IMG/VR virus record: IMGVR_UViG_3300021255_001366
Location: 32,001 to 96,000 of that record
Strand: one strand, 5' to 3'
Length of the DNA stretch: 64,000 nucleotides
Source of the DNA: a virus
Taxonomy: Duplodnaviria; Caudoviricetes
The position numbers and the translations under genes are program-made. The notes under the pieces were generated by a model that was given only the letters and a program-made list of their open reading frames with translations, was not told where the DNA came from and did no database searches. This document shows positions 1 through 64,000 of the stretch, piece after piece; positions within the stretch are counted from its first letter, which is position 1, and each line of letters opens with the position of its first letter.

Positions 1-115
1 AGCATTTATCAGAAGATATGACTGGATTCATATACGAACATATGAATGTAAAAGATACTGAGAATGAGCGAACATATGAGGCGACATTTGAATTTTGGAT
101 ATAGGAGTGATTAAT

Positions 116-661
116 ATGAAAATAAACGAGTCAGATTTCGAATACAAAGGATATAGATGCGTTACTACATTTACAGATATGGGATACCGCTGCGGCTATG
201 TTGGGATTCCAGAAGGACATCCTCTGTACGGCAAGAAAGAAGATGTAAAATTAAATATGACCATTAAAGAAATGGCAGAAAAAGAAACTGAAGCAAATAA
301 GAGAAACTCTGTTTCTACACTATTGCTTGGGATGACAGATGAAGACGAGTTAGTAGAATTAGGTGCGTACTTTAATGTACACGGCGGTATTACTTACTGC
401 ACCGGAGGACATAACTCGAAACATCCCATAGAGAGTGATTTGTGGTGGTTCGGTTTTGATTGTGGTCATTGCTATGATGCGCCTGACATTGAGAAGATGG
501 AAGATCTATGGGGAGATAATCCCAATATTCGTCGTCGAATTGACGATCCGCTAATCTTCGCTGATATGGAAGTACGCACATTGGAGTACGTACAAGAAGA
601 GTGCAAGAGATTGGTTGATCAGATTATAGACTTGCTCGACAACGTGGAGGTATTGGCATGA
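116..661 (+). CDS. Conserved phage hypothetical protein
   Basis: AGGAG RBS before ATG at 116; motifs CGYVGIP, HGGITY and WWFGFDCGH are typical of a common phage family of unknown function. Confidence 0.75.
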   Translation: MKINESDFEYKGYRCVTTFTDMGYRCGYVGIPEGHPLYGKKEDVKLNMTIKEMAEKETEANKRNSVSTLLLGMTDEDELVELGAYFNVHGGITYCTGGHNSKHPIESDLWWFGFDCGHCYDAPDIEKMEDLWGDNPNIRRRIDDPLIFADMEVRTLEYVQEECKRLVDQIIDLLDNVEVLA

Positions 662-813
662 CATCAGAAGAAATCAAAACTCAAATCGAAGCGCTTTCAG
701 AAAAGTGTTTTATCCTCGACATGAAAGATTTTTGGTCGAATAAAGATTTTGAAACTTATAACAAATGGACAGAAGAAATAAGAGAACTTAAAGCACAACT
801 TAAGGAGGAGTAA
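658..813 (+). CDS. Small hypothetical protein (51 aa)
   Basis: ATGA overlap with the upstream stop; open frame MTSEEIKTQIEAL...KEE* fills the gap to dUTPase. Confidence 0.6.
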   Translation: MTSEEIKTQIEALSEKCFILDMKDFWSNKDFETYNKWTEEIRELKAQLKEE

Positions 814-815
814 AA

Positions 816-1271
816 ATGATTGACGTTACGAATACACCGACAATTAAAGTTAAGAAAATGAATAGTAATGCGACTCTGCCGACAAGGGGATCAGAGGAAG
901 CTGCGGGTATTGACTTATACGCCTGTATTGATAATCCTATTACAATCCCTCCGCATGATTCTGTTACGTTTAACAGTGGCGTAGCGTTTGAATTGCCAAA
1001 GGGTTACTTCGGAGCTGTAGTACCGAGAAGCAGCATAGGAATTAAGAAACATTTGAGGCTTTGTAATGATGTTGGGGTTATTGATTTTGATTATAAGGGC
1101 AGCGTTCTTATGGCTTTCCATAATGATAGTGATTATCCTCAGACAATTAATCCAGGTGATCGTATTGCTCAGATGGTACTTCTTCCATATGTGACATTCC
1201 CGATTGAGGAAGTGGCAGAATTGACAGATACAGAGCGTGGAGAAGGTGGCATTGGTAGTACGGGAAGGTAG
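816..1271 (+). CDS. dut: Trimeric dUTPase
   Basis: Motifs AGIDL, PRSS, GVIDFDYKG, RIAQ and RGEGGIGSTG. Confidence 0.95.
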   Translation: MIDVTNTPTIKVKKMNSNATLPTRGSEEAAGIDLYACIDNPITIPPHDSVTFNSGVAFELPKGYFGAVVPRSSIGIKKHLRLCNDVGVIDFDYKGSVLMAFHNDSDYPQTINPGDRIAQMVLLPYVTFPIEEVAELTDTERGEGGIGSTGR

Positions 1272-1281
1272 GTGGGGCAAT

Positions 1282-1476
1282 ATGAGCGACGTAGAACCAA
1301 TAATGTTAACAGTTAAAGACGTACAAACAATGCTTAACATTGGAAAGAATACTGCTTATGAATTAATAGCGCAACCAGATTTTCCTACTATCAAATTAGG
1401 TGGGAAGTATCTGGTTTCCAAACAAGGTTTAGAAACATGGGTACAAAAACATTTATATAAAGAATATACGTTATGA
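1282..1476 (+). CDS. xis: Excisionase-like HTH DNA-binding protein
   Basis: LTVKDVQTMLNIGKNTAYELI...FPTIKLGGKYLV pattern; directly upstream of attP and the integrase. Confidence 0.8.
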   Translation: MSDVEPIMLTVKDVQTMLNIGKNTAYELIAQPDFPTIKLGGKYLVSKQGLETWVQKHLYKEYTL

Positions 1477-1480
1477 AAAA

Positions 1481-1754
1481 CTGGTCATTGTGTGACCACT
1501 TTGCCATTAGATGACGTAATAAAAACTGTTATAAATGACTAAAATTTCAACTGATACCAAAGGTCTCCAAAACCTTTGGCGCGGGTTCGATTCCTGCAGC
1601 CCCTGTAGCCGTAAATCGTTATAAATCAACGGTTTGCGGCTCTTTTATTATTTGTAAAAAGTGGTCACACCACTTCGGATTTTCCATATTTTCCCACATT
1701 TTATTAAACTATCTGGTCACAAAGTGGTCATTTTGCATTTTAAAAAGTGGTCAC
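1481..1754 (+). other. attP region with tRNA-Trp 3' fragment (about 1557-1605) and arm-type repeats
   Basis: AAGGT-CTCCAAA-ACCTT anticodon arm (CCA), GCGGG-TTCGATT-CCTGC T arm and acceptor 3' strand AGCCCCTG; no 5' half. TGGTCA repeats at 1482, 1662, 1714, 1725 and 1748, inverted copy at 1493. Confidence 0.85.
1607..1646 (+). terminator. Terminator-like hairpin after the tRNA fragment
   Basis: AGCCGTAAATCGTT...AACGGTTTGCGGCT followed by CTTTT. Confidence 0.6.
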
Positions 1755-1758
1755 ATTG

Positions 1759-1787
1759 TTGCATCCTATTAATTTGTATGTTAGAAT
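1759..1787 (+). promoter_or_regulatory. sigmaA-like promoter of the integrase
   Basis: TTGCAT-17 nt-TAGAAT with extended -10 TG. Confidence 0.55.
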
Positions 1788-1811
1788 ACAAAAAAATAGG
1801 AGGCGGTGCTT

Positions 1812-3011
1812 ATGAAATTACCAGTATTACCCTATGGTGAAGGCAGTATGTATATGAGAAATGATACAGTGTTGTATAAAAAAACAATAACACTGCCAAA
1901 TGGAAAAAAAGTTAGAAAGGTAATCTCTGGACAGAACCCAAAACAATGTTTAGAGAAAATGAAACAATTCGAAGAAGAAATTAAAAATTCTAAGACACCA
2001 TCAAGTCATATTGTATTAATAGATGGTATTATAAGTTGGCTTGAGAATACGCATAAGGACACCGTAAAGCCACAAACATACAGACGATTAGTCGGAACGG
2101 CGACTAACCAAATTGAGCCTTCTCCAATTGGACATATGCGATACCAAGAGATAACCGGAGATGAAATACAAAGTTTGCTCAATTATTTAAACCAAAAAGA
2201 ATATTCACATTCAACCATAAAAAAGACACATGATTTACTGAATTCTTTTTTTAGATACGTCTCAGAAAAAGACTCCTTTGATAATCCAATGCGTCTTGTT
2301 ACTATGCCGAAGATTAGCAATATCAAAGCGGAGTCCAAAGAAATTGCATGGCTTGAAGAAGACGAGATAGATCGCTTTGTTAAGGCGTGTGATACGCAGT
2401 TCAACAATGGATTGTTAAAATTCAAGTATGGTTACATACTCGCAGCAAATATCTATCTTGGTATGCGAGGAGGTGAATTACTTGCCTTAAAATGGAAGGA
2501 CATAGACCTCGAAAAGAATACCATATACGTATGTAAGACGTTGATTGAAGCCACCAATCCGGAGTATGATACAAACGATACGGCTGAAATGCGTAGACAG
2601 GGTATCAAGCGTACGTTGTTCTCAGTTCAAGAAAACACCAAGACATCTAAGAACCGCTACGTACCGATTAACTCCAAAGCAAGAGAGTTGTTAGTCAAAT
2701 ATCGTAATAATTGTCAATACACTGATCCAGAGGATTTTGTAATATCAACGAGTAATCGTAAAACGAACACGCTCAAGAATCTCTCAGACGCCATCAAGGC
2801 TATCGAGGCTGAAGCTGAAATAAATAAGCCTTGTAATACACATATCCTCCGCCATACATGTGCGAGTTTATACTTCAGAAAAGGAGTTCCAATAGAAGTC
2901 ATCTGTCAAATACTTGGAAATTCTAGAGAAGTGTGTGAAAAGACCTACGTACATTTTGTAGAAGAACAGTTGAAAGAAGCGGCCTCAAAGATTGATGTTA
3001 TCGAAATATAG
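1812..3011 (+). CDS. int: Tyrosine integrase
   Basis: GMRGGELLALKW, HILRHT and C-terminal Tyr (KTYVH); AGGAGG RBS; next to attP. Confidence 0.93.
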   Translation: MKLPVLPYGEGSMYMRNDTVLYKKTITLPNGKKVRKVISGQNPKQCLEKMKQFEEEIKNSKTPSSHIVLIDGIISWLENTHKDTVKPQTYRRLVGTATNQIEPSPIGHMRYQEITGDEIQSLLNYLNQKEYSHSTIKKTHDLLNSFFRYVSEKDSFDNPMRLVTMPKISNIKAESKEIAWLEEDEIDRFVKACDTQFNNGLLKFKYGYILAANIYLGMRGGELLALKWKDIDLEKNTIYVCKTLIEATNPEYDTNDTAEMRRQGIKRTLFSVQENTKTSKNRYVPINSKARELLVKYRNNCQYTDPEDFVISTSNRKTNTLKNLSDAIKAIEAEAEINKPCNTHILRHTCASLYFRKGVPIEVICQILGNSREVCEKTYVHFVEEQLKEAASKIDVIEI

Positions 3012-3019
3012 CCATATGC

Positions 3020-3060
3020 AAAAAAAGCCAAGGAGCGTAAAAACTCCTTGGCTAAAATTT
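3020..3060. terminator. Terminator between convergent modules, possibly bidirectional
   Basis: AGCCAAGGAG/CTCCTTGGCT stem; A-run gives a U-tract on the - strand. Confidence 0.8.
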
Positions 3061-3161
3061 TGACGATGCGATTCTTGTATGCTCTTGAATCGTCATTTAC
3101 TTATACCCCTAAGAAAGGGAATGCCGTTTTGACATCCACGTGATATGTGGATTTAGTTGAG

Positions 3162-3629
3162 TTATGTTCTCTTCTTTAGAGGGAAGAAACGCAATTTTGA
3201 ACCGCTTAAACTTAACTCGTTTATGGTTGCAAAAGTAATGGTCTCACCTCTACACATCAAGTATTCTACTGGTACATATCCATCAACGACAGTAATGTTG
3301 CTAATGTACACATATTCGTTAGTTATGCTTGATTTGAAGCCAAATGTTCCCGCACTTTGCGTGTTGGATTTTCTGATATATCCACGCACGACACCCATAG
3401 ACGGAGCAGTAAAATAATCATTCACTTTCGTAGGTGTAATTACAGATGCTGTGCCATAATCTAAGTCCGCTAAATTTTGACTTAACTCATCCACCTCATC
3501 CATATACGCATCCATGCTATCGCCAAGAGGTGTTCCGTCAGACTTGAAAATCGAATTTGTCCTCGTGACGTAGGACACGGGTGTTCCATCCTCGGCTTTC
3601 GGCTGAACGATGTTTATTGTATTTGGCAT
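3162..3629 (-). CDS. Putative tail fibre/appendage protein
   Basis: AGGAGG RBS; N-terminal T..S.F..DG.PL motif shared with neighbours; end of late module. Confidence 0.55.
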   Translation of the reverse strand: MPNTINIVQPKAEDGTPVSYVTRTNSIFKSDGTPLGDSMDAYMDEVDELSQNLADLDYGTASVITPTKVNDYFTAPSMGVVRGYIRKSNTQSAGTFGFKSSITNEYVYISNITVVDGYVPVEYLMCRGETITFATINELSLSGSKLRFFPLKKRT

Positions 3630-3659
3630 TTCGTTTTCCTCCTTTGTTATTTAATTTGG

Positions 3660-4061
3660 TTACGCACAGACGTAGGCAACTGTGTATGTTTGATTAGCCG
3701 CAGGAGTGAAGCCCGAATTAGTAATCAAAAACTTATATCTTGAATTGTTCACTATCGTAAACACCACTCTATCAACCGCCACTCCTTCAACCCAAGCGTT
3801 CATAATTTTAACTTGGCTTGTTGTTAAGGTTGTTGTTAAAATACCGTTGCTGTCGGTAGTACCCGAAAAGGTTGGAAACTTAATCAACTCCTCTACATCA
3901 CTCATATGAGCAAAAGGGTCAATTTCTTCCACATCGTCCGATGCAATCGTCTCACCGATAAACAGTTCTCCGTGAAGTGGATTCCCATTCACATCAAACA
4001 CATGAGATGTGTCCGTCTTTATGGGTTTGCTATTTCCTTGTTCGTCTTGTATTACTGCCAT
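3660..4061 (-). CDS. Putative tail fibre/appendage protein
   Basis: AGGAGG RBS; TDTSHVFDVNGNPL motif; beta-rich C-terminus. Confidence 0.55.
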   Translation of the reverse strand: MAVIQDEQGNSKPIKTDTSHVFDVNGNPLHGELFIGETIASDDVEEIDPFAHMSDVEELIKFPTFSGTTDSNGILTTTLTTSQVKIMNAWVEGVAVDRVVFTIVNNSRYKFLITNSGFTPAANQTYTVAYVCA

Positions 4062-4097
4062 GATTTTCCTCCTTTGTAAAATGTGGATTTAACTGAG

Positions 4098-4943
4098 TTA
4101 TGATGTTACATTGGTATATGCTCCAACTGACACTGTTGCATAAGACCATGTGTTATCTACTTTTCTGAATGAAAACATAGCACCATTATATGCAACAACC
4201 ATCATACCAATGTGTGAAGAATTCATTTTGTGTACAATACCGCACTGATTGTATATTATCGCCACTCCCGAAGAAGTATTATCCATATTTGAAGCAATCG
4301 TTTCAAGCGTTGCAATAGAAACAAATGTTTGCTTAGATGTATCCTTATAGACAATCGGCATTGTGCCACTTGCTAACTCCGCTAAATCATCACTAACCGC
4401 AGTAATCTTATCATCCAACACCTTGCCTTGCCGTGCATCCAATGGATAGTTCGGTAGTGTCGTAACAAGGTTATTCTGCAAACTGCTTTCACGAAGTACG
4501 GGTGATACACTCGGCAGTTCCTCATCGTCACCCGCAAGGTACGCAAGGTTTGTAGGACGGTCTTCAAGAGTATCCCAACTAGCAGTAGCGGAATATCCTT
4601 GATAACCAGCTTCTTGGTTAAGTTTTGTATCATCTACAACAAGATACATAAGTTCTGTTGCAATTACATATACAGTATCCCCGTTCTGTACTTGATCAGT
4701 CGTGAGTGCAAATCTAGCTGTGTCATCAGCCACCTTTACAAGGTTATCCAGTGCCGTCTTAGGTATTTCACTAAGAGGCACTTTACCGTTAACAAGGTCT
4801 GCTTTTGCTGACCACGCAGTGGTTAAAGTAGAACCATTGCTCATCTCTACCGTATCAGAAGATGTCCAATGAGACAGTAGTTTATATCCATTGCTTTTTT
4901 TGTTATATCTTTTTATCTTTTCAAATCCAGAAAGAATAGACAT
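4098..4943 (-). CDS. Putative tail fibre protein
   Basis: KADLVNGKVP..., ARFALTTDQVQNGD and LDARQGKVLDDKI segments typical of Firmicutes phage fibres. Confidence 0.65.
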   Translation of the reverse strand: MSILSGFEKIKRYNKKSNGYKLLSHWTSSDTVEMSNGSTLTTAWSAKADLVNGKVPLSEIPKTALDNLVKVADDTARFALTTDQVQNGDTVYVIATELMYLVVDDTKLNQEAGYQGYSATASWDTLEDRPTNLAYLAGDDEELPSVSPVLRESSLQNNLVTTLPNYPLDARQGKVLDDKITAVSDDLAELASGTMPIVYKDTSKQTFVSIATLETIASNMDNTSSGVAIIYNQCGIVHKMNSSHIGMMVVAYNGAMFSFRKVDNTWSYATVSVGAYTNVTS

Positions 4944-4957
4944 ATTTTATTCCCTCC

Positions 4958-5941
4958 TTATTTCTTTATTACGTTGGGCTTAGTCGTAGCGCCCGGAGCT
5001 TTACCACCCTTCGGCACTAACACAATCTGAATTGCTTCCATGCGCTTCTTTAAGCCCGTTGTACCAGCGATTTCTCCGTTCTTCGCCCAATCTAACCATC
5101 CATATGTCTGACAGTGTGCCTTGTAGTAAATGTCATACTTATTAGCAGCGTCACCAGTTAACTTAATTTGAATGGCTTCCATGCGCTTGGATTTACCAGT
5201 TGTTCCAGCCACATTACCATTGGCTACCCAACCCATCCATCCTTTATCTTGAACATGGGCGTTATACTGAACACCACCGCTTACACCGCCACCAAGAGCG
5301 ACCTTGATAGCCTCAAGCCTACGTGATTCTCCGGTTGTACCAGCAGTAGCACCATCACATACCCAAGAGAACCATCCTTTGTTTTGTGCGTGTACTTGGT
5401 AATTAACCTTTCCATTGGTAGTAGGCTTAGAGCCACCACCACTCAGACGGTCGTTAACCTTCTTGGCAATGTCAGACATCTTGCTCTTTAAGTACGGTCC
5501 AGGGCAAGCAGTATCAGCGAACATGCAGTGCATTGTAAGGTTTCCAGATGCATCGCCCGTATAATTCAGCCTCGAAATGCCGTTTCTACGACAAATATCA
5601 ACGCAGAGATCAATCAGCTTGTTATAAGCTTTATCAGATACATGCCAATCTCCACCAATTTTATCGTTTGCAACCTCAATGGTTACTGCTTGATAGTCGT
5701 TAGAAGGAGAAAGAGAAGCCCAAGAACGATTCTTCTCCTCTACATACATACCAACACGACCATCAGAGCCGATGCCGTAGTTAGCAGAAGCCTGAGAACT
5801 CTGAAACACGTTTCCACATGTTTCTACACTGAGATTACCAGCCATGTGGTGAATTGTGATTTTCTTATTAGCTCCGGTCTTGGTATTGTAAAACGGAGAA
5901 AGCTTTGTATAGTTAACAAGATTACTGTTGCTGTATGTCAT
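4958..5941 (-). CDS. Endolysin: amidase_2 domain plus ChW repeats
   Basis: ITIHHMAG, ASANYGIG, TIEVAN and H...TACPG motifs; three HAQ/HVQ/HCQ..GW..W..G..AGTTG...RxEAI repeats. Confidence 0.92.
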   Translation of the reverse strand: MTYSNSNLVNYTKLSPFYNTKTGANKKITIHHMAGNLSVETCGNVFQSSQASANYGIGSDGRVGMYVEEKNRSWASLSPSNDYQAVTIEVANDKIGGDWHVSDKAYNKLIDLCVDICRRNGISRLNYTGDASGNLTMHCMFADTACPGPYLKSKMSDIAKKVNDRLSGGGSKPTTNGKVNYQVHAQNKGWFSWVCDGATAGTTGESRRLEAIKVALGGGVSGGVQYNAHVQDKGWMGWVANGNVAGTTGKSKRMEAIQIKLTGDAANKYDIYYKAHCQTYGWLDWAKNGEIAGTTGLKKRMEAIQIVLVPKGGKAPGATTKPNVIKK

Positions 5942-6080
5942 CGTACTCCTCCCCCTTTCCATCAACGAGTTCTTTTAAAGTTTCCTCATTGAAGTCCTTC
6001 CCGAACTCAAGACCAGCTTTTTCAAGCTCAATTCTTATCATATCTATGTTATTTTTTATATCTATATTTGTTTTTTCCAT
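5922..6080 (-). CDS. Small hypothetical protein (52 aa)
   Basis: MEKTNIDIK...DGKGEEYDDIQQQ*, overlapping the endolysin start. Confidence 0.5.
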   Translation of the reverse strand: MEKTNIDIKNNIDMIRIELEKAGLEFGKDFNEETLKELVDGKGEEYDDIQQQ

Positions 6081-6095
6081 AATAAAATCTCCATT

Positions 6096-6311
6096 TCATT
6101 CATAAATTTGTGACCATACATCTCCAACCCTTTGAGTCAGTGGTTCGGTATCCGAAAACACCTCAGTGGGCTTTAAAGCAATCTCATCTATTGCAGATTG
6201 CACAGATGTACCAGTAAGACCGCTAGACGTGTTACTATATTGAACTTGTGCAGCAGAGGTAGTATTAGCAACACCACCGTATGCAACACCGTTTTTCATT
6301 ATTAATCCCAT
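6096..6311 (-). CDS. Small fibre-associated protein
   Basis: YSNTSSGL...VQSAIDEI and SDTEP..Q..GDVW modules shared with other tail genes. Confidence 0.6.
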   Translation of the reverse strand: MGLIMKNGVAYGGVANTTSAAQVQYSNTSSGLTGTSVQSAIDEIALKPTEVFSDTEPLTQRVGDVWSQIYE

Positions 6312-6343
6312 CTGTAATCTTCCTTTCCAATAAAAAAAAGAAC

Positions 6344-7600
6344 CTATTCGGTTCTCTTGTGTCTCTTTTCCCATGCCACAACTTGTGGCGAATGTATTTC
6401 ATGATTAGCACCATCAAACTCAAGAGTCTTGCAATATTCGAGCATTTCATCGTAAGACATCTTGAATAATTCTGCGATAGTACCATCGGGATCATTGATA
6501 TAATCATAGAAATTACCTATCCAACTTTCACAAAATCTCACATCTGAGTAATGTTTCACTTGATAAAGCATATCTTCAATGTCAGAATACACAATTTCAT
6601 CCCAATATTTGTCCTTCAAACGCTGTCGAAGACGTTTGACATTATCTCTTAACGAGTACCAATCCTCCTCAAGAGGCTCATAATCCGTACTTGCAACCTC
6701 TTTTAAAAAGTCCAAGAAGTTATAAAATGCATAAATTGACATGTTCAAGTACTCATGTTTCATGAATTCGTCCTCTTGATCCTCGAAATTATACTTCTTA
6801 TTGAAATCATCAAAGAAATCTAGGATTGAATTACTGCTTGCCATAGTCCATCCGGACAAATGTTGACCATAATGTGGATCTTTTCTTGACAAAGAATCCT
6901 CATTTGGAAACCAAAATGCGGTTGCTTGACAGTCAGTTTCATGAGTATCATACGGAATTTTAACCGTGATATAGTCGTCAGTATGTGCGATAGCATAGTC
7001 TAACTTGCGAATAAACGGATAATCCTCTCCTTGACGGGAGTTTAAGCCTGTCAAAAAGTGAATATCGTACTCCTCAATGAACTTTCTATTAAAGCATCTC
7101 GACTGCACCCATATGCTATGACCAGGAATGTTATGTTCATAACCTCCGGTGTCGAAAGAATAGAGTAGTCCATGGATACACGCAATAGGTTTTGCATCCT
7201 CATGAGATGCGTTATCATTAATGATGTGCAAAAATCTATCACATGCATTTGGTGCGAGCATGTCATCACAATCTACAAGTAGAAAATAATCGTAATCACC
7301 GTGTTTCCATCCGATTTCACGAGATTCGCCTTGATATTTGTGATCTTCATTGCATATGATAGAAATTTTGATGTGTTCAGTGTCATATGACGACTTAAAC
7401 TCGTCTGAAAAATAATAAGAATACGCAGAACCCCCGTCATTACTACGTCCTTCGAGGTAGTCATCTACCAATATAAGATGTATTTTATACGGGTTCTTTT
7501 TGCTTATAAATTGATGTATTACCGAATATACCATTCTATCCGTTTTACTTCGATCCCCCCACATGGGGGAGACTACGGTAATTCCTTCTTCTTTCTTCAT
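6344..7600 (-). CDS. GT2 (GT-A fold) glycosyltransferase
   Basis: ITVVSPMW, LILVDD, FLLVDCDD (DxD) and GED motifs. Confidence 0.85.
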   Translation of the reverse strand: MKKEEGITVVSPMWGDRSKTDRMVYSVIHQFISKKNPYKIHLILVDDYLEGRSNDGGSAYSYYFSDEFKSSYDTEHIKISIICNEDHKYQGESREIGWKHGDYDYFLLVDCDDMLAPNACDRFLHIINDNASHEDAKPIACIHGLLYSFDTGGYEHNIPGHSIWVQSRCFNRKFIEEYDIHFLTGLNSRQGEDYPFIRKLDYAIAHTDDYITVKIPYDTHETDCQATAFWFPNEDSLSRKDPHYGQHLSGWTMASSNSILDFFDDFNKKYNFEDQEDEFMKHEYLNMSIYAFYNFLDFLKEVASTDYEPLEEDWYSLRDNVKRLRQRLKDKYWDEIVYSDIEDMLYQVKHYSDVRFCESWIGNFYDYINDPDGTIAELFKMSYDEMLEYCKTLEFDGANHEIHSPQVVAWEKRHKRTE

Positions 7601-7619
7601 TCCTTTTACCTCATCCTTT

Positions 7620-8570
7620 TTATCCTTCTGTGCTTGTAGTTATAATTGTTTCTGTCTTAACACTCTTGTATAGATACCTTGTTTGATAAATTGACTCATT
7701 AGTAGTAGTAGTAGATGACGTAAACCACTTAGAAGACGTTGAGGTGGATGTTGTAATTGAACAAGATGTATAATAAGGATCGGTTGTCATAGGAATAATC
7801 GATGATGTTTTCTCTTGTTGTGTACAATGTACAATATCGACGTTTGGCGCACCGTTCTTATAATAATATACATTAGTCATTGCTTCGATAATATACGGGT
7901 TAACGGTAGACGTCCCAGTTTGTGTGATTGAATATCGCATAGCACCAACTCCTGCATTAATGGTTGTATTATTGACAAGCAATATGTGCGACACCGTTTC
8001 TCCTATTCCATCAGTATTAGCATAATTCCATCTTAAAGACATTGTATGTATTGTCGTAGCCGTATAATATGCGTATGATTTTTCTGCATAAACACTGGTT
8101 TGTGTAAATATACCAACAGATGTTTTTCCAGGAGTATCAAATATATCCATAGTTCCATTACTACTTGAATACGAATAAGTTCTTGTAATATTTATTAGTG
8201 CAGATCCATTAAAAGAATATGAGTTATTTTTTTGAGTTGTTCCTAACGTCAACGTCGTAGACACAAATGCCCATGTATGTGTGTAATCTCTACCACCATA
8301 AACAAGTCCATTAAAACTACTACTTGATTTTCCTTCAATTCCATATGAAGACCTTACATGTGTTGTTGTATTAACAGTCGTAGTTACCGTCTGCACCGGA
8401 ATATACGTCTGACCACTCTTTGTCACTTCAAGCCTTAATCCAGTAGTCGTATTCGTTGTTAAGTCCAAATATGAATTAGACACCTTTAAATATGGTTGTC
8501 CCGTATGTGTTTCCTTACATTTGTACGATTTTGTCGTACCGTCTTTGTTTAAAACTAAATAAGTCGGCAT
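7620..8570 (-). CDS. Thr/Ser-rich hypothetical protein, probably virion-associated
   Basis: Long T/S runs; GGAGG RBS; lies in the fibre cluster. Confidence 0.6.
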   Translation of the reverse strand: MPTYLVLNKDGTTKSYKCKETHTGQPYLKVSNSYLDLTTNTTTGLRLEVTKSGQTYIPVQTVTTTVNTTTHVRSSYGIEGKSSSSFNGLVYGGRDYTHTWAFVSTTLTLGTTQKNNSYSFNGSALINITRTYSYSSSNGTMDIFDTPGKTSVGIFTQTSVYAEKSYAYYTATTIHTMSLRWNYANTDGIGETVSHILLVNNTTINAGVGAMRYSITQTGTSTVNPYIIEAMTNVYYYKNGAPNVDIVHCTQQEKTSSIIPMTTDPYYTSCSITTSTSTSSKWFTSSTTTTNESIYQTRYLYKSVKTETIITTSTEG

Positions 8571-8581
8571 AGTACACCTCC

Positions 8582-8935
8582 TTATTCTTCAATTGAAATG
8601 TTATCTAAACCATTTTCAGATATCAGTGTTTGCATTTCAGATACTTGCGTTTGTAATGTCGCAATCTTATTTAACAATTCAATGATTACAGTTTGAACAT
8701 TTGTAGATACAAGTCCCGTTCCCGTGTTATTAAATGTAACGGCACTTGCACTGAACGACGCGGCTCCACCTCCGGCTCCGTCGACAATAAAATAAACAGC
8801 ACCATTGTTCTGTTCCGATGGAGTTAAGGCATTATATTGCTCTTGTGTTAAAACAATAAGTTTGCCATCAACCCAATCTTTTATAAGGTTGTCGTAGGTT
8901 GACAAACCACTATAATTTAAGAATTCTTTTGCCAT
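8582..8935 (-). CDS. Fibre-associated protein
   Basis: N-terminal FL...L..YD.LIKD motif; LTQEQYNAL module. Confidence 0.65.
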   Translation of the reverse strand: MAKEFLNYSGLSTYDNLIKDWVDGKLIVLTQEQYNALTPSEQNNGAVYFIVDGAGGGAASFSASAVTFNNTGTGLVSTNVQTVIIELLNKIATLQTQVSEMQTLISENGLDNISIEE

Positions 8936-9013
8936 TTTATACTCCTTTCGTTAGCTTTAATTGCTTTACAAAACAGATTAATCTTTTGCGCATTTTTCTA
9001 AAGCAATTAAATA

Positions 9014-9034
9014 GGAGGGGCATTACGCCCCTCC
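9014..9034 (-). terminator. Terminator-like hairpin
   Basis: GGAGGGGC/GCCCCTCC stem after 9044-10291. Confidence 0.6.
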
Positions 9035-9043
9035 GTTAATAAA

Positions 9044-10291
9044 TTATGCTGTGAAAAGAGCCTGGATGTCAGAAGTAGCAATACCAGCGGTAGAAGCATC
9101 AGCATAAGCCTTTGCACCGTTGATTGTATCAGCTGTTGCAAGATCACCAGAAGCACCGATCACTTCGCTCTTTACAGTAGCGGCAGCACCAGCTGCGTCA
9201 TATGCAGCAGAAGCGGTGTAAGCAGCAGTTCCAAGACCGTGAACAGCAACCTCTGTGCCATCAACATCGATAGTACCATTGGTAGCACCTTCGGTTACGG
9301 ACTGTACTGCGCTGTCAGCAAGATCGAGAGAGTTCTGAACAGCTGTAGCAAGCTTAGACTTTGCTACGGAACCAGCGGCAAGCTTAGAACCGTCGATTTC
9401 ATTGATCGTAACGGTAACAACATTGCTGCCATCGATAGTTACAGTAGCCTCAGTATTTGTACCACCTGTGTAAATATCTACAAGGCTGTTTGCGGGGATG
9501 TACAGAGGATTTGCAACGTTCTGAAGAACCAACTCAATATACTTGTCGCCAACCTTTGCTCCGGGATAAGGTTCGTCAGCAACAGTAACAGTTCCAACAG
9601 AGCCGCTCTCAACTACTTTGTCCTTAGGGATGTTAATCGTTCCGATCTTCTCAGAAGCAACAGGGCTTGCAGAAGAACCTGTTGCACCCTGATATACATC
9701 ATAAACCTGAGCATAATCAGCGGTAGTACCAGTAGCTACCATGTAAACCGTCTTGGAAGCAACACCGCCAGCGGAAGCCTCTGCAAGCTCATCAATAGCA
9801 CCCTGTACATCATCAGATGTCAGACCAGAAGTAGTATTGTCATAGTCAACATCAGCAGCGGCACCAGTAGTTGCCACGGTAGCAAGGCTCTGCTCAAGAG
9901 CATCAATCTCTCCGCTTACAGCATCTGCAGTCTCATCAATATATCCAACTACAGTAGTTGCGGTTGCACCTTCCGGAATAGCACCAACAAAAGCGTTAGT
10001 AGCAAGGTCGCTAATAGCAGTAGAAGACTCAGATACTTCACCGTCAGCAACGGATACAACAATCTTTCCACCAGTAGCGGATGCAAGCTTACTCATAAAT
10101 CCAGATACATCGGGGATATCTACGGTATAAGCAGCCGTTCCAGATGCATCTGGAGTCTTGAAGAAGTTAACAGTATTACCAACACGAGTAATACTCTTAA
10201 TAGACTTAGCGTCCTCAGTACCGATATAGTCTTTAATCAGTCCGTCATAAGTTGTCAAGTTTTCAAGTGTCATAAAATTCTTTGTTGCCAT
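9044..10291 (-). CDS. Fibre/structural protein, paralog of 10356-11366
   Basis: Shares EDAKSIK, IPKD.VV.SG and LYIPANSLVDIYT segments; strong codon bias. Confidence 0.75.
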   Translation of the reverse strand: MATKNFMTLENLTTYDGLIKDYIGTEDAKSIKSITRVGNTVNFFKTPDASGTAAYTVDIPDVSGFMSKLASATGGKIVVSVADGEVSESSTAISDLATNAFVGAIPEGATATTVVGYIDETADAVSGEIDALEQSLATVATTGAAADVDYDNTTSGLTSDDVQGAIDELAEASAGGVASKTVYMVATGTTADYAQVYDVYQGATGSSASPVASEKIGTINIPKDKVVESGSVGTVTVADEPYPGAKVGDKYIELVLQNVANPLYIPANSLVDIYTGGTNTEATVTIDGSNVVTVTINEIDGSKLAAGSVAKSKLATAVQNSLDLADSAVQSVTEGATNGTIDVDGTEVAVHGLGTAAYTASAAYDAAGAAATVKSEVIGASGDLATADTINGAKAYADASTAGIATSDIQALFTA

Positions 10292-10355
10292 AGTTTTCTC
10301 CTTTCGAAATTAGAAAAAATGTGTATTAAAAAAACTTGTTATTGTTAACAAGTTT

Positions 10356-11366
10356 TTAACCAAATAATGCTTCGATATCACTATCAGCTACGCTGTCGAT
10401 ATCATCTTGCTGTAATGCGCTGTCTGCAAGGTCGAGAGAGTCGATTACATCACTAGCAAGTTTAGCTCTTGTAACAGAACCGTCTACAAGTTTTGATCCG
10501 TTAATCGCTACGATGCTTGCAGATATTTCATTTGTTGCGCTAATAGCAAGTTGAACCTCAGATGCTCCTTGAGCAGCGGTGTAAATATCCACAAGGCTAT
10601 TAGCCGGAATATACAGATGCTCAGATTGATTCTGGATTTCGAGGTCAATATACTTGTCACCAGGAACAGCACCTTCATACGGCTCATCGGGCGTTACAAC
10701 AGTACCGATCGATCCCGACCGAACTACCATGTCTTTTGGAATGTCAATGCTTCCAACAATAACGTTCTTACTCATGTCAATACTATCAGCACCCTGATAA
10801 ATGCGATAAATCTTGGCATATTCACTTTGTCCACTAGACTCATCTTTTAAGTAAATCGTCTTTGATGCGGCATCGCCTTTCAGGTCTCCCTTAGTAGCAA
10901 GCTCGTCATCTGCGGTATATGCAGAAGAGTCACCTTTTACATAATAGAAACCATTTGTTGTCATATTAATTCTAGTGCCAACATATTTGTCGTCGATTTT
11001 CTTAACTGAGTAAATCTGTCCTGTAAGACCGTTTTCTCCACCGTCGTTAACACCGACAAAAGAAAGCGTTCCATCGTTGTGCTCAAATTTAGCACCGCCA
11101 CCATCTGACTCATTAAAAATAAGAGCCTTGCCGTTAGAACCTTCAATGACTCTCTGTACAAAATTACTTAAATCCGGTTGTGGAAGAGTAATGTTATACT
11201 TAGGAGGAGTGTCGTTGACAGGCTCTTCAACATCATAGAACTTCAGATTATAGCCATCGATTGCTACAGTTTTAATGCTTTTAGCATCTTCTGCTGCGAT
11301 GTAGTCTTTTAAGAGACTGTCATATAAATCTAAGTTCGATAGATTAATGAATTGTTTTACAGCCAT
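10356..11366 (-). CDS. Fibre/structural protein, paralog of 9044-10291
   Basis: Same shared segments; C-terminal DSDIEALF. Confidence 0.75.
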   Translation of the reverse strand: MAVKQFINLSNLDLYDSLLKDYIAAEDAKSIKTVAIDGYNLKFYDVEEPVNDTPPKYNITLPQPDLSNFVQRVIEGSNGKALIFNESDGGGAKFEHNDGTLSFVGVNDGGENGLTGQIYSVKKIDDKYVGTRINMTTNGFYYVKGDSSAYTADDELATKGDLKGDAASKTIYLKDESSGQSEYAKIYRIYQGADSIDMSKNVIVGSIDIPKDMVVRSGSIGTVVTPDEPYEGAVPGDKYIDLEIQNQSEHLYIPANSLVDIYTAAQGASEVQLAISATNEISASIVAINGSKLVDGSVTRAKLASDVIDSLDLADSALQQDDIDSVADSDIEALFG

Positions 11367-11392
11367 TTCTTTTTTCCTTTCTAAGTGCAAAT

Positions 11393-11419
11393 TAAAAAGG
11401 CATGGCGATAACCATGCCT
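11393..11419 (-). terminator. Intrinsic terminator
   Basis: AGGCATGG/CCATGCCT stem with U-tract on the - strand. Confidence 0.65.
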
Positions 11420-11432
11420 AAGTTACCATAAT

Positions 11433-12023
11433 TTATTCAAATAATTGTCGTATTCCTTCATCGTCTTCCGATTGGATATCTCGATCTATTATTTCCTCAA
11501 CAATAGGTTTCACAATGGGTTCTACCAACTCTGCGATTTCACCTTCAATTGATTCTTTTAACGCTTGTATTTTTCCGTCTACGACATCCTCGGTTGTATA
11601 ACCTTTATCCTTAAGGTACTCACTTGTTGCAACCTCAACCACATCTACGGACAAGTCTTCGTTAATAACATACGTATCAAGCTCGTCGGCAGTAATCCGC
11701 CTTATTTTTTTTGTACCATTAATGGTCTGTATAACAACAAGAATATATGAGCTACTATCAAACGTAGTTGGATGATCAGCTGTTATCTTGTGCTGACCTT
11801 GAATCTCATATAATCCATCTTCTAGAGACGATAATATAATTGCTTTTTCAAGTGTGCCTACAATCTTTGGAATACCACAAATCTCAAGTTCTCCGTTTTT
11901 ATTCAAAAACGAGTATTGATCAGTGTCATCTATCCAAATATATGCAGGGTATGTAATACGACCAGATTCAATTGCTTTATAGGCACTTGCTAATGTACCG
12001 TGTGCAAATTTAGGAGTTTTCAT
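11433..12023 (-). CDS. Hypothetical tail-region protein
   Basis: AGGAGG RBS; position in tail module. Confidence 0.65.
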   Translation of the reverse strand: MKTPKFAHGTLASAYKAIESGRITYPAYIWIDDTDQYSFLNKNGELEICGIPKIVGTLEKAIILSSLEDGLYEIQGQHKITADHPTTFDSSSYILVVIQTINGTKKIRRITADELDTYVINEDLSVDVVEVATSEYLKDKGYTTEDVVDGKIQALKESIEGEIAELVEPIVKPIVEEIIDRDIQSEDDEGIRQLFE

Positions 12024-12037
12024 ATCTTGCCTCCTCC

Positions 12038-12712
12038 TTACTCGTCTAATTCTATGAATTCAGGATCTTCGTCATCGCCACCGATTTCATCCAAATCGAT
12101 AATTCCATCACGTTCTCCGTCATCCAAATCCTCATCGCCAGGAACAAGGACTTCAACCCCATTACCAATAGGATTACCATCGTGAGTTAGATGAAGAATA
12201 TCTTCGTCACTAATTTCAAGATCATTCGGCATATCATCCTGAAGAGTGGTAATATCACGAGACATCTGATTCATCTGAGCCTTAAATGCTTCAATGTCCT
12301 CAAAATCTACGTTGTCTGTAAATCCTACGGGACGTTCTACTCGAATAATAGTAGAGTTGGTTTCCATCTTATCTATTACCAAAGTATCATCACCTTGTTC
12401 GTACTTGACGAGCGTCAAGCGACATGTCAGATTGCCGGATACTTGGGTAAGCTTGGTTCCAACGGGAAGAACATACCTAATATAGTCCTTATAAAGTTCA
12501 TCATCTGCTGTCAGTACCTCGGAATGAAAATTCCCATTTGGATCTACATACTTGAGTGTTACAATATAATCCTTTAATTCATTTCCTTGATATGTAGGAG
12601 GTATTAAAAACTGGATTTTATCAGTCATATTCTCCTTCATGAATATTACTGTGCGAACAGTCGTATTCAAATTCTTGTACTTATCCATTACAATCGTATA
12701 CACTTTTTTCAT
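12038..12712 (-). CDS. BppU-like baseplate protein
   Basis: Beta-sandwich pattern resembling the BppU N-terminal domain (IQFLIP, LTQVSG). Confidence 0.55.
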   Translation of the reverse strand: MKKVYTIVMDKYKNLNTTVRTVIFMKENMTDKIQFLIPPTYQGNELKDYIVTLKYVDPNGNFHSEVLTADDELYKDYIRYVLPVGTKLTQVSGNLTCRLTLVKYEQGDDTLVIDKMETNSTIIRVERPVGFTDNVDFEDIEAFKAQMNQMSRDITTLQDDMPNDLEISDEDILHLTHDGNPIGNGVEVLVPGDEDLDDGERDGIIDLDEIGGDDEDPEFIELDE

Positions 12713-12720
12713 TCACCTCC

Positions 12721-13308
12721 TTAATTATATGGTTGTGCCCAGAAGAATCCATCATGTTGATATGAAGGCTCTGTGTCTGAGACAATTTCTAAGCCACTAA
12801 CAATTGAAGCAGCTTGCTCAACGCTTTCTGCTGCGTTAACCTCACTAATATGTGCGGCTTCTGCGCTTTGAACAGCAAGTTCTGAACTATGAACAGAGAT
12901 AGGAGCAGCCTCAATAGCTTGTTGTATTAATCCTAATTCGTCTTGGCTTTCGATATCTCCATCTTGTACGGTTGATTCTTCAACCTTGATAATGCCAGTA
13001 ACAGTTGCAATAACCGTTTCGCTTTCGGTTAACGACAATTGATATTTACACTTCCCAGGAATTGAGGTTATTTGTTCTGTTATTTCAACTGAAACAATAT
13101 TGTCAGTAATAGAGCCATAGCTAAGCACAACATGCCCATCAGGCTTTTTTAACTCAAACGCAACAGCAACACCAGTAAGGTCTAATGGCTCACCATCTTT
13201 GGTGACCTCAAACTGTACTTGATATCCGCGATTGTATTGTTTCGCATAGATTTGTTCATATGTTTGATTATCACGAATATCAATTCTGATTATTTGTGAG
13301 TTCTCCAT
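12721..13308 (-). CDS. BppU family upper baseplate protein
   Basis: AKQYNRG, PLDLTG and KKPDG motifs. Confidence 0.8.
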   Translation of the reverse strand: MENSQIIRIDIRDNQTYEQIYAKQYNRGYQVQFEVTKDGEPLDLTGVAVAFELKKPDGHVVLSYGSITDNIVSVEITEQITSIPGKCKYQLSLTESETVIATVTGIIKVEESTVQDGDIESQDELGLIQQAIEAAPISVHSSELAVQSAEAAHISEVNAAESVEQAASIVSGLEIVSDTEPSYQHDGFFWAQPYN

Positions 13309-13585
13309 TATTTACCTCCTGATTTAATATTAATAAATCTTCATCATTTACGGATAAATCATGATTTAAATCCATTCGATATGAGAAAAACATATCTGGA
13401 ACAACCATAATAAATCCTTTTTGTCTTTGTTCTACATAAAAACTTAACATACGATAATCAACATCATTTACGATGCCGTCCTTATCATAATCACCAACCG
13501 TGAAATAATTATTTTTAAACAATAAAAAAACGCATATAGCAACTATTACTAATGCGTAAAAAGGTAATAATCTCATTTTATTCAT
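13280..13585 (-). CDS. Membrane-anchored/secreted dockerin-like protein
   Basis: N-terminal hydrophobic helix; GDYDKDGIVNDVD and MDLNHDLSVNDED Ca-binding loops. Confidence 0.7.
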   Translation of the reverse strand: MNKMRLLPFYALVIVAICVFLLFKNNYFTVGDYDKDGIVNDVDYRMLSFYVEQRQKGFIMVVPDMFFSYRMDLNHDLSVNDEDLLILNQEVNNGELTNNQN

Positions 13586-13587
13586 AA

Positions 13588-16500
13588 TTACACATCTTCT
13601 CTTGTTCCTATAACACTCATAATAACACCGCCAACAATTCTTATCTTGGTTATATTACTCCACGTACCATCCATTCCAGGGCGTATGTTTCCGCTAGATG
13701 GATCGTACATTTTAAAACTATGCATTTGTAAATTTTCTGTTTGTATCGATTTTGCATATATACCATTTGACCGTATATATACGCCATCCGTTTCGATAAT
13801 ATTAGAATGTGTTAATGGATTTATTACTATTGAAGTGTTAATAGTTCTACTTGTATCAATTCCGTCAATAAATCTTCTTACAGACACTAAGTCATGAGCG
13901 TCTATCAAACCATCTTGATTAAGATCATATTTTTCATAATCTGAACTTGATGGTTCACTAATACCTACCATTATTTCTCTCATTCTAGTCACATCTGCTT
14001 CAGAATAATCTCTTGCATATTTCGTAATTGAACCACTAGCGGTAAACGACGAACCAGTAATAGCACCAGAAAAGTTTGCGCTAGTCGCAGTCAACACTCC
14101 AGATGCATTAACTACGAACTTATTGTTAATATTTAAAGAACCCCCAGTAATTGCAACGTTATTAGCAGTCAATGTTCCATTTGATATTGTTACAGAATGA
14201 GTTGCGTCTTTGTAGTTTCGAAGTCCAACGTTGTCTCCGTCAACCCCAATAAATACACCAAGATTTGTAGATGTTAACGAATCAGTGCCATGATATAACG
14301 CATCACTAGTTGCAGTAAATCCACCAACTTGAACGATTCGATTATCAACATCGGCTTTAAAAACAATTTCTTCGTTTGCGTCTTTAACAGTTAATGACCC
14401 ATTGTTTATGAACTCATGACCATCAAACGTCAACTTACCACCAGCTAAACTAAACTTGCCGTTTTCCAAATCAAGATATGAACCAGTCTTATTTTTGTGC
14501 GAATAATTATTGCTATATATTTGACCACCAATAATCATAGAGCCATTTACGCATCCAGCCGTTACAAACTTAGAAATAAGACCATAACCTCTTTTTGTGA
14601 TAAATTTATCTTCTACTGGGTCATACTTGATATAGTCACCTTCACCAATACCTAATGCACACGTCTTCCAATTATCGTCGGTAAACGCAAACACATTATG
14701 CGTAAGCTTTGCTTGACTTTGACTGTATTTTCCTGCGATATCATCCCAAGACCTCAACAATATTCCGTTATTATCAAACAAAACCTCTTCGTTGTTATTA
14801 TTCTTAATAGCAACCAACGTACCGTCTAATCCCATATTCTTCCAATCGGTTACATTCTCATTAGCCTCGTCACCTTGGTTTGCTTGATGAGCAACTGTAT
14901 TATACGAAGATGCCATACTCTTAACTTGATCTAAGATAGATTTAGCATCATTAATTGTATTATTAATTCTGTCTGCATTAGAGAATGTAATACCAATACT
15001 TGCAAGATTGCCATAGTCAATTGATATAGCGATAATCCGGAGATTAAACAACTCTTCGTCAGACCTTACAACAATCCAATTGCCGAGTTGAACTTGGTCT
15101 ACGTAAGGAGCAAAGCCCTTCTCTTGCAGAAGATTGTTCATAGTGGCAGACAATGTGTATTGCTCGGTACTTGCTTTTACAACTTCCTTTGCGGCAACAT
15201 CATATAATTCACGAGCTTTATCCAACAGTTGTTTATTATCCAAACCGTCTGATACATAGTTATCATTCGTGTATTCGGATTCTACAAGATAGTGAGAGAA
15301 GATAAGCCACAGATCATCTCCGATAAATGACTTAAAGTCCAATAGATTATGAAATCCATTTATCGTTTCGCGAGCAGAAGTAATCAGTTCATCTTGTTCA
15401 GCTATGTCAGCATCTCGAACTGCAAGCTCATCTACAATTAAATCCATACGTTCTTTATATGGTTCGTACATTGTTTCATATAAGTGAACACCATAGAAAT
15501 CTGAATTTTTATCTGTAACACCATTTTCGATCATAACGTTAAGACATGTTTCATAACTATGGTAAAATGATTCAAGTCTTGCCTTGCTGTATTTAGTCAA
15601 TTCTTCCTTGAATATTTCCACGTCTGTTAAAGTAAACAAATCATAAAACGTATTATCATCACGGTCTAACTGCTTAAGAATACGCTGGTACAAATATTTT
15701 GCATAGGCAGTGTCAGTACCACCTTGAATTAAAACAGAAAACTGTTCGGTCTGCGCAGTATCTTCGTCGTCTCCATAGTTTGTGATTGTACATACGCCAG
15801 TCCATCGTTTATTATTGGTATCGACCGTAGCTAATTCACCTTTTGCTTTAACGTCATATCTGGCATCCACCAATACTCTTGCAAGACCCTGGACGGCAAG
15901 ATCTGCAGAAATAGTAGAGATAGAGTCTATGTTTGTTACACAAACAGAACCAAATTCAAGAAAATCCCCAGGTAACTCGTCCGCCTCTTTCTTAGCGTCA
16001 GTAGTAGGAGTGGTCACCTTCGGCATCATAGTGTGTTCCAGATAGTTCTTCCGATCAACGGCTTCATAATACTGTGTGCTTGCTTCTTGATATTTAACAA
16101 TATTATCTTCATACAAGACATTATAATCATGTATTTTTTGAACTAGTTCCTCTGGCATATCAGATAGCATATGTTCATTGAAACTATACAGATACCTAGA
16201 CCCATTCGGATTAACGTACATGAAAGCTGTCGTAACATCATCATCTCCACCACTAATACGTAAGCAGTTATAGACATTATCAGTATCACCGGAGCGTGAG
16301 ATTGACTCTGCATAGTTCTCGGCAGATATATAGATGTCAGTTATCTGTCCATAATTACTATGATATTCTGTACTGCCACACTTAGGGCATGCTGATGCAA
16401 AGTCTCCTCGATGACCGCACGAATCACAGACAAACTTTAAGTCGTAACAATTCACGACTCTGTTGACACTGTCAAACTTGAATAAACATTCAATTTCCTC

Positions 16501-17052
16501 TGCTACCGTGCCCGTCAGAAAATCATAAATACTCGTACCATTCGTAGAGAATGTACGTTGTATCCTGGCAATAGAATCATCAACATGCCCGACACTATAA
16601 TCTGGGCACTTGTCATGAAGCACCCGATGTATCAACGAAGCGTTGTGATCGTCCTCATTATAAAGAACAGTAGGAGAATAGTCTTCTCGTGCAATGTCAT
16701 CTTCTGTATTACACTCGAAGTCATACAGTATTCTCTTACTAAGCTCAAACTCACATGCAGAAGTTCCGACAACTTGTTTCACGGTTTCATCCGCATCGTC
16801 TATGGTTACAAATATGTTAAAGTACTCGTTGAACTCTGGTACATACACATACTTAAAGTCAACAATCTGATCCCAAAGAGGCTCTTCTTTATTGTCAAAC
16901 TTTTTGTGTACCGTAAAAGAAATCTCTTGAGCACTATTCATGTTTTGATTAATCTGAATAGAAGACTCGTCTACGGTAACAAGTCTCCCAAGGTGTTTAT
17001 GATATTTGGTGGAGAGTATGATCATCGGATACTCTAATTTTGTATATATCAT
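13588..17052 (-). CDS. Tail spike/Tal-like protein with Zn ribbon and C-terminal dockerin-like motif
   Basis: Follows Dit; CDSC...CPKC; YDLNQDGLIDAHD. Confidence 0.8.
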   Translation of the reverse strand: MIYTKLEYPMIILSTKYHKHLGRLVTVDESSIQINQNMNSAQEISFTVHKKFDNKEEPLWDQIVDFKYVYVPEFNEYFNIFVTIDDADETVKQVVGTSACEFELSKRILYDFECNTEDDIAREDYSPTVLYNEDDHNASLIHRVLHDKCPDYSVGHVDDSIARIQRTFSTNGTSIYDFLTGTVAEEIECLFKFDSVNRVVNCYDLKFVCDSCGHRGDFASACPKCGSTEYHSNYGQITDIYISAENYAESISRSGDTDNVYNCLRISGGDDDVTTAFMYVNPNGSRYLYSFNEHMLSDMPEELVQKIHDYNVLYEDNIVKYQEASTQYYEAVDRKNYLEHTMMPKVTTPTTDAKKEADELPGDFLEFGSVCVTNIDSISTISADLAVQGLARVLVDARYDVKAKGELATVDTNNKRWTGVCTITNYGDDEDTAQTEQFSVLIQGGTDTAYAKYLYQRILKQLDRDDNTFYDLFTLTDVEIFKEELTKYSKARLESFYHSYETCLNVMIENGVTDKNSDFYGVHLYETMYEPYKERMDLIVDELAVRDADIAEQDELITSARETINGFHNLLDFKSFIGDDLWLIFSHYLVESEYTNDNYVSDGLDNKQLLDKARELYDVAAKEVVKASTEQYTLSATMNNLLQEKGFAPYVDQVQLGNWIVVRSDEELFNLRIIAISIDYGNLASIGITFSNADRINNTINDAKSILDQVKSMASSYNTVAHQANQGDEANENVTDWKNMGLDGTLVAIKNNNNEEVLFDNNGILLRSWDDIAGKYSQSQAKLTHNVFAFTDDNWKTCALGIGEGDYIKYDPVEDKFITKRGYGLISKFVTAGCVNGSMIIGGQIYSNNYSHKNKTGSYLDLENGKFSLAGGKLTFDGHEFINNGSLTVKDANEEIVFKADVDNRIVQVGGFTATSDALYHGTDSLTSTNLGVFIGVDGDNVGLRNYKDATHSVTISNGTLTANNVAITGGSLNINNKFVVNASGVLTATSANFSGAITGSSFTASGSITKYARDYSEADVTRMREIMVGISEPSSSDYEKYDLNQDGLIDAHDLVSVRRFIDGIDTSRTINTSIVINPLTHSNIIETDGVYIRSNGIYAKSIQTENLQMHSFKMYDPSSGNIRPGMDGTWSNITKIRIVGGVIMSVIGTREDV

Positions 17053-17849
17053 AGTCCCACCTTTCTAATTCCACGATATGTAAGCGCAATAATACATGGA
17101 AGCGTACAACTAAAAGTATTAACACTGTTCCTATATTCATTCACTAATCGTGGAAATTTATAATTATAGTCCTTAGCGAGAGAATGACTAGAATTCGAAG
17201 ATGTAATCTGAAGAATATCACTGCCGTCAATTGTTATCACCTCATCGGCAATACAATTATCGATGGCAGTGGTGCGGTTCTCATTTACATTTGTTAACTC
17301 GAAATTTCCGCCTCCTCGCATAGTAATTGTCATATCAGGGTATATATATCCCTCTTCTTCACTGAAGCAGTTAATCTTAAAAGAACTATCGGCTTCAAGA
17401 GAGTATATACTAGTTATCGGTTTTGTTACGGCAAACGGACGATTTGACTGAATTGTAATTTCAACGCCACGGCAAACACCATGTAACAAAACCTTGGACA
17501 ACGTACATCTCACTTCGTAGAAGATTTCGTCGTCGTCCTCATCATCAACCCATTTGAACCATTTGTAGTCTTTACGGCACAACCACTTTGCGAGTTCTGA
17601 AATGTCGTCATTCGTTAACTCGTCATCCTCTTGGTTATCACAAATGTTTTTACAAATCTGAATGGTTCTTTGGTAGTTGTTTGAATACGATGTAGCAACT
17701 TTGTGTGATACATCTGATAATGGCGAACTAATGTCCGTGTAATCCATCTCCGAGACAACAATATTCTCATCCACCGATTGGTCAAAGCTGCACATCATAT
17801 ACCCAAAGTGGGAGAGTAGTTGTCCGTCGAACATGAAGTCTACAACCAT
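17049..17849 (-). CDS. Distal tail protein (Dit)
   Basis: DFMFDG..LS.FG start, KWL and FPRL motifs; after tape measure. Confidence 0.75.
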   Translation of the reverse strand: MVVDFMFDGQLLSHFGYMMCSFDQSVDENIVVSEMDYTDISSPLSDVSHKVATSYSNNYQRTIQICKNICDNQEDDELTNDDISELAKWLCRKDYKWFKWVDDEDDDEIFYEVRCTLSKVLLHGVCRGVEITIQSNRPFAVTKPITSIYSLEADSSFKINCFSEEEGYIYPDMTITMRGGGNFELTNVNENRTTAIDNCIADEVITIDGSDILQITSSNSSHSLAKDYNYKFPRLVNEYRNSVNTFSCTLPCIIALTYRGIRKVGL

Positions 17850-17871
17850 GTATGCTACACCACCTTTCTAA

Positions 17872-18171
17872 TTAAATTTCCATTTCATGCTTGGCTTCCT
17901 TAAATGCCTTCTTATAAGTGCCGTCTACCTTACGAACAGAAGACCTTAATTCTTGCATTAATGACTTATATGCCTCACGGTCTTTCTCGAGATCAACAAC
18001 AAGTTTTGCATACTCAAGTTGTACCTTTTCGGCAAGCCTCATTTTAGTTTCATATTGTCTCTTTAATCTATCTACAGTACGTGCTTCGTTGAGCAGTCGG
18101 TCATTATCAGCTTGAAGCTTCTCAATTTTAGCCTCTAACCGTTCTATCCTTTTGTATGGATTCATATCCAA
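17872..18171 (-). CDS. Coiled-coil hypothetical protein
   Basis: Heptad-like sequence; RBS present. Confidence 0.6.
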   Translation of the reverse strand: MDMNPYKRIERLEAKIEKLQADNDRLLNEARTVDRLKRQYETKMRLAEKVQLEYAKLVVDLEKDREAYKSLMQELRSSVRKVDGTYKKAFKEAKHEMEI

Positions 18172-18186
18172 TAATCACTCCTTTTT

Positions 18187-18218
18187 AAAAGGTCGCCCAG
18201 CTTTAACACTGGGCGACC
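18187..18218 (-). terminator. Intrinsic terminator after the tape measure gene
   Basis: GGTCGCCCAG/CTGGGCGACC stem with U-tract. Confidence 0.75.
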
Positions 18219-18224
18219 ACAGTT

Positions 18225-21200
18225 TTAAAATCTATTTTTCATTAGACTATTATGACCAGTTGCTTGACCAAATGTAATCTCTTGAATGAAACTACTAAAT
18301 TGACCATCTTTCTTCATAGCCTCCTTAAACTGCTCATAGTTCTTAACATTCGGGAGGTTAATAGAAATAGCGTTTTGGTTGTTAATGGTATTACCATTAC
18401 CATTACCGTGAGGTATGATAGACTGAATGTCTTTAGCCGTAGGAACATCTGTCTTGGAGAGTTCCCACAACCTTTGAGCCATTTCATTGGTAAATACCAT
18501 ATCGCCAGAACCAAGAGGTGTTAACATTGCTCCATCTCCCGTACGGTAGATAAGCTCTTGTCCTTTCTCCTGAGTCCATGCTAACTGGTCGTGAGGAATC
18601 TTCTTAGATCCCTTCGCAAACTTATTGTAATGGTACGGACTAAGGTCACGGATACCGTGGTATCTTCCTACCCAAGCACCGCTATAAATATAACCTTCTC
18701 GTCCCATTTGGTTAACGATGTTCTGCACCTTATCAGCGTCGAATCCTTTTTGTCTCAAGCGGTTAAAGCGGTCTTGTCCGGAACCCCACCCGTAATTGCC
18801 ATTCCATATAGCAAGAGCAACACCATAATAATCCTTTTCAGAACGCTTAGGTGTTTGAGCTGCCTTAGCGGCGGCTTGCTTCTTAGCTGCGGCTTGTTGC
18901 TTAGCCTTCTCTGCTTCAGCAGCTTTCTGTTTAGCGGCGGCCTCAGCCCTAGCTTTTGCTTCTTGCTCTGCTTTGATTTGTTGTGCTTTCTTAATCGCAG
19001 CCTGACGTTCAGCTTCAACTTGTGCCTTGCCAGCGTCCGTCATACTGTATACGTAAGCCTTGATTTGGTCTATAGATGCCTTAACGGCAGTAGAATTCGT
19101 GTCGAACTTATTCATGAAGTCGGATACGAGAGTAGATATCTTATTGCTATTCAAGATGTCATTCAAAGGCTTTGTAATAGTATACGCAACCTTATCGGTT
19201 TCAACCTTAATAGTATCCTTAATAATGGCGGTATTCTCATTAGCGTTATCAATCATGTCATGCATAAGAGCATCAACATCATCAAGTCTTGCCATGAGTA
19301 CCTCTTCATACTCTTGTCGCATCTTAGAGATGAGTTCCTTAGTCTCGGAAATCATCTTTTCCCATTCGGTCTCTTCAAGTTCTTCACGAGCTTCATTTAA
19401 GTTGTTCTGCGTCTGCTGAATTGTCTTACGTGCCTCTTCAGAGTCATCCCCAGCATAGGCATTAAGCATCTTCTCCATGGAATTGATATTCTTGACTTGT
19501 TGCTCGATGTTCTTCGAGTAGTCATACATGTCTTTCTCTCTGTCCATAACCTCTTGATATTTATCAATCAGTTTATCGAGGTTCGACAAGTGTTCTTGGA
19601 TTCCCTTCTCTACAAGGTCTTTAACGGCATCCTTCATCTGCTCTGCTGATTTAATTGCATTCTGCTGAGCATCAACGAGCTGTTCATACCTCTCAATTAA
19701 GGACTTATTTCCAGGATCTTTCGCAATTTCTTTTTCAAGTTTACGACGCTCCTCAGCGTAATCCAATGCTTGACGCATAGCGGTTTCATATTGTACCGCA
19801 AACAATCCATTGGTTGCTTGACCACGATTAGTCAACCGTCCATCGTCCTCATAGAGTTTGTCGTTAGACATTAAATCTACAAGGAATTGTGCTTCACTTG
19901 TAATACGTGAAATGCGGCCTTCAATCCAGTCAAAGATTTCCCAATCAAGATTTCTTATTTCGTTATTAAACTTAACGAGAGCAGTAGTAGATTCCTCGAT
20001 AGCTTTCTCAACAGAAAGAATCTCTTGGTTCATAGAATTCCAAGCCGATGACCCCTTCTCTATAGCCCCACTAGCAACTGCTTCGTCACGTTTCTTTATT
20101 AATTCTTGATACTCTTGTGTAAGGTATCCAAGTTCCTCGTTTTCGTACTTAATGAGTTCCTTGTAATAATCCTTACTTACAAAGTATCCATGTTCTTGCG
20201 TTCTACTAATGCGCTCATCTATGATGTCTGCATATGAAGTAGCATACGCAATTAACTCTTCAAATTCGGATTTGATATTGTCGAACTTTGTTTCTGCGAG
20301 TTCACCAAGTTTAATGGTTAATGTTTGAACTGCATCATAACATTCAACAGCCTTATTAAACCACTGCTGATACAGATTGATTTTTTCAACAAGTGGTTCA
20401 TTGTTTTTAATTGTTTCAATATCAATCAAACCATTCCGAACTTTATATGCATACTCTTCGGACAAACCTACAGAGTTAGCTTCTTGTAAATATCTTTCAT
20501 AACCTCGTCGTTGGATATCAATTTCTTCGCGTACTCGATCCATCTCAGAGATAAGACTCTTGTTGCGCTTTGACCACAGCGTATATGTGTTCTCGGCAAC
20601 CTCATTAAGCCTTGCTATTTCTTCCTCGATGCGCTGAATCTTAACCTCAATCCAATCGAATGTTTCTTTAGCTTCGTCGGCACTCTGATCATCGCGACCG
20701 CCACCTGAATTTCCAGAACCACCAGGACTAGGAACATTAAATCTATCTCTCCAAGAAGATGATCCAGCACGACCTCCGGTACCAGCACCGTGATATTGTG
20801 TTCCACTAGCAAATGAACCCATCAACTGACCACGAGAGTTAATCTTATGACTTGACAATAACTGCCTTGTCTGTTCAGCGTTAAAAATGATATCGCCTTT
20901 GACAACTGGAATTACTTCCGCACCATTAGAACCGATAGGGTAAACTTTCCCATCACGAACAAGTAACTCTTCGCCAAGCTCGCCTACGAGAGACATACCG
21001 CTTTGTTGAACGTTAGAATTACCATATGCACTACCAATCCAAGAACTACCATGTTGAGGATTAGCTTTCGTTCCATTTGTTGTTACACGAATATTAAACG
21101 GTTGATTATTAAGAGAGCTTTGAATGCTTTGACGCAAAGAAATTATAGCGCCTGGAGCAAGATTCAATTGAGTCTTTACAGTCGCATGTGTATTATTTAT

Positions 21201-24200
21201 TGCGGTAACTAAAACATTAACATCTTTTTTTGCTTGTGTGGTATCTGCTCCAACTTCGACATCACCATTCTTAACAAAATCATTAACATCAATACTGTCA
21301 GTTTTTTCTTTAATTGATGCAACTATTCCACCAGCAGAAGCAGTATCCCAATTAATACCACTCAAACCAAGAGTAGATTTGTTCTCAATGCCTTGAAGGT
21401 CTTTCATTAAAGCGCTAAGTTTTTCTTCTGCGGCATCAGCTTCAGAAGAATCAATCTTCATCTCTCGGTTATACTCTACTTCGTTATATGTTTCGATAAA
21501 TTCTTGAACTAGTGAAATATCTTCAGAAAGAGTACCCTCGACATCACTAGCGTCAACATCCATAATTGTTGGACGTTCAAGTTCTTGCTTCTGACGCAAT
21601 AACGCAGCCATAGCAGTAGATGCTTGTTGCCATTCTTCCGTATCCGGCGTTAATGTATCTCTATATTCAGATATCTGTTCAAAATCGCCAAGAAGAGTAT
21701 CAATATCTTTAGAATCAAAATGAATTTTAAAAGGAGCAGAGATTTTTTTAGACACTGCCTTTTGAATATCTTCAGCATACGACTCTGCTTCTGTAACTAA
21801 TTCATCTCTAGATTTTTCAGACAATCTTAGTTCAAAATCAATACCTTGATTAAGTCTACGTTCTGTAGCATACAACTCTTCTTCAAGACTGCTTACATCG
21901 TATCCGGCCGCCTTTAATTCTTCAATAGACTTCTTGTAATCGTCCATCTTCTGACGTGCATCAACACTTTCGTCAGATATAGCAGTTAATCCGTCAACAA
22001 TGCTGTCAGAGATATTGTCAAAGTCTATATCAAAATCCCAAGCATCACTAGTAGCAAGCAAGAGATCAGTAGCAGCAGATACGCTCAAGTCCATACGTTT
22101 AGCGAATTCATCAATATTTTTTACATTAATCGCATAAACACCTTCGGCATCTTTAGTAATCATACCTTCGGTTTTTTCGACGGCATCATCTAAGAAATTA
22201 TAGATACCAGATATGTCTTCAGTAAAATATCTTTGACCACGCTCAATATATTCTTCGACCTTGTCAGCCCAATTCTCATCATAAACATCACTACCAAATT
22301 CCATGATGTCTGGATTGAATCCATAACCACCAAGATACTCCATGCCCTTGCGGAATTCATCTGTACCAGTCCAACCGGACTCAAATGACTTCTTAAGGTT
22401 TTCTACAGCAGAAGCAGCAGTATTAAAGTTATCAGACAAGTTGGGAGTCTCTGTTGCCTTAACGTATTCGTTAAGAGCAGACATCGTAGCACGGATTTGT
22501 GCCTCAAGCATATCATAACCATTGATTTCATCAGCTAATGCTTGTGATTTATCAAGGCTTGCTATCAATTCAGAACGCTCTGCATCTGTTAAATCCTTAG
22601 TAACATTAACATAATCACGAAGAGTTTGCTTACCTTGTGCACGAGCATTTTTGAGACGCTGAGTTTTACTGGTAAGTCTGTCTATGGTTTTGATTTCTTC
22701 GTTGTATTCTTTGACAGCAACAGCTTCTTTAAGTTCTGCACTAACAAGTGTCGCTTCGGCTACTTGCTCTGTATACTTCTGCATTGCTTCAGTATTGAGC
22801 ATAACTCCGTTGTCAGTAAACGTATATAATGATTCTTGTAAATCACCATAGGTTTGATTTAACTTTTGAAGTGTTTCATCTGTTAAATAACCCTGGTCTT
22901 TCTGTTCAGAAAGAGCAGTAGTAAGAGACTCGAACATAGCAGTGTTAAACGAGAGTTTTCCACGAGCCGAATTGTATGCTAAATCATCAATAAACGAATT
23001 CCACGCAGCAGTACCCTTCTTGAGAAGTTCTTCATCAATCTCTCCATTGTTAAGAGCGGCCACCCAAAGGTCGTAGCGATCGTCAGATAGGGTATTAATG
23101 AATCGCTCATACTCTTGTCTTAGTTTGCGTCCGTTATAATCCGCAGTCTGATTTCGCCTATCTGTTGTTACAGAGTCATCTAAAGTCCACGCATTTAATG
23201 CCTTATCTCTGCTTGTCATGAAGCCATCAACTTGAGCAAGTTCCATTAGTTTATCAATTGGAACATTCGGAAGAAGTTTTTGCAATATCTCTAATTGCTC
23301 ATTAATATCCGCTACACGATCAGCATAACTTACACCTTTCGCATTTTGAACTCTATTAATCTCATTTAAAATGTCTACGACTTGATCAGTATCTTGTTTA
23401 GATAATTGTTCGAATTGTTCGTTGATATCTTTAATTGCTTGACTTTGTTTTCCAACTGCGCCAAGTTCATCAGGTAATGCTCCATAATCATAGGTATCAA
23501 GCATTCTCTTATATAATTCTTGCTCTTTACCAGACAAAGAATTATAAAACTCATTTGCTTCTGTGGCATAAAACCGAGACATATACGTTCCAGCTTCTTG
23601 ATTAAAATTATGAAGCTGAGTAGTGTGCATTGTTAAATTTGTTCTAAATTCAGTCTCAACTTGCTTGAGTTCTTTTTCTAACCATGCTGATTGCTCCGCA
23701 GTAAGATGTTCATAATCAACACTGCCGTATATATTTTCAAGATGCCCGGTTAATTTTGATATATCTAGGAATTTGTACGAATCACCGCTTTCATCAAGTC
23801 GCCCAGATCGAATATCGGAAATAACCTTATTCAAGCTATCCATCTTTTCTTGGTATTCGTCAACCTTATCTTGAGCATCTTCGACATTAAGCATTGCTCC
23901 AGAGAATAAATCTTCAAATTGACTTGCAAATTCTGCATTGGCAATATCTTGACTCTTTTGAAGTAATTCGTCTAACGACCCAACAATAGTTCCAACAGTA
24001 CCATTAAGGTTAAGAAGCGCATTGCCATTTTCATCATATCCGTTTGTTAATTCAGGGAATATTTCTGCAAGCTGATTACTGATGTTTAAGAATTCAGCGT
24101 ACTCATCATTTGACAAAGTACCTTGGTTTTGTTGTGATGTACCAAGATTATTAACTTCTTGTGCAAGCTCAGCATAACGTTGTTTTACATTGTTTACCGT

Positions 24201-24695
24201 ATCAGAGTTTTGCTTCATAGAAGAATCAACATCATCAACAGCATCTTTGGCTTTTTTGTAATTCTCCCGGATGTATTTCTCAGGATGAAAAGCCTTATCT
24301 AATTGATCAAATAGAAAACCTACTCCAAATGTTACAGCAGCAGAAATTCCTCCAGCTATTAGACTGGTACCAATGTTCGTAATTAATCCAGTAAAGAAAT
24401 CCTTAAACTTAACGCCCATTTGACCAAGAACAGTATAGTTCTTTTGCATAGTCTTAACCATGGAAGCACCGTCGCCAATAGCATTGTTTAACTTAAGTTG
24501 GTCTTTTGCGGCGCCAATAATACGAGCATCAACGTTGTCGTACGCTTTTGCCATTTCGTCCAAGTCGGCGTCTTCAGCAACATCCTCTTCCTTCAACATC
24601 TTCAAGAAATCAGCATTGCCTTTTTCTTGTAATAATCCCTCAAAATATTTCTTAGATTTAAATATAGGCGTTTTATTCTCTGTATTTCCAAACAG
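18225..24695 (-). CDS. Tape measure protein, exon 3 (includes a CW_7-like repeat)
   Basis: No RBS; begins CTG TTT GGA right after the intron terminal G; coiled coil; LVGELGEEL and WTQEKGQE motifs. Confidence 0.85.
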   Translation of the reverse strand: MFGNTENKTPIFKSKKYFEGLLQEKGNADFLKMLKEEDVAEDADLDEMAKAYDNVDARIIGAAKDQLKLNNAIGDGASMVKTMQKNYTVLGQMGVKFKDFFTGLITNIGTSLIAGGISAAVTFGVGFLFDQLDKAFHPEKYIRENYKKAKDAVDDVDSSMKQNSDTVNNVKQRYAELAQEVNNLGTSQQNQGTLSNDEYAEFLNISNQLAEIFPELTNGYDENGNALLNLNGTVGTIVGSLDELLQKSQDIANAEFASQFEDLFSGAMLNVEDAQDKVDEYQEKMDSLNKVISDIRSGRLDESGDSYKFLDISKLTGHLENIYGSVDYEHLTAEQSAWLEKELKQVETEFRTNLTMHTTQLHNFNQEAGTYMSRFYATEANEFYNSLSGKEQELYKRMLDTYDYGALPDELGAVGKQSQAIKDINEQFEQLSKQDTDQVVDILNEINRVQNAKGVSYADRVADINEQLEILQKLLPNVPIDKLMELAQVDGFMTSRDKALNAWTLDDSVTTDRRNQTADYNGRKLRQEYERFINTLSDDRYDLWVAALNNGEIDEELLKKGTAAWNSFIDDLAYNSARGKLSFNTAMFESLTTALSEQKDQGYLTDETLQKLNQTYGDLQESLYTFTDNGVMLNTEAMQKYTEQVAEATLVSAELKEAVAVKEYNEEIKTIDRLTSKTQRLKNARAQGKQTLRDYVNVTKDLTDAERSELIASLDKSQALADEINGYDMLEAQIRATMSALNEYVKATETPNLSDNFNTAASAVENLKKSFESGWTGTDEFRKGMEYLGGYGFNPDIMEFGSDVYDENWADKVEEYIERGQRYFTEDISGIYNFLDDAVEKTEGMITKDAEGVYAINVKNIDEFAKRMDLSVSAATDLLLATSDAWDFDIDFDNISDSIVDGLTAISDESVDARQKMDDYKKSIEELKAAGYDVSSLEEELYATERRLNQGIDFELRLSEKSRDELVTEAESYAEDIQKAVSKKISAPFKIHFDSKDIDTLLGDFEQISEYRDTLTPDTEEWQQASTAMAALLRQKQELERPTIMDVDASDVEGTLSEDISLVQEFIETYNEVEYNREMKIDSSEADAAEEKLSALMKDLQGIENKSTLGLSGINWDTASAGGIVASIKEKTDSIDVNDFVKNGDVEVGADTTQAKKDVNVLVTAINNTHATVKTQLNLAPGAIISLRQSIQSSLNNQPFNIRVTTNGTKANPQHGSSWIGSAYGNSNVQQSGMSLVGELGEELLVRDGKVYPIGSNGAEVIPVVKGDIIFNAEQTRQLLSSHKINSRGQLMGSFASGTQYHGAGTGGRAGSSSWRDRFNVPSPGGSGNSGGGRDDQSADEAKETFDWIEVKIQRIEEEIARLNEVAENTYTLWSKRNKSLISEMDRVREEIDIQRRGYERYLQEANSVGLSEEYAYKVRNGLIDIETIKNNEPLVEKINLYQQWFNKAVECYDAVQTLTIKLGELAETKFDNIKSEFEELIAYATSYADIIDERISRTQEHGYFVSKDYYKELIKYENEELGYLTQEYQELIKKRDEAVASGAIEKGSSAWNSMNQEILSVEKAIEESTTALVKFNNEIRNLDWEIFDWIEGRISRITSEAQFLVDLMSNDKLYEDDGRLTNRGQATNGLFAVQYETAMRQALDYAEERRKLEKEIAKDPGNKSLIERYEQLVDAQQNAIKSAEQMKDAVKDLVEKGIQEHLSNLDKLIDKYQEVMDREKDMYDYSKNIEQQVKNINSMEKMLNAYAGDDSEEARKTIQQTQNNLNEAREELEETEWEKMISETKELISKMRQEYEEVLMARLDDVDALMHDMIDNANENTAIIKDTIKVETDKVAYTITKPLNDILNSNKISTLVSDFMNKFDTNSTAVKASIDQIKAYVYSMTDAGKAQVEAERQAAIKKAQQIKAEQEAKARAEAAAKQKAAEAEKAKQQAAAKKQAAAKAAQTPKRSEKDYYGVALAIWNGNYGWGSGQDRFNRLRQKGFDADKVQNIVNQMGREGYIYSGAWVGRYHGIRDLSPYHYNKFAKGSKKIPHDQLAWTQEKGQELIYRTGDGAMLTPLGSGDMVFTNEMAQRLWELSKTDVPTAKDIQSIIPHGNGNGNTINNQNAISINLPNVKNYEQFKEAMKKDGQFSSFIQEITFGQATGHNSLMKNRF

Positions 24696-24704
24696 CAAAA
24701 CTAA

Positions 24705-24733
24705 TTGAATATATGTCTATATGGTGTTAATAT
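24705..24733 (+). promoter_or_regulatory. sigmaA-like promoter of the intron-nested gene
   Basis: TTGAAT-17 nt-TAATAT with extended -10 TG. Confidence 0.55.
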
Positions 24734-24752
24734 TATATTAAGGAGGTGGATT

Positions 24753-25262
24753 ATGATGGAAGATAACGCAATAGTAGTATACTGCGATATGTGTAGGAAA
24801 AAAGAAACTAGTAACAATTTACACATTAAACGTATTGTCGCATTCAGAGAATACGACGATTTTAATGGCACATGTCCACGATGTGGTAATCAAAACTGTA
24901 AAATACTTCACTTGACACAGAGCGAGATTTCACCAATTTATGTTCATGCTGAGTGTGCGGGGCAAGACGAAGAGTATTTGATTAACAAAGTTTTCGAATT
25001 CGATGAACTCAAAAGAAATAATCCTGAGGAATTCGATAAGCTATGGCAACCATTAGAAGAATTTAGAATCAAAGAACTAGAACGCAGAAAAAATTCAAGA
25101 AGTAAAAATGATTCTAATTCGCCCAAATGCCCCACATGTGGAAGTACCAACGTCAAAAAAATCTCCGGAGGTAAGCGTTGGCTTGGAGTTGGATTATTTG
25201 GTCTTGCATCATCTAATATTGGCAAAACATATGAGTGTAAGAATTGCCAATACAAGTGGTAA
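24753..25262 (+). CDS. Double Zn-ribbon protein with Gly-rich hydrophobic segment, antisense inside intron 2
   Basis: AGGAGG RBS; CDMC/CPRC and CPTC/CKNC pairs; WLGVGLFGLAS. Confidence 0.85.
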   Translation: MMEDNAIVVYCDMCRKKETSNNLHIKRIVAFREYDDFNGTCPRCGNQNCKILHLTQSEISPIYVHAECAGQDEEYLINKVFEFDELKRNNPEEFDKLWQPLEEFRIKELERRKNSRSKNDSNSPKCPTCGSTNVKKISGGKRWLGVGLFGLASSNIGKTYECKNCQYKW

Positions 25263-25265
25263 TAC

Positions 25266-25294
25266 TTGACATCCACATCAGAAAGTACTACGAT
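25266..25294 (+). promoter_or_regulatory. Near-consensus sigmaA promoter
   Basis: TTGACA-17 nt-TACGAT. Confidence 0.65.
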
Positions 25295-25330
25295 ACAGAT
25301 GCCATACAATACGCCAAATCGCGTATTTGA

Positions 25331-25356
25331 GGAGGCGGGAGACCGTCTCCTTTTTT
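25331..25356 (+). terminator. Intrinsic terminator of the nested cassette
   Basis: GGAGGCGG-GAGA-CCGTCTCC-TTTTTT. Confidence 0.85.
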
Positions 25357-25787
25357 GACTTTTTATAGGATTCTCAGTCCTATTGTTTCGACTCTACCTT
25401 CATGCCTTTCGACACGCCCACTTGGGAGCCTGTGGGGGCGATTCTTGATAACTTGCCAAATCTGTCTTACTAACATCGAATTTTGATATTAATGTGTCAG
25501 ATTTGTCTAGTTATTAGACCATCTCCCTGCTGATTGAGTTATTGGGTAGTTTGCTTGCGCAAGTGAGAACCAATAACCTTTCCAGTCCTTGTAGGAGTCT
25601 CACGAACATCCTAGGGTCGGTAGTCACACCGATCCATATCAGTGGTACGAGAGGGACGAATGAAATATGTCCCATAAAAGTCTCGTTTGATTTTACTTGT
25701 ACACCCTACACCTTGCGGTGGTCTTTGTGTTTTACCTACGGTTGGTTAGCCGTAGCACGGGCGTGTACCTGAGCCTATTTGGATATA

Positions 25788-26358
25788 ACCCAGCTTTGAA
25801 AATTTGTTTGATAATACAAAAGTTCCGATTCCGGCAATTAGTGTTTTTAATGTGCCGAAAGAAGATATAAGGTCATTAACAATGCCTAAGATATTATTGC
25901 CAGTATCTATGAGTCCTTTTAAAAATCCAGAGTCTAATACTCCGGTAGCAAGTTCCTCTAGCGAAGCTTTGAGTCTATTTGTTGAATATTCAAGACCTTG
26001 TTCGAAATTGGCTTGTTCGCGCATTGCACTACCAGCAGAATTCTCTGCGGTGTTATATGCAGCTTCAAGAGTCTCGATATTATCAAGCACGGCGTAAAGA
26101 GCGTTTGCATTTCTTTTACCAGCTAATGCTTCTCCAAGAGATGCACGTTCAATGTCATCAAGATTCTTCCATTCTTTACCAATACCTATAAGGATATCAT
26201 AGATTGACTTAAATGTTTTCTGATCCGCTTCTAATATATCGAACCCGGTTAAACTCTTAACCAATCCCTGAAGTTTAGAAGTTGTTTCTGTAAACTCGTC
26301 AGTCTCTTCTCCGAGGTCTTCTAATTCTGTTGATGCACCACGTATGCGAGCACTTAAT
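25788..26358 (-). CDS. Tape measure protein, exon 2
   Basis: LSARIRGA...FKSIYDIL...LAGKRNAN...NSAGSA; continues exon 1 and exon 3 in frame. Confidence 0.88.
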
Positions 26359-26965
26359 CGTTTGTATTAACATTGTTCGCAACACAATGCTTTTATTATA
26401 TTAATTATATGTGATTAATTAAAAAACGTTCCATATTGTCATACTCCCAATACGGAACGCAAAAAGGTATTCTTTCTCAGGAGTATGCTGAGTAGAATAC
26501 TCTTTGTCGTATTTTTTCATAATAATATAATAAAACTCATAGTTTCCCATGAGACTAGACTATTTCTTCATCCTCTCTACAAAATAGAGTAGGAGTATAC
26601 CTTTTCGATTTAAGGGGATTTCACCCACGCCATTTGCGATTGCGCCCTACGATTATTGTTATGGATATTCAGGATTTCCACCCTTATTCTCTTGTCCATA
26701 ACTCGACGTGAATCTAGTCGTTGAACCTTTACCCTCGACTCAAGCACCGGATGGTCTCCGGAATACGTTAGGGTACTTGGCTGCAAGAACTACCATTTGC
26801 CTTCGCCAGTACTTAGGTTTTTGACCATATACCATCCTTACGTTGTTTCTACTTTCGTACCATCATAGCGTGATTTCTCCGCTATTGTGGTGTAAGGCTT
26901 TAGGTTTTACCTGCAATTAAATATATTCCATATGCACATTACTGTACATAAAGACATAAAAGTTT
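26359..26965 (-). mobile_element. Group I intron 1 of the tape measure gene (607 nt, no ORF, IA-like)
   Basis: P TAATTGCAGG (26919-26910), Q CTTGCAGCCAAG (26787-26776), R GGTTCAACGACTAG (26727-26714), S AAGAAATAGTC (26568-26558), P9 with GAAA loop, terminal G; splicing restores FKTLSARIRG. Confidence 0.9.
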
Positions 26966-29900
26966 GTCTTGAAAACAGTTCCTACTTGTTCAGGATTTTG
27001 TACAACAGTGTTGGCGGCTGTGACGAGCGCTACAGATTCCTCAAGTGAAGTGTTTGCAGCATTTAAAGAAGCAGCTGAACGCTGTAATGCCTCACCAATT
27101 CCAGCACTATCAATTGCATAATTATTCGCAACTTCATTGAATACGTCTACAATATGCTCTGCTTGATCTGCTTGCATTTGATAACCTTGAAGCGTTGAAA
27201 TCAAACTTTCGTTTGCAGTTCCAATATCAATACCGTCTCCAACATTTTTATACAAAAGTGCAACACGAGCCAGCTCTTTAGCATCAGGAACAGAATACCC
27301 AAGTCTAGACCAATCTGCTGTTGCGCTTATTGTGTCAGAAATAGTAGCACCAAGATCCTTTGCGGTATTTGCATAAGCTTCAAAATCATTTTGTATTTGA
27401 CTAAGAGTTTGCCCTGATACCTTGGATAATTCGACCATCTGTTTGTTGATATCTGCAACATATGTATACCCTTGGCGTACAACTCTAATAACATCATAAA
27501 AACTATTAAATGTAGTAAGAGTCGCAATCATGGACTTTGCACGTTGCTTAATCATGTTGAATACAGACGATCCAGTCTGACCAGCTTTATATGCATTTGA
27601 CTGGATAGTTTGAATCTGGAGGATAATCCCATCCAATTCCTCTCTTGTTAAAGTCGCACTACTACGCAGCTTCTCAGAGATTTCGTCAAACTGAGTTCCA
27701 TATGTACTTTCTGCGGCTGAGTTTTGTCTACGCCATTTTTGAAGATCCTTTTCTATACGAAGCTGTTCCTTGTAGCGTTTATCTTCAGCAGCTTCTAGTT
27801 TTTTCTGGTCATTAACGTTCTTTTGATTGTTTTTAGCGACAATTTTGCCCAGCTCATTTTGTGCACGTTCATTTTCTTTTATTACATCAGTAGACTTTTC
27901 ATACTCGACATTAAGCTGACGCATAGATTGTAATTGTTCTTCGTACATTTTTGCACGACTAACAGCATCTCGTTCTAATTCTTGTTCTCCAGATAACTGA
28001 TACTTCTTCACTTCAATCATTGCGTTATTGTATTGCTTTAAAGTATCAACATATTTTTTCAATGCTTGCTTGTCTTGTTTTTCTGAAGAATCAGATTGCG
28101 CCAATCCACCATTTGATTTATCAAGCTTACGTGCCTCAATAACGGCTATTTCTTGCAAATTCTTTTTGCGCATCTCTAATAATGTATTAACTTGCGCCTC
28201 TGCGTTTGCATTTTCATCTATAGCCTTGAGTTCTTTTGTTTTTTCTTGATATACAGCTAAAGCAGTTTTCTTTTGTGCTTCTAGTTCTGTTATTTCAGCA
28301 GTATTTTTTACAGGATCTAGTTTCGCAATTTGCTTTCGAATATTAAGAACATCTTGGTATGCCGTCTTTTGCTCAGATAACAGATTATTAACATTAGATA
28401 CTTGAAGACCTTCCTCTGCTTTCTTCTTTGCTTCAGAATTCTGCCTCATTTGCTTATACAGATTCTGACGTTCTTTCTCAATTCTTAATTTTTCTCTTTC
28501 AGCCGCAAGGTCGGTTGATTTATAATCATCAGATTCAGCTACGCTTGTGTAGGCAACCCCGCCCTTTTTATCATATTTGATATTTAATCGTTGTGTTTGT
28601 TTTACTAATTTTCCACTCGAATCTTCAACCATGCGCTCTGCTTTAATTAACGCTTGAGCTAAATCATCGTGAGAATCATAGAATCTTTCAATACTAGCAA
28701 TATATCCATCAACTTCATATGAACTTATTTCTGCTATAATAGCATTTTCTATTTCTCTTGTTCGTATTTTGGCTTGTTCCGGATCATACTTGTCATCATA
28801 CGGGACTTTAGTTTTGCTTTGTTTTTTCTTTGCTGATTCAACCTTAGAAGATTGCATATCAGAAACAATGTTGTTCAATGGAGTTTTAAGGTCTTTGTAC
28901 CAATTTCCATATTCTCCATTATTCAACTTTGTTGCTTCTTCTTGTACTTCTTTAGCAGTAAGAGTTCCAGCGTTTACCAGTTCACGAACGGCATCCTCAA
29001 CTTCACCTTTATGCTTTTTAATACCTTTCGCATAACCCTCGCCCCACATTTCTCCAAGCGCCTCGGCTACCCTAGAAGGAGAGCGTGAGTCTTGTGCTTC
29101 GGCAGTACCTTCGTTTGCTGCATTAGCTAAATCAGCACCAGCTTGTTTGGCATTTGGTTGTTCGGATTCCATTCCTTCGACATATGATTTTCCTTGCTTT
29201 TTACCGTTAGATGAATCTGGAGTTTCATTGGATATTTGAGGAAGGTCAGGAAGTTCAACTTTATATTTATTAAATAATTCCTTTATATAACTTTCAACTG
29301 TATCCTGTATGTTGTTAAAAGCTTTAACAAAATCATCATCATCTAAACTACCTATTTCTCCTCTGACATTAGTCATTGCTTGCTTAATAAAGTCTTCTTC
29401 AGAGATTTGTTTATCCAAAGCTTCGCGAATAGTATAATCCATTGCTTCAGCAACAGCATCATAATACTTTCCTGTTATTTCAAAATACTGGCGTTCTGCA
29501 TCTGATGACATAGAAAACGGTGAAAAATTTGAACTGTCTACTTCAGAACCAATAAGTTTAGAGTAAGAATCGGCAAGAAATGTTGAAAGATAGTGTGCGG
29601 ATTGACTTTTCATCATCATTGAATTATGATTTAAGCCATAACTACCAGTTGACCTTATCATAAACTTCTCGAACTTTAAAACAGAAGAAACTTGTTCATA
29701 AGTAGAATCAATATGTTCTTTTAAAAACAATAATATTTTTTTAAACTCTTCAATTTTATTATTGATTGCTTCATCATTATTAACATTTAATTCTCTAAAT
29801 TTACCAAAATCATTCAGTATTTTAATAAGATTATCAATATTATTTTGCTCATTTTTAAGAGTATCAATTATATTAGTGTCAACTTTACCACCTTTAGACG

Positions 29901-32900
29901 TAACAATTGATTGAACCAAGCCATTTGAAAGACTATTATATAAATCAGATAATGGAATAGGAATTTCTCCATTTTCATTTTCTAATTCGAGACCAGCAAT
30001 ATGCGAAATATTTACAAGGGACTTTACTACACTAGCAATAAGACTGTTTTTTACATTAGACAAATCTATATTCAAAGTTTTGCCTTGCCACATTAGTTCG
30101 AACTGCTTACCTATTCCTTGAGACAAAAATTTATCAAACCACGTTAAATAATCATCTTCTGATAAAGTACCACCTAAAGGTGAAATAGAAGAGTGCTTAT
30201 GAAATATTTTTGCGGCATTAGTTGTATTCATTTCATCAGGTAAATTCATCCTATCTAATTTACCTATAAATGAATCTATGACTTTTCCAGTTTCATCAAA
30301 AATAGCAAAACGTTCTTCTAATGAATTATCATTTTTAACTTTCTTTATAAATTCTTCATAAGATAAGCCTATATCAGAAATAACTCTTTTAGTTCCTTGA
30401 CCTAACTCTTCATATTTATCTTGAGTTTCTTTTATTTCTGATTGTAAACGGTCTTGTTGTTCTTCGATTCCCGATGAAAGATTATTTTTATTACTAAACG
30501 GTTGTTCAACTTCCTTTAAATTTGCCTTATAATTCTCAAGCGTTTCCTTGAATAAAGCCGTAGCCTTTTGTACTCCAAGACGTTTCTTCTCAACGCCTTC
30601 CATAACGTTGTCAAAAATCTTTTGGAGTTCGCCGTCGGAAACTTCTCCGAAATCAATAAGCCCCTTATCTTTTTCCACCTTAATGGCATCAAGGATTTTC
30701 TCTCGTTTTGATTTAACATTTTGATTATTGGCTTGAGCAGAGGTATTCTCGTTTACTTTTTTTGTTTCTTCTTCGACCTTTGCTATATCTTCTTGCTTAA
30801 CAACTGGGGTGTTTGCGTTGTCTTGTTTAGCTTTCTTGTTTGCATCAACAGCAGAAGTAAGCCGCTCATACTCGGCTTGTAAACGTTGTTGTAATTTTGT
30901 ATTATCTGTTAAATCAGTTATAGACCGAGAACCACCCTGTTCTTTATATTCACTATATTGCTTAATTATATTAGCAAGGTTGCCCTTACCTTTGCTCGTA
31001 CGTTGATCAAAACTATTCTTGTCAACAAACGAAAGCATTTTATTAAAAGATTTTTCTAAATCTTTTGTATTCTCTTGTATGCCGTCGGTAACACCTTCCG
31101 AAATACTCTTGCCAACATCTTTTGACGCTTCCTTAATTGGTTCACTTGCTTGTTTTACTATATCACCCATAGAAACAACACCATTTTGAAGCTCTTGTTT
31201 TGCTTCTTCCATGGATTGTTTTACGGCTGGAGCAATACGCTCAAACTCCTCATTAATTTTCTTTATAATGACCTTTTTCCATCCAGGACTCTCGTTAGAC
31301 GCATTAGTCTGATCAAAGATAGTCTTAAGAATACTTGTTTCTCCAGTATTCATATATGCTTTGCTTAATTCTAAAATATTGTTCGCAAATCTAGCAGACG
31401 ATTCATTAATAATCGAACCATCTTTTTTTGTCTTAATCTTCGATTTATCAACAAGTGATCCTGTAATATTTTTTAAAAAATTTTTTTCGCTTGCATCAAC
31501 TTTTTCAGGGATAAAGTTAAAGTATTGTTCTGCTTTTTTTAACTCTGCATTAAGTTCAGCGACATGATCTTTTTGTTTTCTCGTTTTAGACGCTATTTGT
31601 TCTGCTGGTTTAGATGCGTCTTTAGCACCTTGTATTAAGTTTTTATAGGCATCATATTCGCTTTTAATCTCATCTGCGTTTTTACTAGATTGAATAAAAT
31701 TCTTCTTTTGTTCGTTGTATATTAATCCGTTTGCATTTAATGTTTCTTCTAATTCTTTCTTACGAATCTCAGATTCTTCTTTTAAAACCTTAACGGTTTC
31801 ATCATTGCTTTTAATATACTCTTTTTGATATTTTGAGATTAATTTAATGGTTTCAAGATATTCGTTTTTAAGTTTTTGAATAGCAGTAATATTATTATTT
31901 ACTTCTTGTGTATTATCTTCTAATGCAACAGTATCATTTTTAATATCACTCTGTGCGTTATTACTTTCAGAAGAAATAGAAGTAGTTGTTTTCGGTTTAT
32001 TTTTTTTCTTAGTATTTGTGTTTTCAACAGTTGTTGTTGATTGCATATTACCAACATCTACAACAATCGCATTTTCAGCCAATGCTTGTTGCAGTGTTTC
32101 AACAAAACCATTAACACTTGAAATCAACGGAACAACTGGCACCTTTACTGGCTCATTTATTTGACCTTCAATTTCTGATATAAAAGTTGAAGGATCAATT
32201 TTGCCATCAATCTTAACTTTAATTGATTTAATATTCTTAATTTCTGCTTCTATTCTAGAGAGAATATTTGCAACACCAGAATCAGTTACATTTGAAAATA
32301 TAGCTTGAATCTGATTAAGATTCAATCTTATTATTTTAGTTTGTTCAACAACATTATTAATAGCATTTATTAATGGATCAAATGTGCCACTAAACGCCTT
32401 GTTATTATCTGCTAATACGGTTTGTAAATCTTTTAAAGCATTCGTAAATGTAATAAGAAGATTAACATCTTTTTCATCCGGAGTTTCATTTTTCTTATTT
32501 TTCTTTGTATCAACTTTTGTTATTTCCAAAGAATCTAATAATGTTTGAAGAGGAGTAATCTTAGTAGATATTTCTTCCAAACCTTTTGTAAAAGCAGAAG
32601 CCCAACTTTGAACTTTTTTGTCATCAAGCATAACATTAACTTCTTTGGCAAGTGTAGCCAATGAGTCTGTTATATTTAAACTAAATTCCTTTGTCAGCGC
32701 CTCAAGCTTCGCTTTTATCTTGTCTCCTTCTTCTTGAGAAATATCAAATTCAGGATAAAATTTAAAATGTTGTTCTTTAAGAGTTTGTTGTATTTGATTT
32801 ATATTCTCTGTTATTCTTTGTTTTGTTTCTGGAAGATTGGTTTTGATATTTAAAACAGCGGCCTTGTCAAATTGCGAACGCATTTTTTGAAACAAATCAC

Positions 32901-34083
32901 TATAATCATTTTTTAATTGTGGATCATCTATTTTTACGATTTGCGCTTGAATGTTTTTTAACGCCTTATTTAATTCTCCTTGTTCCGCCTTAGTTCCTTT
33001 AAATGCACCAAATCTTACTTGCACTTCAACTGGATGTTGCCCAGAATAAGAATTTAAATCATCAACAAGTCTAATGATATCTGGTTTTAATTTATCAATC
33101 GATGCTTCATCTAAAAGTACCGGAATCCTAATTCCACCATCTTTAAATTGAAATGTTGTAACCATTTGTTCTGCGGTTTGCCCAAGACCTTTCAATGTTT
33201 CAACCATTTCAGATCTCGTTTCCGCAAGGCTTTTATTAATTGGGCTACTAATATCTTTTAAATGTTCTAACTCACCTGCAATCGAACTAAGATAAAACGT
33301 CTTCCCGCCTCTAGAAAAATGCATTTTAGAATCTGCAAAAGAATTTTCACCATTTAATTGAACCAATCTTTTTGAAAGTTGTTCAACTTCAACTGCTGTA
33401 TCTACAATTCGCTTCTGCATATTACGAAGCGCAATAGGATCTTTTTGTGTGCCAAGCCTACTTTGAAGTTTTTCTAATTTTTCATATGCATCAACAAGAT
33501 TATCTTTTAATTCTTTAACATTATTTGATTTAATATTGTTTTTATTATTATCTATATTTATCTTATTAAAACTTTTAATTACTTTGTCTAATTCTTCTAA
33601 TTCTTTTGTTTCTTTTTTTACATCAATTAATTCTTTGAATTCTTTAAAAGAGTCCATAGAAGACTTGGTTTCTTTTTTAAATGAATTTAATTTATTATTA
33701 ACGTTTTCTATTTTTTTTACTATCTGATCATTTTGCTGCCTACTATTTAAAGATTGATTAAACTTTGCAATATCTTGTTCAGCCCCAGAAAGCCTTACTC
33801 GGAATTCATCCATTGTAGATTCAAATTTTTTTTGAAATCCATCAAACTGAGATGTGTCTATTTTCGAATTTGCAAAATTCTTCAAAGTATTTGAATACTC
33901 ACCTTGCAAGTCTTGAAGACATTTAATTATAGTATTTAAATCATTAACATAATTACCGCCAATACTAATATTGTCTCCAATTTTTTGTATTCCGCCTAAT
34001 TCTTTCTGTATATTTTTTATTTGATCACTTATATCTGCTATATGTGGTTCAACATTAAGAACCCATTTTATATTATTACTCAT
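26966..34083 (-). CDS. Tape measure protein, exon 1
   Basis: Long coiled coil; SPSR motif; TP901-type core (ADWSRLGY, DVFNEVANNYAI, ALQRSAA) near its 3' end. Confidence 0.9.
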
Positions 34084-34102
34084 AAAATCACTCCCTTCTT
34101 AC

Positions 34103-34588
34103 CTAAAACTTCAACATTTCATAACTGTCACGACGTGCCATTTTTACACCATATTCTTCATATATACTACGATGCGCCTTGATATAATCAAACTTATCTT
34201 CAATAATCTGTTCTGGAGATGGATACATTATTGGCGCATATCCTTGCAAACTCGCTATACCATGTAAACCACTATAAACTCTGTCAAATACATGTAAAGG
34301 ATCAGATTCTGATCCGGTATAAACATTTGGTATTTCATCAACCAATAATTCAACACCGCCAGTAAAACTATTTCCGTGACTCTTATGATAACGTTTATAA
34401 ACATATTGAAAATTCCCATAACGATCATAATATTTTGGTTTATACGAATAAAACTTATTTATTGCGCTTTGAGTTGTTTCCGTTAATTCATCCGCAATTT
34501 TACGTGTAATGTGTTTAGCAATATTCTTGCAATAATTTTGAATATCACGTTCTAGAGTTTCATACAACTCTTCGATTTTTTTTTGCAT
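34103..34588 (-). CDS. Hypothetical tail-region protein
   Basis: RBS; FYSYKPKYYDR motif; upstream of tape measure. Confidence 0.65.
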   Translation of the reverse strand: MQKKIEELYETLERDIQNYCKNIAKHITRKIADELTETTQSAINKFYSYKPKYYDRYGNFQYVYKRYHKSHGNSFTGGVELLVDEIPNVYTGSESDPLHVFDRVYSGLHGIASLQGYAPIMYPSPEQIIEDKFDYIKAHRSIYEEYGVKMARRDSYEMLKF

Positions 34589-34695
34589 TTTATATCTCCT
34601 ATCATATATATAAGTACGACAACAAATAACGCCAATTTCTCGTCCTTACACATATATAAAATAGGAGAGGAGTATTAACCCCTCTCCATCAACAT

Positions 34696-34893
34696 CTAGT
34701 ACCAGCAAATCGTGTCGCTCAATGAAGAACCTAATGCATCTAATATGCGACTAGCCTCCTTTGGCGATACAGATGATTGACACGTTATAATACTAACCAA
34801 CCGTTCTTCCGTAATGTTTGCAAGTGCGACCACTTCCTCTATGGATAAACATTGTTCTTTTAACGTGTCATGGATTAATTTGTTTATGACCAT
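34696..34893 (-). CDS. Small XRE-like HTH protein
   Basis: LSIEEVVALANIT.ERLVSI pattern; AAGGAG RBS. Confidence 0.5.
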   Translation of the reverse strand: MVINKLIHDTLKEQCLSIEEVVALANITEERLVSIITCQSSVSPKEASRILDALGSSLSDTICWY

Positions 34894-34978
34894 GATTACT
34901 CCTTAATACGCTATACGACTATAGCGTCAAAAAAAGCCCAAGAGTGATTAGACACCCCTGGGCTAGTAATCACTCTTG

Positions 34979-35362
34979 TTAATTGCTTCGCATCTGATCC
35001 ATAAGCTTTTCTACGGCTTTACGATCTCTATCATCGACAGCCATATCTGCGATGTCTGCTAAGTGCTCAAGCATAATATCTTTGCTATCATTTCTAGAAT
35101 AACTATTGCCACGAGCATAATTATACCCTCTGTTGGCGTAGCTATTTCTTCCATACATATTGCGCATAGAACGACCACGAGCATAACTTCCGTTGTTACC
35201 AGAATACATTGCATCTTGAGACGAGTTCATCTCTTCAATATCCTTGATAATATCCACAAGTTTATCTAACGCCTCAATGTCTTGCATCTGAAGTTTGTCC
35301 TTCTTGCCAATGTCGTCAATTTCACAATATGCTTTATCGTATATTCTATCTAACGCATCCAT
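34979..35362 (-). CDS. Hypothetical protein, cassette gene 6
   Basis: Helical ends with a central SYAR/Arg-Gly low-complexity tract. Confidence 0.7.
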   Translation of the reverse strand: MDALDRIYDKAYCEIDDIGKKDKLQMQDIEALDKLVDIIKDIEEMNSSQDAMYSGNNGSYARGRSMRNMYGRNSYANRGYNYARGNSYSRNDSKDIMLEHLADIADMAVDDRDRKAVEKLMDQMRSN

Positions 35363-35376
35363 TGTTAATCTCCTTC

Positions 35377-35811
35377 CTACGCAGTACGCACAATTCTAAT
35401 ATTTGCGTTTTGCATGAGAATCGGCTGTGTACTCGTATTTTCTATCGCGATTACATAACAACAGCCACGGGGCACGGCAATCTCGATTGACCGATGAATG
35501 TTAAAATATTCTTCAACGGCCGCAGGAGTAACGATCATTGTACTTGCCGGAATAGGTTCGCCATCGATAGCGAGAGACGCTTGAATCGATTCGACAGTCC
35601 CTCCGGTTGGCACAGCAATGTTTGCACCGAAGTCAACAACATATCTTGCAAATGTTGCACATGGATTGTTTACAATACCACGCACAGTAAAAATACCAGA
35701 GTCATCTCTATGAATAATGTAACCACGAGTACACGGAGAAGGCTCGTTCGTAAAAGCAGCATTACCACCAGCGATAACTGTCTGCTCTAATGAATTGCTA
35801 TACTCAGCCAT
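35377..35811 (-). CDS. Hypothetical beta-sandwich protein, cassette gene 5
   Basis: HRDDSG.FT.RG, FGANIA and GCC motifs. Confidence 0.7.
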   Translation of the reverse strand: MAEYSNSLEQTVIAGGNAAFTNEPSPCTRGYIIHRDDSGIFTVRGIVNNPCATFARYVVDFGANIAVPTGGTVESIQASLAIDGEPIPASTMIVTPAAVEEYFNIHRSIEIAVPRGCCYVIAIENTSTQPILMQNANIRIVRTA

Positions 35812-35921
35812 AATTTACCTCCATTCAAAAAGGTAGCCACCCATAATTAAGGTGGCTACCAAACAAGATCCAAATTGACAATCTCGTAAAACGAGAACAT
35901 GTTAATTAAATGTAGGGTGCA

Positions 35922-36638
35922 TTACGCTGCGTATCCACCACAAGAAGTGTAGAAATTTCCGCAGCCACATCCGTTAGGATTTGCAACAACATACGCAGGA
36001 ATAGGAACTGGAGCAAGATATTTCTCAAGTGCATTTGTCTGCGCCTCGTTATTTGCAATAATAGCAGCGGTCTGTGCGTTCTGTGATGCAGAAAGCTGAG
36101 CCATAGTCAGCTGTTGCTGAAGAGCTGCGATTTGCTCATTCTTTGCATCTATCTTATCTGCACACATCTGATCAAGGATGCGCTGAGTCGAAGCGTTATT
36201 TGCCTCAAGTACATCTCTCAATGCGTTACCAATGGCTGAACGGTCAGCGCAAGCTTCTGTAGCAACAACATACTTTAGGTCGGCTGTTGCTGCGCGATTT
36301 TCACAACAACACTGCTGTTGAGCCATAGCAATTGTATTAATCTGATTAGTCAAATTTGCCAAAGTATTACATCTCGATACTTCAGCGCTGGCGAGTGAAT
36401 TCTGAATACCGGAAATACCAGCCATTACAGCAGATTGATCAAAACCGCGCTGTACATCATTAACAACGTACTGGGTTCCACCATTACCTCCACCGTAGCC
36501 ATTTCCCCATCCGCCATTAAATGCGAAAAGGAAGAGTAGTATTAACCACCATCCGGAGCCGTTATCTCCAAATCCAAAACCGCCATTACCAGTTACAGCT
36601 GCAATATCTGCAGCACTCATTTCTGAAGAAAGTGCCAT
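35922..36638 (-). CDS. Gly-rich membrane/coiled-coil protein with CCCE motif, cassette gene 4
   Basis: GWWLILLFLFAF transmembrane segment, QQCCCE and GCGC tail. Confidence 0.75.
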   Translation of the reverse strand: MALSSEMSAADIAAVTGNGGFGFGDNGSGWWLILLFLFAFNGGWGNGYGGGNGGTQYVVNDVQRGFDQSAVMAGISGIQNSLASAEVSRCNTLANLTNQINTIAMAQQQCCCENRAATADLKYVVATEACADRSAIGNALRDVLEANNASTQRILDQMCADKIDAKNEQIAALQQQLTMAQLSASQNAQTAAIIANNEAQTNALEKYLAPVPIPAYVVANPNGCGCGNFYTSCGGYAA

Positions 36639-36712
36639 GATTATTTCTCCTTTCAACAAAAGTCAACATGTTCTATATGTTCATTACGTGCGCACCGTAA
36701 TTAGAACCTTAA

Positions 36713-36937
36713 CTAAAAACGACCACCCATCATGTTTTGAAATTGGGTAGCCGCCTGTGAAAGTTGGTTAAACTGTTGCTGAGACATTTGTCCTGACTGC
36801 AACAGTTTTTGAACCTCTTGTCTAGGATCTCCGTTAAATGAAGACCTAAATTTATTAAATTGTGCCATCATCTGCGCCATTTGATTATTGGGGACAGGAG
36901 ATTGGCTTCTAAACATATTAAACAAACTACTTCCCAT
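36713..36937 (-). CDS. Gln/Met-rich small protein, cassette gene 3
   Basis: GDPRQEVQKLLQSGQMSQQQFNQL. Confidence 0.7.
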   Translation of the reverse strand: MGSSLFNMFRSQSPVPNNQMAQMMAQFNKFRSSFNGDPRQEVQKLLQSGQMSQQQFNQLSQAATQFQNMMGGRF

Positions 36938-37415
36938 TCTGACGCTCCTTTCTCGTATTATCATTTCTATTCTGTTTCAACTCATTGATAACACGTTCAA
37001 ATTCGTCCTTAGTAACATAACCAAGTTCACGAATTTTTTCTTCAAACTCATCACGTCCAACATACCCGCTCATATCAATATCAGGCATTATTACCTCCGC
37101 TTGCTTTTCAGAATCAAGAGGAACTTCGACAAGCTGATATTTCTTTATTTTTACTGGTATGTTTTCTGATGTTTGAGCAGCGAGATATAAATAATCACGC
37201 TCAGAATCAAAAAGAGCCATCATTTGACCTGGATCAAGATGATGAGCCATTGCCCCAGCTTCGCCCTGTACCCAAACTATATTTGTAGGGCTTTCTTGTT
37301 GGCGTTGTACTGGTGTTTGGAAAGATTGTTGATAATCTGTTTGCATAGGGTACATTTGTGGTGCCACCATCGGTAATGCACCATACCCAAGATAAGAGGG
37401 TTGATTATAAACCAT
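36927..37415 (-). CDS. Hypothetical protein, cassette gene 2
   Basis: Q/P-rich N-terminus; WVQGEAGA; YV.RDEF repeats. Confidence 0.7.
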   Translation of the reverse strand: MVYNQPSYLGYGALPMVAPQMYPMQTDYQQSFQTPVQRQQESPTNIVWVQGEAGAMAHHLDPGQMMALFDSERDYLYLAAQTSENIPVKIKKYQLVEVPLDSEKQAEVIMPDIDMSGYVGRDEFEEKIRELGYVTKDEFERVINELKQNRNDNTRKERQNGK

Positions 37416-37451
37416 AGTAAATATCTCCTTTCAAAAACATCGACATGTTTC

Positions 37452-37832
37452 TTAGATATTTCGCTCAAAAAAATAAATTGGAACTTCATAACCGGAGTCC
37501 CAAGAATCGTAATAGTCACCATCTGTAACAGTGACAACATGATTGCCCGTCGCTAAAACAAAAATACCGTATGGATTATCATGGCAAAAATCCAATACGG
37601 TATAACAATCCGGGCAAGTATTCGGAATTATATGACGGGTAAAATTTCTTCCTTGAAGATATGAACTCCATACCTCATTAGCTATCGGAGCATCTCCCAT
37701 CATAAATCCTTGTGTTGCGAGTTCGGCATAGGTGCGTTCCCATGTGAACCCTAGAGCCTTAGATAAAGCCCTATAAACACAATCCCCAACACTTTTTTTG
37801 TTGGGGTTAGGATTATAGTATTGCCACGCCAT
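37452..37832 (-). CDS. Papain-like (Cys-His-Asp) fold protein, cassette gene 1
   Basis: NPNP...GDCVYRA, GNHVV and YYDSWDS motifs. Confidence 0.6.
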   Translation of the reverse strand: MAWQYYNPNPNKKSVGDCVYRALSKALGFTWERTYAELATQGFMMGDAPIANEVWSSYLQGRNFTRHIIPNTCPDCYTVLDFCHDNPYGIFVLATGNHVVTVTDGDYYDSWDSGYEVPIYFFERNI

Positions 37833-37847
37833 GGCAAATACCTCCAT

Positions 37848-38330
37848 TTATTGTTCTGCGTTAAGCTTATCTATAATTTCATTTACGAGTTCTTCACTGA
37901 TATGAAGAGACTCCTTAAAATTGTAAAGCATCGAGGTAATGCTATATTCATTATCTCTAAAATCATCTAACACCATATCTAAAAGAGTGCTAAACTCAGA
38001 ATACTCACCCTTAGGAATCGCATCCAAAATAGGAGAGAGCAACCCGTTTTCTTGAAGTAAGTCATAAGCATCAGTTGCCTTTGTTCCTTCAAATGCAATA
38101 TCAATATCCGTATAAATATCCACTAACCTCATGACAAACATAAGATAACGAGCTGGCGTGTTAATAGATATAAACTTTCTTCCATCAACAGTCTTGTGAC
38201 AAGTTGCTTCAATAATCCTATTGCACTCAGTAAGTTTCTCAATATACGGAACATACTGTTTTTTAATAACCTTCTTAAAATCGAACTTCTGGTTCGATTT
38301 AGTCTTTTTAATTAATTCTTCAATTGTCAT
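37848..38330 (-). CDS. Hypothetical protein, possible tail chaperone
   Basis: YVPYIEK and YDLLQENGL motifs; late module. Confidence 0.55.
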   Translation of the reverse strand: MTIEELIKKTKSNQKFDFKKVIKKQYVPYIEKLTECNRIIEATCHKTVDGRKFISINTPARYLMFVMRLVDIYTDIDIAFEGTKATDAYDLLQENGLLSPILDAIPKGEYSEFSTLLDMVLDDFRDNEYSITSMLYNFKESLHISEELVNEIIDKLNAEQ

Positions 38331-38332
38331 CT

Positions 38333-38704
38333 TTAATCCTCCTCGATCACATCATACAAGTCTACAAGAATAGCGCTAGGGATGGAGTACTTCATAATTT
38401 CATTCGCCTTGATTTTTTGTAGATTAATGTCAACATCTGTCTGAGCCAATTCATTAATATCAGACGAAAATCTGCGTAATGCGACAACGTCATCTTTAGC
38501 AATCGTGTAATTTCCATCGTCATCTTTACTTCCATATTCTTGTATTTTTTCATTTCGCAAACTCTCAAAATTTTCAACGTGCGAACTACACTGTTTAAGT
38601 ATTGTTAACATCTTAAATTTAATGCTTGCATCGAGTTGGATATCATTGCTATCCATTAATACGCGAATAGCATTATTGATAACTAATATATCCTTTAGTT
38701 TCAT
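38333..38704 (-). CDS. Hypothetical protein (DUF1617-like)
   Basis: RNEKIQEYGSKDDDG motif. Confidence 0.55.
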   Translation of the reverse strand: MKLKDILVINNAIRVLMDSNDIQLDASIKFKMLTILKQCSSHVENFESLRNEKIQEYGSKDDDGNYTIAKDDVVALRRFSSDINELAQTDVDINLQKIKANEIMKYSIPSAILVDLYDVIEED

Positions 38705-38736
38705 ATGTCATTCTCCTTTTAATCGTAATCACTAAA

Positions 38737-38970
38737 TTAGCGTAATACCATGAATTTAAAAAAGTAACCATCATTGGTTACTATTTCATGCGTATCATCT
38801 TCTGTATTATATTTCATAGATTTTATCTGAGGATTGTTGTCAATATCTGTTATCTCCTCATATTCTTCTTTACTTAAAACATTGTTGCGTTCGTAAAGAA
38901 ATTGTTTGATTTCGTGTGAATACATACTGCATTTATTCTCCTCCCTCGATCTGTATGGCAGCTTCGCCAA
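38737..38970 (-). CDS. Hypothetical protein
   Basis: ORF track; MYSHEIKQFL segment. Confidence 0.55.
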   Translation of the reverse strand: MAKLPYRSREENKCSMYSHEIKQFLYERNNVLSKEEYEEITDIDNNPQIKSMKYNTEDDTHEIVTNDGYFFKFMVLR

Positions 38971-39409
38971 TTAGAATCGCATCTGCAACATCGTCATTAC
39001 ACTCTATCTTATATTTATTTGTAACATATGATACGGAGAAATCTTTAAGCTCTTGCCGCTTAATACCTCTACCGTTAGGAAAACCATCTATATACTTTCG
39101 CCAAGATGTCGGCTTTATAGTTCTAAACTTCTGATTCTTCCGCAAACACCATGCATATGTAACACCTTGAATACGATTAAGTAATGTTTGTACTTTTGGA
39201 TTGTTGCCACAGTAAGTATCCTCAATATACACAACAGTAGGGCGACACTTATTTAGTAAATCCCAAATTGCATCACACATTTTTGCAAGTCTATCATCGG
39301 TGTCTGTATTATCAGAAAAATCCAATAGAAGAGAAGTAGAATACTTTTTACCTATCCAAATTGACACGCCAGTCTTTTTACTCGAAGCATCTAAAGCAAC
39401 AAGTGTCAT
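38933..39409 (-). CDS. RuvC-like Holliday junction resolvase
   Basis: ALDAS...TG, YIED and DDVADAILIG acidic motifs. Confidence 0.85.
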   Translation of the reverse strand: MTLVALDASSKKTGVSIWIGKKYSTSLLLDFSDNTDTDDRLAKMCDAIWDLLNKCRPTVVYIEDTYCGNNPKVQTLLNRIQGVTYAWCLRKNQKFRTIKPTSWRKYIDGFPNGRGIKRQELKDFSVSYVTNKYKIECNDDVADAILIGEAAIQIEGGE

Positions 39410-39885
39410 AGGAAGTTGTTATCCTTTAAACACTTCTGATATTCTTCTTCAATAATCTTCGTTGTTAAGACTGTCTTGTCATTCGGAAACTCTGGATGTT
39501 CTTTACAATAAGCATTATACCGTGTGATGTCGTCCATTACTTGACTGTACGAGTCCTGCGATTGAGTTGTCCCTCTCCGGATGTCATCTCCAAATCGAAG
39601 AATTCTAACTCTTGATTGTATTGCCTGTCCTTCATCAACACGGTTTTCTAGCTTATCTATCTTGTCATTTGTTTCCTTTTGGTTTTCCTCTATCTTAGTT
39701 TCTATCTTTTCAATCTTGTCATTCAAATCTTTAATCCCAATAACTGAACGAAGTCCTTTTACTAGCCAGCTCCACGGATTAATCTTTATCTTGCTAATCT
39801 CAACGAGAGAGAGTAGAACAAGAATTACAATTGCCGCAATCCCTTTATGAGCGACAACAATATCAAGTATTTCATTTAGTGTCAT
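39406..39885 (-). CDS. Membrane protein of the lysis region
   Basis: N-terminal TM segment, KINPWSWL, coiled coil, RILRF motif. Confidence 0.65.
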   Translation of the reverse strand: MTLNEILDIVVAHKGIAAIVILVLLSLVEISKIKINPWSWLVKGLRSVIGIKDLNDKIEKIETKIEENQKETNDKIDKLENRVDEGQAIQSRVRILRFGDDIRRGTTQSQDSYSQVMDDITRYNAYCKEHPEFPNDKTVLTTKIIEEEYQKCLKDNNFL

Positions 39886-39912
39886 TATTAGATACCAAGC
39901 CCTTTCTTAGTG

Positions 39913-40272
39913 TTAAGCCTTAGCATCTTCTCCAATGTACTTTTGAATCTGCTCGTTAGAAGAAAGCATCTTTTTAAATTTCTCTAATGCTTCATCTACA
40001 TACTCGCAGAATTGTTCAAACGGCAATGCCATTGCAATCATGGGAAACTTTGCTAAAGCTTTGTCATATACCCACCTGAGTTTCAACATACCAGTTCCGC
40101 TACCAAGTTCCTTCTCAGCTTCCGCAACTGCAAAGAGTAGCCACTCCTTAAACATTGCAATCTTCTCATCTGTAGGTTTCTCCGAAAACTTAACAATAGT
40201 TATAATCAATTCAGTTAATACAACAACGAGCAATACAATTAATGCCCAATTATCAGCAATCCATTTAATCAT
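39913..40272 (-). CDS. LL-H-like holin
   Basis: Single TM segment; AVAEAEKELGSGTG..KL motif. Confidence 0.7.
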   Translation of the reverse strand: MIKWIADNWALIVLLVVVLTELIITIVKFSEKPTDEKIAMFKEWLLFAVAEAEKELGSGTGMLKLRWVYDKALAKFPMIAMALPFEQFCEYVDEALEKFKKMLSSNEQIQKYIGEDAKA

Positions 40273-40570
40273 GATCCGTTTCCTCACTTTCGTTATTCTG
40301 ATTTTCTAAGTCATATACGGCGTTTAGATATGTAACACCACCTTCTCTATTCTCAAGAGCAGACTTGGCAGCATAGATGCCAAACCCAACGACCTCCGCA
40401 ACAATTGCACCAATCAATGCATTAAGAGGAGAGAAGTCTGGAGTATATCCAGTTGATTTAGAAAATATTACATTCAGTGCAATCATTGCCATCGAAAAAA
40501 GTTCAATGATTACACAATTTATAAATAGAAATACAATAAGTTTCTTAGAGGTTGTTTGTTTTTTGTTCAT
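40265..40570 (-). CDS. Two-TM membrane protein, holin-like
   Basis: Two hydrophobic helices; KSALEN motif. Confidence 0.6.
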   Translation of the reverse strand: MNKKQTTSKKLIVFLFINCVIIELFSMAMIALNVIFSKSTGYTPDFSPLNALIGAIVAEVVGFGIYAAKSALENREGGVTYLNAVYDLENQNNESEETDHD

Positions 40571-41602
40571 TTATAAATCCCCCAAAGATTTCTGTTCAAC
40601 GTTTTTAATTCCGTTCTCGTCAAAATACTTACCAATATTTTCATCAGCAGATATATCTGTGTACAAATTCACCATGTCAGCAGACTCCCAGTTCACGATA
40701 TCTTGAATAACATTTGTTGGGATATTATTCTTTGCTAACATAGTGGTAAAGTAATGTCTCATAGAGTGCCAGTAAAAATCCTTACCAAGAAATCTAGTAA
40801 AACTATCTTTCCATCCATCAAGAGTCTCAGCGGCTATTGGTTGCGTCGCGTCGTCTTTACTAGGAAACAACCATTCACTCTCAATACCATTGTCTTTTCT
40901 ATACTTCATCCATAAGTCAAGATACGGTTGAAATTGTTTCTTAAGAACATATACTTGAATTCTCTTACCTTGCGATCCACGTCCTTTTGTCTGGATTTTC
41001 TCCGGCGTCTTCCATAAAGAACCAAACAATACATTCTCATCATTAAAATATGAAACCTTAAATCTAGGCAGTTCAGCCTTACGTCTACCAGAATACATTG
41101 CAAGTGCAAGACAACACGCTTGACGATACTTTTCTTTTTCTACAAGATAATCAAGCAACGCCTGTAGCTCGTCATCTTCAAACACAGTCTTTTCCCGCAC
41201 CGCAACGTTTACAGGAGACTCAATCTTTTTAATAACACTTCTATAACCTTCGTACTCTTCTTCTTCATCAAGAATGTTCTCAATATAATTCGAGAGAGAA
41301 GAAATAACAGACTTTACCCTACGAACACGCTTTGGACTCCATCCCCATTCATTAATTGCATGATTTTGAAATCTTGCAAATTCACGCTTCGTAATCTCCG
41401 TAAATCTCTTATTATCATTGTGTTCAAGGTTATACACAAAGAATATCTTTAAATCAGACTCATACTGACTAATTGTATTTGGTGATCTATCAATAGATTT
41501 CAAATAATCAAGAAAATCTTTTGTTAACTCCTTATTTTCAGGAAGAACCTTAGAAAGAGATTCTTCGCTTGTAATATTATTGTAAACAGTCGATCTTCCC
41601 AT
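40571..41602 (-). CDS. Second tyrosine recombinase (SPbeta YomM-like position)
   Basis: SGRRKAEL, HSMRH, W and Y catalytic positions; SAM-like N-terminus. Confidence 0.88.
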   Translation of the reverse strand: MGRSTVYNNITSEESLSKVLPENKELTKDFLDYLKSIDRSPNTISQYESDLKIFFVYNLEHNDNKRFTEITKREFARFQNHAINEWGWSPKRVRRVKSVISSLSNYIENILDEEEEYEGYRSVIKKIESPVNVAVREKTVFEDDELQALLDYLVEKEKYRQACCLALAMYSGRRKAELPRFKVSYFNDENVLFGSLWKTPEKIQTKGRGSQGKRIQVYVLKKQFQPYLDLWMKYRKDNGIESEWLFPSKDDATQPIAAETLDGWKDSFTRFLGKDFYWHSMRHYFTTMLAKNNIPTNVIQDIVNWESADMVNLYTDISADENIGKYFDENGIKNVEQKSLGDL

Positions 41603-41616
41603 ATGATTCCTCCTTT

Positions 41617-42741
41617 CTACCTTAATAACATCAAAACATTCTCAATGACGTAACAAATGTAATCAATGTCTTTTTCTGTAATCGTTTCACCGATTGTAAA
41701 TCGCACACACTCCATCGCTTGTTGCTCACTGAGTCCATATGCTAGAGCAACATGACTCGGTTCATCACTACCAGAGGAACATGCAGATCCTGTGCTTATA
41801 CAGATATTATGTTCGCTAAGCAACCTCATAAGAGTATCGCCTCGAACCCCATCAAATCGTATATAGATATTATTGGGCAGCCTATGATTTCTATCACCAA
41901 CTAAATTTCCACCCATACGTTCAAGTTTATCCAGCATATAATCTCTATGCGCTTTTAAAACTTGATTGTCCGGCTTGGACAAACAAGTTGCCTCGGCAAG
42001 ACTTGCGACCAACGGTGTGGCATAAGTACCGCCGATTAATCCTTGCTCACCAAAAATAACTGGTATAAGTTTGATTCCATCACGAACAAATAAGAATCCA
42101 CTACCTTTAATACCACCAAGCTTTTGTCCAGACATTGACATAAGGTCTATGCCAAGTTCTTGCACATCTATGTTGTAATACGGAAGATATTGGGTTGCAT
42201 CCGTATGAAGATAACAATCTGGATATTTATGAATAATTTCAGAAATCTCTTTTATAGGTTGAATGACCCCTGACTCAGAATTAGCCATTTGAACAGATAC
42301 AAGAGTTGAAAAATTCAAAGCACTCAGTCTCTTGAGTTGACTATCCAATTCGTCCAACTTTAAGATTCCATTACGATCTACATCGAGCATATAATTACCA
42401 CGCACATTTCCATGCATATAATCAGCCACCAACATAATGTCATCATGTTCAACGGCTGAACATAAAAAAGCATTCAATCCACCTCTGCGTAAAAAACCTT
42501 GAATTGCAACGCTGTTAGACATTGTTGCCCCAGATGTGAAATATATTTCAGCAGGAGAGCAGTTGATAGCGTTTGCAATACGCTCCTTGGAATCGTAAAC
42601 TATCTCCATGGATAAAACACCCATTTGGTGGTTAGAAGATGGATTTGCGTAAAAATTTTTCGCTATTAAATTAAAAAACTCCAAAACTTCTTTCTTTACT
42701 GGAGTACTTGCAGCATAGTCTAAGTAATAACTTTTTCCCAT
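41617..42741 (-). CDS. Cysteine desulfurase (IscS/NifS family)
   Basis: YLDYAASTP, NPSS.H, HTDATQ, SGQK (PLP Lys) and STGSACSSG...PSHV (catalytic Cys). Confidence 0.92.
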   Translation of the reverse strand: MGKSYYLDYAASTPVKKEVLEFFNLIAKNFYANPSSNHQMGVLSMEIVYDSKERIANAINCSPAEIYFTSGATMSNSVAIQGFLRRGGLNAFLCSAVEHDDIMLVADYMHGNVRGNYMLDVDRNGILKLDELDSQLKRLSALNFSTLVSVQMANSESGVIQPIKEISEIIHKYPDCYLHTDATQYLPYYNIDVQELGIDLMSMSGQKLGGIKGSGFLFVRDGIKLIPVIFGEQGLIGGTYATPLVASLAEATCLSKPDNQVLKAHRDYMLDKLERMGGNLVGDRNHRLPNNIYIRFDGVRGDTLMRLLSEHNICISTGSACSSGSDEPSHVALAYGLSEQQAMECVRFTIGETITEKDIDYICYVIENVLMLLR

Positions 42742-42745
42742 GTCG

Positions 42746-42958
42746 TCACCGCCTATCTAACCACTCATGATAAGCGTCATATGTTTTATCCCGGTTAAAT
42801 ACAAAAACGACAATGTCATCACCCGTACGATTATCTTTACTCGGGTATATATGTTTTGGCTCTATTCCTTTTGCTCCCCAATAGAATGCAGCTTGTTTTG
42901 GATTAACAATAGGAATATCTCTATCTAAATTAATTTTTATATTCTCATTCATAATCAC
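42746..42958 (-). CDS. Small hypothetical protein
   Basis: AAGGAG RBS; NPKQAAFY...VFVF...YHEW pattern. Confidence 0.6.
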   Translation of the reverse strand: MIMNENIKINLDRDIPIVNPKQAAFYWGAKGIEPKHIYPSKDNRTGDDIVVFVFNRDKTYDAYHEWLDRR

Positions 42959-42978
42959 TTGTTACTCCTTTTAATCTT

Positions 42979-43014
42979 AAAAAAAAGGAGGTTGCGAATC
43001 ATGCACAACCTCCT
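42979..43014 (-). terminator. Intrinsic terminator
   Basis: AGGAGGTTG/CAACCTCCT stem with long U-tract. Confidence 0.7.
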
Positions 43015-43018
43015 CAAA

Positions 43019-43459
43019 TTAGTCTTCGTTAATACGATTTATTCTACGCTTACGAGGACGATATTCCCTTGTGGCAACGTCTTCCTCTGACTCGCGTATT
43101 AATTCTTCAACCGTAGGCTCCGGGATAAGTGCTTCCTCTGGTTTTGCATTTGCCTCCACCGCTGAAACAATCTCTGGTTTCTCTACAACAGTTGATTTCT
43201 TTCCAAATAATTCATTAAGCTTCGAAGCAATAGTAGGCTTGAACTTATTGAAATCTGTAATGCCAAATTTGTCGATTACCTTCTTGACATCTTCGGCTTT
43301 CTTAATGCCCATGTTGAATCCGGATATGGCATTAAATACCTCTTTACACTCTTCGGTATCATACTCAGTCATCCAAGTAGGGTACTTTGCAAACTCACCA
43401 CAAGTTGGGCAGTATTTATATGTATTAAGGCATGCAATACATTGTCTTTCTTTTGCCAT
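43019..43459 (-). CDS. Zn-finger hypothetical protein
   Basis: CIAC...YKYCPTC...C. Confidence 0.7.
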   Translation of the reverse strand: MAKERQCIACLNTYKYCPTCGEFAKYPTWMTEYDTEECKEVFNAISGFNMGIKKAEDVKKVIDKFGITDFNKFKPTIASKLNELFGKKSTVVEKPEIVSAVEANAKPEEALIPEPTVEELIRESEEDVATREYRPRKRRINRINED

Positions 43460-43482
43460 CCTTTTTCATCCTTTCAAATAAT

Positions 43483-43510
43483 GGGACTCCATATGTAATT
43501 ATGGAGTCCC
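43483..43510 (-). terminator. Terminator-like hairpin after the major tail gene
   Basis: GGGACTCCATA/TATGGAGTCCC. Confidence 0.65.
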
Positions 43511-43523
43511 TATGGTTTACATT

Positions 43524-44351
43524 TTAGCTAAACTGCTTTGTGTCGTAATCGTCAGAATCCTCTGCAATAGCAATGTAATACAGAATCTGTCCCTTTCCGC
43601 AATAATCCTTGAGTGCCTGGGCGGAGAACGCCTGAGTGCTCTCGGTATCAAACGTAAGCTCTACGTCCGGAGACATCTGGAACTTAGGGAATACGATGTA
43701 AAGCGCACGTACAGTCTCGGTATCACAAAGGTCGGAAACGAGTACACGGAAAGTAGCCTTACACTCCTTCGGGAACTTATCACCAGTCTGATCAACTCTA
43801 GCAGCAATCTTATCTGCTGCTACGGTATACTCGTACTTAATCTGTACGGTATCAGTTGCGTTGGTGGGAAGCGCGATCTTGGTTACGCCAGCATCAACAG
43901 TTACTGCATAAGTATCCTCACCAGCAGACTCGCCCTTTACATACACCTTAGCAACATCAACTACACCGTTCTCAGAAGTACCATATACCATCAGAGTACC
44001 ATCAATCGGAGTATCCGGAAGAGATACGGGAGAATCAGTCTTTGCTACCTGATAGATACGAGGCATAGTTACCTCGGTACCAGTCTTCTTGTCAGAACCA
44101 GCCTGAATAGCTGCAAGGTTCATAGAGAATACTGCATTCTCGCCACTAATCTCTACGGACTTGGAGAGATAATATCTCTTCAGAAGCACACCCTGTGCGT
44201 CAGTCTTATCCTTGGTCTCAGAAGTTGTATTTACAGAAAAGTTAGAAATCTGATCAAGCACAGCGAGAAGCTTATTATCAGACTTGCTCTCGAACCAACC
44301 GTCAACTACACGGTCAATAACGAGCTGGTCAAAATTTAATACATCTGCCAT
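43524..44351 (-). CDS. Major tail tube protein
   Basis: Position after neck genes, strong codon bias, beta-rich sequence. Confidence 0.75.
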   Translation of the reverse strand: MADVLNFDQLVIDRVVDGWFESKSDNKLLAVLDQISNFSVNTTSETKDKTDAQGVLLKRYYLSKSVEISGENAVFSMNLAAIQAGSDKKTGTEVTMPRIYQVAKTDSPVSLPDTPIDGTLMVYGTSENGVVDVAKVYVKGESAGEDTYAVTVDAGVTKIALPTNATDTVQIKYEYTVAADKIAARVDQTGDKFPKECKATFRVLVSDLCDTETVRALYIVFPKFQMSPDVELTFDTESTQAFSAQALKDYCGKGQILYYIAIAEDSDDYDTKQFS

Positions 44352-44368
44352 TTTATTTCTCCTTTCGG

Positions 44369-45217
44369 TTATTTAACATTTACATCGCCACCATTAGGAG
44401 CGAATGATTGTTTAAGTGTTTTGCCACGCTGAGTTTTGTCAGCGTATTTTTCATCAGAATAAGTCCATTGAAAATTCTTGGACGGAATAGATTTAGTATC
44501 CATAAATCCAGACATAGAACCTTGCAAAAGAGCAACCGCTTGTTTTTTTCCTTGTATTTGAACCAAAGACTTCATGAACTGATAAATGGTCAATTCATAT
44601 GCAGATACATATGTATAAGGGAATTCCTCAGTATTGACCAAAGAAATGATTCCATTATGAAACATGGATTCGTACGGTTTGTCCTTATTCTTATCAGAAC
44701 GTTTTCTGTCTTCCATGATCAGTATCTTCGCAGTAGCTCTGTTTTTAGCCTTACGGCCGCTATGCGTGAAACCAATCATTTCTCTTACATACGGAATAAC
44801 ATCTTTATACATTTGCTCGTTAAAAATAAATTCGCTTGGCTGATAAGTAACATCGCCAAGCGTTAAAGGTTCTGTATTAGCAAGAACAATCTCTTGCACG
44901 TCTTCTTTTTTGTATACACACCTACTTAATGTTGAAAAATCTAAATCTCCAAATATAAGACTTGTATCATCTTTTGAAAATTGTTGAACAGTAGAATAGA
45001 AGTACGTCCAGTCATCTATCTCCATGAAATCAATTCCCATATCAGCCAATGCCGCCGGGTGATCCCATGCGCATGAGCATATTCCATAGAACACGCTCAT
45101 AAATCTAGACTCTCCAAATTCTTCAATCTGCCCAATCGTAGGCTGATACAACGTCACCTTGTCACCAATTACAATAGGTCTTCCTCTAAGTAATTTAAGT
45201 TTATCTATTTCTGACAT
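44369..45217 (-). CDS. Hypothetical tail-associated protein
   Basis: YQPTIGQI and LTIYQF motifs. Confidence 0.6.
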   Translation of the reverse strand: MSEIDKLKLLRGRPIVIGDKVTLYQPTIGQIEEFGESRFMSVFYGICSCAWDHPAALADMGIDFMEIDDWTYFYSTVQQFSKDDTSLIFGDLDFSTLSRCVYKKEDVQEIVLANTEPLTLGDVTYQPSEFIFNEQMYKDVIPYVREMIGFTHSGRKAKNRATAKILIMEDRKRSDKNKDKPYESMFHNGIISLVNTEEFPYTYVSAYELTIYQFMKSLVQIQGKKQAVALLQGSMSGFMDTKSIPSKNFQWTYSDEKYADKTQRGKTLKQSFAPNGGDVNVK

Positions 45218-45795
45218 TAACGCCTCTGACCTCCCCTCCGTATATTGAAGGTTGTGCCATCAGCTCTTGTCATAGAGTTAGGCGAGATACGCTCAAATAC
45301 AAGAGTTCTTGTTGCATAATGATTATCAGTAACACTTGGCTTATCAGACAAAAGCTTTAGCTGAAGCCCGAACTTATTAGTTCCATTGAAAACATCAATT
45401 AAAAGAGCTGCGATTAAATCATGCCTCGCAGCTCCAATTTCATCTACAACTAAGTCCTTATCATTACACAGTATATAGAAAACTATTTCCTCATATTTGA
45501 TTGCAGGATTATATCCAGAAGAAGCCTCAAACATACACTCAAAGCACAAGAAGTGTTTAACCTCTGTTTGTGTCTCCGGTATGATAAAACTAGACCTGAT
45601 GTTACCATCAGTTCCAAAGTATTCATCATTCTCCGCCTCAACTTCTTCTAACTCTTTATTATGAAGCAGATACATCAGAGTATCATTATCCAATAGTATC
45701 TGCTTAATCATTTCTTTTAACCTAACAGTATCCTCATTAGGCTTTTTCTTTAGGTCTATAAGATACTGCTTTTGCTCGGGTGTTAATTCTCGCAT
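45217..45795 (-). CDS. Putative tail terminator/completion protein
   Basis: RHDLIA motif; synteny. Confidence 0.55.
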   Translation of the reverse strand: MRELTPEQKQYLIDLKKKPNEDTVRLKEMIKQILLDNDTLMYLLHNKELEEVEAENDEYFGTDGNIRSSFIIPETQTEVKHFLCFECMFEASSGYNPAIKYEEIVFYILCNDKDLVVDEIGAARHDLIAALLIDVFNGTNKFGLQLKLLSDKPSVTDNHYATRTLVFERISPNSMTRADGTTFNIRRGGQRR

Positions 45796-45805
45796 ATTGC
45801 ACCTC

Positions 45806-47002
45806 CTATAGACTGATTAATTCAAACTTGATTTCTGCAGTCGCATCCGACCTAGTGTTACGAACTGTAAGCACTTTGTGCAGATACGTTTCATCACCGT
45901 TAAACTTAATCTTAATAGTGTTTGGCGTTTCAGTTGCCAACACAGTTACCATTTCGCTAACATCTGTGTCGTCGATTAGGTACGACCATACGCCAGGTTC
46001 TTGGTCTTTAATTAACTCTCCGCTGTTATAATACTGAATTGTCACAGTTTTATAACCACCATTAATCTTGACTTGCGGTTTGGTGCCTGTATATGTCATC
46101 TCCGCATAATTACCATCTGTTTCGATAGGTAAGATTTCGGGGTCGTCAGGTTCTGTAATCGGTAGATTGCCATCGCCTTTAAGGTCTGCATAAACACCAA
46201 CCCAATTTCCATCTTGGTCATATTCGATTACATCAGTATTCGGATTATACAAATCTTGAACGCAAGTGTAGTGAATAACACCAAGAGGATTGATTCCTTC
46301 AACCTTTGATATTTTCCACATAATTGGTGTATCAAGTGGAGGAGTAATACCAAGTCGAAGATTGTAAAATATGGTTTTTGAAGTGTCGTTATATGGCAAT
46401 ATGAATTTACGTTGATTTTCTACGGACGACATCTTGTAATCGGTCCAGATTCCACTGTTGTAGGAATTCTGGCTTCGTCCAACGCCCCACATATGTTGTT
46501 TCTTGCCTTTATACACCCACTTGAAATCGTAGTCGCAAAAGAGTACCGACCAATTCGGGAAGTCTCGATTATCAGTATTCGCACTAGCAACAACCAACCA
46601 TCTTCTGTAAACACCATCTACATCAGGTAAATCTACGAACATTCCCACTGGAAATTCAGCTCCACACTTCTTCGCAAACAACTTGTCATAATAAGATATA
46701 TTACAATGATAGGAAGGTTGAAACATTATTCTGTAATCTACATTATCCTTATCTAAACTCTGATATGAGTTAATTAAGAATTTAACATCAACTGGAATTT
46801 TTGTTTTTGATTTCTCTGGATGTAATCCAATGTTTTTATCTTGTTCATCATCATATTCCCAAGAATATAAATAACCAACACAACTAGCAGGATCATCATA
46901 CCATGTTGCTTCAACTACATTTTTTGACTCGACAGTATGGACTCTACCATTAGTGGTAACGCCATTCTGTCTAAGCCGCTGATAGTCACTAAAGTTAAGC
47001 AT
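45806..47002 (-). CDS. Putative head closure/neck protein
   Basis: Synteny after the adaptor; Ig-like C-terminus. Confidence 0.55.
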   Translation of the reverse strand: MLNFSDYQRLRQNGVTTNGRVHTVESKNVVEATWYDDPASCVGYLYSWEYDDEQDKNIGLHPEKSKTKIPVDVKFLINSYQSLDKDNVDYRIMFQPSYHCNISYYDKLFAKKCGAEFPVGMFVDLPDVDGVYRRWLVVASANTDNRDFPNWSVLFCDYDFKWVYKGKKQHMWGVGRSQNSYNSGIWTDYKMSSVENQRKFILPYNDTSKTIFYNLRLGITPPLDTPIMWKISKVEGINPLGVIHYTCVQDLYNPNTDVIEYDQDGNWVGVYADLKGDGNLPITEPDDPEILPIETDGNYAEMTYTGTKPQVKINGGYKTVTIQYYNSGELIKDQEPGVWSYLIDDTDVSEMVTVLATETPNTIKIKFNGDETYLHKVLTVRNTRSDATAEIKFELISL

Positions 47003-47351
47003 CAGCGTTCACCTCCTTGAGAGGATCGCAAATCTTTTCAACTTCAGCGCCAGCTTCGAGTATTAATTTACGATATGTTTTGAAATCAAATTTGTCTTTT
47101 ATTATTTTTCTGGCTTCTTCTAAAAGGCTCAACACAACAACAAGCTCACGAGGTTCTCCGAGCAATTCATTCAAACCGCTCAGTTTTCTCATCACACTTT
47201 CATGAGCCGTATCCAAATCTATATCTGGGTATTTTTCTCTCGTTTCTAAATCCTCTGCAACTAGCATCAGGAAGAAAATTCTTTTGCGAATATACGACTT
47301 TGCCTCAGAGAACTGCATGTCTGCAAATTCTCCGTACTTATGCGCAACCAT
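46995..47351 (-). CDS. Hypothetical protein
   Basis: Translationally coupled ORF in the neck cluster. Confidence 0.6.
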   Translation of the reverse strand: MVAHKYGEFADMQFSEAKSYIRKRIFFLMLVAEDLETREKYPDIDLDTAHESVMRKLSGLNELLGEPRELVVVLSLLEEARKIIKDKFDFKTYRKLILEAGAEVEKICDPLKEVNADA

Positions 47352-47812
47352 TAAACATTACCAAGATAAGAATTATATATATAACCCTTATCACGTAACA
47401 TTCCACGAACTTTGTTTTCGGAATCAGTAAGCAATTCACGCATTTGCTGTATGTGTTGCTGCTGACTAAAGAATTTCGACTCCTTACTATTTGTAATCAT
47501 TTGATGCAAGAGAGTAGTAGTATTCACCTGAGGTGTTAACCACTCACAAACCATCTGATATCCAAGTAATTCATCTACAAAGTTCTTGTCGTTGAAATCA
47601 TTAACCGGAGCTTGAAGCGTATATTCTAATTCGGCAATTTCTTCATCTGCCGAAATTGATTCAAATATTCTATTCACATAAGGCTTGCTAAGTGACGCGA
47701 GAAGCCAACCGCGCATATACTCATTAGCATCAGCCTCAGAATAGTTAAAGAACTCATAATCCTTAACCTTCATTAGAAAACGAGAATAGATATCGTTATA
47801 GGAAGAGGTCAT
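47351..47812 (-). CDS. Putative head-tail adaptor
   Basis: MT.Y.DIY.RFL.K..D start and M..EW motif; synteny. Confidence 0.65.
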   Translation of the reverse strand: MTSSYNDIYSRFLMKVKDYEFFNYSEADANEYMRGWLLASLSKPYVNRIFESISADEEIAELEYTLQAPVNDFNDKNFVDELLGYQMVCEWLTPQVNTTTLLHQMITNSKESKFFSQQQHIQQMRELLTDSENKVRGMLRDKGYIYNSYLGNV

Positions 47813-47829
47813 TCTGCACCTCCTTCTAA

Positions 47830-48390
47830 CTAATCTGACAGAAGTTCATTTAACAAACTTAAATCAGTACCAAATGCTTCATCAAGAGCCTTGATTTTGC
47901 GAACGCTATCAATCTCTCCAGAAACAATTTGATTAACAGCCATAGACTTAAGAGAATCTACCGCACCCTTCGGAAGTTTGCTAATAGCCTCCTTCATTTC
48001 GTACTCAGGAAGGTCAAGGATTTCCTTGATATTCTTAGTACTAAAATGGTCAGAGTAAAACTTCTTCAAAGTCGGATATTCATCAATAAAATCTTCATCC
48101 ATAATAATGAATCTCGGCTCGTAAACAGCCTTATCCTTTGATCTAACAAGAGCAACAAGATCACGATATTCAATCTCAGACTCATCATCGTAATCAGAAA
48201 ACTGATACGGCATTCCAGTCTTAGTACCAGTGACATATAAAGCTCCATGCGTTACAGAACGACACAAAATACCATCGCTCGGATCGAACTCCTTCTTAGT
48301 AGGCTTAGTTGCCACCGAAGTTTTTTCAACAGTTTGTTTAACCTCTTCTGTTTTAACTTCTGTCTTAGCCATTGTTTTTCTAGCGGCCAT
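47830..48390 (-). CDS. Hypothetical protein after the major capsid gene
   Basis: DSVRKIKALDEAFG motif; synteny. Confidence 0.65.
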   Translation of the reverse strand: MAARKTMAKTEVKTEEVKQTVEKTSVATKPTKKEFDPSDGILCRSVTHGALYVTGTKTGMPYQFSDYDDESEIEYRDLVALVRSKDKAVYEPRFIIMDEDFIDEYPTLKKFYSDHFSTKNIKEILDLPEYEMKEAISKLPKGAVDSLKSMAVNQIVSGEIDSVRKIKALDEAFGTDLSLLNELLSD

Positions 48391-48426
48391 AATCTTTTCT
48401 CCTTTTATTCTTAATTATGTATTGTA

Positions 48427-49533
48427 TTAAATCTTCCAGAAACCGAAGTATCTACCAAGAACAAGACCAAAGCCCATACGTCTCTGAACCTCATATGTCT
48501 GAAGATCACTGAGATAATCACCGCGCTCCATCTTTTCCAAAATCTCGGTATCACCCTCGTCAATCATCTTGATGAACCTACCATTCTCACCAATAACAGG
48601 CATGATAAGAAGTTCATCGGGCTGGAATACATAAGACTGCATTGTCTTATCCTTGAAACGGTTCGGAATCTCAACAAGACGAGTGCCGTCATAGATACCG
48701 ATATTACCACTATTCATTACGGAATCCTTCTGAGCAGAAGCTCCCCAATAAACATCAGCAAGACCATTTACCTGAGACAGACCATACTTCGTACCCATAA
48801 TGACTACCTCTGCCCCATTGTTAGCGGCACTTACGTCGCCGACGATGCGGTCGAAGGTTGCCTTAGTAGTAGCATCAAGAGTACCAGTACCCTTGAATCT
48901 TGCGGGGAGTGCAGTGATTGCCTGACCAACCTGAGCGTAAGTCTCTTCCTGAATCATCGCAGTGTAAGAACGAGCAATGTTTGCTACCCATGCAGACCAA
49001 TCTACATCACCAAGGACATAACGATTGATATCTGCACCAATCTTTACTACATAAAGTTCAGTGGGGATAGAGATGGTCTGACGACCACGAAGTCTCTGCA
49101 AGATATGATCGTGGTGTGATGTTCCAGCCTTTGCGATAGAGAAGAGTGCATCCTCATCCTCAATTACGAAATCTTGTCTATCACCAAAACCAATTACCTT
49201 ACGGTCAACAAGAGAGTTGAACCAATCAGACTCCTTGAAGTTTGTGTCGATTACAACATTAATAGTATCCTCGATGATATCAAACCACTCACGGCTGTTA
49301 TCTCTGATTGCTCTACGAACAGCCTTAGCGTCCTTGACATCAGTGATACCCATTACCTGACGAGAAAAGTCGAGGATTTTAGCGTTTGCTTCTGCCTTAG
49401 AAATTGTACGACCAGACTCAGAGTCGAAAAGCTCACGACCAAGAGCTACGTCTTGCATAAGATTACTCATTGAATCATAGTCAGTGTCCATAGCTGCGAA
49501 TACAGCCATTGTATGCTCATTAAATCTCTTCAT
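48427..49533 (-). CDS. Major capsid protein
   Basis: 368 aa, strong RBS and codon bias, follows the protease/scaffold and decoration genes. Confidence 0.82.
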   Translation of the reverse strand: MKRFNEHTMAVFAAMDTDYDSMSNLMQDVALGRELFDSESGRTISKAEANAKILDFSRQVMGITDVKDAKAVRRAIRDNSREWFDIIEDTINVVIDTNFKESDWFNSLVDRKVIGFGDRQDFVIEDEDALFSIAKAGTSHHDHILQRLRGRQTISIPTELYVVKIGADINRYVLGDVDWSAWVANIARSYTAMIQEETYAQVGQAITALPARFKGTGTLDATTKATFDRIVGDVSAANNGAEVVIMGTKYGLSQVNGLADVYWGASAQKDSVMNSGNIGIYDGTRLVEIPNRFKDKTMQSYVFQPDELLIMPVIGENGRFIKMIDEGDTEILEKMERGDYLSDLQTYEVQRRMGFGLVLGRYFGFWKI

Positions 49534-49558
49534 GATTGTTATTCCTCCTTTCCTCGAA

Positions 49559-50035
49559 TTACTGTACAACGTACTTGCCGCCAGCATACTTTACAGCCTT
49601 GCCAGCAACAGGAGTACCCTGGAATGCTACATCGTTAAGACTTACAAGATCACCAAGATGAAGCTCTAATCCCTGAGTTACATCGCTAGTAGCATTGTAA
49701 AAGAGACCTTCATCACGAAGTTCTTGCTCAGGATACTGGCTAATAGGAGCGTTATATACGAAGAATACAGGATCAGCGGGAAGAGTAGTGAATTCTACAT
49801 ACCAACCCCCCTCGGAAGATGCCTCTCTAATAACGCCTTGAACTGCGTTGTCTGTTACTGCAGCAGCTTTATACTGCTCAAATGAAACATAAGCACCCTT
49901 GCTTGCAATCTGACCATTGTCAGTGTTGGCTTGCATAACAAGGTTAATAACATGACCATACTGACCCATTGCCGAAGCTACAAAGCTAGGAAATGCAATC
50001 ACATGGTTATTGTTTTTACTAATATCAATTGCCAT
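49559..50035 (-). CDS. Capsid decoration/cement protein
   Basis: DNG..., FYN and L..GD motifs; directly upstream of capsid gene. Confidence 0.65.
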   Translation of the reverse strand: MAIDISKNNNHVIAFPSFVASAMGQYGHVINLVMQANTDNGQIASKGAYVSFEQYKAAAVTDNAVQGVIREASSEGGWYVEFTTLPADPVFFVYNAPISQYPEQELRDEGLFYNATSDVTQGLELHLGDLVSLNDVAFQGTPVAGKAVKYAGGKYVVQ

Positions 50036-50147
50036 GATATTTCTCCTTTCATACAAAAAAAATAAGACCTCAGTATAGAGGTCTGTTTTTGTCTTATTTT
50101 TTCAACAAGGACGGGCGGTAATTATCCGTCAAATCCTCAATGATTTA

Positions 50148-51938
50148 TTACTTACTAAATATTCCACCGTATCTAGACTTAGTTCCGGTAGACTTCTTGC
50201 TTGGATTACCAAACAGTTTTATACCTATCATAGGCTTCTGCTCATTTTCAGCCGATGAAAACTCAATCTTGTGAGACTTCGCAAAATCAAGCAACAGACT
50301 ATCAAGCTTTTCAGTAATCTCTTCCTTGCTCATAGCAAAGTAAGACTCACGCTTAGACAATTCCTTGAACGCATCAGTATCACGAATCTGATCATAATCA
50401 GTATTAGCAAATACCTCAAGTTTCTCAGGCTCTGCCTCGTACTGCTGAAGCTTCTCTTCAATAGAAGAGTAGTTAGCCTTCATCTGCTCAAGTTGCTTCT
50501 TCTCATCAGCAGTAGCAAAGAGCATAAAAGTTTCAACCCTATCGCCTACAAGAGAATAAACATCTTTCTTTACAGCATAAGACTGACGATAATGCTTGTT
50601 AGCCCACCAATCATGGAACTCAACAATCTTAGAATCCTCAATGACATCGCAGTCAAACCATGCTCCATCAAGTTCGCCATATGTATCATTAACAAGCGTA
50701 GTAAGAGCATTAAGCTTTTCCTTAAGGCTTACAGAAAACTCTTTCTTCTCACCGTTAACATTTACGGTATAGTCAATAGAGTAGTAGTTGACATCCTCCG
50801 GGTCTTCAGCATCAGCACCATTATCCTCAGCAGACTGAGTATCAGTAACTTCAGGCTCTGTCGGCTCTTCGGGTTCGTCCTCAGAATCGTCATCATCTTT
50901 CTGATCGTCATCCTTGTTATCATCATCTTGCTGATCGTCGGAATCGTTATCGTCTTGCTGCTGATCATCATCGTCATCGGACTCATCGTCCTTATCTATG
51001 AGAATTTCAGAACCATCATCTTCAGACTTCTTCTTTTTCGGAGTCTCTTCAAAATCAGCTGTTGCATCCTGTAAAGGAGTATCTTCGGTAGATTCTTCAG
51101 ATGTGATTTCTTCTTCCTCAAAATCTTTCTTCATCCTATTTTCCTCCTTTCTTTCAGAATTGGATATATTGAAACTATCTAACTTTTTGTTTAACTCAGA
51201 TAGTAGTTCAATTAATTGTTTATCATTAGACAAAACACTATTTTGTTCAGCGCTAAAAGATACTATGTCTGCACGACTACCAATCATACCTTCTTGAATT
51301 TCATCGCCATTTTTTCGTTTGCCTAACAACGTTGAACCAGCAACATAAAAACTTTTTAAATCAAGATAATTTTCTTTGGCGTTATATGCAAGTTCATCAA
51401 TTGATAATTCACAACTGTTTTTCGTACCATTTTTTTCTCGTATAATGTCAGATGCTTTTGTGTATTCTTCTGCAATATATCCATATGCGCATACATAATC
51501 CTTATCTAAAGCATCATCGTGTTCCCAAAATGGTTTTTCTGAAGAAAACGATCCAACTTGTTTTTCAATATAATTAATCTCATGTTCTCCGTTTTCATTT
51601 TCAACTATTTCCATTTCGTGCGATTCAAAATCCCATGTCCCATCATCTAACTGATGTATTGCTGCCATAATAGGTCTGTCAGAAATTGTCGCAGAAGCCT
51701 TTACCGCTGCATCATGAGATACGTAACTTCTATTACGATTAAGCCCTTCATGAAATAATCTAAATTTAAGTTTTAACATACCTCTGTGATTATCATCAGT
51801 AGAATTCTCGATTTCAAAAGTGGTAGGAACTTGAACGGCTAATTTATAACCAGATTCTTTGGAACTAAATCTTGCAAAATTATTTTCCCTACAAAACTGT
51901 ACCAAATCATCAATGGTAAGTAATCTTTTTTTTACCAT
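50148..51938 (-). CDS. Prohead protease/scaffold protein
   Basis: HEGLNRNRSY, SCEL and GSTLLG motifs; acidic linker; helical C-terminus. Confidence 0.75.
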   Translation of the reverse strand: MVKKRLLTIDDLVQFCRENNFARFSSKESGYKLAVQVPTTFEIENSTDDNHRGMLKLKFRLFHEGLNRNRSYVSHDAAVKASATISDRPIMAAIHQLDDGTWDFESHEMEIVENENGEHEINYIEKQVGSFSSEKPFWEHDDALDKDYVCAYGYIAEEYTKASDIIREKNGTKNSCELSIDELAYNAKENYLDLKSFYVAGSTLLGKRKNGDEIQEGMIGSRADIVSFSAEQNSVLSNDKQLIELLSELNKKLDSFNISNSERKEENRMKKDFEEEEITSEESTEDTPLQDATADFEETPKKKKSEDDGSEILIDKDDESDDDDDQQQDDNDSDDQQDDDNKDDDQKDDDDSEDEPEEPTEPEVTDTQSAEDNGADAEDPEDVNYYSIDYTVNVNGEKKEFSVSLKEKLNALTTLVNDTYGELDGAWFDCDVIEDSKIVEFHDWWANKHYRQSYAVKKDVYSLVGDRVETFMLFATADEKKQLEQMKANYSSIEEKLQQYEAEPEKLEVFANTDYDQIRDTDAFKELSKRESYFAMSKEEITEKLDSLLLDFAKSHKIEFSSAENEQKPMIGIKLFGNPSKKSTGTKSRYGGIFSK

Positions 51939-51954
51939 TTTTATTCCTTTCTTG

Positions 51955-52863
51955 TTATATGTATTTCCATATATAACCATTAATAATACAACTTCCTTTT
52001 AAAATAGCATTTCCTATAGTTTCACTATTTAACTCTTCTTTGACGCTTTTTAATGACGGAAAAACTTTAATCAAATTATTACATAAATCAAACTGTCCAA
52101 CAGATTTTCCTCTCTTTTTATAGTCAACAGGATATTTATCAAAACAATCTCCTTTATATCTATAAACAAAACCATCAATATTATATTTATATCCGCCACA
52201 ACAATCTCGTATTTTTCTACGCATTTTTTTATCATCAGTAATTTTATTTATACATTCAAAAGATTGTAAGAAATTCCCATTTAAATCATACATATCAACA
52301 CCTTTATTTTTAAAAATCATATCTGTCTTGCATTCTTCGCCAGCATACGACCACAAATATCCTGCAACAGAACCATTTCTATCTCCCCTACAACAATGAC
52401 CAATCGATGCCTTATCAGCTCCTACAGATTGAGCTGCAAGAGTAATAGATTCAAATTCTTTTATAAATATACCATCCAACGAATATTGCCACACTGGAAT
52501 ACCTTTGTAACCATAATCATCTCCTCCGGCAGAAATATTATATCCATACATTGAATTATTTGACTTATATTTTTTTATATAGTAGCGTTCAAATTTTTTT
52601 AACATCATTACCAAATGGTTTAAGTCAACATCATTAAGTTCCTTCAATACCGAACACGAAAAATGTTCAGTACCAAGATCTCCAATTATTAAATCAAATG
52701 GAGTAACGTCTGAAACTTTAGTTTTTTTATGAGCTTTTAAATGTTGTTGAAATCTTTTCTGTATAGTCTGCCTTGTTTGTCCTATATAAACCTTATTGTT
52801 AATATCATTACAAATAATATATATATAACCTTCCCACAAGCCAGTCTCTTGATTATATGCCAT
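51955..52863 (-). CDS. Free-standing GIY-YIG homing endonuclease with NUMOD1 repeats
   Basis: GYIYIICN..NNKVYIGQT and GYN...GG motifs; three V.(Q/M)(Y/F).L....I..F.S repeats. Confidence 0.9.
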   Translation of the reverse strand: MAYNQETGLWEGYIYIICNDINNKVYIGQTRQTIQKRFQQHLKAHKKTKVSDVTPFDLIIGDLGTEHFSCSVLKELNDVDLNHLVMMLKKFERYYIKKYKSNNSMYGYNISAGGDDYGYKGIPVWQYSLDGIFIKEFESITLAAQSVGADKASIGHCCRGDRNGSVAGYLWSYAGEECKTDMIFKNKGVDMYDLNGNFLQSFECINKITDDKKMRRKIRDCCGGYKYNIDGFVYRYKGDCFDKYPVDYKKRGKSVGQFDLCNNLIKVFPSLKSVKEELNSETIGNAILKGSCIINGYIWKYI

Positions 52864-52956
52864 AATTAATCTCTCCTTTCTTAAACAAAAAAAGAAGAGC
52901 GGGAATACAGCCCACCCAAAAGAGCAAAATCGAAAAACAGTCGAAAGCTCTAAAAA

Positions 52957-53178
52957 TTAATTCTTTATATACTGAACACCATAAAAGTCATTAAACAACA
53001 ATTTATTTGTGGTCGTATACTTTACTTTTTTCTTTTCAAAAAACGTCTTATTAATCTTTAAACGCTCCTCGTCATTTAGAAAATACCAGCACTTACCATC
53101 TTGACCAACGACGCTAAAGCCTTCGTCTTTAAGCAACATAGCAGTACCAAGATCATCTGTTAATATGAATTTATCCAT
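52957..53178 (-). CDS. Small hypothetical protein
   Basis: AAGGA RBS; MDKFILTDD...LLKDEGF...YFLND. Confidence 0.65.
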   Translation of the reverse strand: MDKFILTDDLGTAMLLKDEGFSVVGQDGKCWYFLNDEERLKINKTFFEKKKVKYTTTNKLLFNDFYGVQYIKN

Positions 53179-53199
53179 GTCATCATCCTTTTCTTCATA

Positions 53200-53860
53200 T
53201 AAAAGTCCCGTAGCCACATGCATATGACTACGGGCAATTTGTCGGGACACACCCGACGGACAATCTAAAATTCCATCCGCCAATACCCAAGAGCGAAGAG
53301 TAGTTTGAGTACATAACTCAGGTACAAACATTCGCAAACCGACCTTTTATATTGCGGTAATCGGTCTCCGCATGGGTTCTGTTTGGTTTTAAATTAACGG
53401 CTTCGTCAGCCAAAAGTTGTATGGTTATCCGATATTGCAGTGTTTTACAGATTCGTCATCTAACCACACGAACACCTCTCGAAACGTGCCTCCTCGGAAT
53501 AGGGCTACACCAGTACCATCACGCACCTACGTGTTTAGGTCTTTTCGTTGACCACTTATATTGGTTTAATGTCTCAATACCGACAATAAAAACCCACCGT
53601 TGTAGCATAGGTCGTGGAACACCTACCGTACCATCCTTGGGTATAACCCTCACACTTTCCTTGCAATCGGTAAATGACTATAAAGCTTCTCACTTGAATT
53701 TTAAGGTGGACGAGATTTCCCACCAGTAGAGTTATTGCGCATTAAGGTTACTTTGCTTACCTCGTTACTGTCGGTTGAGGTTGCCGACTCCTATATCAAA
53801 CCACTGATTAACCTGACTCAGTAGTCGAATCCTATAGTGGAAGCGACGGCTTCCACATAA
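53200..53860 (-). ncRNA. Candidate large structured ncRNA
   Basis: About 650 nt with no credible gene; many hairpins, several 9-10 bp long-range complementarities, terminator-like hairpin at the 3' end. Confidence 0.6.
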
Positions 53861-53926
53861 TAATATATAACCCGTCACAGCATTGCCATGACGGGCGCAT
53901 CTCATTCGTCTTAACAAACGAGCAGC

Positions 53927-55537
53927 TTATCTATTTCGTGAACGTTCACCTTCCGGCGAAAGTTCTTCAGCTGGCTTTTCCGGGGCGCCTTCTCCAACTT
54001 CTCCTTTTTCACCATCATTACTTGTAGTATATGAGCTTTGAAGAGGGTATTGCATTAAGTTTTGTAAGCCTAACACTTGTGTTTCAAATAATAGACTTGC
54101 CATAGTTTCCTTTTCTGAGAAACCAAGAAGAGTGCCATAAGCCAATCTATAAGAATAACTATATTGGTTTGATTCTAATAACGCATTTCTATAATCATCC
54201 TTAGTAAAAATTGTAACTGGCATTAAATGAATAGGACAGTAGTTAGAAACATTCAGCGCTAATTGCAAATTAATCCAAGCATTAATCTGAGGCAATACAC
54301 TACTTAACACATAAGCAGATTCTGATTTTAAAGCCGCATTAATTAATGCAGAGTTGTTAACCAACTTATTTCCGTTTAACAATGCTCCAACACCACCAGC
54401 CGAACTCAAGATTTGTTGTTGCGAATTCTCAACTCGATTTACATCGTCAGATACATTATCAGAAAAATCGATTGTCTTAAGTTCATCTCCGGGAATAACA
54501 GCGCTTGATACGCCATCTGGTATTGCGTTGTCGGCTGCTATTTTAAAATAATCTATAGCCAAATCAGGTGTGATTTCAAACTCATCTGGACTCTTTGCAG
54601 AATTCATGACCTTAAGCGGCATATAAATCATTCTATAAAAACTGAGTTTATCTGCACTGGACTGCACATCTGCCAAATCATTAAGATTGGCAAGTCCGAG
54701 TAACATCGGAAGCAGTGGGGGAATAATAGCGTCCATTAAATCAGTTCGAAACTTAACCACAAACGAATACTCTGCTGGCACATGAACATACTTAACGCCA
54801 GTTTTATCGTATTCGTCCCACATAGAAGATAAGGGTTCGCCTAAATATTCTATTAACGCTTGGCGTTGCGCCGATTTCCACTTGCTCATATCGAGTGCCA
54901 TGCCGTAACAAGATGAATCATTAACCGTATAAATACTATCGATAATAGCCTCATTAGGATCAATTCGCCACATAAACGAACCAGTGTCATCATGGAAAAA
55001 CAAGTTAAATGAAACGTCCTCAATCCACATATTAACAAGAGGGGTGTTCATAATATTCTCCAAACCAACCTTATCCATAAAGTCTATGGTAGACTGAAAC
55101 TGTTTCAACGCCTTAGTAGCATCCATTCCCTTAACAAATGAATACGGTGGCTCTATGCTACGACAATCAAGGCAATACATATCTGCATATGCGTATATCA
55201 TCTTTTGATATATTGGAGACCTATAAAAAAGATATCTACTAGCGTTAATCAAATTCTTTGAATTTGCATAAATATTACCAGTAAGATACCCTTTGATAGT
55301 GTTTTTATCTGTGCTTGTCAAAGAAAGGGTAGCGGCATTTTTAGTAATATCCCTAATAGTCTTCATTACCTTTTCTTCTTTAGCATTCGCATAATGTTTC
55401 ATTTGTTTTTCTTCTTCAAGTTTAAATGTTTCTCGAATTGCAGCTACAGATTGATTCGGTTTTCCTACATTGCCATTTACTGTAGCTACCTTTTCTTTTG
55501 AGACGCTACTTGCGTCAATATCTTTTTTCTCCGCCAT
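53927..55537 (-). CDS. Portal protein
   Basis: 536 aa directly after the terminase; PLQSSYT...GAP C-terminus typical of SPbeta-like portals. Confidence 0.8.
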   Translation of the reverse strand: MAEKKDIDASSVSKEKVATVNGNVGKPNQSVAAIRETFKLEEEKQMKHYANAKEEKVMKTIRDITKNAATLSLTSTDKNTIKGYLTGNIYANSKNLINASRYLFYRSPIYQKMIYAYADMYCLDCRSIEPPYSFVKGMDATKALKQFQSTIDFMDKVGLENIMNTPLVNMWIEDVSFNLFFHDDTGSFMWRIDPNEAIIDSIYTVNDSSCYGMALDMSKWKSAQRQALIEYLGEPLSSMWDEYDKTGVKYVHVPAEYSFVVKFRTDLMDAIIPPLLPMLLGLANLNDLADVQSSADKLSFYRMIYMPLKVMNSAKSPDEFEITPDLAIDYFKIAADNAIPDGVSSAVIPGDELKTIDFSDNVSDDVNRVENSQQQILSSAGGVGALLNGNKLVNNSALINAALKSESAYVLSSVLPQINAWINLQLALNVSNYCPIHLMPVTIFTKDDYRNALLESNQYSYSYRLAYGTLLGFSEKETMASLLFETQVLGLQNLMQYPLQSSYTTSNDGEKGEVGEGAPEKPAEELSPEGERSRNR

Positions 55538-55551
55538 TACGCGTCTCCTTT

Positions 55552-57597
55552 CTATTTTTTAGTTGCTATACCACCGCGGATTTGGGCGGTGAGTTTGGAA
55601 AGTAAATCATTTGTATTGTTTTTTGGTTTAGAAAGCAATAGTTTTCTACGCTCTTCCATCAATGCATATCCCATGAGTGCAGCTGTATAGGCACGATCAT
55701 CGTGCATTTTATTTGCTTTCTCAGGCGTTAGTTCAAAAGAATCTTTACCAGAATCTCTCTTTTTACGAACCATATTGACAAGTTCTTCTTTCATTGCGTC
55801 TATATTTGCAAGACCAATTTTATCTTTCCAATCAAGCTTGATTGTTTTAGTATTTACAGATTGAACCTTACCAAGTTCTTCTTGCATTTTTTCCTCAAAC
55901 TCTTTTTCATTTAATTTTTTTTTCTTCAACTCTTCGGCAATGCGTTCTTTTTCTTTGTCCAATTTTTTTTGGTCTATATCAAACACAGTAAGATAATCCT
56001 TATTGTCATATGTACTCGTAAAACTAATTTTATCTTGGGTAAGCATTTCAATTAATGCTTCATACATTTCTGATTTATACTTTGATGGACTCATAAGATG
56101 AATCTTATCAACAGCATTTGGAAAACGACTTACGTATTCGGAAGAAAACTCCTTATCAATAAGCCCTCTATGCATCATCCCATCAGCAGTTTCCCAATCA
56201 GACATAAGATAATCGGCTATATTTACACCGCCTCCACCTGAACCAGCGTCAATCCAAATACCGACTATATTGCCATAAGCATCGGCTCCGGCATTATAAT
56301 CAAGTATCATCTGCTTTAAATATTCAACTTGATCTGGTGTTCTCATTGGCGATTTGATTTTTTTACCAACGTCTAATAAATTGACTCCATTGACTATTCT
56401 AGCTCGCTTATCTATTGTTCCATCCTTTTGTATATAATCATAGAACTCAGCAACAAGTATAAACGAGTTGTCCATCTGTCTAGCTGGATCATAAAATAAT
56501 CCATATTTTTTATCACCAGTTTCGTTGCAATGAATAGGTTTACGAGTCTCCTCATTTCGAGTTATAACACCACGTTTAACAATTGCATCAGAACCAGCTT
56601 CAGTAGTAAACTGACAATAATACTCACGTCTTGCCTTTTCCGGATTTGTTCTCATTTCTGATTCAACTGTTGAACGAGTTAAAAGCGGAGCAATTGTTTT
56701 GCCGTGTAATGTAGGTTTAAAAGCCACTTCACAATCTATATGCAATACACAATAATCTGGATCTCCCATTATTTGACGCTTAGACCAGTCTCTATATAGT
56801 GCATAATATTTTGTATCAGTCGAAGAAGCAGAACTAATCAAGAACTTTTGATTTGGTATATTTGTTGCAAATGTTCTTTGACGAATAGGGTCAATAGATC
56901 TACCATTTGAATCCTTTCCTGTTTTAAAACTCTTATTGACAATTGCAAACGCAGAATATACATTAATCATTTCTTCCGTAAGAAAAGCCGACTCATCAAA
57001 AATTATAGATCCACGTTCTCCTCTTTTGGCATCTATATTACTATTAAGTGTCTTTGTTGTTGATCCGTTATATGTACTATATGTAAATCCATTAGAACCA
57101 TGACTAAATCCATCGCCACTAGCATTTGGAATTACAATTTCATCTTTAAATAGTTTTCCAGTAGAACCTTGGAATTCATCAATATTATCATTTGCTAATT
57201 TTTCTAATGTTACGAACGTTTGCTCTGCTTGTGAGCCAGAACCACTAGCTATATAGCACCAATAGTTACAAAACAAACTATCTTTTGACATTAATATCAC
57301 ATCAATAGTTGTTGACTTTCCAATACCACGACTAGCCGTAACCAAAACATTTGGACAATTCCAAGCCCTTTGAATAATAAGCGCCTGACAATCTAGCATC
57401 TCAATGTTATACATTAAGTCTATCCATTTTAAAGGATTACATTGAAAATACTTTTGCATTCTAGATATTTCTAATAACGCTTCTATTTTTCTTGTAGACA
57501 TTGGATAATCTATAGGCTTTACAAATATTCCATAGTCCTTGTAAAAGTCTTTGTCATACGGCAAATCCATATCATTCGGAAGAAGTATCTTGTTCAT
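55552..57597 (-). CDS. terL: Terminase large subunit
   Basis: Walker A ASRGIGKS, Walker B IIFDES, nuclease motifs YDPA and HDDRAY. Confidence 0.92.
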   Translation of the reverse strand: MNKILLPNDMDLPYDKDFYKDYGIFVKPIDYPMSTRKIEALLEISRMQKYFQCNPLKWIDLMYNIEMLDCQALIIQRAWNCPNVLVTASRGIGKSTTIDVILMSKDSLFCNYWCYIASGSGSQAEQTFVTLEKLANDNIDEFQGSTGKLFKDEIVIPNASGDGFSHGSNGFTYSTYNGSTTKTLNSNIDAKRGERGSIIFDESAFLTEEMINVYSAFAIVNKSFKTGKDSNGRSIDPIRQRTFATNIPNQKFLISSASSTDTKYYALYRDWSKRQIMGDPDYCVLHIDCEVAFKPTLHGKTIAPLLTRSTVESEMRTNPEKARREYYCQFTTEAGSDAIVKRGVITRNEETRKPIHCNETGDKKYGLFYDPARQMDNSFILVAEFYDYIQKDGTIDKRARIVNGVNLLDVGKKIKSPMRTPDQVEYLKQMILDYNAGADAYGNIVGIWIDAGSGGGGVNIADYLMSDWETADGMMHRGLIDKEFSSEYVSRFPNAVDKIHLMSPSKYKSEMYEALIEMLTQDKISFTSTYDNKDYLTVFDIDQKKLDKEKERIAEELKKKKLNEKEFEEKMQEELGKVQSVNTKTIKLDWKDKIGLANIDAMKEELVNMVRKKRDSGKDSFELTPEKANKMHDDRAYTAALMGYALMEERRKLLLSKPKNNTNDLLSKLTAQIRGGIATKK

Positions 57598-58918
57598 CTG
57601 TAACTTCCTCCTCTACATTACCAAACACAGAATATATTTCTTCTAAATTCTTGTATTCTATATCTGGACATATATTTTTTTCATCAAGGAAATCTTTTAA
57701 ATCTAAATTTTCACGCAACAATATTCTGTTGATTTCCTTATATTGGTCACGTTCTTGTCTCAAAGACTGATTCATAACCCTCATTTCAGCAACCATATCA
57801 GACCACTCTGATTCATCAAGGGCAAGCTGTTTCATAATTGATGCATCGCTTAATTCTTGAACTTGTTGCATTCCTCTGCATGTAGCAATGTCAAACCCAT
57901 TAACTTCAGCACCACGCAAATTCAAATCTTTGATTCTTTTTAATTTTCCAGTCCATGTGTTTTCTCCTTTAATAGAGTTTTTGCTATTTTTTAAAGAAAT
58001 ACAACTTTGTTCTGCAAGCTTGGTTACGTTCATGGTTATATTCTTTTTCATTTCTTGCAACGCCTTAACAGTTGCGATATTCTTTTCAGCATTTCTTGGA
58101 TCTTGAACCAAATCTGCAATCATATCATCAATCTGATTTATCTGTAAAAATCCTCTAACAATACTAATAATAGATGAGGTTCTCATCATGTCATCATTGC
58201 CATTTTCATCAGAATCTAAAAATCCAATAAGTTGAGAATACAAAAACGGCTGATCAGCCAATTTCTCCTTTTCAAAAGGTAAATATCCAAGTAGCCTCAA
58301 AGTATCATTTTTATTCTTTTCAAATTGTTCAAGTATTTCTTGGTCTTTTGGCAATGCATCCTCAATCATGTCATTGAGGCTTAACATACCTCCTGTATAA
58401 TTATCAGAATCTCTATAAGTCATAGTATAGTAATTTTGCATTGCTATATTTTTAATATAACTAGTCCATACATTAGACTTCGATTTACCAGTGGCTTGAT
58501 TTGCCGCTTCAAGTAATGACGCATCCCATACTGAATCAAGCATAGGTTTGTCAAGAAAATAACAAGCATCATCAACAGACTTCTTTGTTGGCTGTTGTTT
58601 TTCGCCATGTACCGTTGGCAATGCAATATCTGCCGCACACTGCTTACAACCATCGGTTATTCCGCTTGCACAGTTAGGAGCAGTCGATGAATAAAAATCT
58701 AACTTCTTTTTCGGCTTATTACAATGTTGGCACGTATAATACTTTGATCCAACTCCAAGAGCTTCTAAACATTGGAGCTGATCCTTATCTTCAAGTTGTT
58801 CAAATAGTTTTTGTATTTTATCTATTTGTTCTTTTATATCTCTAAGTCCGGTAATTTTGTCACTACGAGTATTTGTAGTTGACTTCTGACCGACTTGCTT
58901 CATGGTTTTCGTAGCCAC
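57572..58918 (-). CDS. Putative terminase small subunit with Zn finger
   Basis: CQHC...FY...CKQC; directly upstream of terL. Confidence 0.6.
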   Translation of the reverse strand: MATKTMKQVGQKSTTNTRSDKITGLRDIKEQIDKIQKLFEQLEDKDQLQCLEALGVGSKYYTCQHCNKPKKKLDFYSSTAPNCASGITDGCKQCAADIALPTVHGEKQQPTKKSVDDACYFLDKPMLDSVWDASLLEAANQATGKSKSNVWTSYIKNIAMQNYYTMTYRDSDNYTGGMLSLNDMIEDALPKDQEILEQFEKNKNDTLRLLGYLPFEKEKLADQPFLYSQLIGFLDSDENGNDDMMRTSSIISIVRGFLQINQIDDMIADLVQDPRNAEKNIATVKALQEMKKNITMNVTKLAEQSCISLKNSKNSIKGENTWTGKLKRIKDLNLRGAEVNGFDIATCRGMQQVQELSDASIMKQLALDESEWSDMVAEMRVMNQSLRQERDQYKEINRILLRENLDLKDFLDEKNICPDIEYKNLEEIYSVFGNVEEEVTDEQDTSSE

Positions 58919-59107
58919 AAATTCACCTCTTCCTTTTAATCATAAAAACGGGTTCGCCTTAGGTATTTCTCCGTTCGGTACATCCCCGTGTCGTGATATT
59001 TTTTATTTTCGCCTTTCGCATTAAGACTTTCGAGACGCATCTCTACTTATCACATGTCCGCAATCATCTGTCTTTCACTGCCTATCCGAAGAATAGCAGA
59101 GGGCATA

Positions 59108-59181
59108 TTGCTACGTCTCAGAGTTGGACTGAGTTAACCGTGCTTATGAGGCACAGTGAGATATCCGACCTCCCACCAGCT
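59108..59181 (-). ncRNA. tRNA-like element, CAU loop (copy A)
   Basis: CTGTGC-CTCATAA-GCACGG arm; CTCAG-TCCAACT-CTGAG arm; imperfect acceptor stem. Confidence 0.6.
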
Positions 59182-59314
59182 ATATATAGAACACATCGGC
59201 TCATTACCCCTGTACACTGGGAACACAACCGACCACTTACGGATAATACATGTATTATCCTTTTCGCAGGCTCTCGTTCTATTTGCGCTAAGCATGATTT
59301 AATGTGTTTGCCCA

Positions 59315-59386
59315 TTGAAAATGTAGGATTCGAACCTCGCCCCTACAGCCCAAGTGTAGTGTGCTACCATTACACCACATTCTCAA
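59315..59386 (-). tRNA. tRNA-Pro(UGG) with atypical T arm, possibly a pseudo-tRNA
   Basis: Acceptor GAGAATG/CATTTTC, D arm GTGT/GCAC, CTACA-CTTGGGC-TGTAG anticodon arm, GGTTCGAATCC. Confidence 0.65.
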
Positions 59387-59607
59387 AAAAACAGCATGGG
59401 ATTATCTAGTACTCCCACGCCATGTACACTAACTAGAATCCGCCCCCTCTCTACCTTTAGGGAGGCAGCTATTGTCATAAGATTGTTGCCAATAAATGGT
59501 GTTGTTTTTTTCTTAGCTTTGGCTAAAGATTTGCTTCCAAATTCTTCATACCATTCTGGCGAATCCTTTGGAAAAACATTCTGCTAAAAATCTATAACAT
59601 CACTTTT

Positions 59608-59681
59608 AGTCATCACTCCGGAGTTACACCGAATTAACCATGATTATGAACCACAGTAAGATACCCAACCTCCCGCCAGCT
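59608..59681 (-). ncRNA. tRNA-like element, CAU loop (copy B)
   Basis: Homologous to copy A, with pairing-preserving changes in the arms. Confidence 0.55.
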
Positions 59682-59713
59682 AAAAAAAAGAGGGCGGGGA
59701 TATACCCCGCCCT
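59682..59713 (-). terminator. Terminator-like hairpin
   Basis: AGGGCGGGG/CCCCGCCCT stem followed by CTTTTTTTT on the - strand. Confidence 0.7.
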
Positions 59714-59733
59714 GCTCAAATAGGAGGGCGATC

Positions 59734-60918
59734 CTATGAGAGATCAACCGGATAACAAGCCTTTACACCATTATCATCAACGATGCAAACCATTTGTGAA
59801 GGATGTCCACAAATGCGCTTTGAAACAGTATAGTCATCGTTAGTATCAGAAAATGTGCCACTGCGAACAATCTTTACTCCTGCAATGTCGTCATAAGAGC
59901 AGTGGTGTAAATGCCCATAAAAAACAGCGGTAGGCTTATAGCCAAGTAACATAACAAGCTTGCTAACCCCCGCCTCTGAATATTTATCAAAATCTCCGTG
60001 CACAAGACAATACTTGCATCCACGGATTTCTACCATGCCAATTGTAGGATCTATTTCGTTGTCAATAATTCGGATGTTTTGGACGTGAGACAATTTAGCC
60101 TTCATATACCAAGGGATTAAATCGTCTAATCGTTCCGCACGAAGAACGTCGTCTTTTAAACCAATCCTAGAGTGATTACCTCCAACGCTTGCAACGGTTA
60201 CATTGCTAAAGTTCTTCGACAATTCGTATACAAACGCAGACAGTAATTCAGAAACCTTTTGTACTTGTTGAACTGCGTTTTCACGGTTCTCAAGTTGTAC
60301 GGAGTGATGTATGTTACCGGAAATCAAATCGCCTAATAAAAACACATAAACATTCTCGCATCCGCCACCAATATCAACAACTTCATTTAAGTACTTTTCT
60401 AATCTATCTTTAACAATATCCGAGTTGTATGTACCAAATGTATTCTTAATATCTAATCCAAGATGAATGTCTGAGACGCACACAATCATATCCTTTGAAG
60501 ACTTCTTGCGAATGGGAGAGTAGTTGTTAAACTGAACACGACCACTTTCACGTAAAGCGGCCTCAAACATCGCAAGATTTTCTTCGGCTCTTGCAGCTTC
60601 GCGACACTTCTTATTGATAGCCGTACGTTCATCTGATAACTTTTGTTTTTCTCTCTTTATTTCAAGAAGTCTATCTGCAATTTCATCATTACCAACTGGA
60701 CGGTTCTTTTTCATCCATTCATATACTGCAAACCCGCCAAACAGAGTGCCTGAACTTTTCCGCAACACATCTTTATTCCAAGGAAGATTGTATTTATCTT
60801 TAATCTCGTCCCATTCAAGATCTTGAAATCCATTCAATTTGTCTGAGATATCATCTAAGCAATTCTGATATTGTTCTTCTGTTAATCCCAACTTTTCAAG
60901 TTCTGCTTGAAAATTCAA
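59734..60918 (-). CDS. Metallophosphoesterase (SPbeta YonJ-like)
   Basis: SDIHLG, LGDLI, GNH, HGD and GHLH motifs. Confidence 0.85.
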   Translation of the reverse strand: MNFQAELEKLGLTEEQYQNCLDDISDKLNGFQDLEWDEIKDKYNLPWNKDVLRKSSGTLFGGFAVYEWMKKNRPVGNDEIADRLLEIKREKQKLSDERTAINKKCREAARAEENLAMFEAALRESGRVQFNNYSPIRKKSSKDMIVCVSDIHLGLDIKNTFGTYNSDIVKDRLEKYLNEVVDIGGGCENVYVFLLGDLISGNIHHSVQLENRENAVQQVQKVSELLSAFVYELSKNFSNVTVASVGGNHSRIGLKDDVLRAERLDDLIPWYMKAKLSHVQNIRIIDNEIDPTIGMVEIRGCKYCLVHGDFDKYSEAGVSKLVMLLGYKPTAVFYGHLHHCSYDDIAGVKIVRSGTFSDTNDDYTVSKRICGHPSQMVCIVDDNGVKACYPVDLS

Positions 60919-61113
60919 TTACTTCACCACCTTAATATCTATGTCAGACTTAGCACTAGCAGATATAGTAAAGGTTGCACCTTCTCCAAATAGTCTATGG
61001 AGAAGCTCGATGATGTTAACTTCGTGCTGATCATCATCAAGAATTCTATTACCATCAAGATATACGTCCTTGATTTTTAAGGAACGGCTTGTAATTTCAT
61101 TCGCTTTAATCAT
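60919..61113 (-). CDS. Small hypothetical protein (YonK-like position)
   Basis: RBS; synteny with SPbeta. Confidence 0.55.
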   Translation of the reverse strand: MIKANEITSRSLKIKDVYLDGNRILDDDQHEVNIIELLHRLFGEGATFTISASAKSDIDIKVVK

Positions 61114-61225
61114 ATCCGTTTAATCCTTTCTGTAAAAATGATTACCTACCCCTAACCACTAAATACCACACCCTAATCGGGCAAGACTACGGAATAACAC
61201 TCCGCCAAAATACCACCTCGGTAAT

Positions 61226-61381
61226 CTATCTATCTGTCTTCTGTTTATCTAAAAGTTTAAATACCTTCGGACACTCCCTAGCATAGTAGTGTCTTCTATG
61301 AATGGTTGCCATAATGTCATAGTGCCAATAACAACCATGTTTTGATAAATAATCCGCTTGTTTCTTAGTGATTTCTATCAC
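61226..61381 (-). CDS. Small hypothetical protein
   Basis: Probable GTG start; IEITKKQADYL...HYY. Confidence 0.5.
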   Translation of the reverse strand: MIEITKKQADYLSKHGCYWHYDIMATIHRRHYYARECPKVFKLLDKQKTDR

Positions 61382-61472
61382 GTATATTTCACTTCTTTCT
61401 TTGTTATATTTTTTAGAAAACAAGTGGCGATACCTCTAGGACAGAAGTACCGCCACTTGATAGAACGCTATT

Positions 61473-61754
61473 TTAGCGTAAAGCGTCTTTGTATTTTGTA
61501 CCAAACTTTGCCTTCGGCTTATGATGAGGTGCTACAATGACCGCATCTCCGGTTCTAGGATTACGCTTCTTTGTCTCTGGTACGTATGTAGCAGTCAACG
61601 TCACGCCAGGGAACACAATAACTGCGTCGTCATTCTTGATAATATCAAGCGCAACATCAGATGCAGCCTCAAGCACAGCCTTGATATCTTTCTGCGCATA
61701 ACCAGTTTCCTTTGAGATAAGCTTCACAAAGTTTGCGTTATTAATCTTTTCCAT
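61473..61754 (-). CDS. HU family DNA-binding protein
   Basis: KRNPRTG and PKAKFG motifs. Confidence 0.88.
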   Translation of the reverse strand: MEKINNANFVKLISKETGYAQKDIKAVLEAASDVALDIIKNDDAVIVFPGVTLTATYVPETKKRNPRTGDAVIVAPHHKPKAKFGTKYKDALR

Positions 61755-61770
61755 TTTAATTTTACTCCTT

Positions 61771-62070
61771 TTAATCTTCAAAAATCGTTTGTGCTATCTT
61801 AGCACCATCAGCATCTAGTAATCGTGTAACAGGAGAATACATCTTCTTTGTTTCTCCATCCTTAGTTGTAACAGTACGTTCCCTACCCTTACATTTCTCG
61901 TTCTTGCACACAAGTACATTAGTTCCTGAAATGTAGGTGAGTGGTTGCTTGCACACCGGACAAACACCACCAAACTTCTCGCGCTGTTTCTTTAACTTGT
62001 TCTCATCCTTGGTGCGAAGAGTAACAGGGTCTAATCCAAAATACGTCTTCGCGAAATCATTAATCGTCAT
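61771..62070 (-). CDS. Zn-ribbon hypothetical protein
   Basis: CPVC...CKNEKC. Confidence 0.65.
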   Translation of the reverse strand: MTINDFAKTYFGLDPVTLRTKDENKLKKQREKFGGVCPVCKQPLTYISGTNVLVCKNEKCKGRERTVTTKDGETKKMYSPVTRLLDADGAKIAQTIFED

Positions 62071-62305
62071 TCGATTTCATCCTTTCATGCTGTAACAGCT
62101 TAGTAGTCGGCACAAACATTATATGGCCGCCAGTTTGATTCAATGTACCAAGTTTCGGAATATAGAAACTACCATCTTTAAATAACGCTAGTATTAATTC
62201 GTCAGTAAATGACCCTATGATGTTCTTTACCCGATTCGTCGGTACTTGATATTGCTTTGATAACTTTTCAGCTATCGCATCCATTTTTGTTTTATTCCAA
62301 CCCAT
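62060..62305 (-). CDS. HU-like small protein
   Basis: Helical N-terminus then FYIPKLGTL, resembling the HU fold. Confidence 0.5.
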   Translation of the reverse strand: MGWNKTKMDAIAEKLSKQYQVPTNRVKNIIGSFTDELILALFKDGSFYIPKLGTLNQTGGHIMFVPTTKLLQHERMKSNDD

Positions 62306-62409
62306 ATTTCCCCCACTTTCTCATCATTATCGGCATACGCCATTTCGGAATCTTTGAAAAAACCTTTTATAAAATAAGGAATTTTTTCTTTGATTCCGAA
62401 ATAACTCTT

Positions 62410-64000
62410 CTAGGTGTTCCCTTTTTTGAAGCACTGCAACAAACATTTAGGGTTTAAATCGTATAACGTCTTGAGTAAAATCGCTCTGTTTTGACTCAAT
62501 CGTGTTTGCAACTGTTCACGGTTCTGCTTAATACTTGGAGTAATAGCAAAGGCTCTATTGATCAGCCATGACATTAATCCAACATAATTCTTCGATAACG
62601 TTATTCCTCTTAGTGCATGAATCAAATCGTCATAGTCGGAGCGAAGTAGTAGATACTCATCGTTGTTATGCTCCTTATTCATGTCGTAAATCATCAGTTC
62701 TTTAATAAACGCCTCGATGAAAGCTTCAACCTTCTTCGATGTCTTACGAGGTGTTTCATTTGTGTGGTTAATAAAAAACTCCTTAATATCTATAATGTCA
62801 CGATTGGACAGTTGTTTGTTCTTCATTGCATATACGGAATTCATAGGACACACAATGTTAGGATTGACCTTGCTCCGTTTACTAGGATTTACCCCGGCAA
62901 AGAATGCTGGATAACCAAGAGACTTAATGTTCATTTCTTGTTTGATACGTTGAATCTCGGAGTGGATGTCAACATCAAAACTCCTTTTCGCATTGTCAAT
63001 AGCACATTGAGCCAGAACTGCCAAAATGGCAACGTGATCTTCAAAACTTCTTCCGAAATCATTGTATGTATAACTCAATCCTATCTGCGCAACATTAGAC
63101 GATTCACCTATATCTAATTGTGCGGCGGATAATTTATTGTCTACGATGGAGAAGTCTTTCAAAGTATTGTCATAAACATTCTTCTCCTTTGGAATATTAT
63201 TAACAATCGTCTTATAATTGTTATAACAATGCTTTGCATGTTCAACTATTTCTATTTGATTGGTTACGTAAAAACTGTCAGAATCCTGATCTGATCCATT
63301 GTTAAGATCCTGTACATCCGTACCAATCATGTTAACTGCTAATATTTGTTTCCCGAAGTTAAAATACTTATCCCAGTAAGTATGATATTTGTTATGCATA
63401 TACCCTAATGAATTACGACTATTAAATGGACTTCTGAACTCCGCTAAATACTCTCCATCATCAAATCTTGCCGTCCAACACTGTATGCATCCATCCTCGT
63501 GTTCAAACGTCGGATCTTTCAGAGCATCTTCGCCAACTGCATGCATTAACATGCCGTAAGGATTACCAACAATAACAAGATTGTCGCCGTTCTGTAAGAT
63601 GTGACCTTGTTTCACATCTGCAACATAAGCGGCTATCTTGCGGTTGCGTCGTTCCACGAAGTAATCACATTTCACAAACTCCGGATCTTGTTCGCACAAT
63701 GCAAGCAGCACATCGTTGTCATTACTGAAGTTACTTGTCCTTCGCAAGAAGTCAAAATACACACCATCATCTGTCTTGAGCTGATAAATATAATCCTTGG
63801 TAGGAGAGAGTACATCCTCGATTGTATTGATATCCAAAGCGTTCACCATCTGATAACTCATTCGTTGCTTTGAACCATACTTACTTTCATGAGCAGTTTT
63901 AACAATACCGAAGTATGCGCCATTATCCCAAACCTTCTGACACCAGTATTCATAGGCAACGTCAAACTTTACCCACTTGATAGCGTTCTCTGTTGTTATC
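62410..64000 (-). CDS. YonO-like single-subunit RNA polymerase, 5' end outside the window
   Basis: Frame open to the window end; FRSP and NGSDQDSD (DxDxD) motifs; SPbeta yonO-yonN(HU) synteny. Confidence 0.82.
   Translation of the reverse strand, partial: ITTENAIKWVKFDVAYEYWCQKVWDNGAYFGIVKTAHESKYGSKQRMSYQMVNALDINTIEDVLSPTKDYIYQLKTDDGVYFDFLRRTSNFSNDNDVLLALCEQDPEFVKCDYFVERRNRKIAAYVADVKQGHILQNGDNLVIVGNPYGMLMHAVGEDALKDPTFEHEDGCIQCWTARFDDGEYLAEFRSPFNSRNSLGYMHNKYHTYWDKYFNFGKQILAVNMIGTDVQDLNNGSDQDSDSFYVTNQIEIVEHAKHCYNNYKTIVNNIPKEKNVYDNTLKDFSIVDNKLSAAQLDIGESSNVAQIGLSYTYNDFGRSFEDHVAILAVLAQCAIDNAKRSFDVDIHSEIQRIKQEMNIKSLGYPAFFAGVNPSKRSKVNPNIVCPMNSVYAMKNKQLSNRDIIDIKEFFINHTNETPRKTSKKVEAFIEAFIKELMIYDMNKEHNNDEYLLLRSDYDDLIHALRGITLSKNYVGLMSWLINRAFAITPSIKQNREQLQTRLSQNRAILLKTLYDLNPKCLLQCFKKGNT

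Follow-up and report, generated by a model that had tools for sequence, protein, structure and literature searches.

Between positions 18,225 and 34,083 of the window (the whole stretch of 64,000 nucleotides that was analysed, taken from IMG/VR record IMGVR_UViG_3300021255_001366) three open reading frames follow one another on the minus strand, and the locus raises the question of whether these are three genes or the exons of one. A preliminary description had read them as a single giant tape measure gene with exons of 7118, 571 and 6471 nt, split by two group I introns. All of its figures held when recomputed from the coordinates and by translation: the joined exons form a single frame of 14,160 nt, encoding 4,719 amino acids and a stop codon with no internal stop, and the joins read ...VGTVFKT-LSARIRG... 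(join 1) and ...FSKLG-LFGNTE... (join 2; hyphens mark the joins), as had been claimed. Its statement that exons 2 and 3 have no ribosome-binding site was likewise confirmed. The ATG of exon 1 is preceded by a Shine-Dalgarno sequence, AAGAAGGGAG; in the frame of exon 2 there is a TAA four codons upstream of join 1, a start is first possible at a TTG, 31 codons into the exon, and this TTG has no Shine-Dalgarno sequence, nor is there one in the sequence preceding exon 3, TATATTCAATTAGTTTTG. We consider it very probable that the three ORFs together make up a single late gene, encoding a tape measure of 4,719 residues, with two self-splicing group I introns in its primary transcript, such that only the doubly spliced mRNA would encode the full protein. 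The phage record is a complete genome of 123,919 bp with direct terminal repeats, and the gene takes up 11% of these 124 kb. The features discussed below are collected in Table 1.

Table 1. Features of the tape measure locus, in window coordinates; introns and regulatory elements are predictions.
Feature	Position	Strand	Description
Exon 1	34083..26966	minus	7,118 nt; residues 1-2372 and two bases of Thr2373; ATG at 34083
Intron 1	26359..26965	minus	group I, 607 nt, without homing endonuclease gene; last base G26359
ORF remnant	26419..26520	minus	33 codons, in 3' extension of intron 1
Exon 2	26358..25788	minus	571 nt; residues 2373-2563; second half of conserved tape measure core domain
Intron 2	24696..25787	minus	group I-like RNA, 1,092 nt; core about 25787..25364; last base G24696
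Terminator-like hairpin	25329..25352	plus	intrinsic-terminator-like, with T run; ends antisense unit ahead of ribozyme core
Antisense zinc-ribbon gene	24753..25262	plus	169 aa, two zinc ribbons; nested in intron 2
Promoter-like element	24705..24733	plus	TTGAAT-17 nt-TAATAT, read by eye; about 10 nt from 3' splice site of intron 2
Exon 3	24695..18225	minus	6,471 nt; residues 2564-4719 and stop codon
CW_7 repeat	18705..18788	minus	cell-wall-binding repeat, Pfam PF08230, E 7e-9; near C-terminus, inside endolysin-like region

Domain content, colinearity and position in the tail module all point to the three ORFs being parts of a tape measure. Pfam PhageMin_Tail (PF10145) matched residues 2239-2373 with positions 2-140 of its 201-position profile (E 1.3e-18), and phrog_4211 was matched in order by exon 1 (profile 486-775, E 8e-34), exon 2 (806-949, E 6e-26) and exon 3 (1031-1604, E 3e-18). 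BLASTP showed colinear similarity to the tape measures of Sundance, Tsamsa and WRP3, which aligned over the joins and without a gap at join 1; the Tsamsa and WRP3 alignments span exon 2, reaching from exon 1 into exon 3. A Pfam search with exon 2 alone gave no match (PHROGs did), and in 94 phage records the exon 2 sequence forms part of a larger tape measure. Given that the three ORFs match one tape measure profile in order and that homologues are continuous over both joins, a chance origin of the frame is excluded. A DUF6558 phage tail protein (17049-17849) is encoded two genes downstream, beyond a 99-aa ORF, and is followed by a 1,154-aa protein; no annotation was obtained for the small ORFs upstream of the tape measure gene. 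A PDB sequence search with exons 1 and 3 gave no match. Internal duplication was rejected as the cause of the protein's size, as a self-BLASTP found no repeat at E 1e-3.

A tail length of about 700 nm can plausibly be extrapolated from this protein, if most of it acts as a ruler: the published ratios of 0.14 nm per residue for Tsamsa (440 nm, 3,123 aa) and 0.16 nm per residue for P23-45 (800 nm, 5,002 aa) would give 665-755 nm for 4,719 residues. A spliced tape measure could also specify a tail shorter than approximately 550 nm, if large parts of it were cargo or enzymatic rather than ruler. The C-terminal CW_7 repeat and endolysin-like region (phrog_7698 endolysin was matched at residues 1864-1997 of exon 3) would fit such a division, as would the globular inserts carried by relatives (for example Prok-JAB in P0005), the lack of residues ~680-2100 in relatives of the P0004 type, and the finding that the P23-45 tape measure has an RNA polymerase as its N-terminal part (10.1101/2022.12.01.518664). 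Nevertheless, the two giants with measured tails, Tsamsa and P23-45, still give 0.14-0.16 nm per residue when the ratio is calculated over the whole protein, and a Pfam search of exon 1 found no globular domain above threshold besides the tape measure core; we therefore regard the shorter tail as possible but doubtful.

The first intron lies after the second base of the conserved Thr codon in FKT-LSARIRG, within the core domain. Rfam model RF00028 matched positions 26975..26536 over its full length (1-253; E 6e-11) with 54 bits against a gathering score of 50, a borderline match given that a shorter stretch scored 38.9 bits in a genome-wide scan. The alignment places the splice site at the conserved U.G position of the model and assigns segment 26658-26536 to P8, J8/7, P7 and P9. 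The P1 helix is present, with guide GUCUU pairing with exon AAGAC, although the pair at the 5' splice site is C-G (C26966 opposite G) and not the U.G wobble.

Further members of both intron families were sought with nhmmer profiles. Relatives L011, L068, L083, L091 and L001 carry intron 1 at the same insertion site as the window, and C-G is found at the 5' splice site in all six members, the window included. Between the window, where P7 is GACUA/UAGUC, and L011, where it is GAUCA/UGAUC, there are two compensatory changes; the last bases of the intron are ...AAACG in the window, L011 and L013, and its last base is G in L068, L083 and L001. RF00028 missed the homologous copies in L011, L068, L083 and L091. 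Inside the L011 copy is a gene for a 379-aa homing endonuclease (phrog_559, 1e-55), which is also present in the L001 copy, and intron and endonuclease are arranged alike at the same site in MT835469.1, with a tape measure of only 43% identity. Over its first ~19 residues, the 33-codon remnant in the window matches the beginning of a 65-aa ORF located ahead of the endonuclease gene in the L011 copy. To judge from these comparisons, intron 1 is apparently an endonuclease-less derivative of a mobile intron family. Its proposed group I identity is thus upheld by an Rfam score above the gathering score, the terminal G, covariation in P7, endonuclease-bearing copies and the precise absence of the intron from relatives described below.

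Nearly all group I introns have a U.G pair at the 5' splice site. The C-G that replaces it in intron 1, together with the loss of the endonuclease gene, could be taken to indicate that one or both insertions are splicing-dead (intron 1 by its C-G, or intron 2 by its antisense cassette), leaving a truncated tape measure or a defective phage. We consider this very unlikely. The C-G has been kept in six of six family members, among carriers whose tape measures are 38-75% identical, a pattern unlike that of a recent lesion; and C opposite G would be allowed because an engineering study of the Anabaena intron states that a 5' splice site opposite an N-N-G guide follows a Y-N-N rule (PMC12355055). 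Further, the dN/dS of exon 2, calculated from a codon alignment between genomes all carrying intron 1, is 0.12-0.14, which points to strong purifying selection on this exon downstream of the intron; exon 3 is an open frame of 2,156 codons, and the recorded genome is complete, with terminal repeats.

The second intron is predicted after KLG, at the start of a hydrophobic segment that follows the core domain, and its 3' part holds the antisense gene. RF00028 gave no match to it at E up to 10, whether 3.5 kb, 521 nt or the relatives were searched; this carries little weight, as the same model misses true homologues of intron 1. The structure is supported by covariation. Across four sequences, 98% of cells are paired, with 43 double-change pairs, and across six sequences 93% of cells are paired against 35-41% in slid controls, with double changes in 55 of 100 pairs against 10-16 in the controls. 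In P1, guide GCUCAG pairs with exon CUGGGU via a terminal U.G that is invariant in all six sequences. An 8-bp P10, present in three of three genomes, is formed between the first eight bases of exon 3 and the eight that lie directly upstream of the guide; its positions 7 and 8 show compensatory G-C to A-U changes. The terminal base is G in the same number of genomes (3/3). P3 occurs in four covarying versions (CCAC/GUGG, CCGU/ACGG, CCUC/GAGG and CACU/AGUG) and P7 as GGCUC/GAGUC, GGCUU/AAGUC and GACUA/UAGUC, the last being the canonical form and found in L062. P3 and P7 form a pseudoknot with P8 between P3' and P7', the J8/7-P7 segment is close to the group I consensus, and P8, which has a GAAA loop in the four closest sequences, covaries as does P9.

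Between P3 and P7 there are four helical domains, as opposed to the two (P4-P5 and P6) of the canonical layout. Covariation supports three of them, namely two hairpins and a P6-like helix; the fourth is a P4-P5-like stem with AAA/CAA internal loops, of which the P5-like part covaries and the 4-bp P4 is invariant and hence outside the covariation support. An alternative P4, UGAU(A)UGG with CAAUCA, was rejected because of an uncompensated G to U change in L012 and L083. Searches for more members with a P8-J8/7 24-mer in viral contigs returned only the already known relative, a 16-mer gave 47 loci that were all chance matches, and neither a degenerate 24-mer nor a protein-pattern scan, each run over genome contigs, found anything.

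The 1,092-nt element might instead be a mobile cassette, composed of the zinc-ribbon gene and a structured RNA of some other function, with the tape measure split into two genes and no intron between them. That no Rfam family accounts for the element would be in keeping with this, as would the zinc-ribbon gene lying antisense just after site 2 in L066, L087 and L060, where no related RNA core is detectable; in L060 (MT837120.1) the tape measure ORF ends after the core domain and nothing resembling the intron 2 core follows. However, the element has a P1 with its U.G at the exact exon end, a P10 that tracks changes in exon 3, and the pseudoknotted group I-like core with its terminal G, and its removal restores the frame in three genomes; we judge the cassette reading highly improbable. 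The covariation-supported P1 U.G, P10, P3/P7 pseudoknot, P8 and P9, with the terminal G, argue for a group I intron, as the preliminary description had proposed.

Zinc-ribbon orthologues are also antisense in intron 2 of L007, L012 and L013. In the window an AAGGAGG at 24740-24746 precedes the ATG of this gene; the promoter candidate has eight of 12 consensus matches and was not reported by the promoter scan, for which the threshold is nine. With these signals and the terminator-like hairpin the gene may form an independent transcription unit, its expression being predicted from sequence. The protein matched no homing-endonuclease family (LAGLIDADG, GIY-YIG, HNH, His-Cys or PD-(D/E)xK) in Pfam or PHROGs; its Pfam matches were sub-threshold zinc ribbons only and PHROGs gave none. 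A Foldseek search of the PDB with an AlphaFold2 model (pLDDT 68) gave no match at E ≤0.001, only generic zinc ribbons. It is conceivable, if speculative and rather unlikely, that intron 2 belongs to a structural subclass of group I that has yet to be described, with four domains between P3 and P7 and invisible to RF00028, and fixed at a single site of the tape measure in many siphophages of gut or rumen; partnering it would be a self-contained antisense gene whose protein or antisense transcript might control splicing, and hence the timing or amount of tape measure, or which might be a new intron mobility factor.

The distribution of the insertions among relatives bears on whether homologues are natively separate genes. 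Among 36 informative IMG/VR relatives, 14 have one frame open through both sites, five are interrupted near site 1 alone, 11 near site 2 alone and six near both. The alignment to intronless homologues suggested in the preliminary description is continuous over both joins. At join 1 the intron is precisely missing from L007, L010 and P0001 (99% identical in exon 2), which read VGT(T/V)FKTLSARIRG; at join 2 the uninterrupted L064 reads KNVGIFNN where spliced forms read KKLG-LFNT, and in P0008 the frame runs on from exon 2 without interruption into sequence like that of exon 3. Conservation of the protein is poor near join 2, whose exact position rests on the RNA pairings and one uninterrupted relative. 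That the ORFs are three native genes with products that assemble non-covalently, separated by ordinary intergenic sequence, is scarcely credible: gene callers do split the tape measure, and 92 ORFs among the best 120 homologues end ≤15 residues from join 2, but that search covered proteins of 334-2,000 aa, so intact tape measures of more than 2,000 aa could not appear in it, whereas in 14 relatives a single frame runs through both sites, neither exon 2 nor exon 3 offers a start codon with a ribosome-binding site, join 1 interrupts a codon within a Pfam domain, and the intervening sequences are structured RNAs whose guides match the exon ends.

For one spliced gene, then, we infer that the primary transcript would carry both introns. 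The intron 1 guide would position exon AAGAC, splicing joining FKT to LSARIRG; the intron 2 guide and P10 would position exon CUGGGU and the start of exon 3, splicing joining KLG to LFGN; and the complete protein would be made only from mRNA spliced at both introns. As gene callers split such genes, here that of the window and the best 120 homologues listed (proteins up to 2,000 aa searched), catalogues would undercount tape measure sizes and predicted tail lengths in these phages; at 4,719 residues the present protein is close to the largest known (5,002 aa, P23-45), with a predicted tail of roughly 0.7 µm. Group I introns in phage structural genes are probably undercounted as well, because the Rfam model overlooks intron 2 along with most of the homologues of intron 1. 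The intron 1 family also provides a natural series with C-G in place of U.G, and thus a test case for the strictness of the wobble.

Published precedents exist both for a tape measure gene with two introns and for a tape measure of 5,002 residues. TMP-IVS1, TMP-IVS2 and TMP-IVS3 are group I introns in the tape measure genes of Bacillus cereus-group prophages (Tourasse and Kolsto, 2008; PMC2504315); like those described here they lie in conserved parts of the gene, with up to two per gene (B. cereus E33L), occur in copies with and without endonuclease genes and are patchily present among related phages. They differ in being canonical IA1/IA2 introns in tape measures described only as >1,200 aa, whereas here the protein has 4,719 aa, intron 1 has C-G, and intron 2 is unrecognised by RF00028 and carries a non-endonuclease antisense gene. 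The group I intron in lysK of Staphylococcus phage K-type phages resembles intron 1 in the segment from P8 to P9 (BLASTN, 72-76% identity, ~120 Staphylococcus phage records), although its host gene encodes an endolysin and the likeness is confined to ~120 nt of core. Thermus phages P23-45 and P74-26, with a thermophilic Gram-negative host and tails of about 800 nm to nearly 1 µm, have a giant tape measure in the same size class (5,002 aa), also with an extra function fused to the ruler; no sequence relation to it was seen, and the 4,719-aa protein would rank second to it rather than set a record. There is likeness in sequence to the tape measures of Brevibacillus phage Sundance (2,528 aa), Bacillus phage Tsamsa (3,123 aa) and Lactococcus phage WRP3 (3,334 aa), large siphophages of Bacillota in which the homology covers the core and beyond (24-40% identity, colinear) and the tail-module context is the same, but whose genes are uninterrupted and encode proteins 1,400-2,200 residues shorter.

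The 123,919-bp IMG/VR phage record has direct terminal repeats and is rated complete, with the window covering its bases 32001-96000. Three long minus-strand ORFs of the window (34083..26917, 26264..25746 and 24698..18225) had been proposed to be one giant tape measure gene split by two group I introns. Joining the three exons gave 14,160 nt in a single frame, comprising 4,719 codons and a stop with no internal stops; the exon lengths, frame and protein size of the preliminary description were therefore borne out. Its junction residues were likewise reproduced on translation, with ...VGTVFKT/LSARIRG... at join 1 and ...FSKLG/LFGNTE... at join 2 (slashes between residues mark the joins); and a Shine-Dalgarno sequence precedes exon 1 but, as had been noted, none precedes exons 2 and 3.

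Features of the split tape measure gene, the unit antisense to intron 2 and a tRNA gene
Feature	Position	Strand	Details
Exon 1	34083..26966	minus	7,118 nt; bounds from junction motifs
Intron 1	26965..26359	minus	607 nt; Rfam RF00028 group I match
Exon 2	26358..25788	minus	571 nt; bounds from junction motifs
Intron 2	25787..24696	minus	1,092 nt; group I elements with covariation
Exon 3	24695..18225	minus	6,471 nt; bounds from junction motifs
Promoter-like TTGAAT-17 nt-TAATAT	24705-24733	plus	starts 10 nt from intron 2 3' splice site
AAGGAGG	24740-24746	plus	before ATG 24753
169-codon zinc-ribbon ORF	24753-25262	plus	ATG at 24753
Hairpin and T run	25329-25352	plus	end of antisense unit
tRNA gene	59316-59384	minus	Rfam RF00005, 51.8 bits

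Homology argues that the three ORFs are indeed one tape measure gene. They are colinear on the tape measure family phrog_4211 (2,625 positions), where exon 1 matches positions 486-775, exon 2 806-949 and exon 3 1031-1604; and the Pfam PhageMin_Tail match at the end of exon 1 breaks off precisely at join 1, having reached position 140 of its 201. Exon 2 as sole query matched internal regions of proteins annotated as tape measures in 94 phage records. The predicted spliced product aligns to the intact tape measures of Brevibacillus phage Sundance (2,528 aa), Bacillus phage Tsamsa (3,123 aa) and Lactococcus phage WRP3 (3,334 aa); both joins are spanned by the Tsamsa and WRP3 alignments, and Sundance VGTALKTVSMRLRG lies ungapped opposite VGTVFKT/LSARIRG.

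The alternative that the homologues are natively separate genes was not upheld by a profile-guided IMG/VR scan, which recovered 38 loci with exon 2 identities of 30-75%. Of these, 14 were open through both site 1 (the position of intron 1) and site 2 (the position of intron 2). A stop lay within 40 codons of site 1 alone in five loci, near site 2 alone in 11 and near each of the two in six; 2/38 end too early to tell. Such patchy stops are the pattern expected of mobile introns. One related locus whose tape measure ORF stops at site 2, L081, also harbours a RAGATH-18 RNA (5304-5377; 71.9 bits versus a gathering score of 44.9) approximately 1.8 kb downstream of that site.

Intron 1 is a group I intron, as had been claimed. 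RF00028 matches 26975..26536 with 54 bits, the gathering score being 50 (full model, Rfam), and its aligned P1 puts the splice site after C26966. P7 covaries between the window (GACUA/UAGUC) and the related locus L011 (GAUCA/UGAUC). Exactly the intron 1 stretch is missing from L007/L009 (a 141.8-kb contig with a 75% identical exon 2) and from L010, which reads TTCAAGAC/ATTATC across site 1; and the database protein P0001, with a 99% identical exon 2, is uninterrupted over join 1 (...VGTVFKTLSARIRG...) and ends, like the window, at a stop inside intron 2. The last hairpin of the Rfam-matched core (26536-26553, minus strand), followed by UUUUAUUAU, was scored by the scanner as terminator-like on the tape measure sense strand.

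The L011 copy of intron 1 holds a 379-aa ORF in its 3' peripheral region that matches PHROG homing-endonuclease families (1e-55); of the small ORF preceding this endonuclease gene, the window intron retains only a remnant of 33 codons. An nhmmer profile placed the same family at site 1 in L068, L083 and L091, and twice in MT835469.1 (L001), at site 1 and inside the exon-2 equivalent. In MT835469.1, a 176-kb human faeces phage, the tape measure homologue (11419-24389, 43% identity) is broken into four or more pieces; both intron-1-family cores come with an endonuclease gene, and a further gap of ~3.9 kb lies near site 2. The group I model of Rfam is poorly sensitive to this family of phage introns: RF00028 missed the L011 homologue at E up to 10 and those of L068, L083 and L091 at the gathering threshold, all four having nhmmer E-values of 1e-56 to 1e-167.

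The usual 5' splice-site pair of such introns is U.G. In 6/6 copies at the site of intron 1 (window, L011, L068, L083, L091 and L001) the exon ends in ...AAGAC, the intron begins AAA... and the guide is UGUCUU; because AAGAC faces this guide, the cleavage-site pair is C-G instead, a trait of the whole intron-1 family and no one-off. The splice-site C is the second base of a conserved Thr codon, and every copy read to its 3' end has a terminal G. In a study of the Anabaena intron (PMC12355055), a splice site facing an N-N-G guide was described by the rule Y-N-N, and the C-G pair therefore does not disqualify intron 1. Exon 2 has a dN/dS of 0.12-0.14 among genomes all carrying intron 1, implying that it is translated, from which we infer that intron 1 is removed.

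The structural elements of intron 2 are also those of a group I intron, in line with the preliminary description. Rfam gave no match in intron 2, even for short stretches at E 10, although the RF00028 miss is weak evidence because the same model misses clear intron-1 homologues. Homologous RNA was found at site 2 in L007, L011, L012, L013, L062, L063 and L083. For four intron-2 sequences, RNAalifold predicted 95 pairs, 42 with compensatory changes; once the P7 pseudoknot was included, 98.2% of cells were paired and 43 pairs changed on both sides, compared with 34-41% and 3-7 pairs in slid controls. For six sequences the values were 93.1% and 55 pairs (slid controls 35-41% and 10-16). P1 (CUGGGU with GCUCAG) has a terminal U.G that all six sequences share. 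P3, P7, P8 and P9 covary: four versions of P3 occur, the L062 version of P7 is the canonical GACUA/UAGUC, and P8 is a 6-bp hairpin between P3' and P7', its loop being GAAA in the four closest sequences. The J8/7-P7 string GAAGGUAGAGUC is near consensus. In the window, L007 and L013, the eight bases directly 5' of the guide pair with exon 3 bases 1-8, positions 7 and 8 exchanging G-C and A-U, and the terminal base is G in 3/3. The architecture is non-canonical: between P3 and P7 a textbook core has two helical domains, and here there are four, comprising a pair of hairpins, a stem resembling P4-P5 with internal loops AAA/CAA, and a long stem resembling P6. The 4-bp P4, a candidate helix, is invariant.

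Join 2 sits in a hydrophobic, poorly conserved stretch, where the uninterrupted relative L064 has KNVGIFNN versus KKLG/LFNT in spliced forms. In the relative P0008, a single frame connects exon 2 with sequence resembling exon 3. For the closest large relative, gene calling gave ORFs of 1,337 and 2,028 aa for the exons flanking intron 2, in total ~3,360 aa after dropping an intron-derived start codon.

The zinc-ribbon protein encoded antisense within intron 2 is modelled as a helical core flanked by two zinc ribbons (AlphaFold2, pLDDT 68); it matches no endonuclease family and a PDB fold search gave no significant match. Orthologues lie antisense within the intron of L007, L012 and L013. Homologues are also antisense shortly after site 2 in L066, L087 and L060 (MT837120.1), near which no RNA core detectably related to intron 2 was found. 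Expression of this gene is presumed, as would be any regulatory link to splicing. A second promoter-like element (TTGACA-17-TACGAT, 10/12 matches; 25266-25294, plus strand) lies immediately after the ORF stop and ahead of the terminator, leaving room for a very short transcript only.

In-frame stops occur 16 codons into intron 1 and 13 codons into intron 2. In the proposed expression route the late transcript would run through both introns, and each ribozyme would fold and excise itself, so that the ribosome would read a single 4,719-residue protein. This would template the tail tube, as in other siphophages, while the CW_7/endolysin-like region at its C-terminus would work at the cell wall.

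Tsamsa, with a 440 nm tail (PMC3903500) and a 3,123-aa tape measure, gives 0.14 nm per residue, and P23-45, with an 800 nm tail and 5,002 aa (10.1101/2022.12.01.518664), gives 0.16. Applied to 4,719 aa these ratios predict 665-755 nm, making the ~700 nm of the preliminary description a reasonable extrapolation. Parts of the protein may be non-ruler: the C-terminal wall-binding region; residues ~680-2100, missing in P0004-type relatives; and residues 1322-1786, similar to C-terminal ends in other PHROG families of tape measures. The N-terminal part is mosaic, since P0004-type relatives match residues 4-678 and 2109-2559 and lack the ~1,400 between (exon 1 residues ~680-2100, about 32040-27780), and the N-terminal 930 residues of P0001 are unrelated to the window protein despite the 99% identical exon 2. 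Exon 1 residues ~1255-1315 (30134-30329) contain a candidate JAB/MPN-like HKH...S..D motif, in a region with no Pfam match; it aligns weakly (BLASTP, pairwise E 9e-5) with HTH...S..D at residues ~940-960 of P0005, a related protein with a Prok-JAB domain annotated in the database somewhere along its length. A DUF6558 phage tail protein is encoded two genes downstream of the tape measure gene, with a 99-aa ORF between. Downstream of the tail module, a 1,154-aa protein (13588-17052, minus strand) has a sub-threshold Dockerin_1 match (20.6 bits versus 22.9), hinting weakly at a cellulolytic host of the rumen type.

Tape measure genes of B. cereus-group prophages were reported in 2008 (PMC2504315) to carry group I introns, as many as two in one gene, some with an endonuclease gene and some lacking one, and the 5,002-aa tape measure of P23-45 exceeds that of the window; the headline finding therefore belongs to known kinds. 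Three features vary from these: the C-G splice site common to the intron-1 family as a whole, the architecture of intron 2, which Rfam does not detect, and the antisense non-endonuclease gene of intron 2.

Follow-up and report, generated by a model that had tools for sequence, protein, structure and literature searches.

We believe, with a probability that we would put at roughly 0.7, that the minus-strand segment 25787..24696 of the window (the whole stretch of 64,000 nucleotides that was analysed) is a functional, atypical group I intron, which splits a tape-measure protein (TMP) gene and carries a conserved antisense gene whose product is not a homing endonuclease. The window is part of a siphophage of gut Clostridia with a genome of about 124 kb. 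Lysogeny of this phage is plausible from its sequence, because the genome contains three tyrosine-recombinase (integrase-family) genes and because related prophages are located within Clostridia chromosomes, including those of the cultured carriers Coprococcus ammoniilyticus H1_22 and [Clostridium] asparagiforme DSM 15981.

The TMP gene is found in three pieces. All three are colinear on the TMP profile phrog_4211, where exon 1 covers positions 526-777, exon 2 covers 807-952 and exon 3 covers 1031-1226; they are colinear as well on the uninterrupted TMP of Sundance, on which exon 2 aligns at residues 901-1089 and exon 3 from residue 1092 on. Exon 2 ends in AAG CUG GGU and the 5' splice site falls after U25788, the intron beginning with UAUAUCC; an in-frame UAA stop is reached 14 codons into the intron, which ends in GUUUUG with its terminal G at 24696. 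There is no RBS ahead of exon 3 in the sequence, and a TTG at 24698 is a possible start codon for it.

The splice sites are defined by a guide sequence that pairs on both sides. P1 consists of the final six nucleotides of exon 2, CUGGGU (25793-25788), and GCUCAG (25774-25769), 6 bp in all, of which the pair at the cleavage site is U.G. P10 consists of UCCAAAUAG (25783-25775) and the first nine nucleotides of exon 3, CUGUUUGGA (24695-24687), giving 9 bp. The guide would hold the end of exon 2 and, about 1.07 kb away, the start of exon 3, so that splicing would restore a single TMP frame (...FSKLG/LFGNTENK, the slash marking the junction), with AAGCUGGGU predicted to be ligated to CUGUUUGGA. The initial annotation of this region had given the same limits (25787..24696) and the same junction of GGU to CUG, and these are exact; its 6-bp P1 with U.G and its 9-bp P10 are likewise as described. 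It had further proposed a P9.0 (GAAAC/GUUUU), which is possible in the window but, by eye, was not found conserved in relatives.

Both pairings vary among related phages. P1 occurs there as CUGAGU/GCUCAG and CUGGAU/GUUCAG, the latter a two-sided change at position -2. P10 measures 8-10 bp in relatives and co-varies with the sequence of exon 3, both sides being changed in AUUAAGUAG/CUAUUUAAU, AUUAAAUAG/CUAUUUAAU, UAAUUUACAA/UUGUAAAUUA and UGUGCAAG/CUUGCACA. A unique frame-restoring splice site, set by P1, P10 and the terminal G, was located in 9/9 relatives (one of them in codon phase 1), and the last intron base is G in every one of the nine.

Table 1. Coordinates in the window of the TMP exons, the predicted intron elements and the antisense cassette
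Feature	Position	Strand	Remarks
TMP exon 2	25788..26366	-	upstream limit approximate, set by intron 1
TMP intron 2, group I	24696..25787	-	1092 nt, between exons 2 and 3
TMP exon 3	18225..24695	-	2156 aa + stop; opens CUG UUU GGA
Internal guide sequence	25769..25783	-	P10 strand, then directly P1 strand
Ribozyme core	25365..25768	-	helices P2 to P9, in 5' to 3' order
P2 three-way junction	25768-25699	-	
P2.1-like hairpin	25685-25648	-	
P3	25645-25641 with 25422-25418	-	CCACU with AGUGG
Extra hairpins between P3 and P4	Ha 25632-25617, Hb 25613-25592	-	
P4, J4/5 and P5	25585-25529	-	P4 CUGG/UCAG; J4/5 AAA
P6	25527-25521 with 25442-25436	-	long extension besides
P7	25432-25426 with 25394-25389	-	C-A(bulge)-GGCUC with GAGUCG
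P8	25416-25401	-	GAAA loop
P9	25383-25365	-	
Antisense zinc-ribbon ORF	24753..25262	+	169 aa, four CxxC motifs
Expression signals of antisense gene	24705..24746	+	inside intron 3' end, read from sequence
Intrinsic terminator of antisense gene	25329..25362	+	GC-rich hairpin 25329-25352, then T run TTTTTTGACTTT (scan)

The predicted ribozyme core would fill about the first 420 nt of the intron. It was compared with 11 homologous introns at the same TMP site (L003, L005, L013, L085-L089, L096, L101 and L105). In the resulting alignment (A4), 89.4% of cells pair, versus 34-45% when the partners are slid, and both sides are changed in 44 of 67 pairs; the helices thus supported are P2b through P8, with the P3/P7 pseudoknot among them. 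Among 500 shuffles, none matched the observed values on four of five measures and six did on the fifth. The outer P2 stem aligns poorly (50% paired). Three sets of pairs are seen for P3, and the outer pair of P7 is C-G, G-C or U-A; the G-C pair of P7 next to the bulged nucleotide is invariant among the homologous introns. J4/5 is A-rich, reading AAA in the window and occurring in variant form in relatives; the conserved J8/7, AAGGUA, shows few substitutions. Elements resembling P, Q, R and S are present in the canonical order. The core has both hallmarks of group I, namely the P3-P8 core with the P3/P7 pseudoknot, arranged as P3-P4-P5-P6-P7-P3'-P8-P7', and, at the level of sequence, a guanosine-binding P7 accompanied by A-rich J4/5 and J8/7. 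The span of 25787-25385 given earlier for this core needs a slight correction: the core itself is supported by covariation, but P9 reaches 25365.

The initial annotation suggested an Infernal search with group I models. That search does not recover the intron: cmscan with Rfam RF00028 gave no match to intron 2 in the whole window, in a 3-kb region or in the 471-nt core (the last two at E<=10), and the intron gaps of the relatives are silent as well, that of L114 excepted. This silence is a limit of the model and not a defect of structure. The neighbouring intron 1 of the same gene scores 54 bits with RF00028; it was also the only match in a blastn search against phage records and resembles the Kayvirus lysK intron. 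Subgroup IA, said to be the one typical of phages, reportedly has P7.1/P7.2 inserted between P7 and P3' (the scheme is that of Michel and Westhof, 1990). These helices are absent from intron 2, in which the gap from P7 to P3' is just 3 nt (GGCUC-CCA-AGUGG), and two co-varying hairpins stand between P3 and P4 in their place. With these two hairpins we could fit the core to no described group I subgroup, and intron 2, judged by its predicted fold, belongs to an atypical group I lineage. An alternative P7, GACUC (25594-25590), that would allow P7.1/P7.2 was rejected because these bases belong to hairpin Hb, as its co-varying 3' strand, and an alternative P3 (CCUAC/GUGGG) was excluded on the same ground. 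In single-sequence nhmmer searches the introns of L091, L099 and L103 showed no link to the ribozyme family of intron 2. By eye, P10-like pairings of 10-16 bp are seen in these three.

We now turn to the gene inside the intron. In its product two zinc ribbons flank a helical middle, one at the N-terminus (CxxC...CxxC) and one at the C-terminus (CPTCGS...CKNC), the latter broken by a Gly-rich hydrophobic loop, RWLGVGLFGLASS. There are 87 homologues of the 169-aa protein. In L217 a true C-terminal transmembrane helix takes the place of the second zinc ribbon. Among 18 homologues the sole invariant positions are the Cys ligands, P127, T128, G130, S131, G150 and S153, and there is no invariant His, Asp or Asn outside the Cys ligands. 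In relatives dN/dS of the ORF is 0.07-0.47; the antisense ORF is under purifying selection at the protein level.

The initial annotation held that the antisense protein has no LAGLIDADG, GIY-YIG or HNH motif, and profile, motif and fold searches agree. Domains or motifs of LAGLIDADG, GIY-YIG, HNH, His-Cys box and PD-(D/E)xK endonucleases are absent from the ORF, and Pfam, PHROGs, NCBIfam, PADLOC and Foldseek revealed in it no nuclease motif, family or fold. The first four of these gave only sub-threshold zinc-ribbon matches. A weak match to Lar_restr_allev reaches its cut-off in L005 only. An HNH reading was considered and rejected, because there is no conserved His or Asn between the CxxC pairs. 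The AF2 model has a pLDDT of 83, with low confidence in loop 145-153; Foldseek found no match to it in the PDB at E<=0.001, and similarity in the ESM Atlas and in Foldseek searches (PDB and BFVD) is no more than that of a generic zinc ribbon. We found no family, fold or defence model that names the protein.

In a sample of 26 relatives seeded on exon 2, the TMP site is interrupted in 16 and uninterrupted in 10. An antisense zinc-ribbon ORF abuts exon 3 in all 15 of the interrupted relatives that could be evaluated, and it is constant whatever the ribozyme lineage or the additional cargo. The arrangement as a whole was found on at least eight further genomes. In the minimal introns (those of the window, L003, L005 and L013) the zinc-ribbon gene is the only ORF. 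The larger introns add up to about 4 kb of sporadically distributed accessory genes of the defence and toxin kind, which stand between the zinc-ribbon gene and the ribozyme; among them are MazF-like genes and GmrSD_N/NsnA-like genes, the latter a candidate nuclease on the sense strand. The comparison of related phages for different cargo at one intron position, as had been proposed, has a positive answer, and since the extra cargo differs between relatives the intron does act as housing for accessory genes. The idea of a neutral landing pad holds in this respect, but the zinc-ribbon gene is fixed and not random cargo. Nor is it an incidental moron, as the initial annotation supposed, being the constant resident in 15/15 evaluable cases. 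Outside TMP genes, members of the zinc-ribbon family adjoin prophage integrases or DUF4365. The divergence of the zinc-ribbon gene shows no significant correlation with that of exon 2 (Spearman 0.13), and its history is therefore not one of simple co-inheritance.

The antisense cassette, consisting of a promoter-like site, RBS, ORF and terminator, is placed between P9 and the 3' splice site. The initial annotation called the first of these a sigmaA-like promoter. The site is TTGAAT (24705-24710), a 17-nt spacer and TAATAT (24728-24733) with TG just upstream, and at 8/12 it lies under the threshold of our scan, in which promoter-like sites in the region were no commoner than in shuffles; but at the equivalent place relatives have extended -10 matches of 9-10/12, with TTTACT-16-TGnTATAAT, TTGCTT-17-TATAAT and TTGTAT-17-TATAAT at equivalent positions in eight of them. 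The remaining signals stand as first described: the AGGAGG, within AAGGAGG at 24740-24746, lies 7 nt before the ATG of the 169-aa ORF, and the terminator was recovered by a scan. Strong RBSs precede the antisense genes of all relatives, and L003 has a hairpin plus T run at the same place as the terminator of the window. On the intron strand, the terminator bases form a hairpin just 3' of P9. The distance from ORF start to 3' splice site is 57 nt in the window and 51-70 nt in the seven relatives in which an ATG start was read.

Taken together, a conserved, selected protein accompanies every intron found at the TMP site, and it seems reasonable to propose that its gene would be removed from the TMP mRNA along with the intron and that the gene could be transcribed alone with the late tail operon on or off. 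It would be expressed independently, probably from the prophage or soon after infection, and may benefit the phage. Most likely the protein would have an accessory role at the membrane or in binding nucleic acids, e.g. exclusion or defence. That the gene is always linked to the intron can be explained equally well by a part in the intron's own persistence and by a benefit to the host.

One can go further and suppose that the zinc-ribbon protein is the very reason why these introns persist. As a factor at the membrane or bound to nucleic acids, produced independently of the tail operon, it would act either by excluding rival phages at the DNA-entry step performed by TMPs or by a new non-nuclease mobility or addiction function, the intron being a dedicated 'gene safe'. 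We regard this as a speculative and rather unlikely extension; if true, whole defence and toxin modules were later deposited within an essential gene.

A narrower explanation is that the protein serves the intron itself as a new, non-canonical factor for mobility or maintenance, by site-specific DNA binding that recruits a nuclease, as a maturase-like RNA chaperone, or by addiction, which would explain its presence in every intron at the TMP site. Zinc ribbons often bind nucleic acids, the intron-less alleles are potential targets, and the gene is both the sole ORF of the minimal introns and present against the 3' splice site in all 15 evaluable cases, across ribozyme lineages that nhmmer cannot link. 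However, the searches revealed in the protein no nuclease motif, family or fold, and no His, Asp or Asn beyond the Cys ligands is invariant; its gene is antisense with its own predicted promoter, unlike known phage intron mobility genes; members of its family also occur outside introns, beside integrases; and the larger introns have a separate candidate nuclease of their own in the sense-strand GmrSD_N/NsnA-like gene. On balance we consider this explanation quite improbable.

We attach still less weight to a role at the RNA level, in which antisense transcription would adjust the splicing of the TMP mRNA or read-through in the late operon, with the protein of secondary importance. In every relative the predicted promoter does point against TMP transcription, at 10-40 nt from the 3' splice site, and the bases of the terminator hairpin also form one beside P9; yet clear purifying selection on the protein, invariant Cys ligands and strong RBSs in all relatives make such a role very unlikely. 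Finally, that there is no intron at all, the region being an intergenic island between two tail genes with coincidental P1/P10 and core pairings, agrees with the silence of Rfam and with the possible TTG start of exon 3 but is hardly credible given covariation across 11 sequences, two-sided changes in P10, a frame restored in 9/9 relatives, an exon 3 without RBS and homologous TMPs without interruption.

The reading that we prefer, a group I intron housing a conserved antisense gene, has some broader implications. When group I introns interrupt structural genes of phages, they are commonly regarded as selfish DNA that may bring a homing nuclease and nothing more. In the present case a selected, non-nuclease gene with predicted independent expression is housed within an essential tail gene; if the cassette is expressed as predicted, such introns are a previously unrecognised hotspot for accessory genes in gut phages. 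They are hidden from standard annotation, because Rfam does not recognise the ribozyme and the TMP appears there as two or three separate ORFs. The antisense gene also offers a testable case of head-on antisense transcription over a splice site. Our literature search found no paper describing a TMP intron with an antisense zinc-ribbon gene.

Among the closest known systems are other TMP introns, namely the group I introns TMP-IVS1, IVS2 and IVS3 in prophages of the Bacillus cereus group (Tourasse and Kolsto 2008, PMC2504315) and the spliced TMP intron of Vibrio phage ICP1 (PMC10448857). Like these, intron 2 is an in-frame group I intron with an early in-frame stop and with P1/P10 suited to the local exons, and differing introns occupy the same site in relatives, content varying while the exons stay the same. 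The known TMP introns, however, are of subgroup IA1 or IA2 and detectable by standard models, and they are empty or carry a sense-strand HNH or GIY-YIG homing endonuclease; ours is silent in Rfam, has two extra hairpins between P3 and P4, and contains a constant antisense non-nuclease ORF with its own terminator and predicted promoter.

An antisense protein gene inside a group I intron is also known from the L2066 introns of nuclear rDNA (PMC9548176). There its product is a His-Cys box homing endonuclease, and its expression relies on the mRNA processing of eukaryotes, unlike the present case. IStrons such as CdISt1 and BcISt1 (Tourasse et al. 2014, PMC4227781) share with intron 2 a 5' group I ribozyme that has no gene for a homing endonuclease, foreign coding DNA up to the 3' splice site, an insertion made harmless by the ribozyme and occurrence in Firmicutes/Clostridia. 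They carry an IS200/IS605 or IS607 transposon, by which they can move to many sites, whereas here a single TMP site is used and the cargo is a zinc-ribbon gene, joined in relatives by defence-type genes; the zinc-ribbon ORF, the sole ORF of at least 150 aa in the window's intron, matches no transposase family. Lastly, phage morons are accessory genes that stand between late genes and have a promoter and a terminator to themselves (reviewed in PMC7067206). The present cassette resembles them as a self-contained predicted transcription unit among the late structural genes of a phage that is probably temperate, with defence or toxin-type genes of relatives at the same spot. It differs from them in two respects: it lies inside a gene, where the intron would render it harmless, and not between genes, and its zinc-ribbon gene is not sporadic but fixed at the TMP site, in every one of the 15 evaluable interrupted relatives.

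The source record, an IMG/VR virus of 123,919 bp with direct terminal repeats (bases 32001-96000 are analysed here), carries one tape-measure protein (TMP) gene as three long colinear ORFs on the minus strand, whose order follows from the PHROG TMP profile phrog_4211 (see table); the Pfam PhageMin_Tail match is broken midway by the end of the first ORF. In Brevibacillus phage Sundance one uninterrupted CDS encodes the TMP; exon 2 aligns to residues 901-1089 of it, and exon 3 to residue 1092 onward.

The initial annotation placed a group I intron, here intron 2, in the second gap, and it is indeed real at these ends: the last base is a G, and the joined exons read ...FSKLG/LFGNTENK (slash at the junction) in one frame. 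An in-frame UAA lies 14 codons inside the intron, and inspection of the sequence upstream of exon 3 revealed no RBS. Both proposed guide pairings hold up. The guide is one unbroken sequence: its UCCAAAUAG (25783-25775) forms P10 with nt 1-9 of exon 3 and directly adjoins GCUCAG (25774-25769), which forms P1 with the 6 nt at the end of exon 2, including a U.G at the cleavage site. In all nine relatives examined, exactly one site combines a preceding G, 8-10 bp of pairing to the bases immediately 5' of the guide's P1 strand, and a frame that stays open through the junction. The exon and guide bases of P10 both vary between relatives, and one intron lies in codon phase 1, with the frame still restored.

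Features of the split TMP gene and its introns (window positions)
Feature	Position	Strand	Details
TMP piece 1 ORF	26917..34083	-	phrog_4211 profile positions 526-777
Intron 1	26367-26975	-	canonical group I, in first TMP gap; RF00028, 54 bits over 26975-26536
TMP piece 2 ORF	25746..26264	-	phrog_4211 profile positions 807-952
Exon 2 end	U at 25788	-	AAG CUG GGU (sequence)
Intron 2	25787..24696	-	1092 nt
Exon 3 start	24695	-	CUG UUU GGA (sequence)
TMP piece 3 ORF	18225..24698	-	phrog_4211 profile positions 1031-1226
Promoter-like site	24705-24733	+	TTGAAT-17-TAATAT, TG just upstream
RBS	24740-24746	+	AAGGAGG
Zinc-ribbon ORF	24753-25262	+	169 aa (ORF reading)
Terminator	25329-25362	+	hairpin plus T-run

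The Rfam group I model does not match intron 2, and a search with just the 471-nt core at E<=10 is equally negative; therefore the case was built on comparative evidence. L003, a related phage locus whose exon 2 is 75% identical, has a homologous intervening sequence of 1082 nt, which sits at the identical codon and likewise carries an antisense ORF. A profile made from these two sequences found the same core in further IMG/VR phages, antisense to and adjoining a homologous ORF, giving 12 members of three subtypes once longer stretches were retrieved. Covariation was tested on an 11-sequence alignment with a hand-assigned structure (P2 with two inner hairpins, a P2.1-like hairpin, P3, hairpins Ha and Hb, P4, P5, P6, P7 and P8), in which P3 and P7 were coded as a pseudoknot. 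Standard pairs occupy 89.4% of cells, falling to 34-45% once the 3' partners are shifted 1-3 columns, and 44 of 67 pairs have changes on both sides; none of 500 shuffles matched the observed values on four of five measures, and 6 of 500 did on the fifth. The outer P2 stem, paired in 50% of cells and poorly aligned, adds little support. P3 occurs as CCACU/AGUGG, CGCUU/AAGCG or CCUCU/AGAGG. In P7 the G-C beside the bulged nucleotide is invariant and the outer pair varies (C-G, G-C or U-A); J4/5 is rich in A, J8/7 (AAGGUA) is mostly kept, and the P-, Q-, R- and S-like elements follow the canonical order. At the level of sequence comparison, we take this evidence to establish a group I intron, with predicted splicing, at this TMP site. 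The P9.0 pairing originally proposed found no confirmation in the relatives. P7 and P3' are just 3 nt apart, without the P7.1/P7.2 extension that phage introns of type IA typically have, and two co-varying hairpins (Ha and Hb) lie between P3 and P4; these two peculiarities probably explain why Rfam is silent.

Intron 1 resembles the lysK intron of Staphylococcus Kayvirus. Since the frame of exon 2 opens only near 26366, this intron must extend about 170 nt on its 3' side past P9. It is absent from L003; at roughly this TMP position (..RIRG..) another related locus, L005, carries an intron that contains a 320-aa ORF in sense orientation. In the 3' extension, 26337-26433 (minus strand) weakly matches the Rfam motif Fusobacteriales-1 (26 bits, E 1.2), whose match is strong (75.7 bits) at 3935-4062 of relative L090, on the TMP-sense strand within the TMP gap; such phage introns may have this orphan motif as a peripheral domain.

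Is the antisense gene of intron 2 incidental, or does it belong there? A search seeded solely with exon 2 proteins, which avoids selecting on the ORF, gave 26 relatives. The TMP is uninterrupted at the site in 10 of them and interrupted directly past the exon 2 homologue in 16, and in every evaluable interrupted relative (15/15) an antisense zinc-ribbon ORF starts right next to exon 3. This linkage is constant over gaps of 0.9 to 6.7 kb and over ribozymes for which sequence profiles give no link. Variable genes, on one strand or the other, occupy the space between the ribozyme and the zinc-ribbon gene in relatives; they include a GmrSD_N/DUF262 protein (PADLOC NsnA, 1.3e-40), a PemK/MazF-like toxin and a second antisense ORF of 138 aa. 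From the linkage together with the variable neighbours we infer that the zinc-ribbon gene is the fixed resident and the adjoining space a swappable compartment. The initial annotation regarded the intron as a neutral landing pad for an antisense moron; the observation stands, as does the idea of a container, given the varied extra cargo, but a zinc-ribbon gene so constantly present is not incidental cargo. Its divergence does not track that of exon 2 (Spearman 0.13; 335 of 2000 permutations as high), which fits exchange or fast evolution.

In L085 (6738-8467), L086 and L087-L089, the introns at this site measure 3.4-5.4 kb and the GmrSD_N/DUF262 protein, a candidate for the intron's nuclease, is a sense-strand product of 330 aa, accompanied in L085 by the toxin, of 204 aa. 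Unrelated, Rfam-silent sequences fill the same TMP gap in L091, L103 and L099, where the 5' end of the gap and the start of exon 3 share long guide-like pairings (10, 11 and about 16 bp); the P1 pairing of L103 is apparently damaged (4 of 6). In L100, the cargo region of the TMP gap holds a RAGATH-18 RNA match (3587-3660, 71.9 bits).

None of the libraries searched names the 169-aa protein. The initial annotation saw no LAGLIDADG, GIY-YIG or HNH motif in it, and family, motif and fold searches agree, all being without a nuclease. Homologues number 87 in a set of 5.8 billion proteins, with 348 matching places in IMG/VR; eight Cys and six residues of a C-terminal motif (P, T, G, S, G, S) are invariant across 18 aligned members, and dN/dS of the closer pairs is 0.07-0.47. 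The AlphaFold2 model (pLDDT 83) has a zinc ribbon at each end and three helices between them; the Gly-rich hydrophobic insert in the C-terminal ribbon is of low confidence. In related locus L217, two tandem antisense ORFs (10418-10997, minus strand) adjoin exon 3, each with an N-terminal zinc ribbon and, instead of the C-terminal one, a real transmembrane helix, a hint that the hydrophobic module at the C terminus serves in membrane association.

P9 (end 25365) and the 3' splice site bound the cassette. Of the parts first ascribed to it, the terminator, RBS and ORF are found as proposed, but the promoter does not reach the threshold of the scan, and shuffled versions of the region have promoter-like sites just as often. 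Relatives have extended -10 promoters (9-10 of 12) at the equivalent position, and their ATG, where an ATG start was read, is 51-70 nt from the 3' splice site (57 nt in the window). A second promoter-like site, TTGACA-17-TACGAT (10 of 12; 25266-25294, plus strand), 4 nt past the ORF stop and upstream of the terminator, may be a chance match, because the count of such sites equals the shuffle expectation.

The 124-kb genome has three PF00589 tyrosine-recombinase genes (1806-3011, plus; 40571-41602, minus; genome positions 119577-120014), and four relatives are labelled provirus in IMG/VR. Zinc-ribbon family members were found in Lachnospiraceae, Oscillospiraceae and Ruminococcaceae genomes, at least 25 of 79 being back-to-back with a long TMP-like ORF, as in [Clostridium] asparagiforme DSM 15981 and in Coprococcus ammoniilyticus H1_22, where the same ribozyme family is also present (E 4.5e-102). 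Members away from a TMP adjoin prophage integrases or a DUF4365 protein, which would suit an accessory gene expressed from the prophage.

As judged from sequence comparison, intron 2 is a cargo-bearing group I intron. Our literature search returned no account of a phage intron whose constant resident is a non-nuclease gene in antisense with a promoter of its own. TMP genes with group I introns are known from prophages of the B. cereus group (PMC2504315) and, with RNA evidence, from ICP1 (PMC10448857), and IStrons are group I ribozymes with foreign genes fused 3' (PMC4227781). Antisense genes are also known in nuclear rDNA group I introns (PMC9548176), but those encode homing endonucleases, whereas the product encoded here is a predicted non-nuclease.

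Follow-up and report, generated by a model that had tools for sequence, protein, structure and literature searches.

The locus described here raises the question of what a stretch of 748 nt without genes is doing directly behind the portal gene of a tailed rumen phage. The stretch lies in a window of 64,000 nt (bases 32001-96000) taken from an IMG/VR phage record that is 123,919 bp long and has direct terminal repeats; every gene around the stretch is carried by the minus strand (Table 1). A sequence-only reading of the window had proposed that the gap contains an ornate structured RNA of about 650 nt, a member of the ROOL/GOLLD class or of a new one, with crossing long-range helices and a possible role in head assembly or packaging.

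Homologous elements were sought in IMG/VR, JGI metagenomes and GTDB genomes, by way of the portal and of sequence patterns, and were found right behind the portal gene in eleven related phage loci. The loci compared are designated L003/L016, L023, L017, L018, L014/L020, G001 (L019/L027/L022), L021/L024, G406 (L046/L047), L049 and L066. In every close relative whose flank is present, the portal gene precedes the element and the orientation is unchanged. One of these loci (L021/L024, also L040) is the prophage contig NZ_FUXA01000016.1 of Eubacterium ruminantium ATCC 17233, in which the core module A described below lies immediately behind the portal gene; this prophage points to rumen Lachnospiraceae as hosts of the phage clade.

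The portal protein of the window aligns over residues 40-535 to positions 12-494 of the 501 in the phrog_2739 profile. Its C-terminus, GERSRN[KRQ] followed by the stop, is common to all close relatives, and its distant relatives are the portals of SPbeta-like, Tsamsa-like and Lactococcus 949-like siphophages. Homologues of the small ORF on the other side of the gap (60-62 aa) come after the element in L003 and directly after the portal gene in distant relatives. The homing endonuclease gene beyond it is missing at the corresponding place in L003, L017, L018 and L014. An ORF that runs off the end of the window has 27% identity over 247 aa to the PMBT24 protein named in Table 1 and 49% to a human-gut phage contig, and is consistent with a YonO-type late polymerase.

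Table 1. Features of the gap and its surroundings. Coordinates refer to the window unless a related locus is named; helices are given as 5' arm/3' arm.
Feature	Position	Strand	Remarks
ORF running off window end	62410-63999	-	resembles annotated RNA-dependent RNA polymerase of Enterocloster phage PMBT24
Portal gene	53927-55537	-	536 aa, complete; phrog_2739, E 8e-61
Gene-free gap	53179-53926	-	748 nt, between portal gene and small ORF
Terminator-like hairpin just past portal stop	53870-53896	-	12-bp stem, UAUAUAUUAU tail
Variable leader	53797-53869	-	two perfect local hairpins: 53837-53856 (GUGGAAGC/GCUUCCAC) and about 53799-53826
Core module A	53589-53796	-	multi-helix domain; covariation in nine homologues
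Core A, H1	53788-53784/53774-53770	-	
Core A, H2	53769-53761/53731-53725	-	
Core A, H5	53724-53719/53710-53705	-	
Core A, H6	53676-53669/53660-53653	-	
Core A, H9	53626-53621/53612-53607	-	
Core A, pseudoknot	53618-53614/53597-53593	-	H9 loop UCCAC with GUGGG; covariation
Motif B	53525-53587	-	5' GUCGG; P1 hairpin (loop AGACNUUAAAC, near-invariant) and P2 hairpin follow, then CUAAA(A)
Module C	53420-53524	-	accessory; 96% identical to G001 (L027) over 135 nt
Module D	53275-53384	-	H-type pseudoknot (S1 53372-53368/53357-53353; S2 53365-53361/53342-53338) and long hairpin
Tail	53207-53274	-	hairpin GUCGGG/CCCGAC 53241-53257; terminator-like hairpin 53207-53234 with tail ACUUUUAUAU
Small conserved ORF	52957-53178	-	73 aa, downstream neighbour; ATG at 53178 behind AAGGAUGAUGAC
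GIY-YIG/NUMOD1 homing endonuclease gene	51955-52863	-	between small ORF and 610-aa head-region gene
610-aa protein gene	50148-51980	-	phrog_3313; head-region gene
Neighbourhood of motif B in L052	9404-9424	-	10 nt behind another phrog_2739 portal gene; contig otherwise unrelated
Neighbourhood of motif B in L071	3412-3523	-	directly behind bona fide drum RNA (73 bits)
Neighbourhood of motif B in L059	2038-2085	+	about 80 nt before DUF3800-XI RNA (52.8 bits)
Drum-like/abiF-like motifs in three relatives	L027 2227-2335, 2430-2468; L026 2318-2421, 2569-2605; L033 2496-2601		

Much of what had been described within the gap is indeed there. No credible gene lies between the portal stop (53927) and the start of the small ORF (53178); the two hairpins said to bound the stretch (53871-53895 and 53207-53234) are both present, each with a 12-bp stem followed by a U/A-rich tail that makes it terminator-like on the minus strand; and all four of the local stems listed are found where they had been placed. 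The gap has a GC content of 0.43-0.46, compared to 0.27-0.38 in its flanks, and folding of the whole stretch against shuffled sequences gives z-scores of -3.5 in the sense direction (minus strand) and -2.4 antisense. This low folding energy stems from the non-conserved leader and tail, not from the conserved modules. The leader together with the terminator hairpin (53797-53926) has a z-score of -6.3 and the tail (53179-53274) one of -4.2, whereas modules A, B+C and D range from +0.3 to -1.0 and are not unusually stable. The leader sequence is not common to the relatives, which carry other leaders, and the tail is specific to the window, the relatives having different 3' extensions and terminators. 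The terminator-like hairpin past the portal stop is not conserved either: L021 lacks it, and core A begins there 3 nt past the stop.

The long-range architecture did not survive comparison. Three long-range pairs had been proposed, and their complementarity in the window is perfect (10/10, 10/10 and 9/9), but this is at chance level, as 54 complementary 9-mers at least 100 nt apart were observed against a shuffle mean of 37 and maximum of 73 (no enrichment), and the pairs are not kept in relatives. The 5' arm of pair 1 (53805-53796 with 53308-53299) falls in the non-conserved leader. Pair 2 (53644-53635 with 53292-53283) has uncompensated mismatches in relatives, and its 5' arm persists in L021 and L066, both of which are without module D. 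Pair 3 (53597-53589 with 53380-53372; GUGGGUUUU/AGAACCCAU) fails in relatives, which have GUGGAUUAU as the 5' arm but leave the partner unchanged. The pseudoknot implied by the crossing of pairs 1 and 2 is not conserved, the true pseudoknots being local, within core A and module D. The three helices and their crossing were rejected on this comparative evidence.

Rfam 15 was scanned at the gathering score, and positions 52800-54100 were then scanned at E<=10 with permissive filters. The proposed membership of the ROOL/GOLLD class found no support, as neither model matches in the gap at E<=10; neither ROOL (RF03087) nor GOLLD (RF01998) was found in the rest of the genome, and ROOL was not found in the largest relative. 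Models of OLE, RNase P, introns and phi29-type pRNA have no match in the gap, and no Rfam family reaches E<=1 there except for a meaningless snoRNA alignment. Elsewhere in the genome the only Rfam matches are tRNAs and one group I intron (RF00028, window positions 26536-26975, minus strand, 54 bits against a gathering score of 50, full model length). A self-splicing intron in the gap was rejected, since the scan that detects this intron gives no intron-model match there and the flanking genes are intact: the portal is complete as far as its profile goes, and the following ORF has its own start. For a conserved structured region, lack of an Rfam match points to undescribed RNA families. Relative to Rfam, modules A and B would be new, though either may be among the 10,006 viral candidate RNAs that have been published.

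Conservation of the element exceeds that of the essential gene beside it. Core A of the window matches that of L003 at 85% identity, against 71% for the portal genes of the two at the nucleotide level (portal identities of 71-72% overall), and module D is 93-96% identical even to loci whose portal genes fail to align. The codon phase of variable columns (20/17/21) shows no periodicity, and indels are of 1, 2, 31 and 32 nt. Matches by tblastn fall in several frames at once because they reflect nucleotide identity alone. A coding reading was rejected on these grounds, there being neither a conserved frame nor periodicity, and the combination of better conservation than the portal gene with no codon periodicity implies that the region is non-coding and under purifying selection. 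The same data make it highly improbable that the gap is not RNA at all, but a decayed gene (e.g., an old homing endonuclease) or a DNA site for recombination, packaging or replication. Such an origin would fit the GIY-YIG homing endonuclease gene 300 nt away and the fact that the region is an insertion relative to distant relatives (phages with portals only 33% identical have no gap, and the small ORF begins 4 nt past the portal gene); in addition to the conservation and the lack of a frame, it is opposed by compensatory changes and strand-specific G-U pairs.

A blastn search with the element against 50,697 annotated phage records gave no match, and a scan with a core-A pattern matched only two metagenome contigs and two genome contigs. 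Of the two genome matches, one lies in the E. ruminantium prophage and one, probably due to chance, in a Kapabacteria MAG. Among 401 Lachnospiraceae genomes core A is present in one, that of E. ruminantium itself, on which the search was centred, the remaining matches being chance matches of 24-30 nt.

Core module A was analysed in an alignment of nine sequences, including two divergent ones (L066 and L047), from which a structure was derived with RNAalifold. Evaluated on this same alignment, the structure has 45 predicted pairs with 95% of cells paired, and 17 pairs show changes on both sides, compared to 4.5 in shuffles (reached in 0 of 500 shuffles); controls in which the structure was slid along the alignment drop to 32-50% paired. 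The alignments for A and D are small (7-10 sequences), and the covariation in them leans on a few divergent sequences (L003, L047 and L066). Helix H1 changes from GUCGG/CCGAC to GCUGG/CCAGC in relatives, and H5 from GGUGGG/UCCACC to GCCGAG/CUCGG. The H9 loop pairs with the downstream GUGG as CCAC/GUGG, as CCUC/GAGG (L014, L066) or as CAAC/GUUG (L057, L074, L060), and this covariation argues for a local pseudoknot in core A. An alternative helix, CCCA/UGGG (53641-53638 with 53596-53593), has one compensatory change, in the window itself; its 3' arm covaries better with the H9 loop, and the two pairings are mutually exclusive. Many pairs are G-U on the minus strand and would be A-C on the other, which identifies the minus strand as the RNA strand. 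The search for homologues and covariation that had been recommended at the outset yielded compensatory changes in excess of shuffled and slid controls, which, with the conservation and the lack of a coding signal, mark the region as structured non-coding RNA in the generic sense.

A shortened form of core A is fused to motif B and about 190 nt of further non-coding sequence in L051, L056, L057, L060, L074 and L076. The stretch concerned extends from about 100 nt ahead of motif B to 250 nt beyond it. Its neighbours are a gene for an HU-like DNA-binding protein on one side and a tRNA gene on the other, and the phages, from metagenome 3300045988, form a different group.

Motif B recurs in numerous unrelated phages. 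The pattern GTCGGNATNGAGACNTTAAAC is present in 38 IMG/VR contigs, where an estimated three or so chance matches are expected. Hairpins P1 and P2 show 89% pairing over 26 distinct copies, and 6 of 9 pairs have changes on both sides, a score reached by 0 of 500 shuffles. The search pattern fixed the letters GUCGG and GAGAC, whose conservation is therefore partly by construction. A covariance model built for the motif (R1) gives 68.9 bits for the window's B, the sole copy in the 124-kb genome. The 7 nt preceding GUCGG are about 90% A/U. Copies of B are found 4-10 nt behind stop codons of portal (L052), exonuclease (L059) and HU-like (L068) genes, and also in 5' UTRs. From B to the start codon of a small gene downstream the distance is about 55-90 nt (about 80-115 nt counted from the start of B); in L053 and L058, B lies between tRNAs. 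No Pfam family was found to be shared among the genes downstream of B, which differ between phages. B-like sites (one mismatch allowed) occur in 3 of 401 Clostridia genomes, and none were obtained with a reversed control pattern. In one Clostridia genome (L083/L084, G658:C25:50900-50952) there are two B-like copies 32 nt apart, with one mismatch each.

A known RNA with the layout of B is GP20-b (RF03003), which lies upstream of a phage structural gene and is a candidate for regulation in cis (PMC10690425). Both have a 5' GGUC/GUCGG, a 5-bp hairpin with the loop G.C.U(U)AAA, a second hairpin GGUN...NACC and then CUAAAA. The best B copy (L067) aligns to the GP20-b model from end to end with its conserved letters in agreement, but scores only 18.5 bits (E 1.6; threshold 36.2), and the window's own B has no match at E<=10. 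Like GP20-b, B is placed in front of phage structural genes in the window and in L052, head genes in these cases; many other copies are in other contexts. In contrast to GP20-b, B has no fixed downstream gene family, and it is also found between tRNAs. A link of B to GP20 or scaffold genes was rejected on the lack of a common Pfam family.

Module C follows B in L049/L066 and L047, and is absent from L003, L017, L018, L014 and L021. Module D, whose pseudoknot stems in the window are UGCGG/CCGCA and ACCGA/UCGGU, is 93-96% identical in L017, L018, L014, G001 and L046; in L003 both stems have been rebuilt and are fully compensated (CGUGGA/UCCAUG and GAGG/CCUC).

Across the relatives the element measures 564, 748, 774, 1179, 1418, 1522 and about 1950 nt, with modules in varying combinations. 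L021 has A and none of B, C and D; a 130-nt insert separates A from B in L003 and L014; G001 contains additional hairpin repeats, an internal terminator and further units; and the order in G406 is leader-B-C-A'-...-D. The largest relative (L027) carries, at about 780-910 (element positions 120-250), two tandem hairpin units of about 50 nt upstream of core A, each of the form GACGAGUGACGG...CUCGUCGG followed by an A-rich run and UGACCG. No covariation was detected between different modules, and this genome yielded no further copy of a module, whichever relative the module was taken from. Since modules are gained, lost and reordered among relatives and the long-range helices are not conserved, the comparison argues that small RNA modules, each folding by itself and exchangeable, are strung together in the gap, rather than one fixed ornate fold. 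The ornate RNA of about 650 nt can thus be retained as a conserved, structured, non-coding region of the minus strand, but not as a single fold.

This bears directly on the possibility of one large RNA of the ROOL/GOLLD kind, or of a new class, with a global fold, perhaps forming multimers, and a role in head assembly or packaging. The setting is suggestive, with about 600-650 nt of raised GC between two terminator-like hairpins in a phage, conserved helices and pseudoknots, and a position beside the portal gene that is fixed in all close relatives and is the sole hint of a role in the head. The gap resembles ROOL and GOLLD in being a conserved structured non-coding RNA of several hundred nt from rumen or gut Firmicutes phages; these RNAs are often beside tRNA genes, as are the distant relatives of modules A and B. 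There are differences: the ROOL model, of about 580 nt with six multistem junctions as well as three pseudoknots, is not matched by the gap, nor are GOLLD and pRNA at E<=10; the conserved unit here is a module of 60-210 nt that is reordered or lost, L021 retaining A alone; and the element sits within a virion operon behind the portal gene. Moreover, the shortened A-B unit occupies quite different places in other phages (HU-like gene to tRNA), the proposed long-range pairs occur at chance level and are not kept in relatives, and no covariation joins one module to another. We regard such a single RNA as improbable.

The content of the longer relatives suggests another reading, in which the modules are accessory, trans-acting RNAs ("RNA morons"), stand-alone and terminator-bounded, possibly serving as anti-defence decoys; some would be orphan copies of bacterial toxin- or defence-adjacent RNAs, with which the phage would neutralise those systems. 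In the homologous gap of relatives, drum-like scores of 24-38 bits were obtained (gathering score 43), and in the gaps of G001, L018 and L014 there are drum-like motifs scoring 33-38 bits (E 3e-4 to 5e-3) and abiF-like ones scoring 27-32 bits, all below threshold. Behind each comes a terminator-like hairpin, and the neighbourhood contains no gene for a partner protein. In L003 an abiF motif above the gathering score (44.4 vs 37 bits) is present at 52-88, with the portal gene about 5 kb downstream of it. Particular neighbouring proteins go with the drum, DUF3800 and skipping-rope RNAs (PMC5737381). RNAs of the drum/abiF/DUF3800 type are compact, highly conserved and followed by terminators, and occur either in the gap of the longer relatives or beside B, which is directly behind a true drum RNA in L071 and before a DUF3800-XI RNA in L059; they differ in that bacterial copies accompany specific protein genes, which are missing here. 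Quick turnover of module content and several internal terminator-like hairpins also fit with accessory RNAs. On the other side, the window has no match to drum (RF02958), abiF (RF03085) or DUF3800 even at E<=10; the modules are not preceded by any convincing promoter of the sigma-70 type (weak sites number 6, vs 3.3 +/- 1.7 in shuffles); a late-operon position is unusual for counter-defence genes; and the rarity of A (1 of 401 Lachnospiraceae genomes) and of B-like sites (3 of 401 Clostridia genomes) means that no bacterial protein partner is evident. We therefore consider accessory RNAs of this kind a minority possibility, though the least unlikely of the alternatives.

The reading that we put forward, with about even confidence, is that the gap is an array of co-transcribed intercistronic RNA modules in a late operon, in which B would act as a unit of punctuation for processing or 5' stabilisation. 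The 37 late genes of SPbeta form one operon, along which the YonO polymerase moves with little pausing (PMC5467207), and the putative YonO-type polymerase ORF of the present phage lies upstream of the gap on the same strand. The element of L021 abuts both flanking genes, beginning behind the portal stop and ending in a terminator-like hairpin next to the ribosome-binding site of the following gene, so that there is no room for a promoter; together with YonO-type late transcription in SPbeta, this suggests that the region is transcribed through. That the polymerase of the present phage would ignore intrinsic terminators is extrapolated from SPbeta. The region would be read from the minus strand within the long late (virion) operon, as an intercistronic spacer. 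Cleavage would occur in the A/U run before B, leaving a protected 5' end or a protein-binding tag, and B would separate the low-copy terminase/portal message from the high-copy message of the head genes, while A, C and D might be released as stable RNA pieces. The proposed punctuation role is based on the start of B, which is always GUCGG after an A/U-rich run, and on its places in other phages, close behind stop codons, within 5' UTRs and between tRNAs. Against this stand the genes downstream of B, which, unlike the target of a gene-specific cis-regulator, are not the same from phage to phage; the fact that a spacer needed only for insulation requires no 200-nt modules with near-invariant loops; and the fast turnover of modules, which would suit an accessory locus better than it would a housekeeping signal.

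Small folded RNAs within polycistronic phage transcripts, as proposed here, include stable RNAs from the tRNA clusters of phages, such as T4 species 1 and 2 (rnaC/rnaD), and leader RNAs that act in cis, such as HK022 put. The put RNAs are two-hairpin structures of about 65-70 nt, like B, and act on the host RNA polymerase downstream of early promoters. B differs in occurring in many contexts, and probably lies in a transcript made by a phage polymerase.

A broader version, which we rate as unlikely, would make B a general RNA punctuation tag across unrelated phages that frees cargo modules, some of them decoys, and would make the gap a late-expressed counter-defence island. If so, B would mark cut sites in long phage transcripts and cap the new 5' ends; the cargo would be A, C and D in the present phage and the drum-like and abiF-like RNAs in its relatives, acting as decoys for RNA-guarded toxin or defence systems.

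Large gene-free structured stretches in phages are usually likened to ROOL or GOLLD and then left unexplained; in the present case the conserved units are small, shuffled modules. A, C and D would constitute three new RNA families, and a cultured host is available for the first of them, as the prophage of E. ruminantium ATCC 17233 carries core A. Motif B, being present in at least 38 viral contigs, is a short, testable element, and the partitioning of long phage transcripts could find its explanation there. If B is a processing or protein-binding tag, many of the "ornate RNA" candidates of phages would need to be re-read as arrays.
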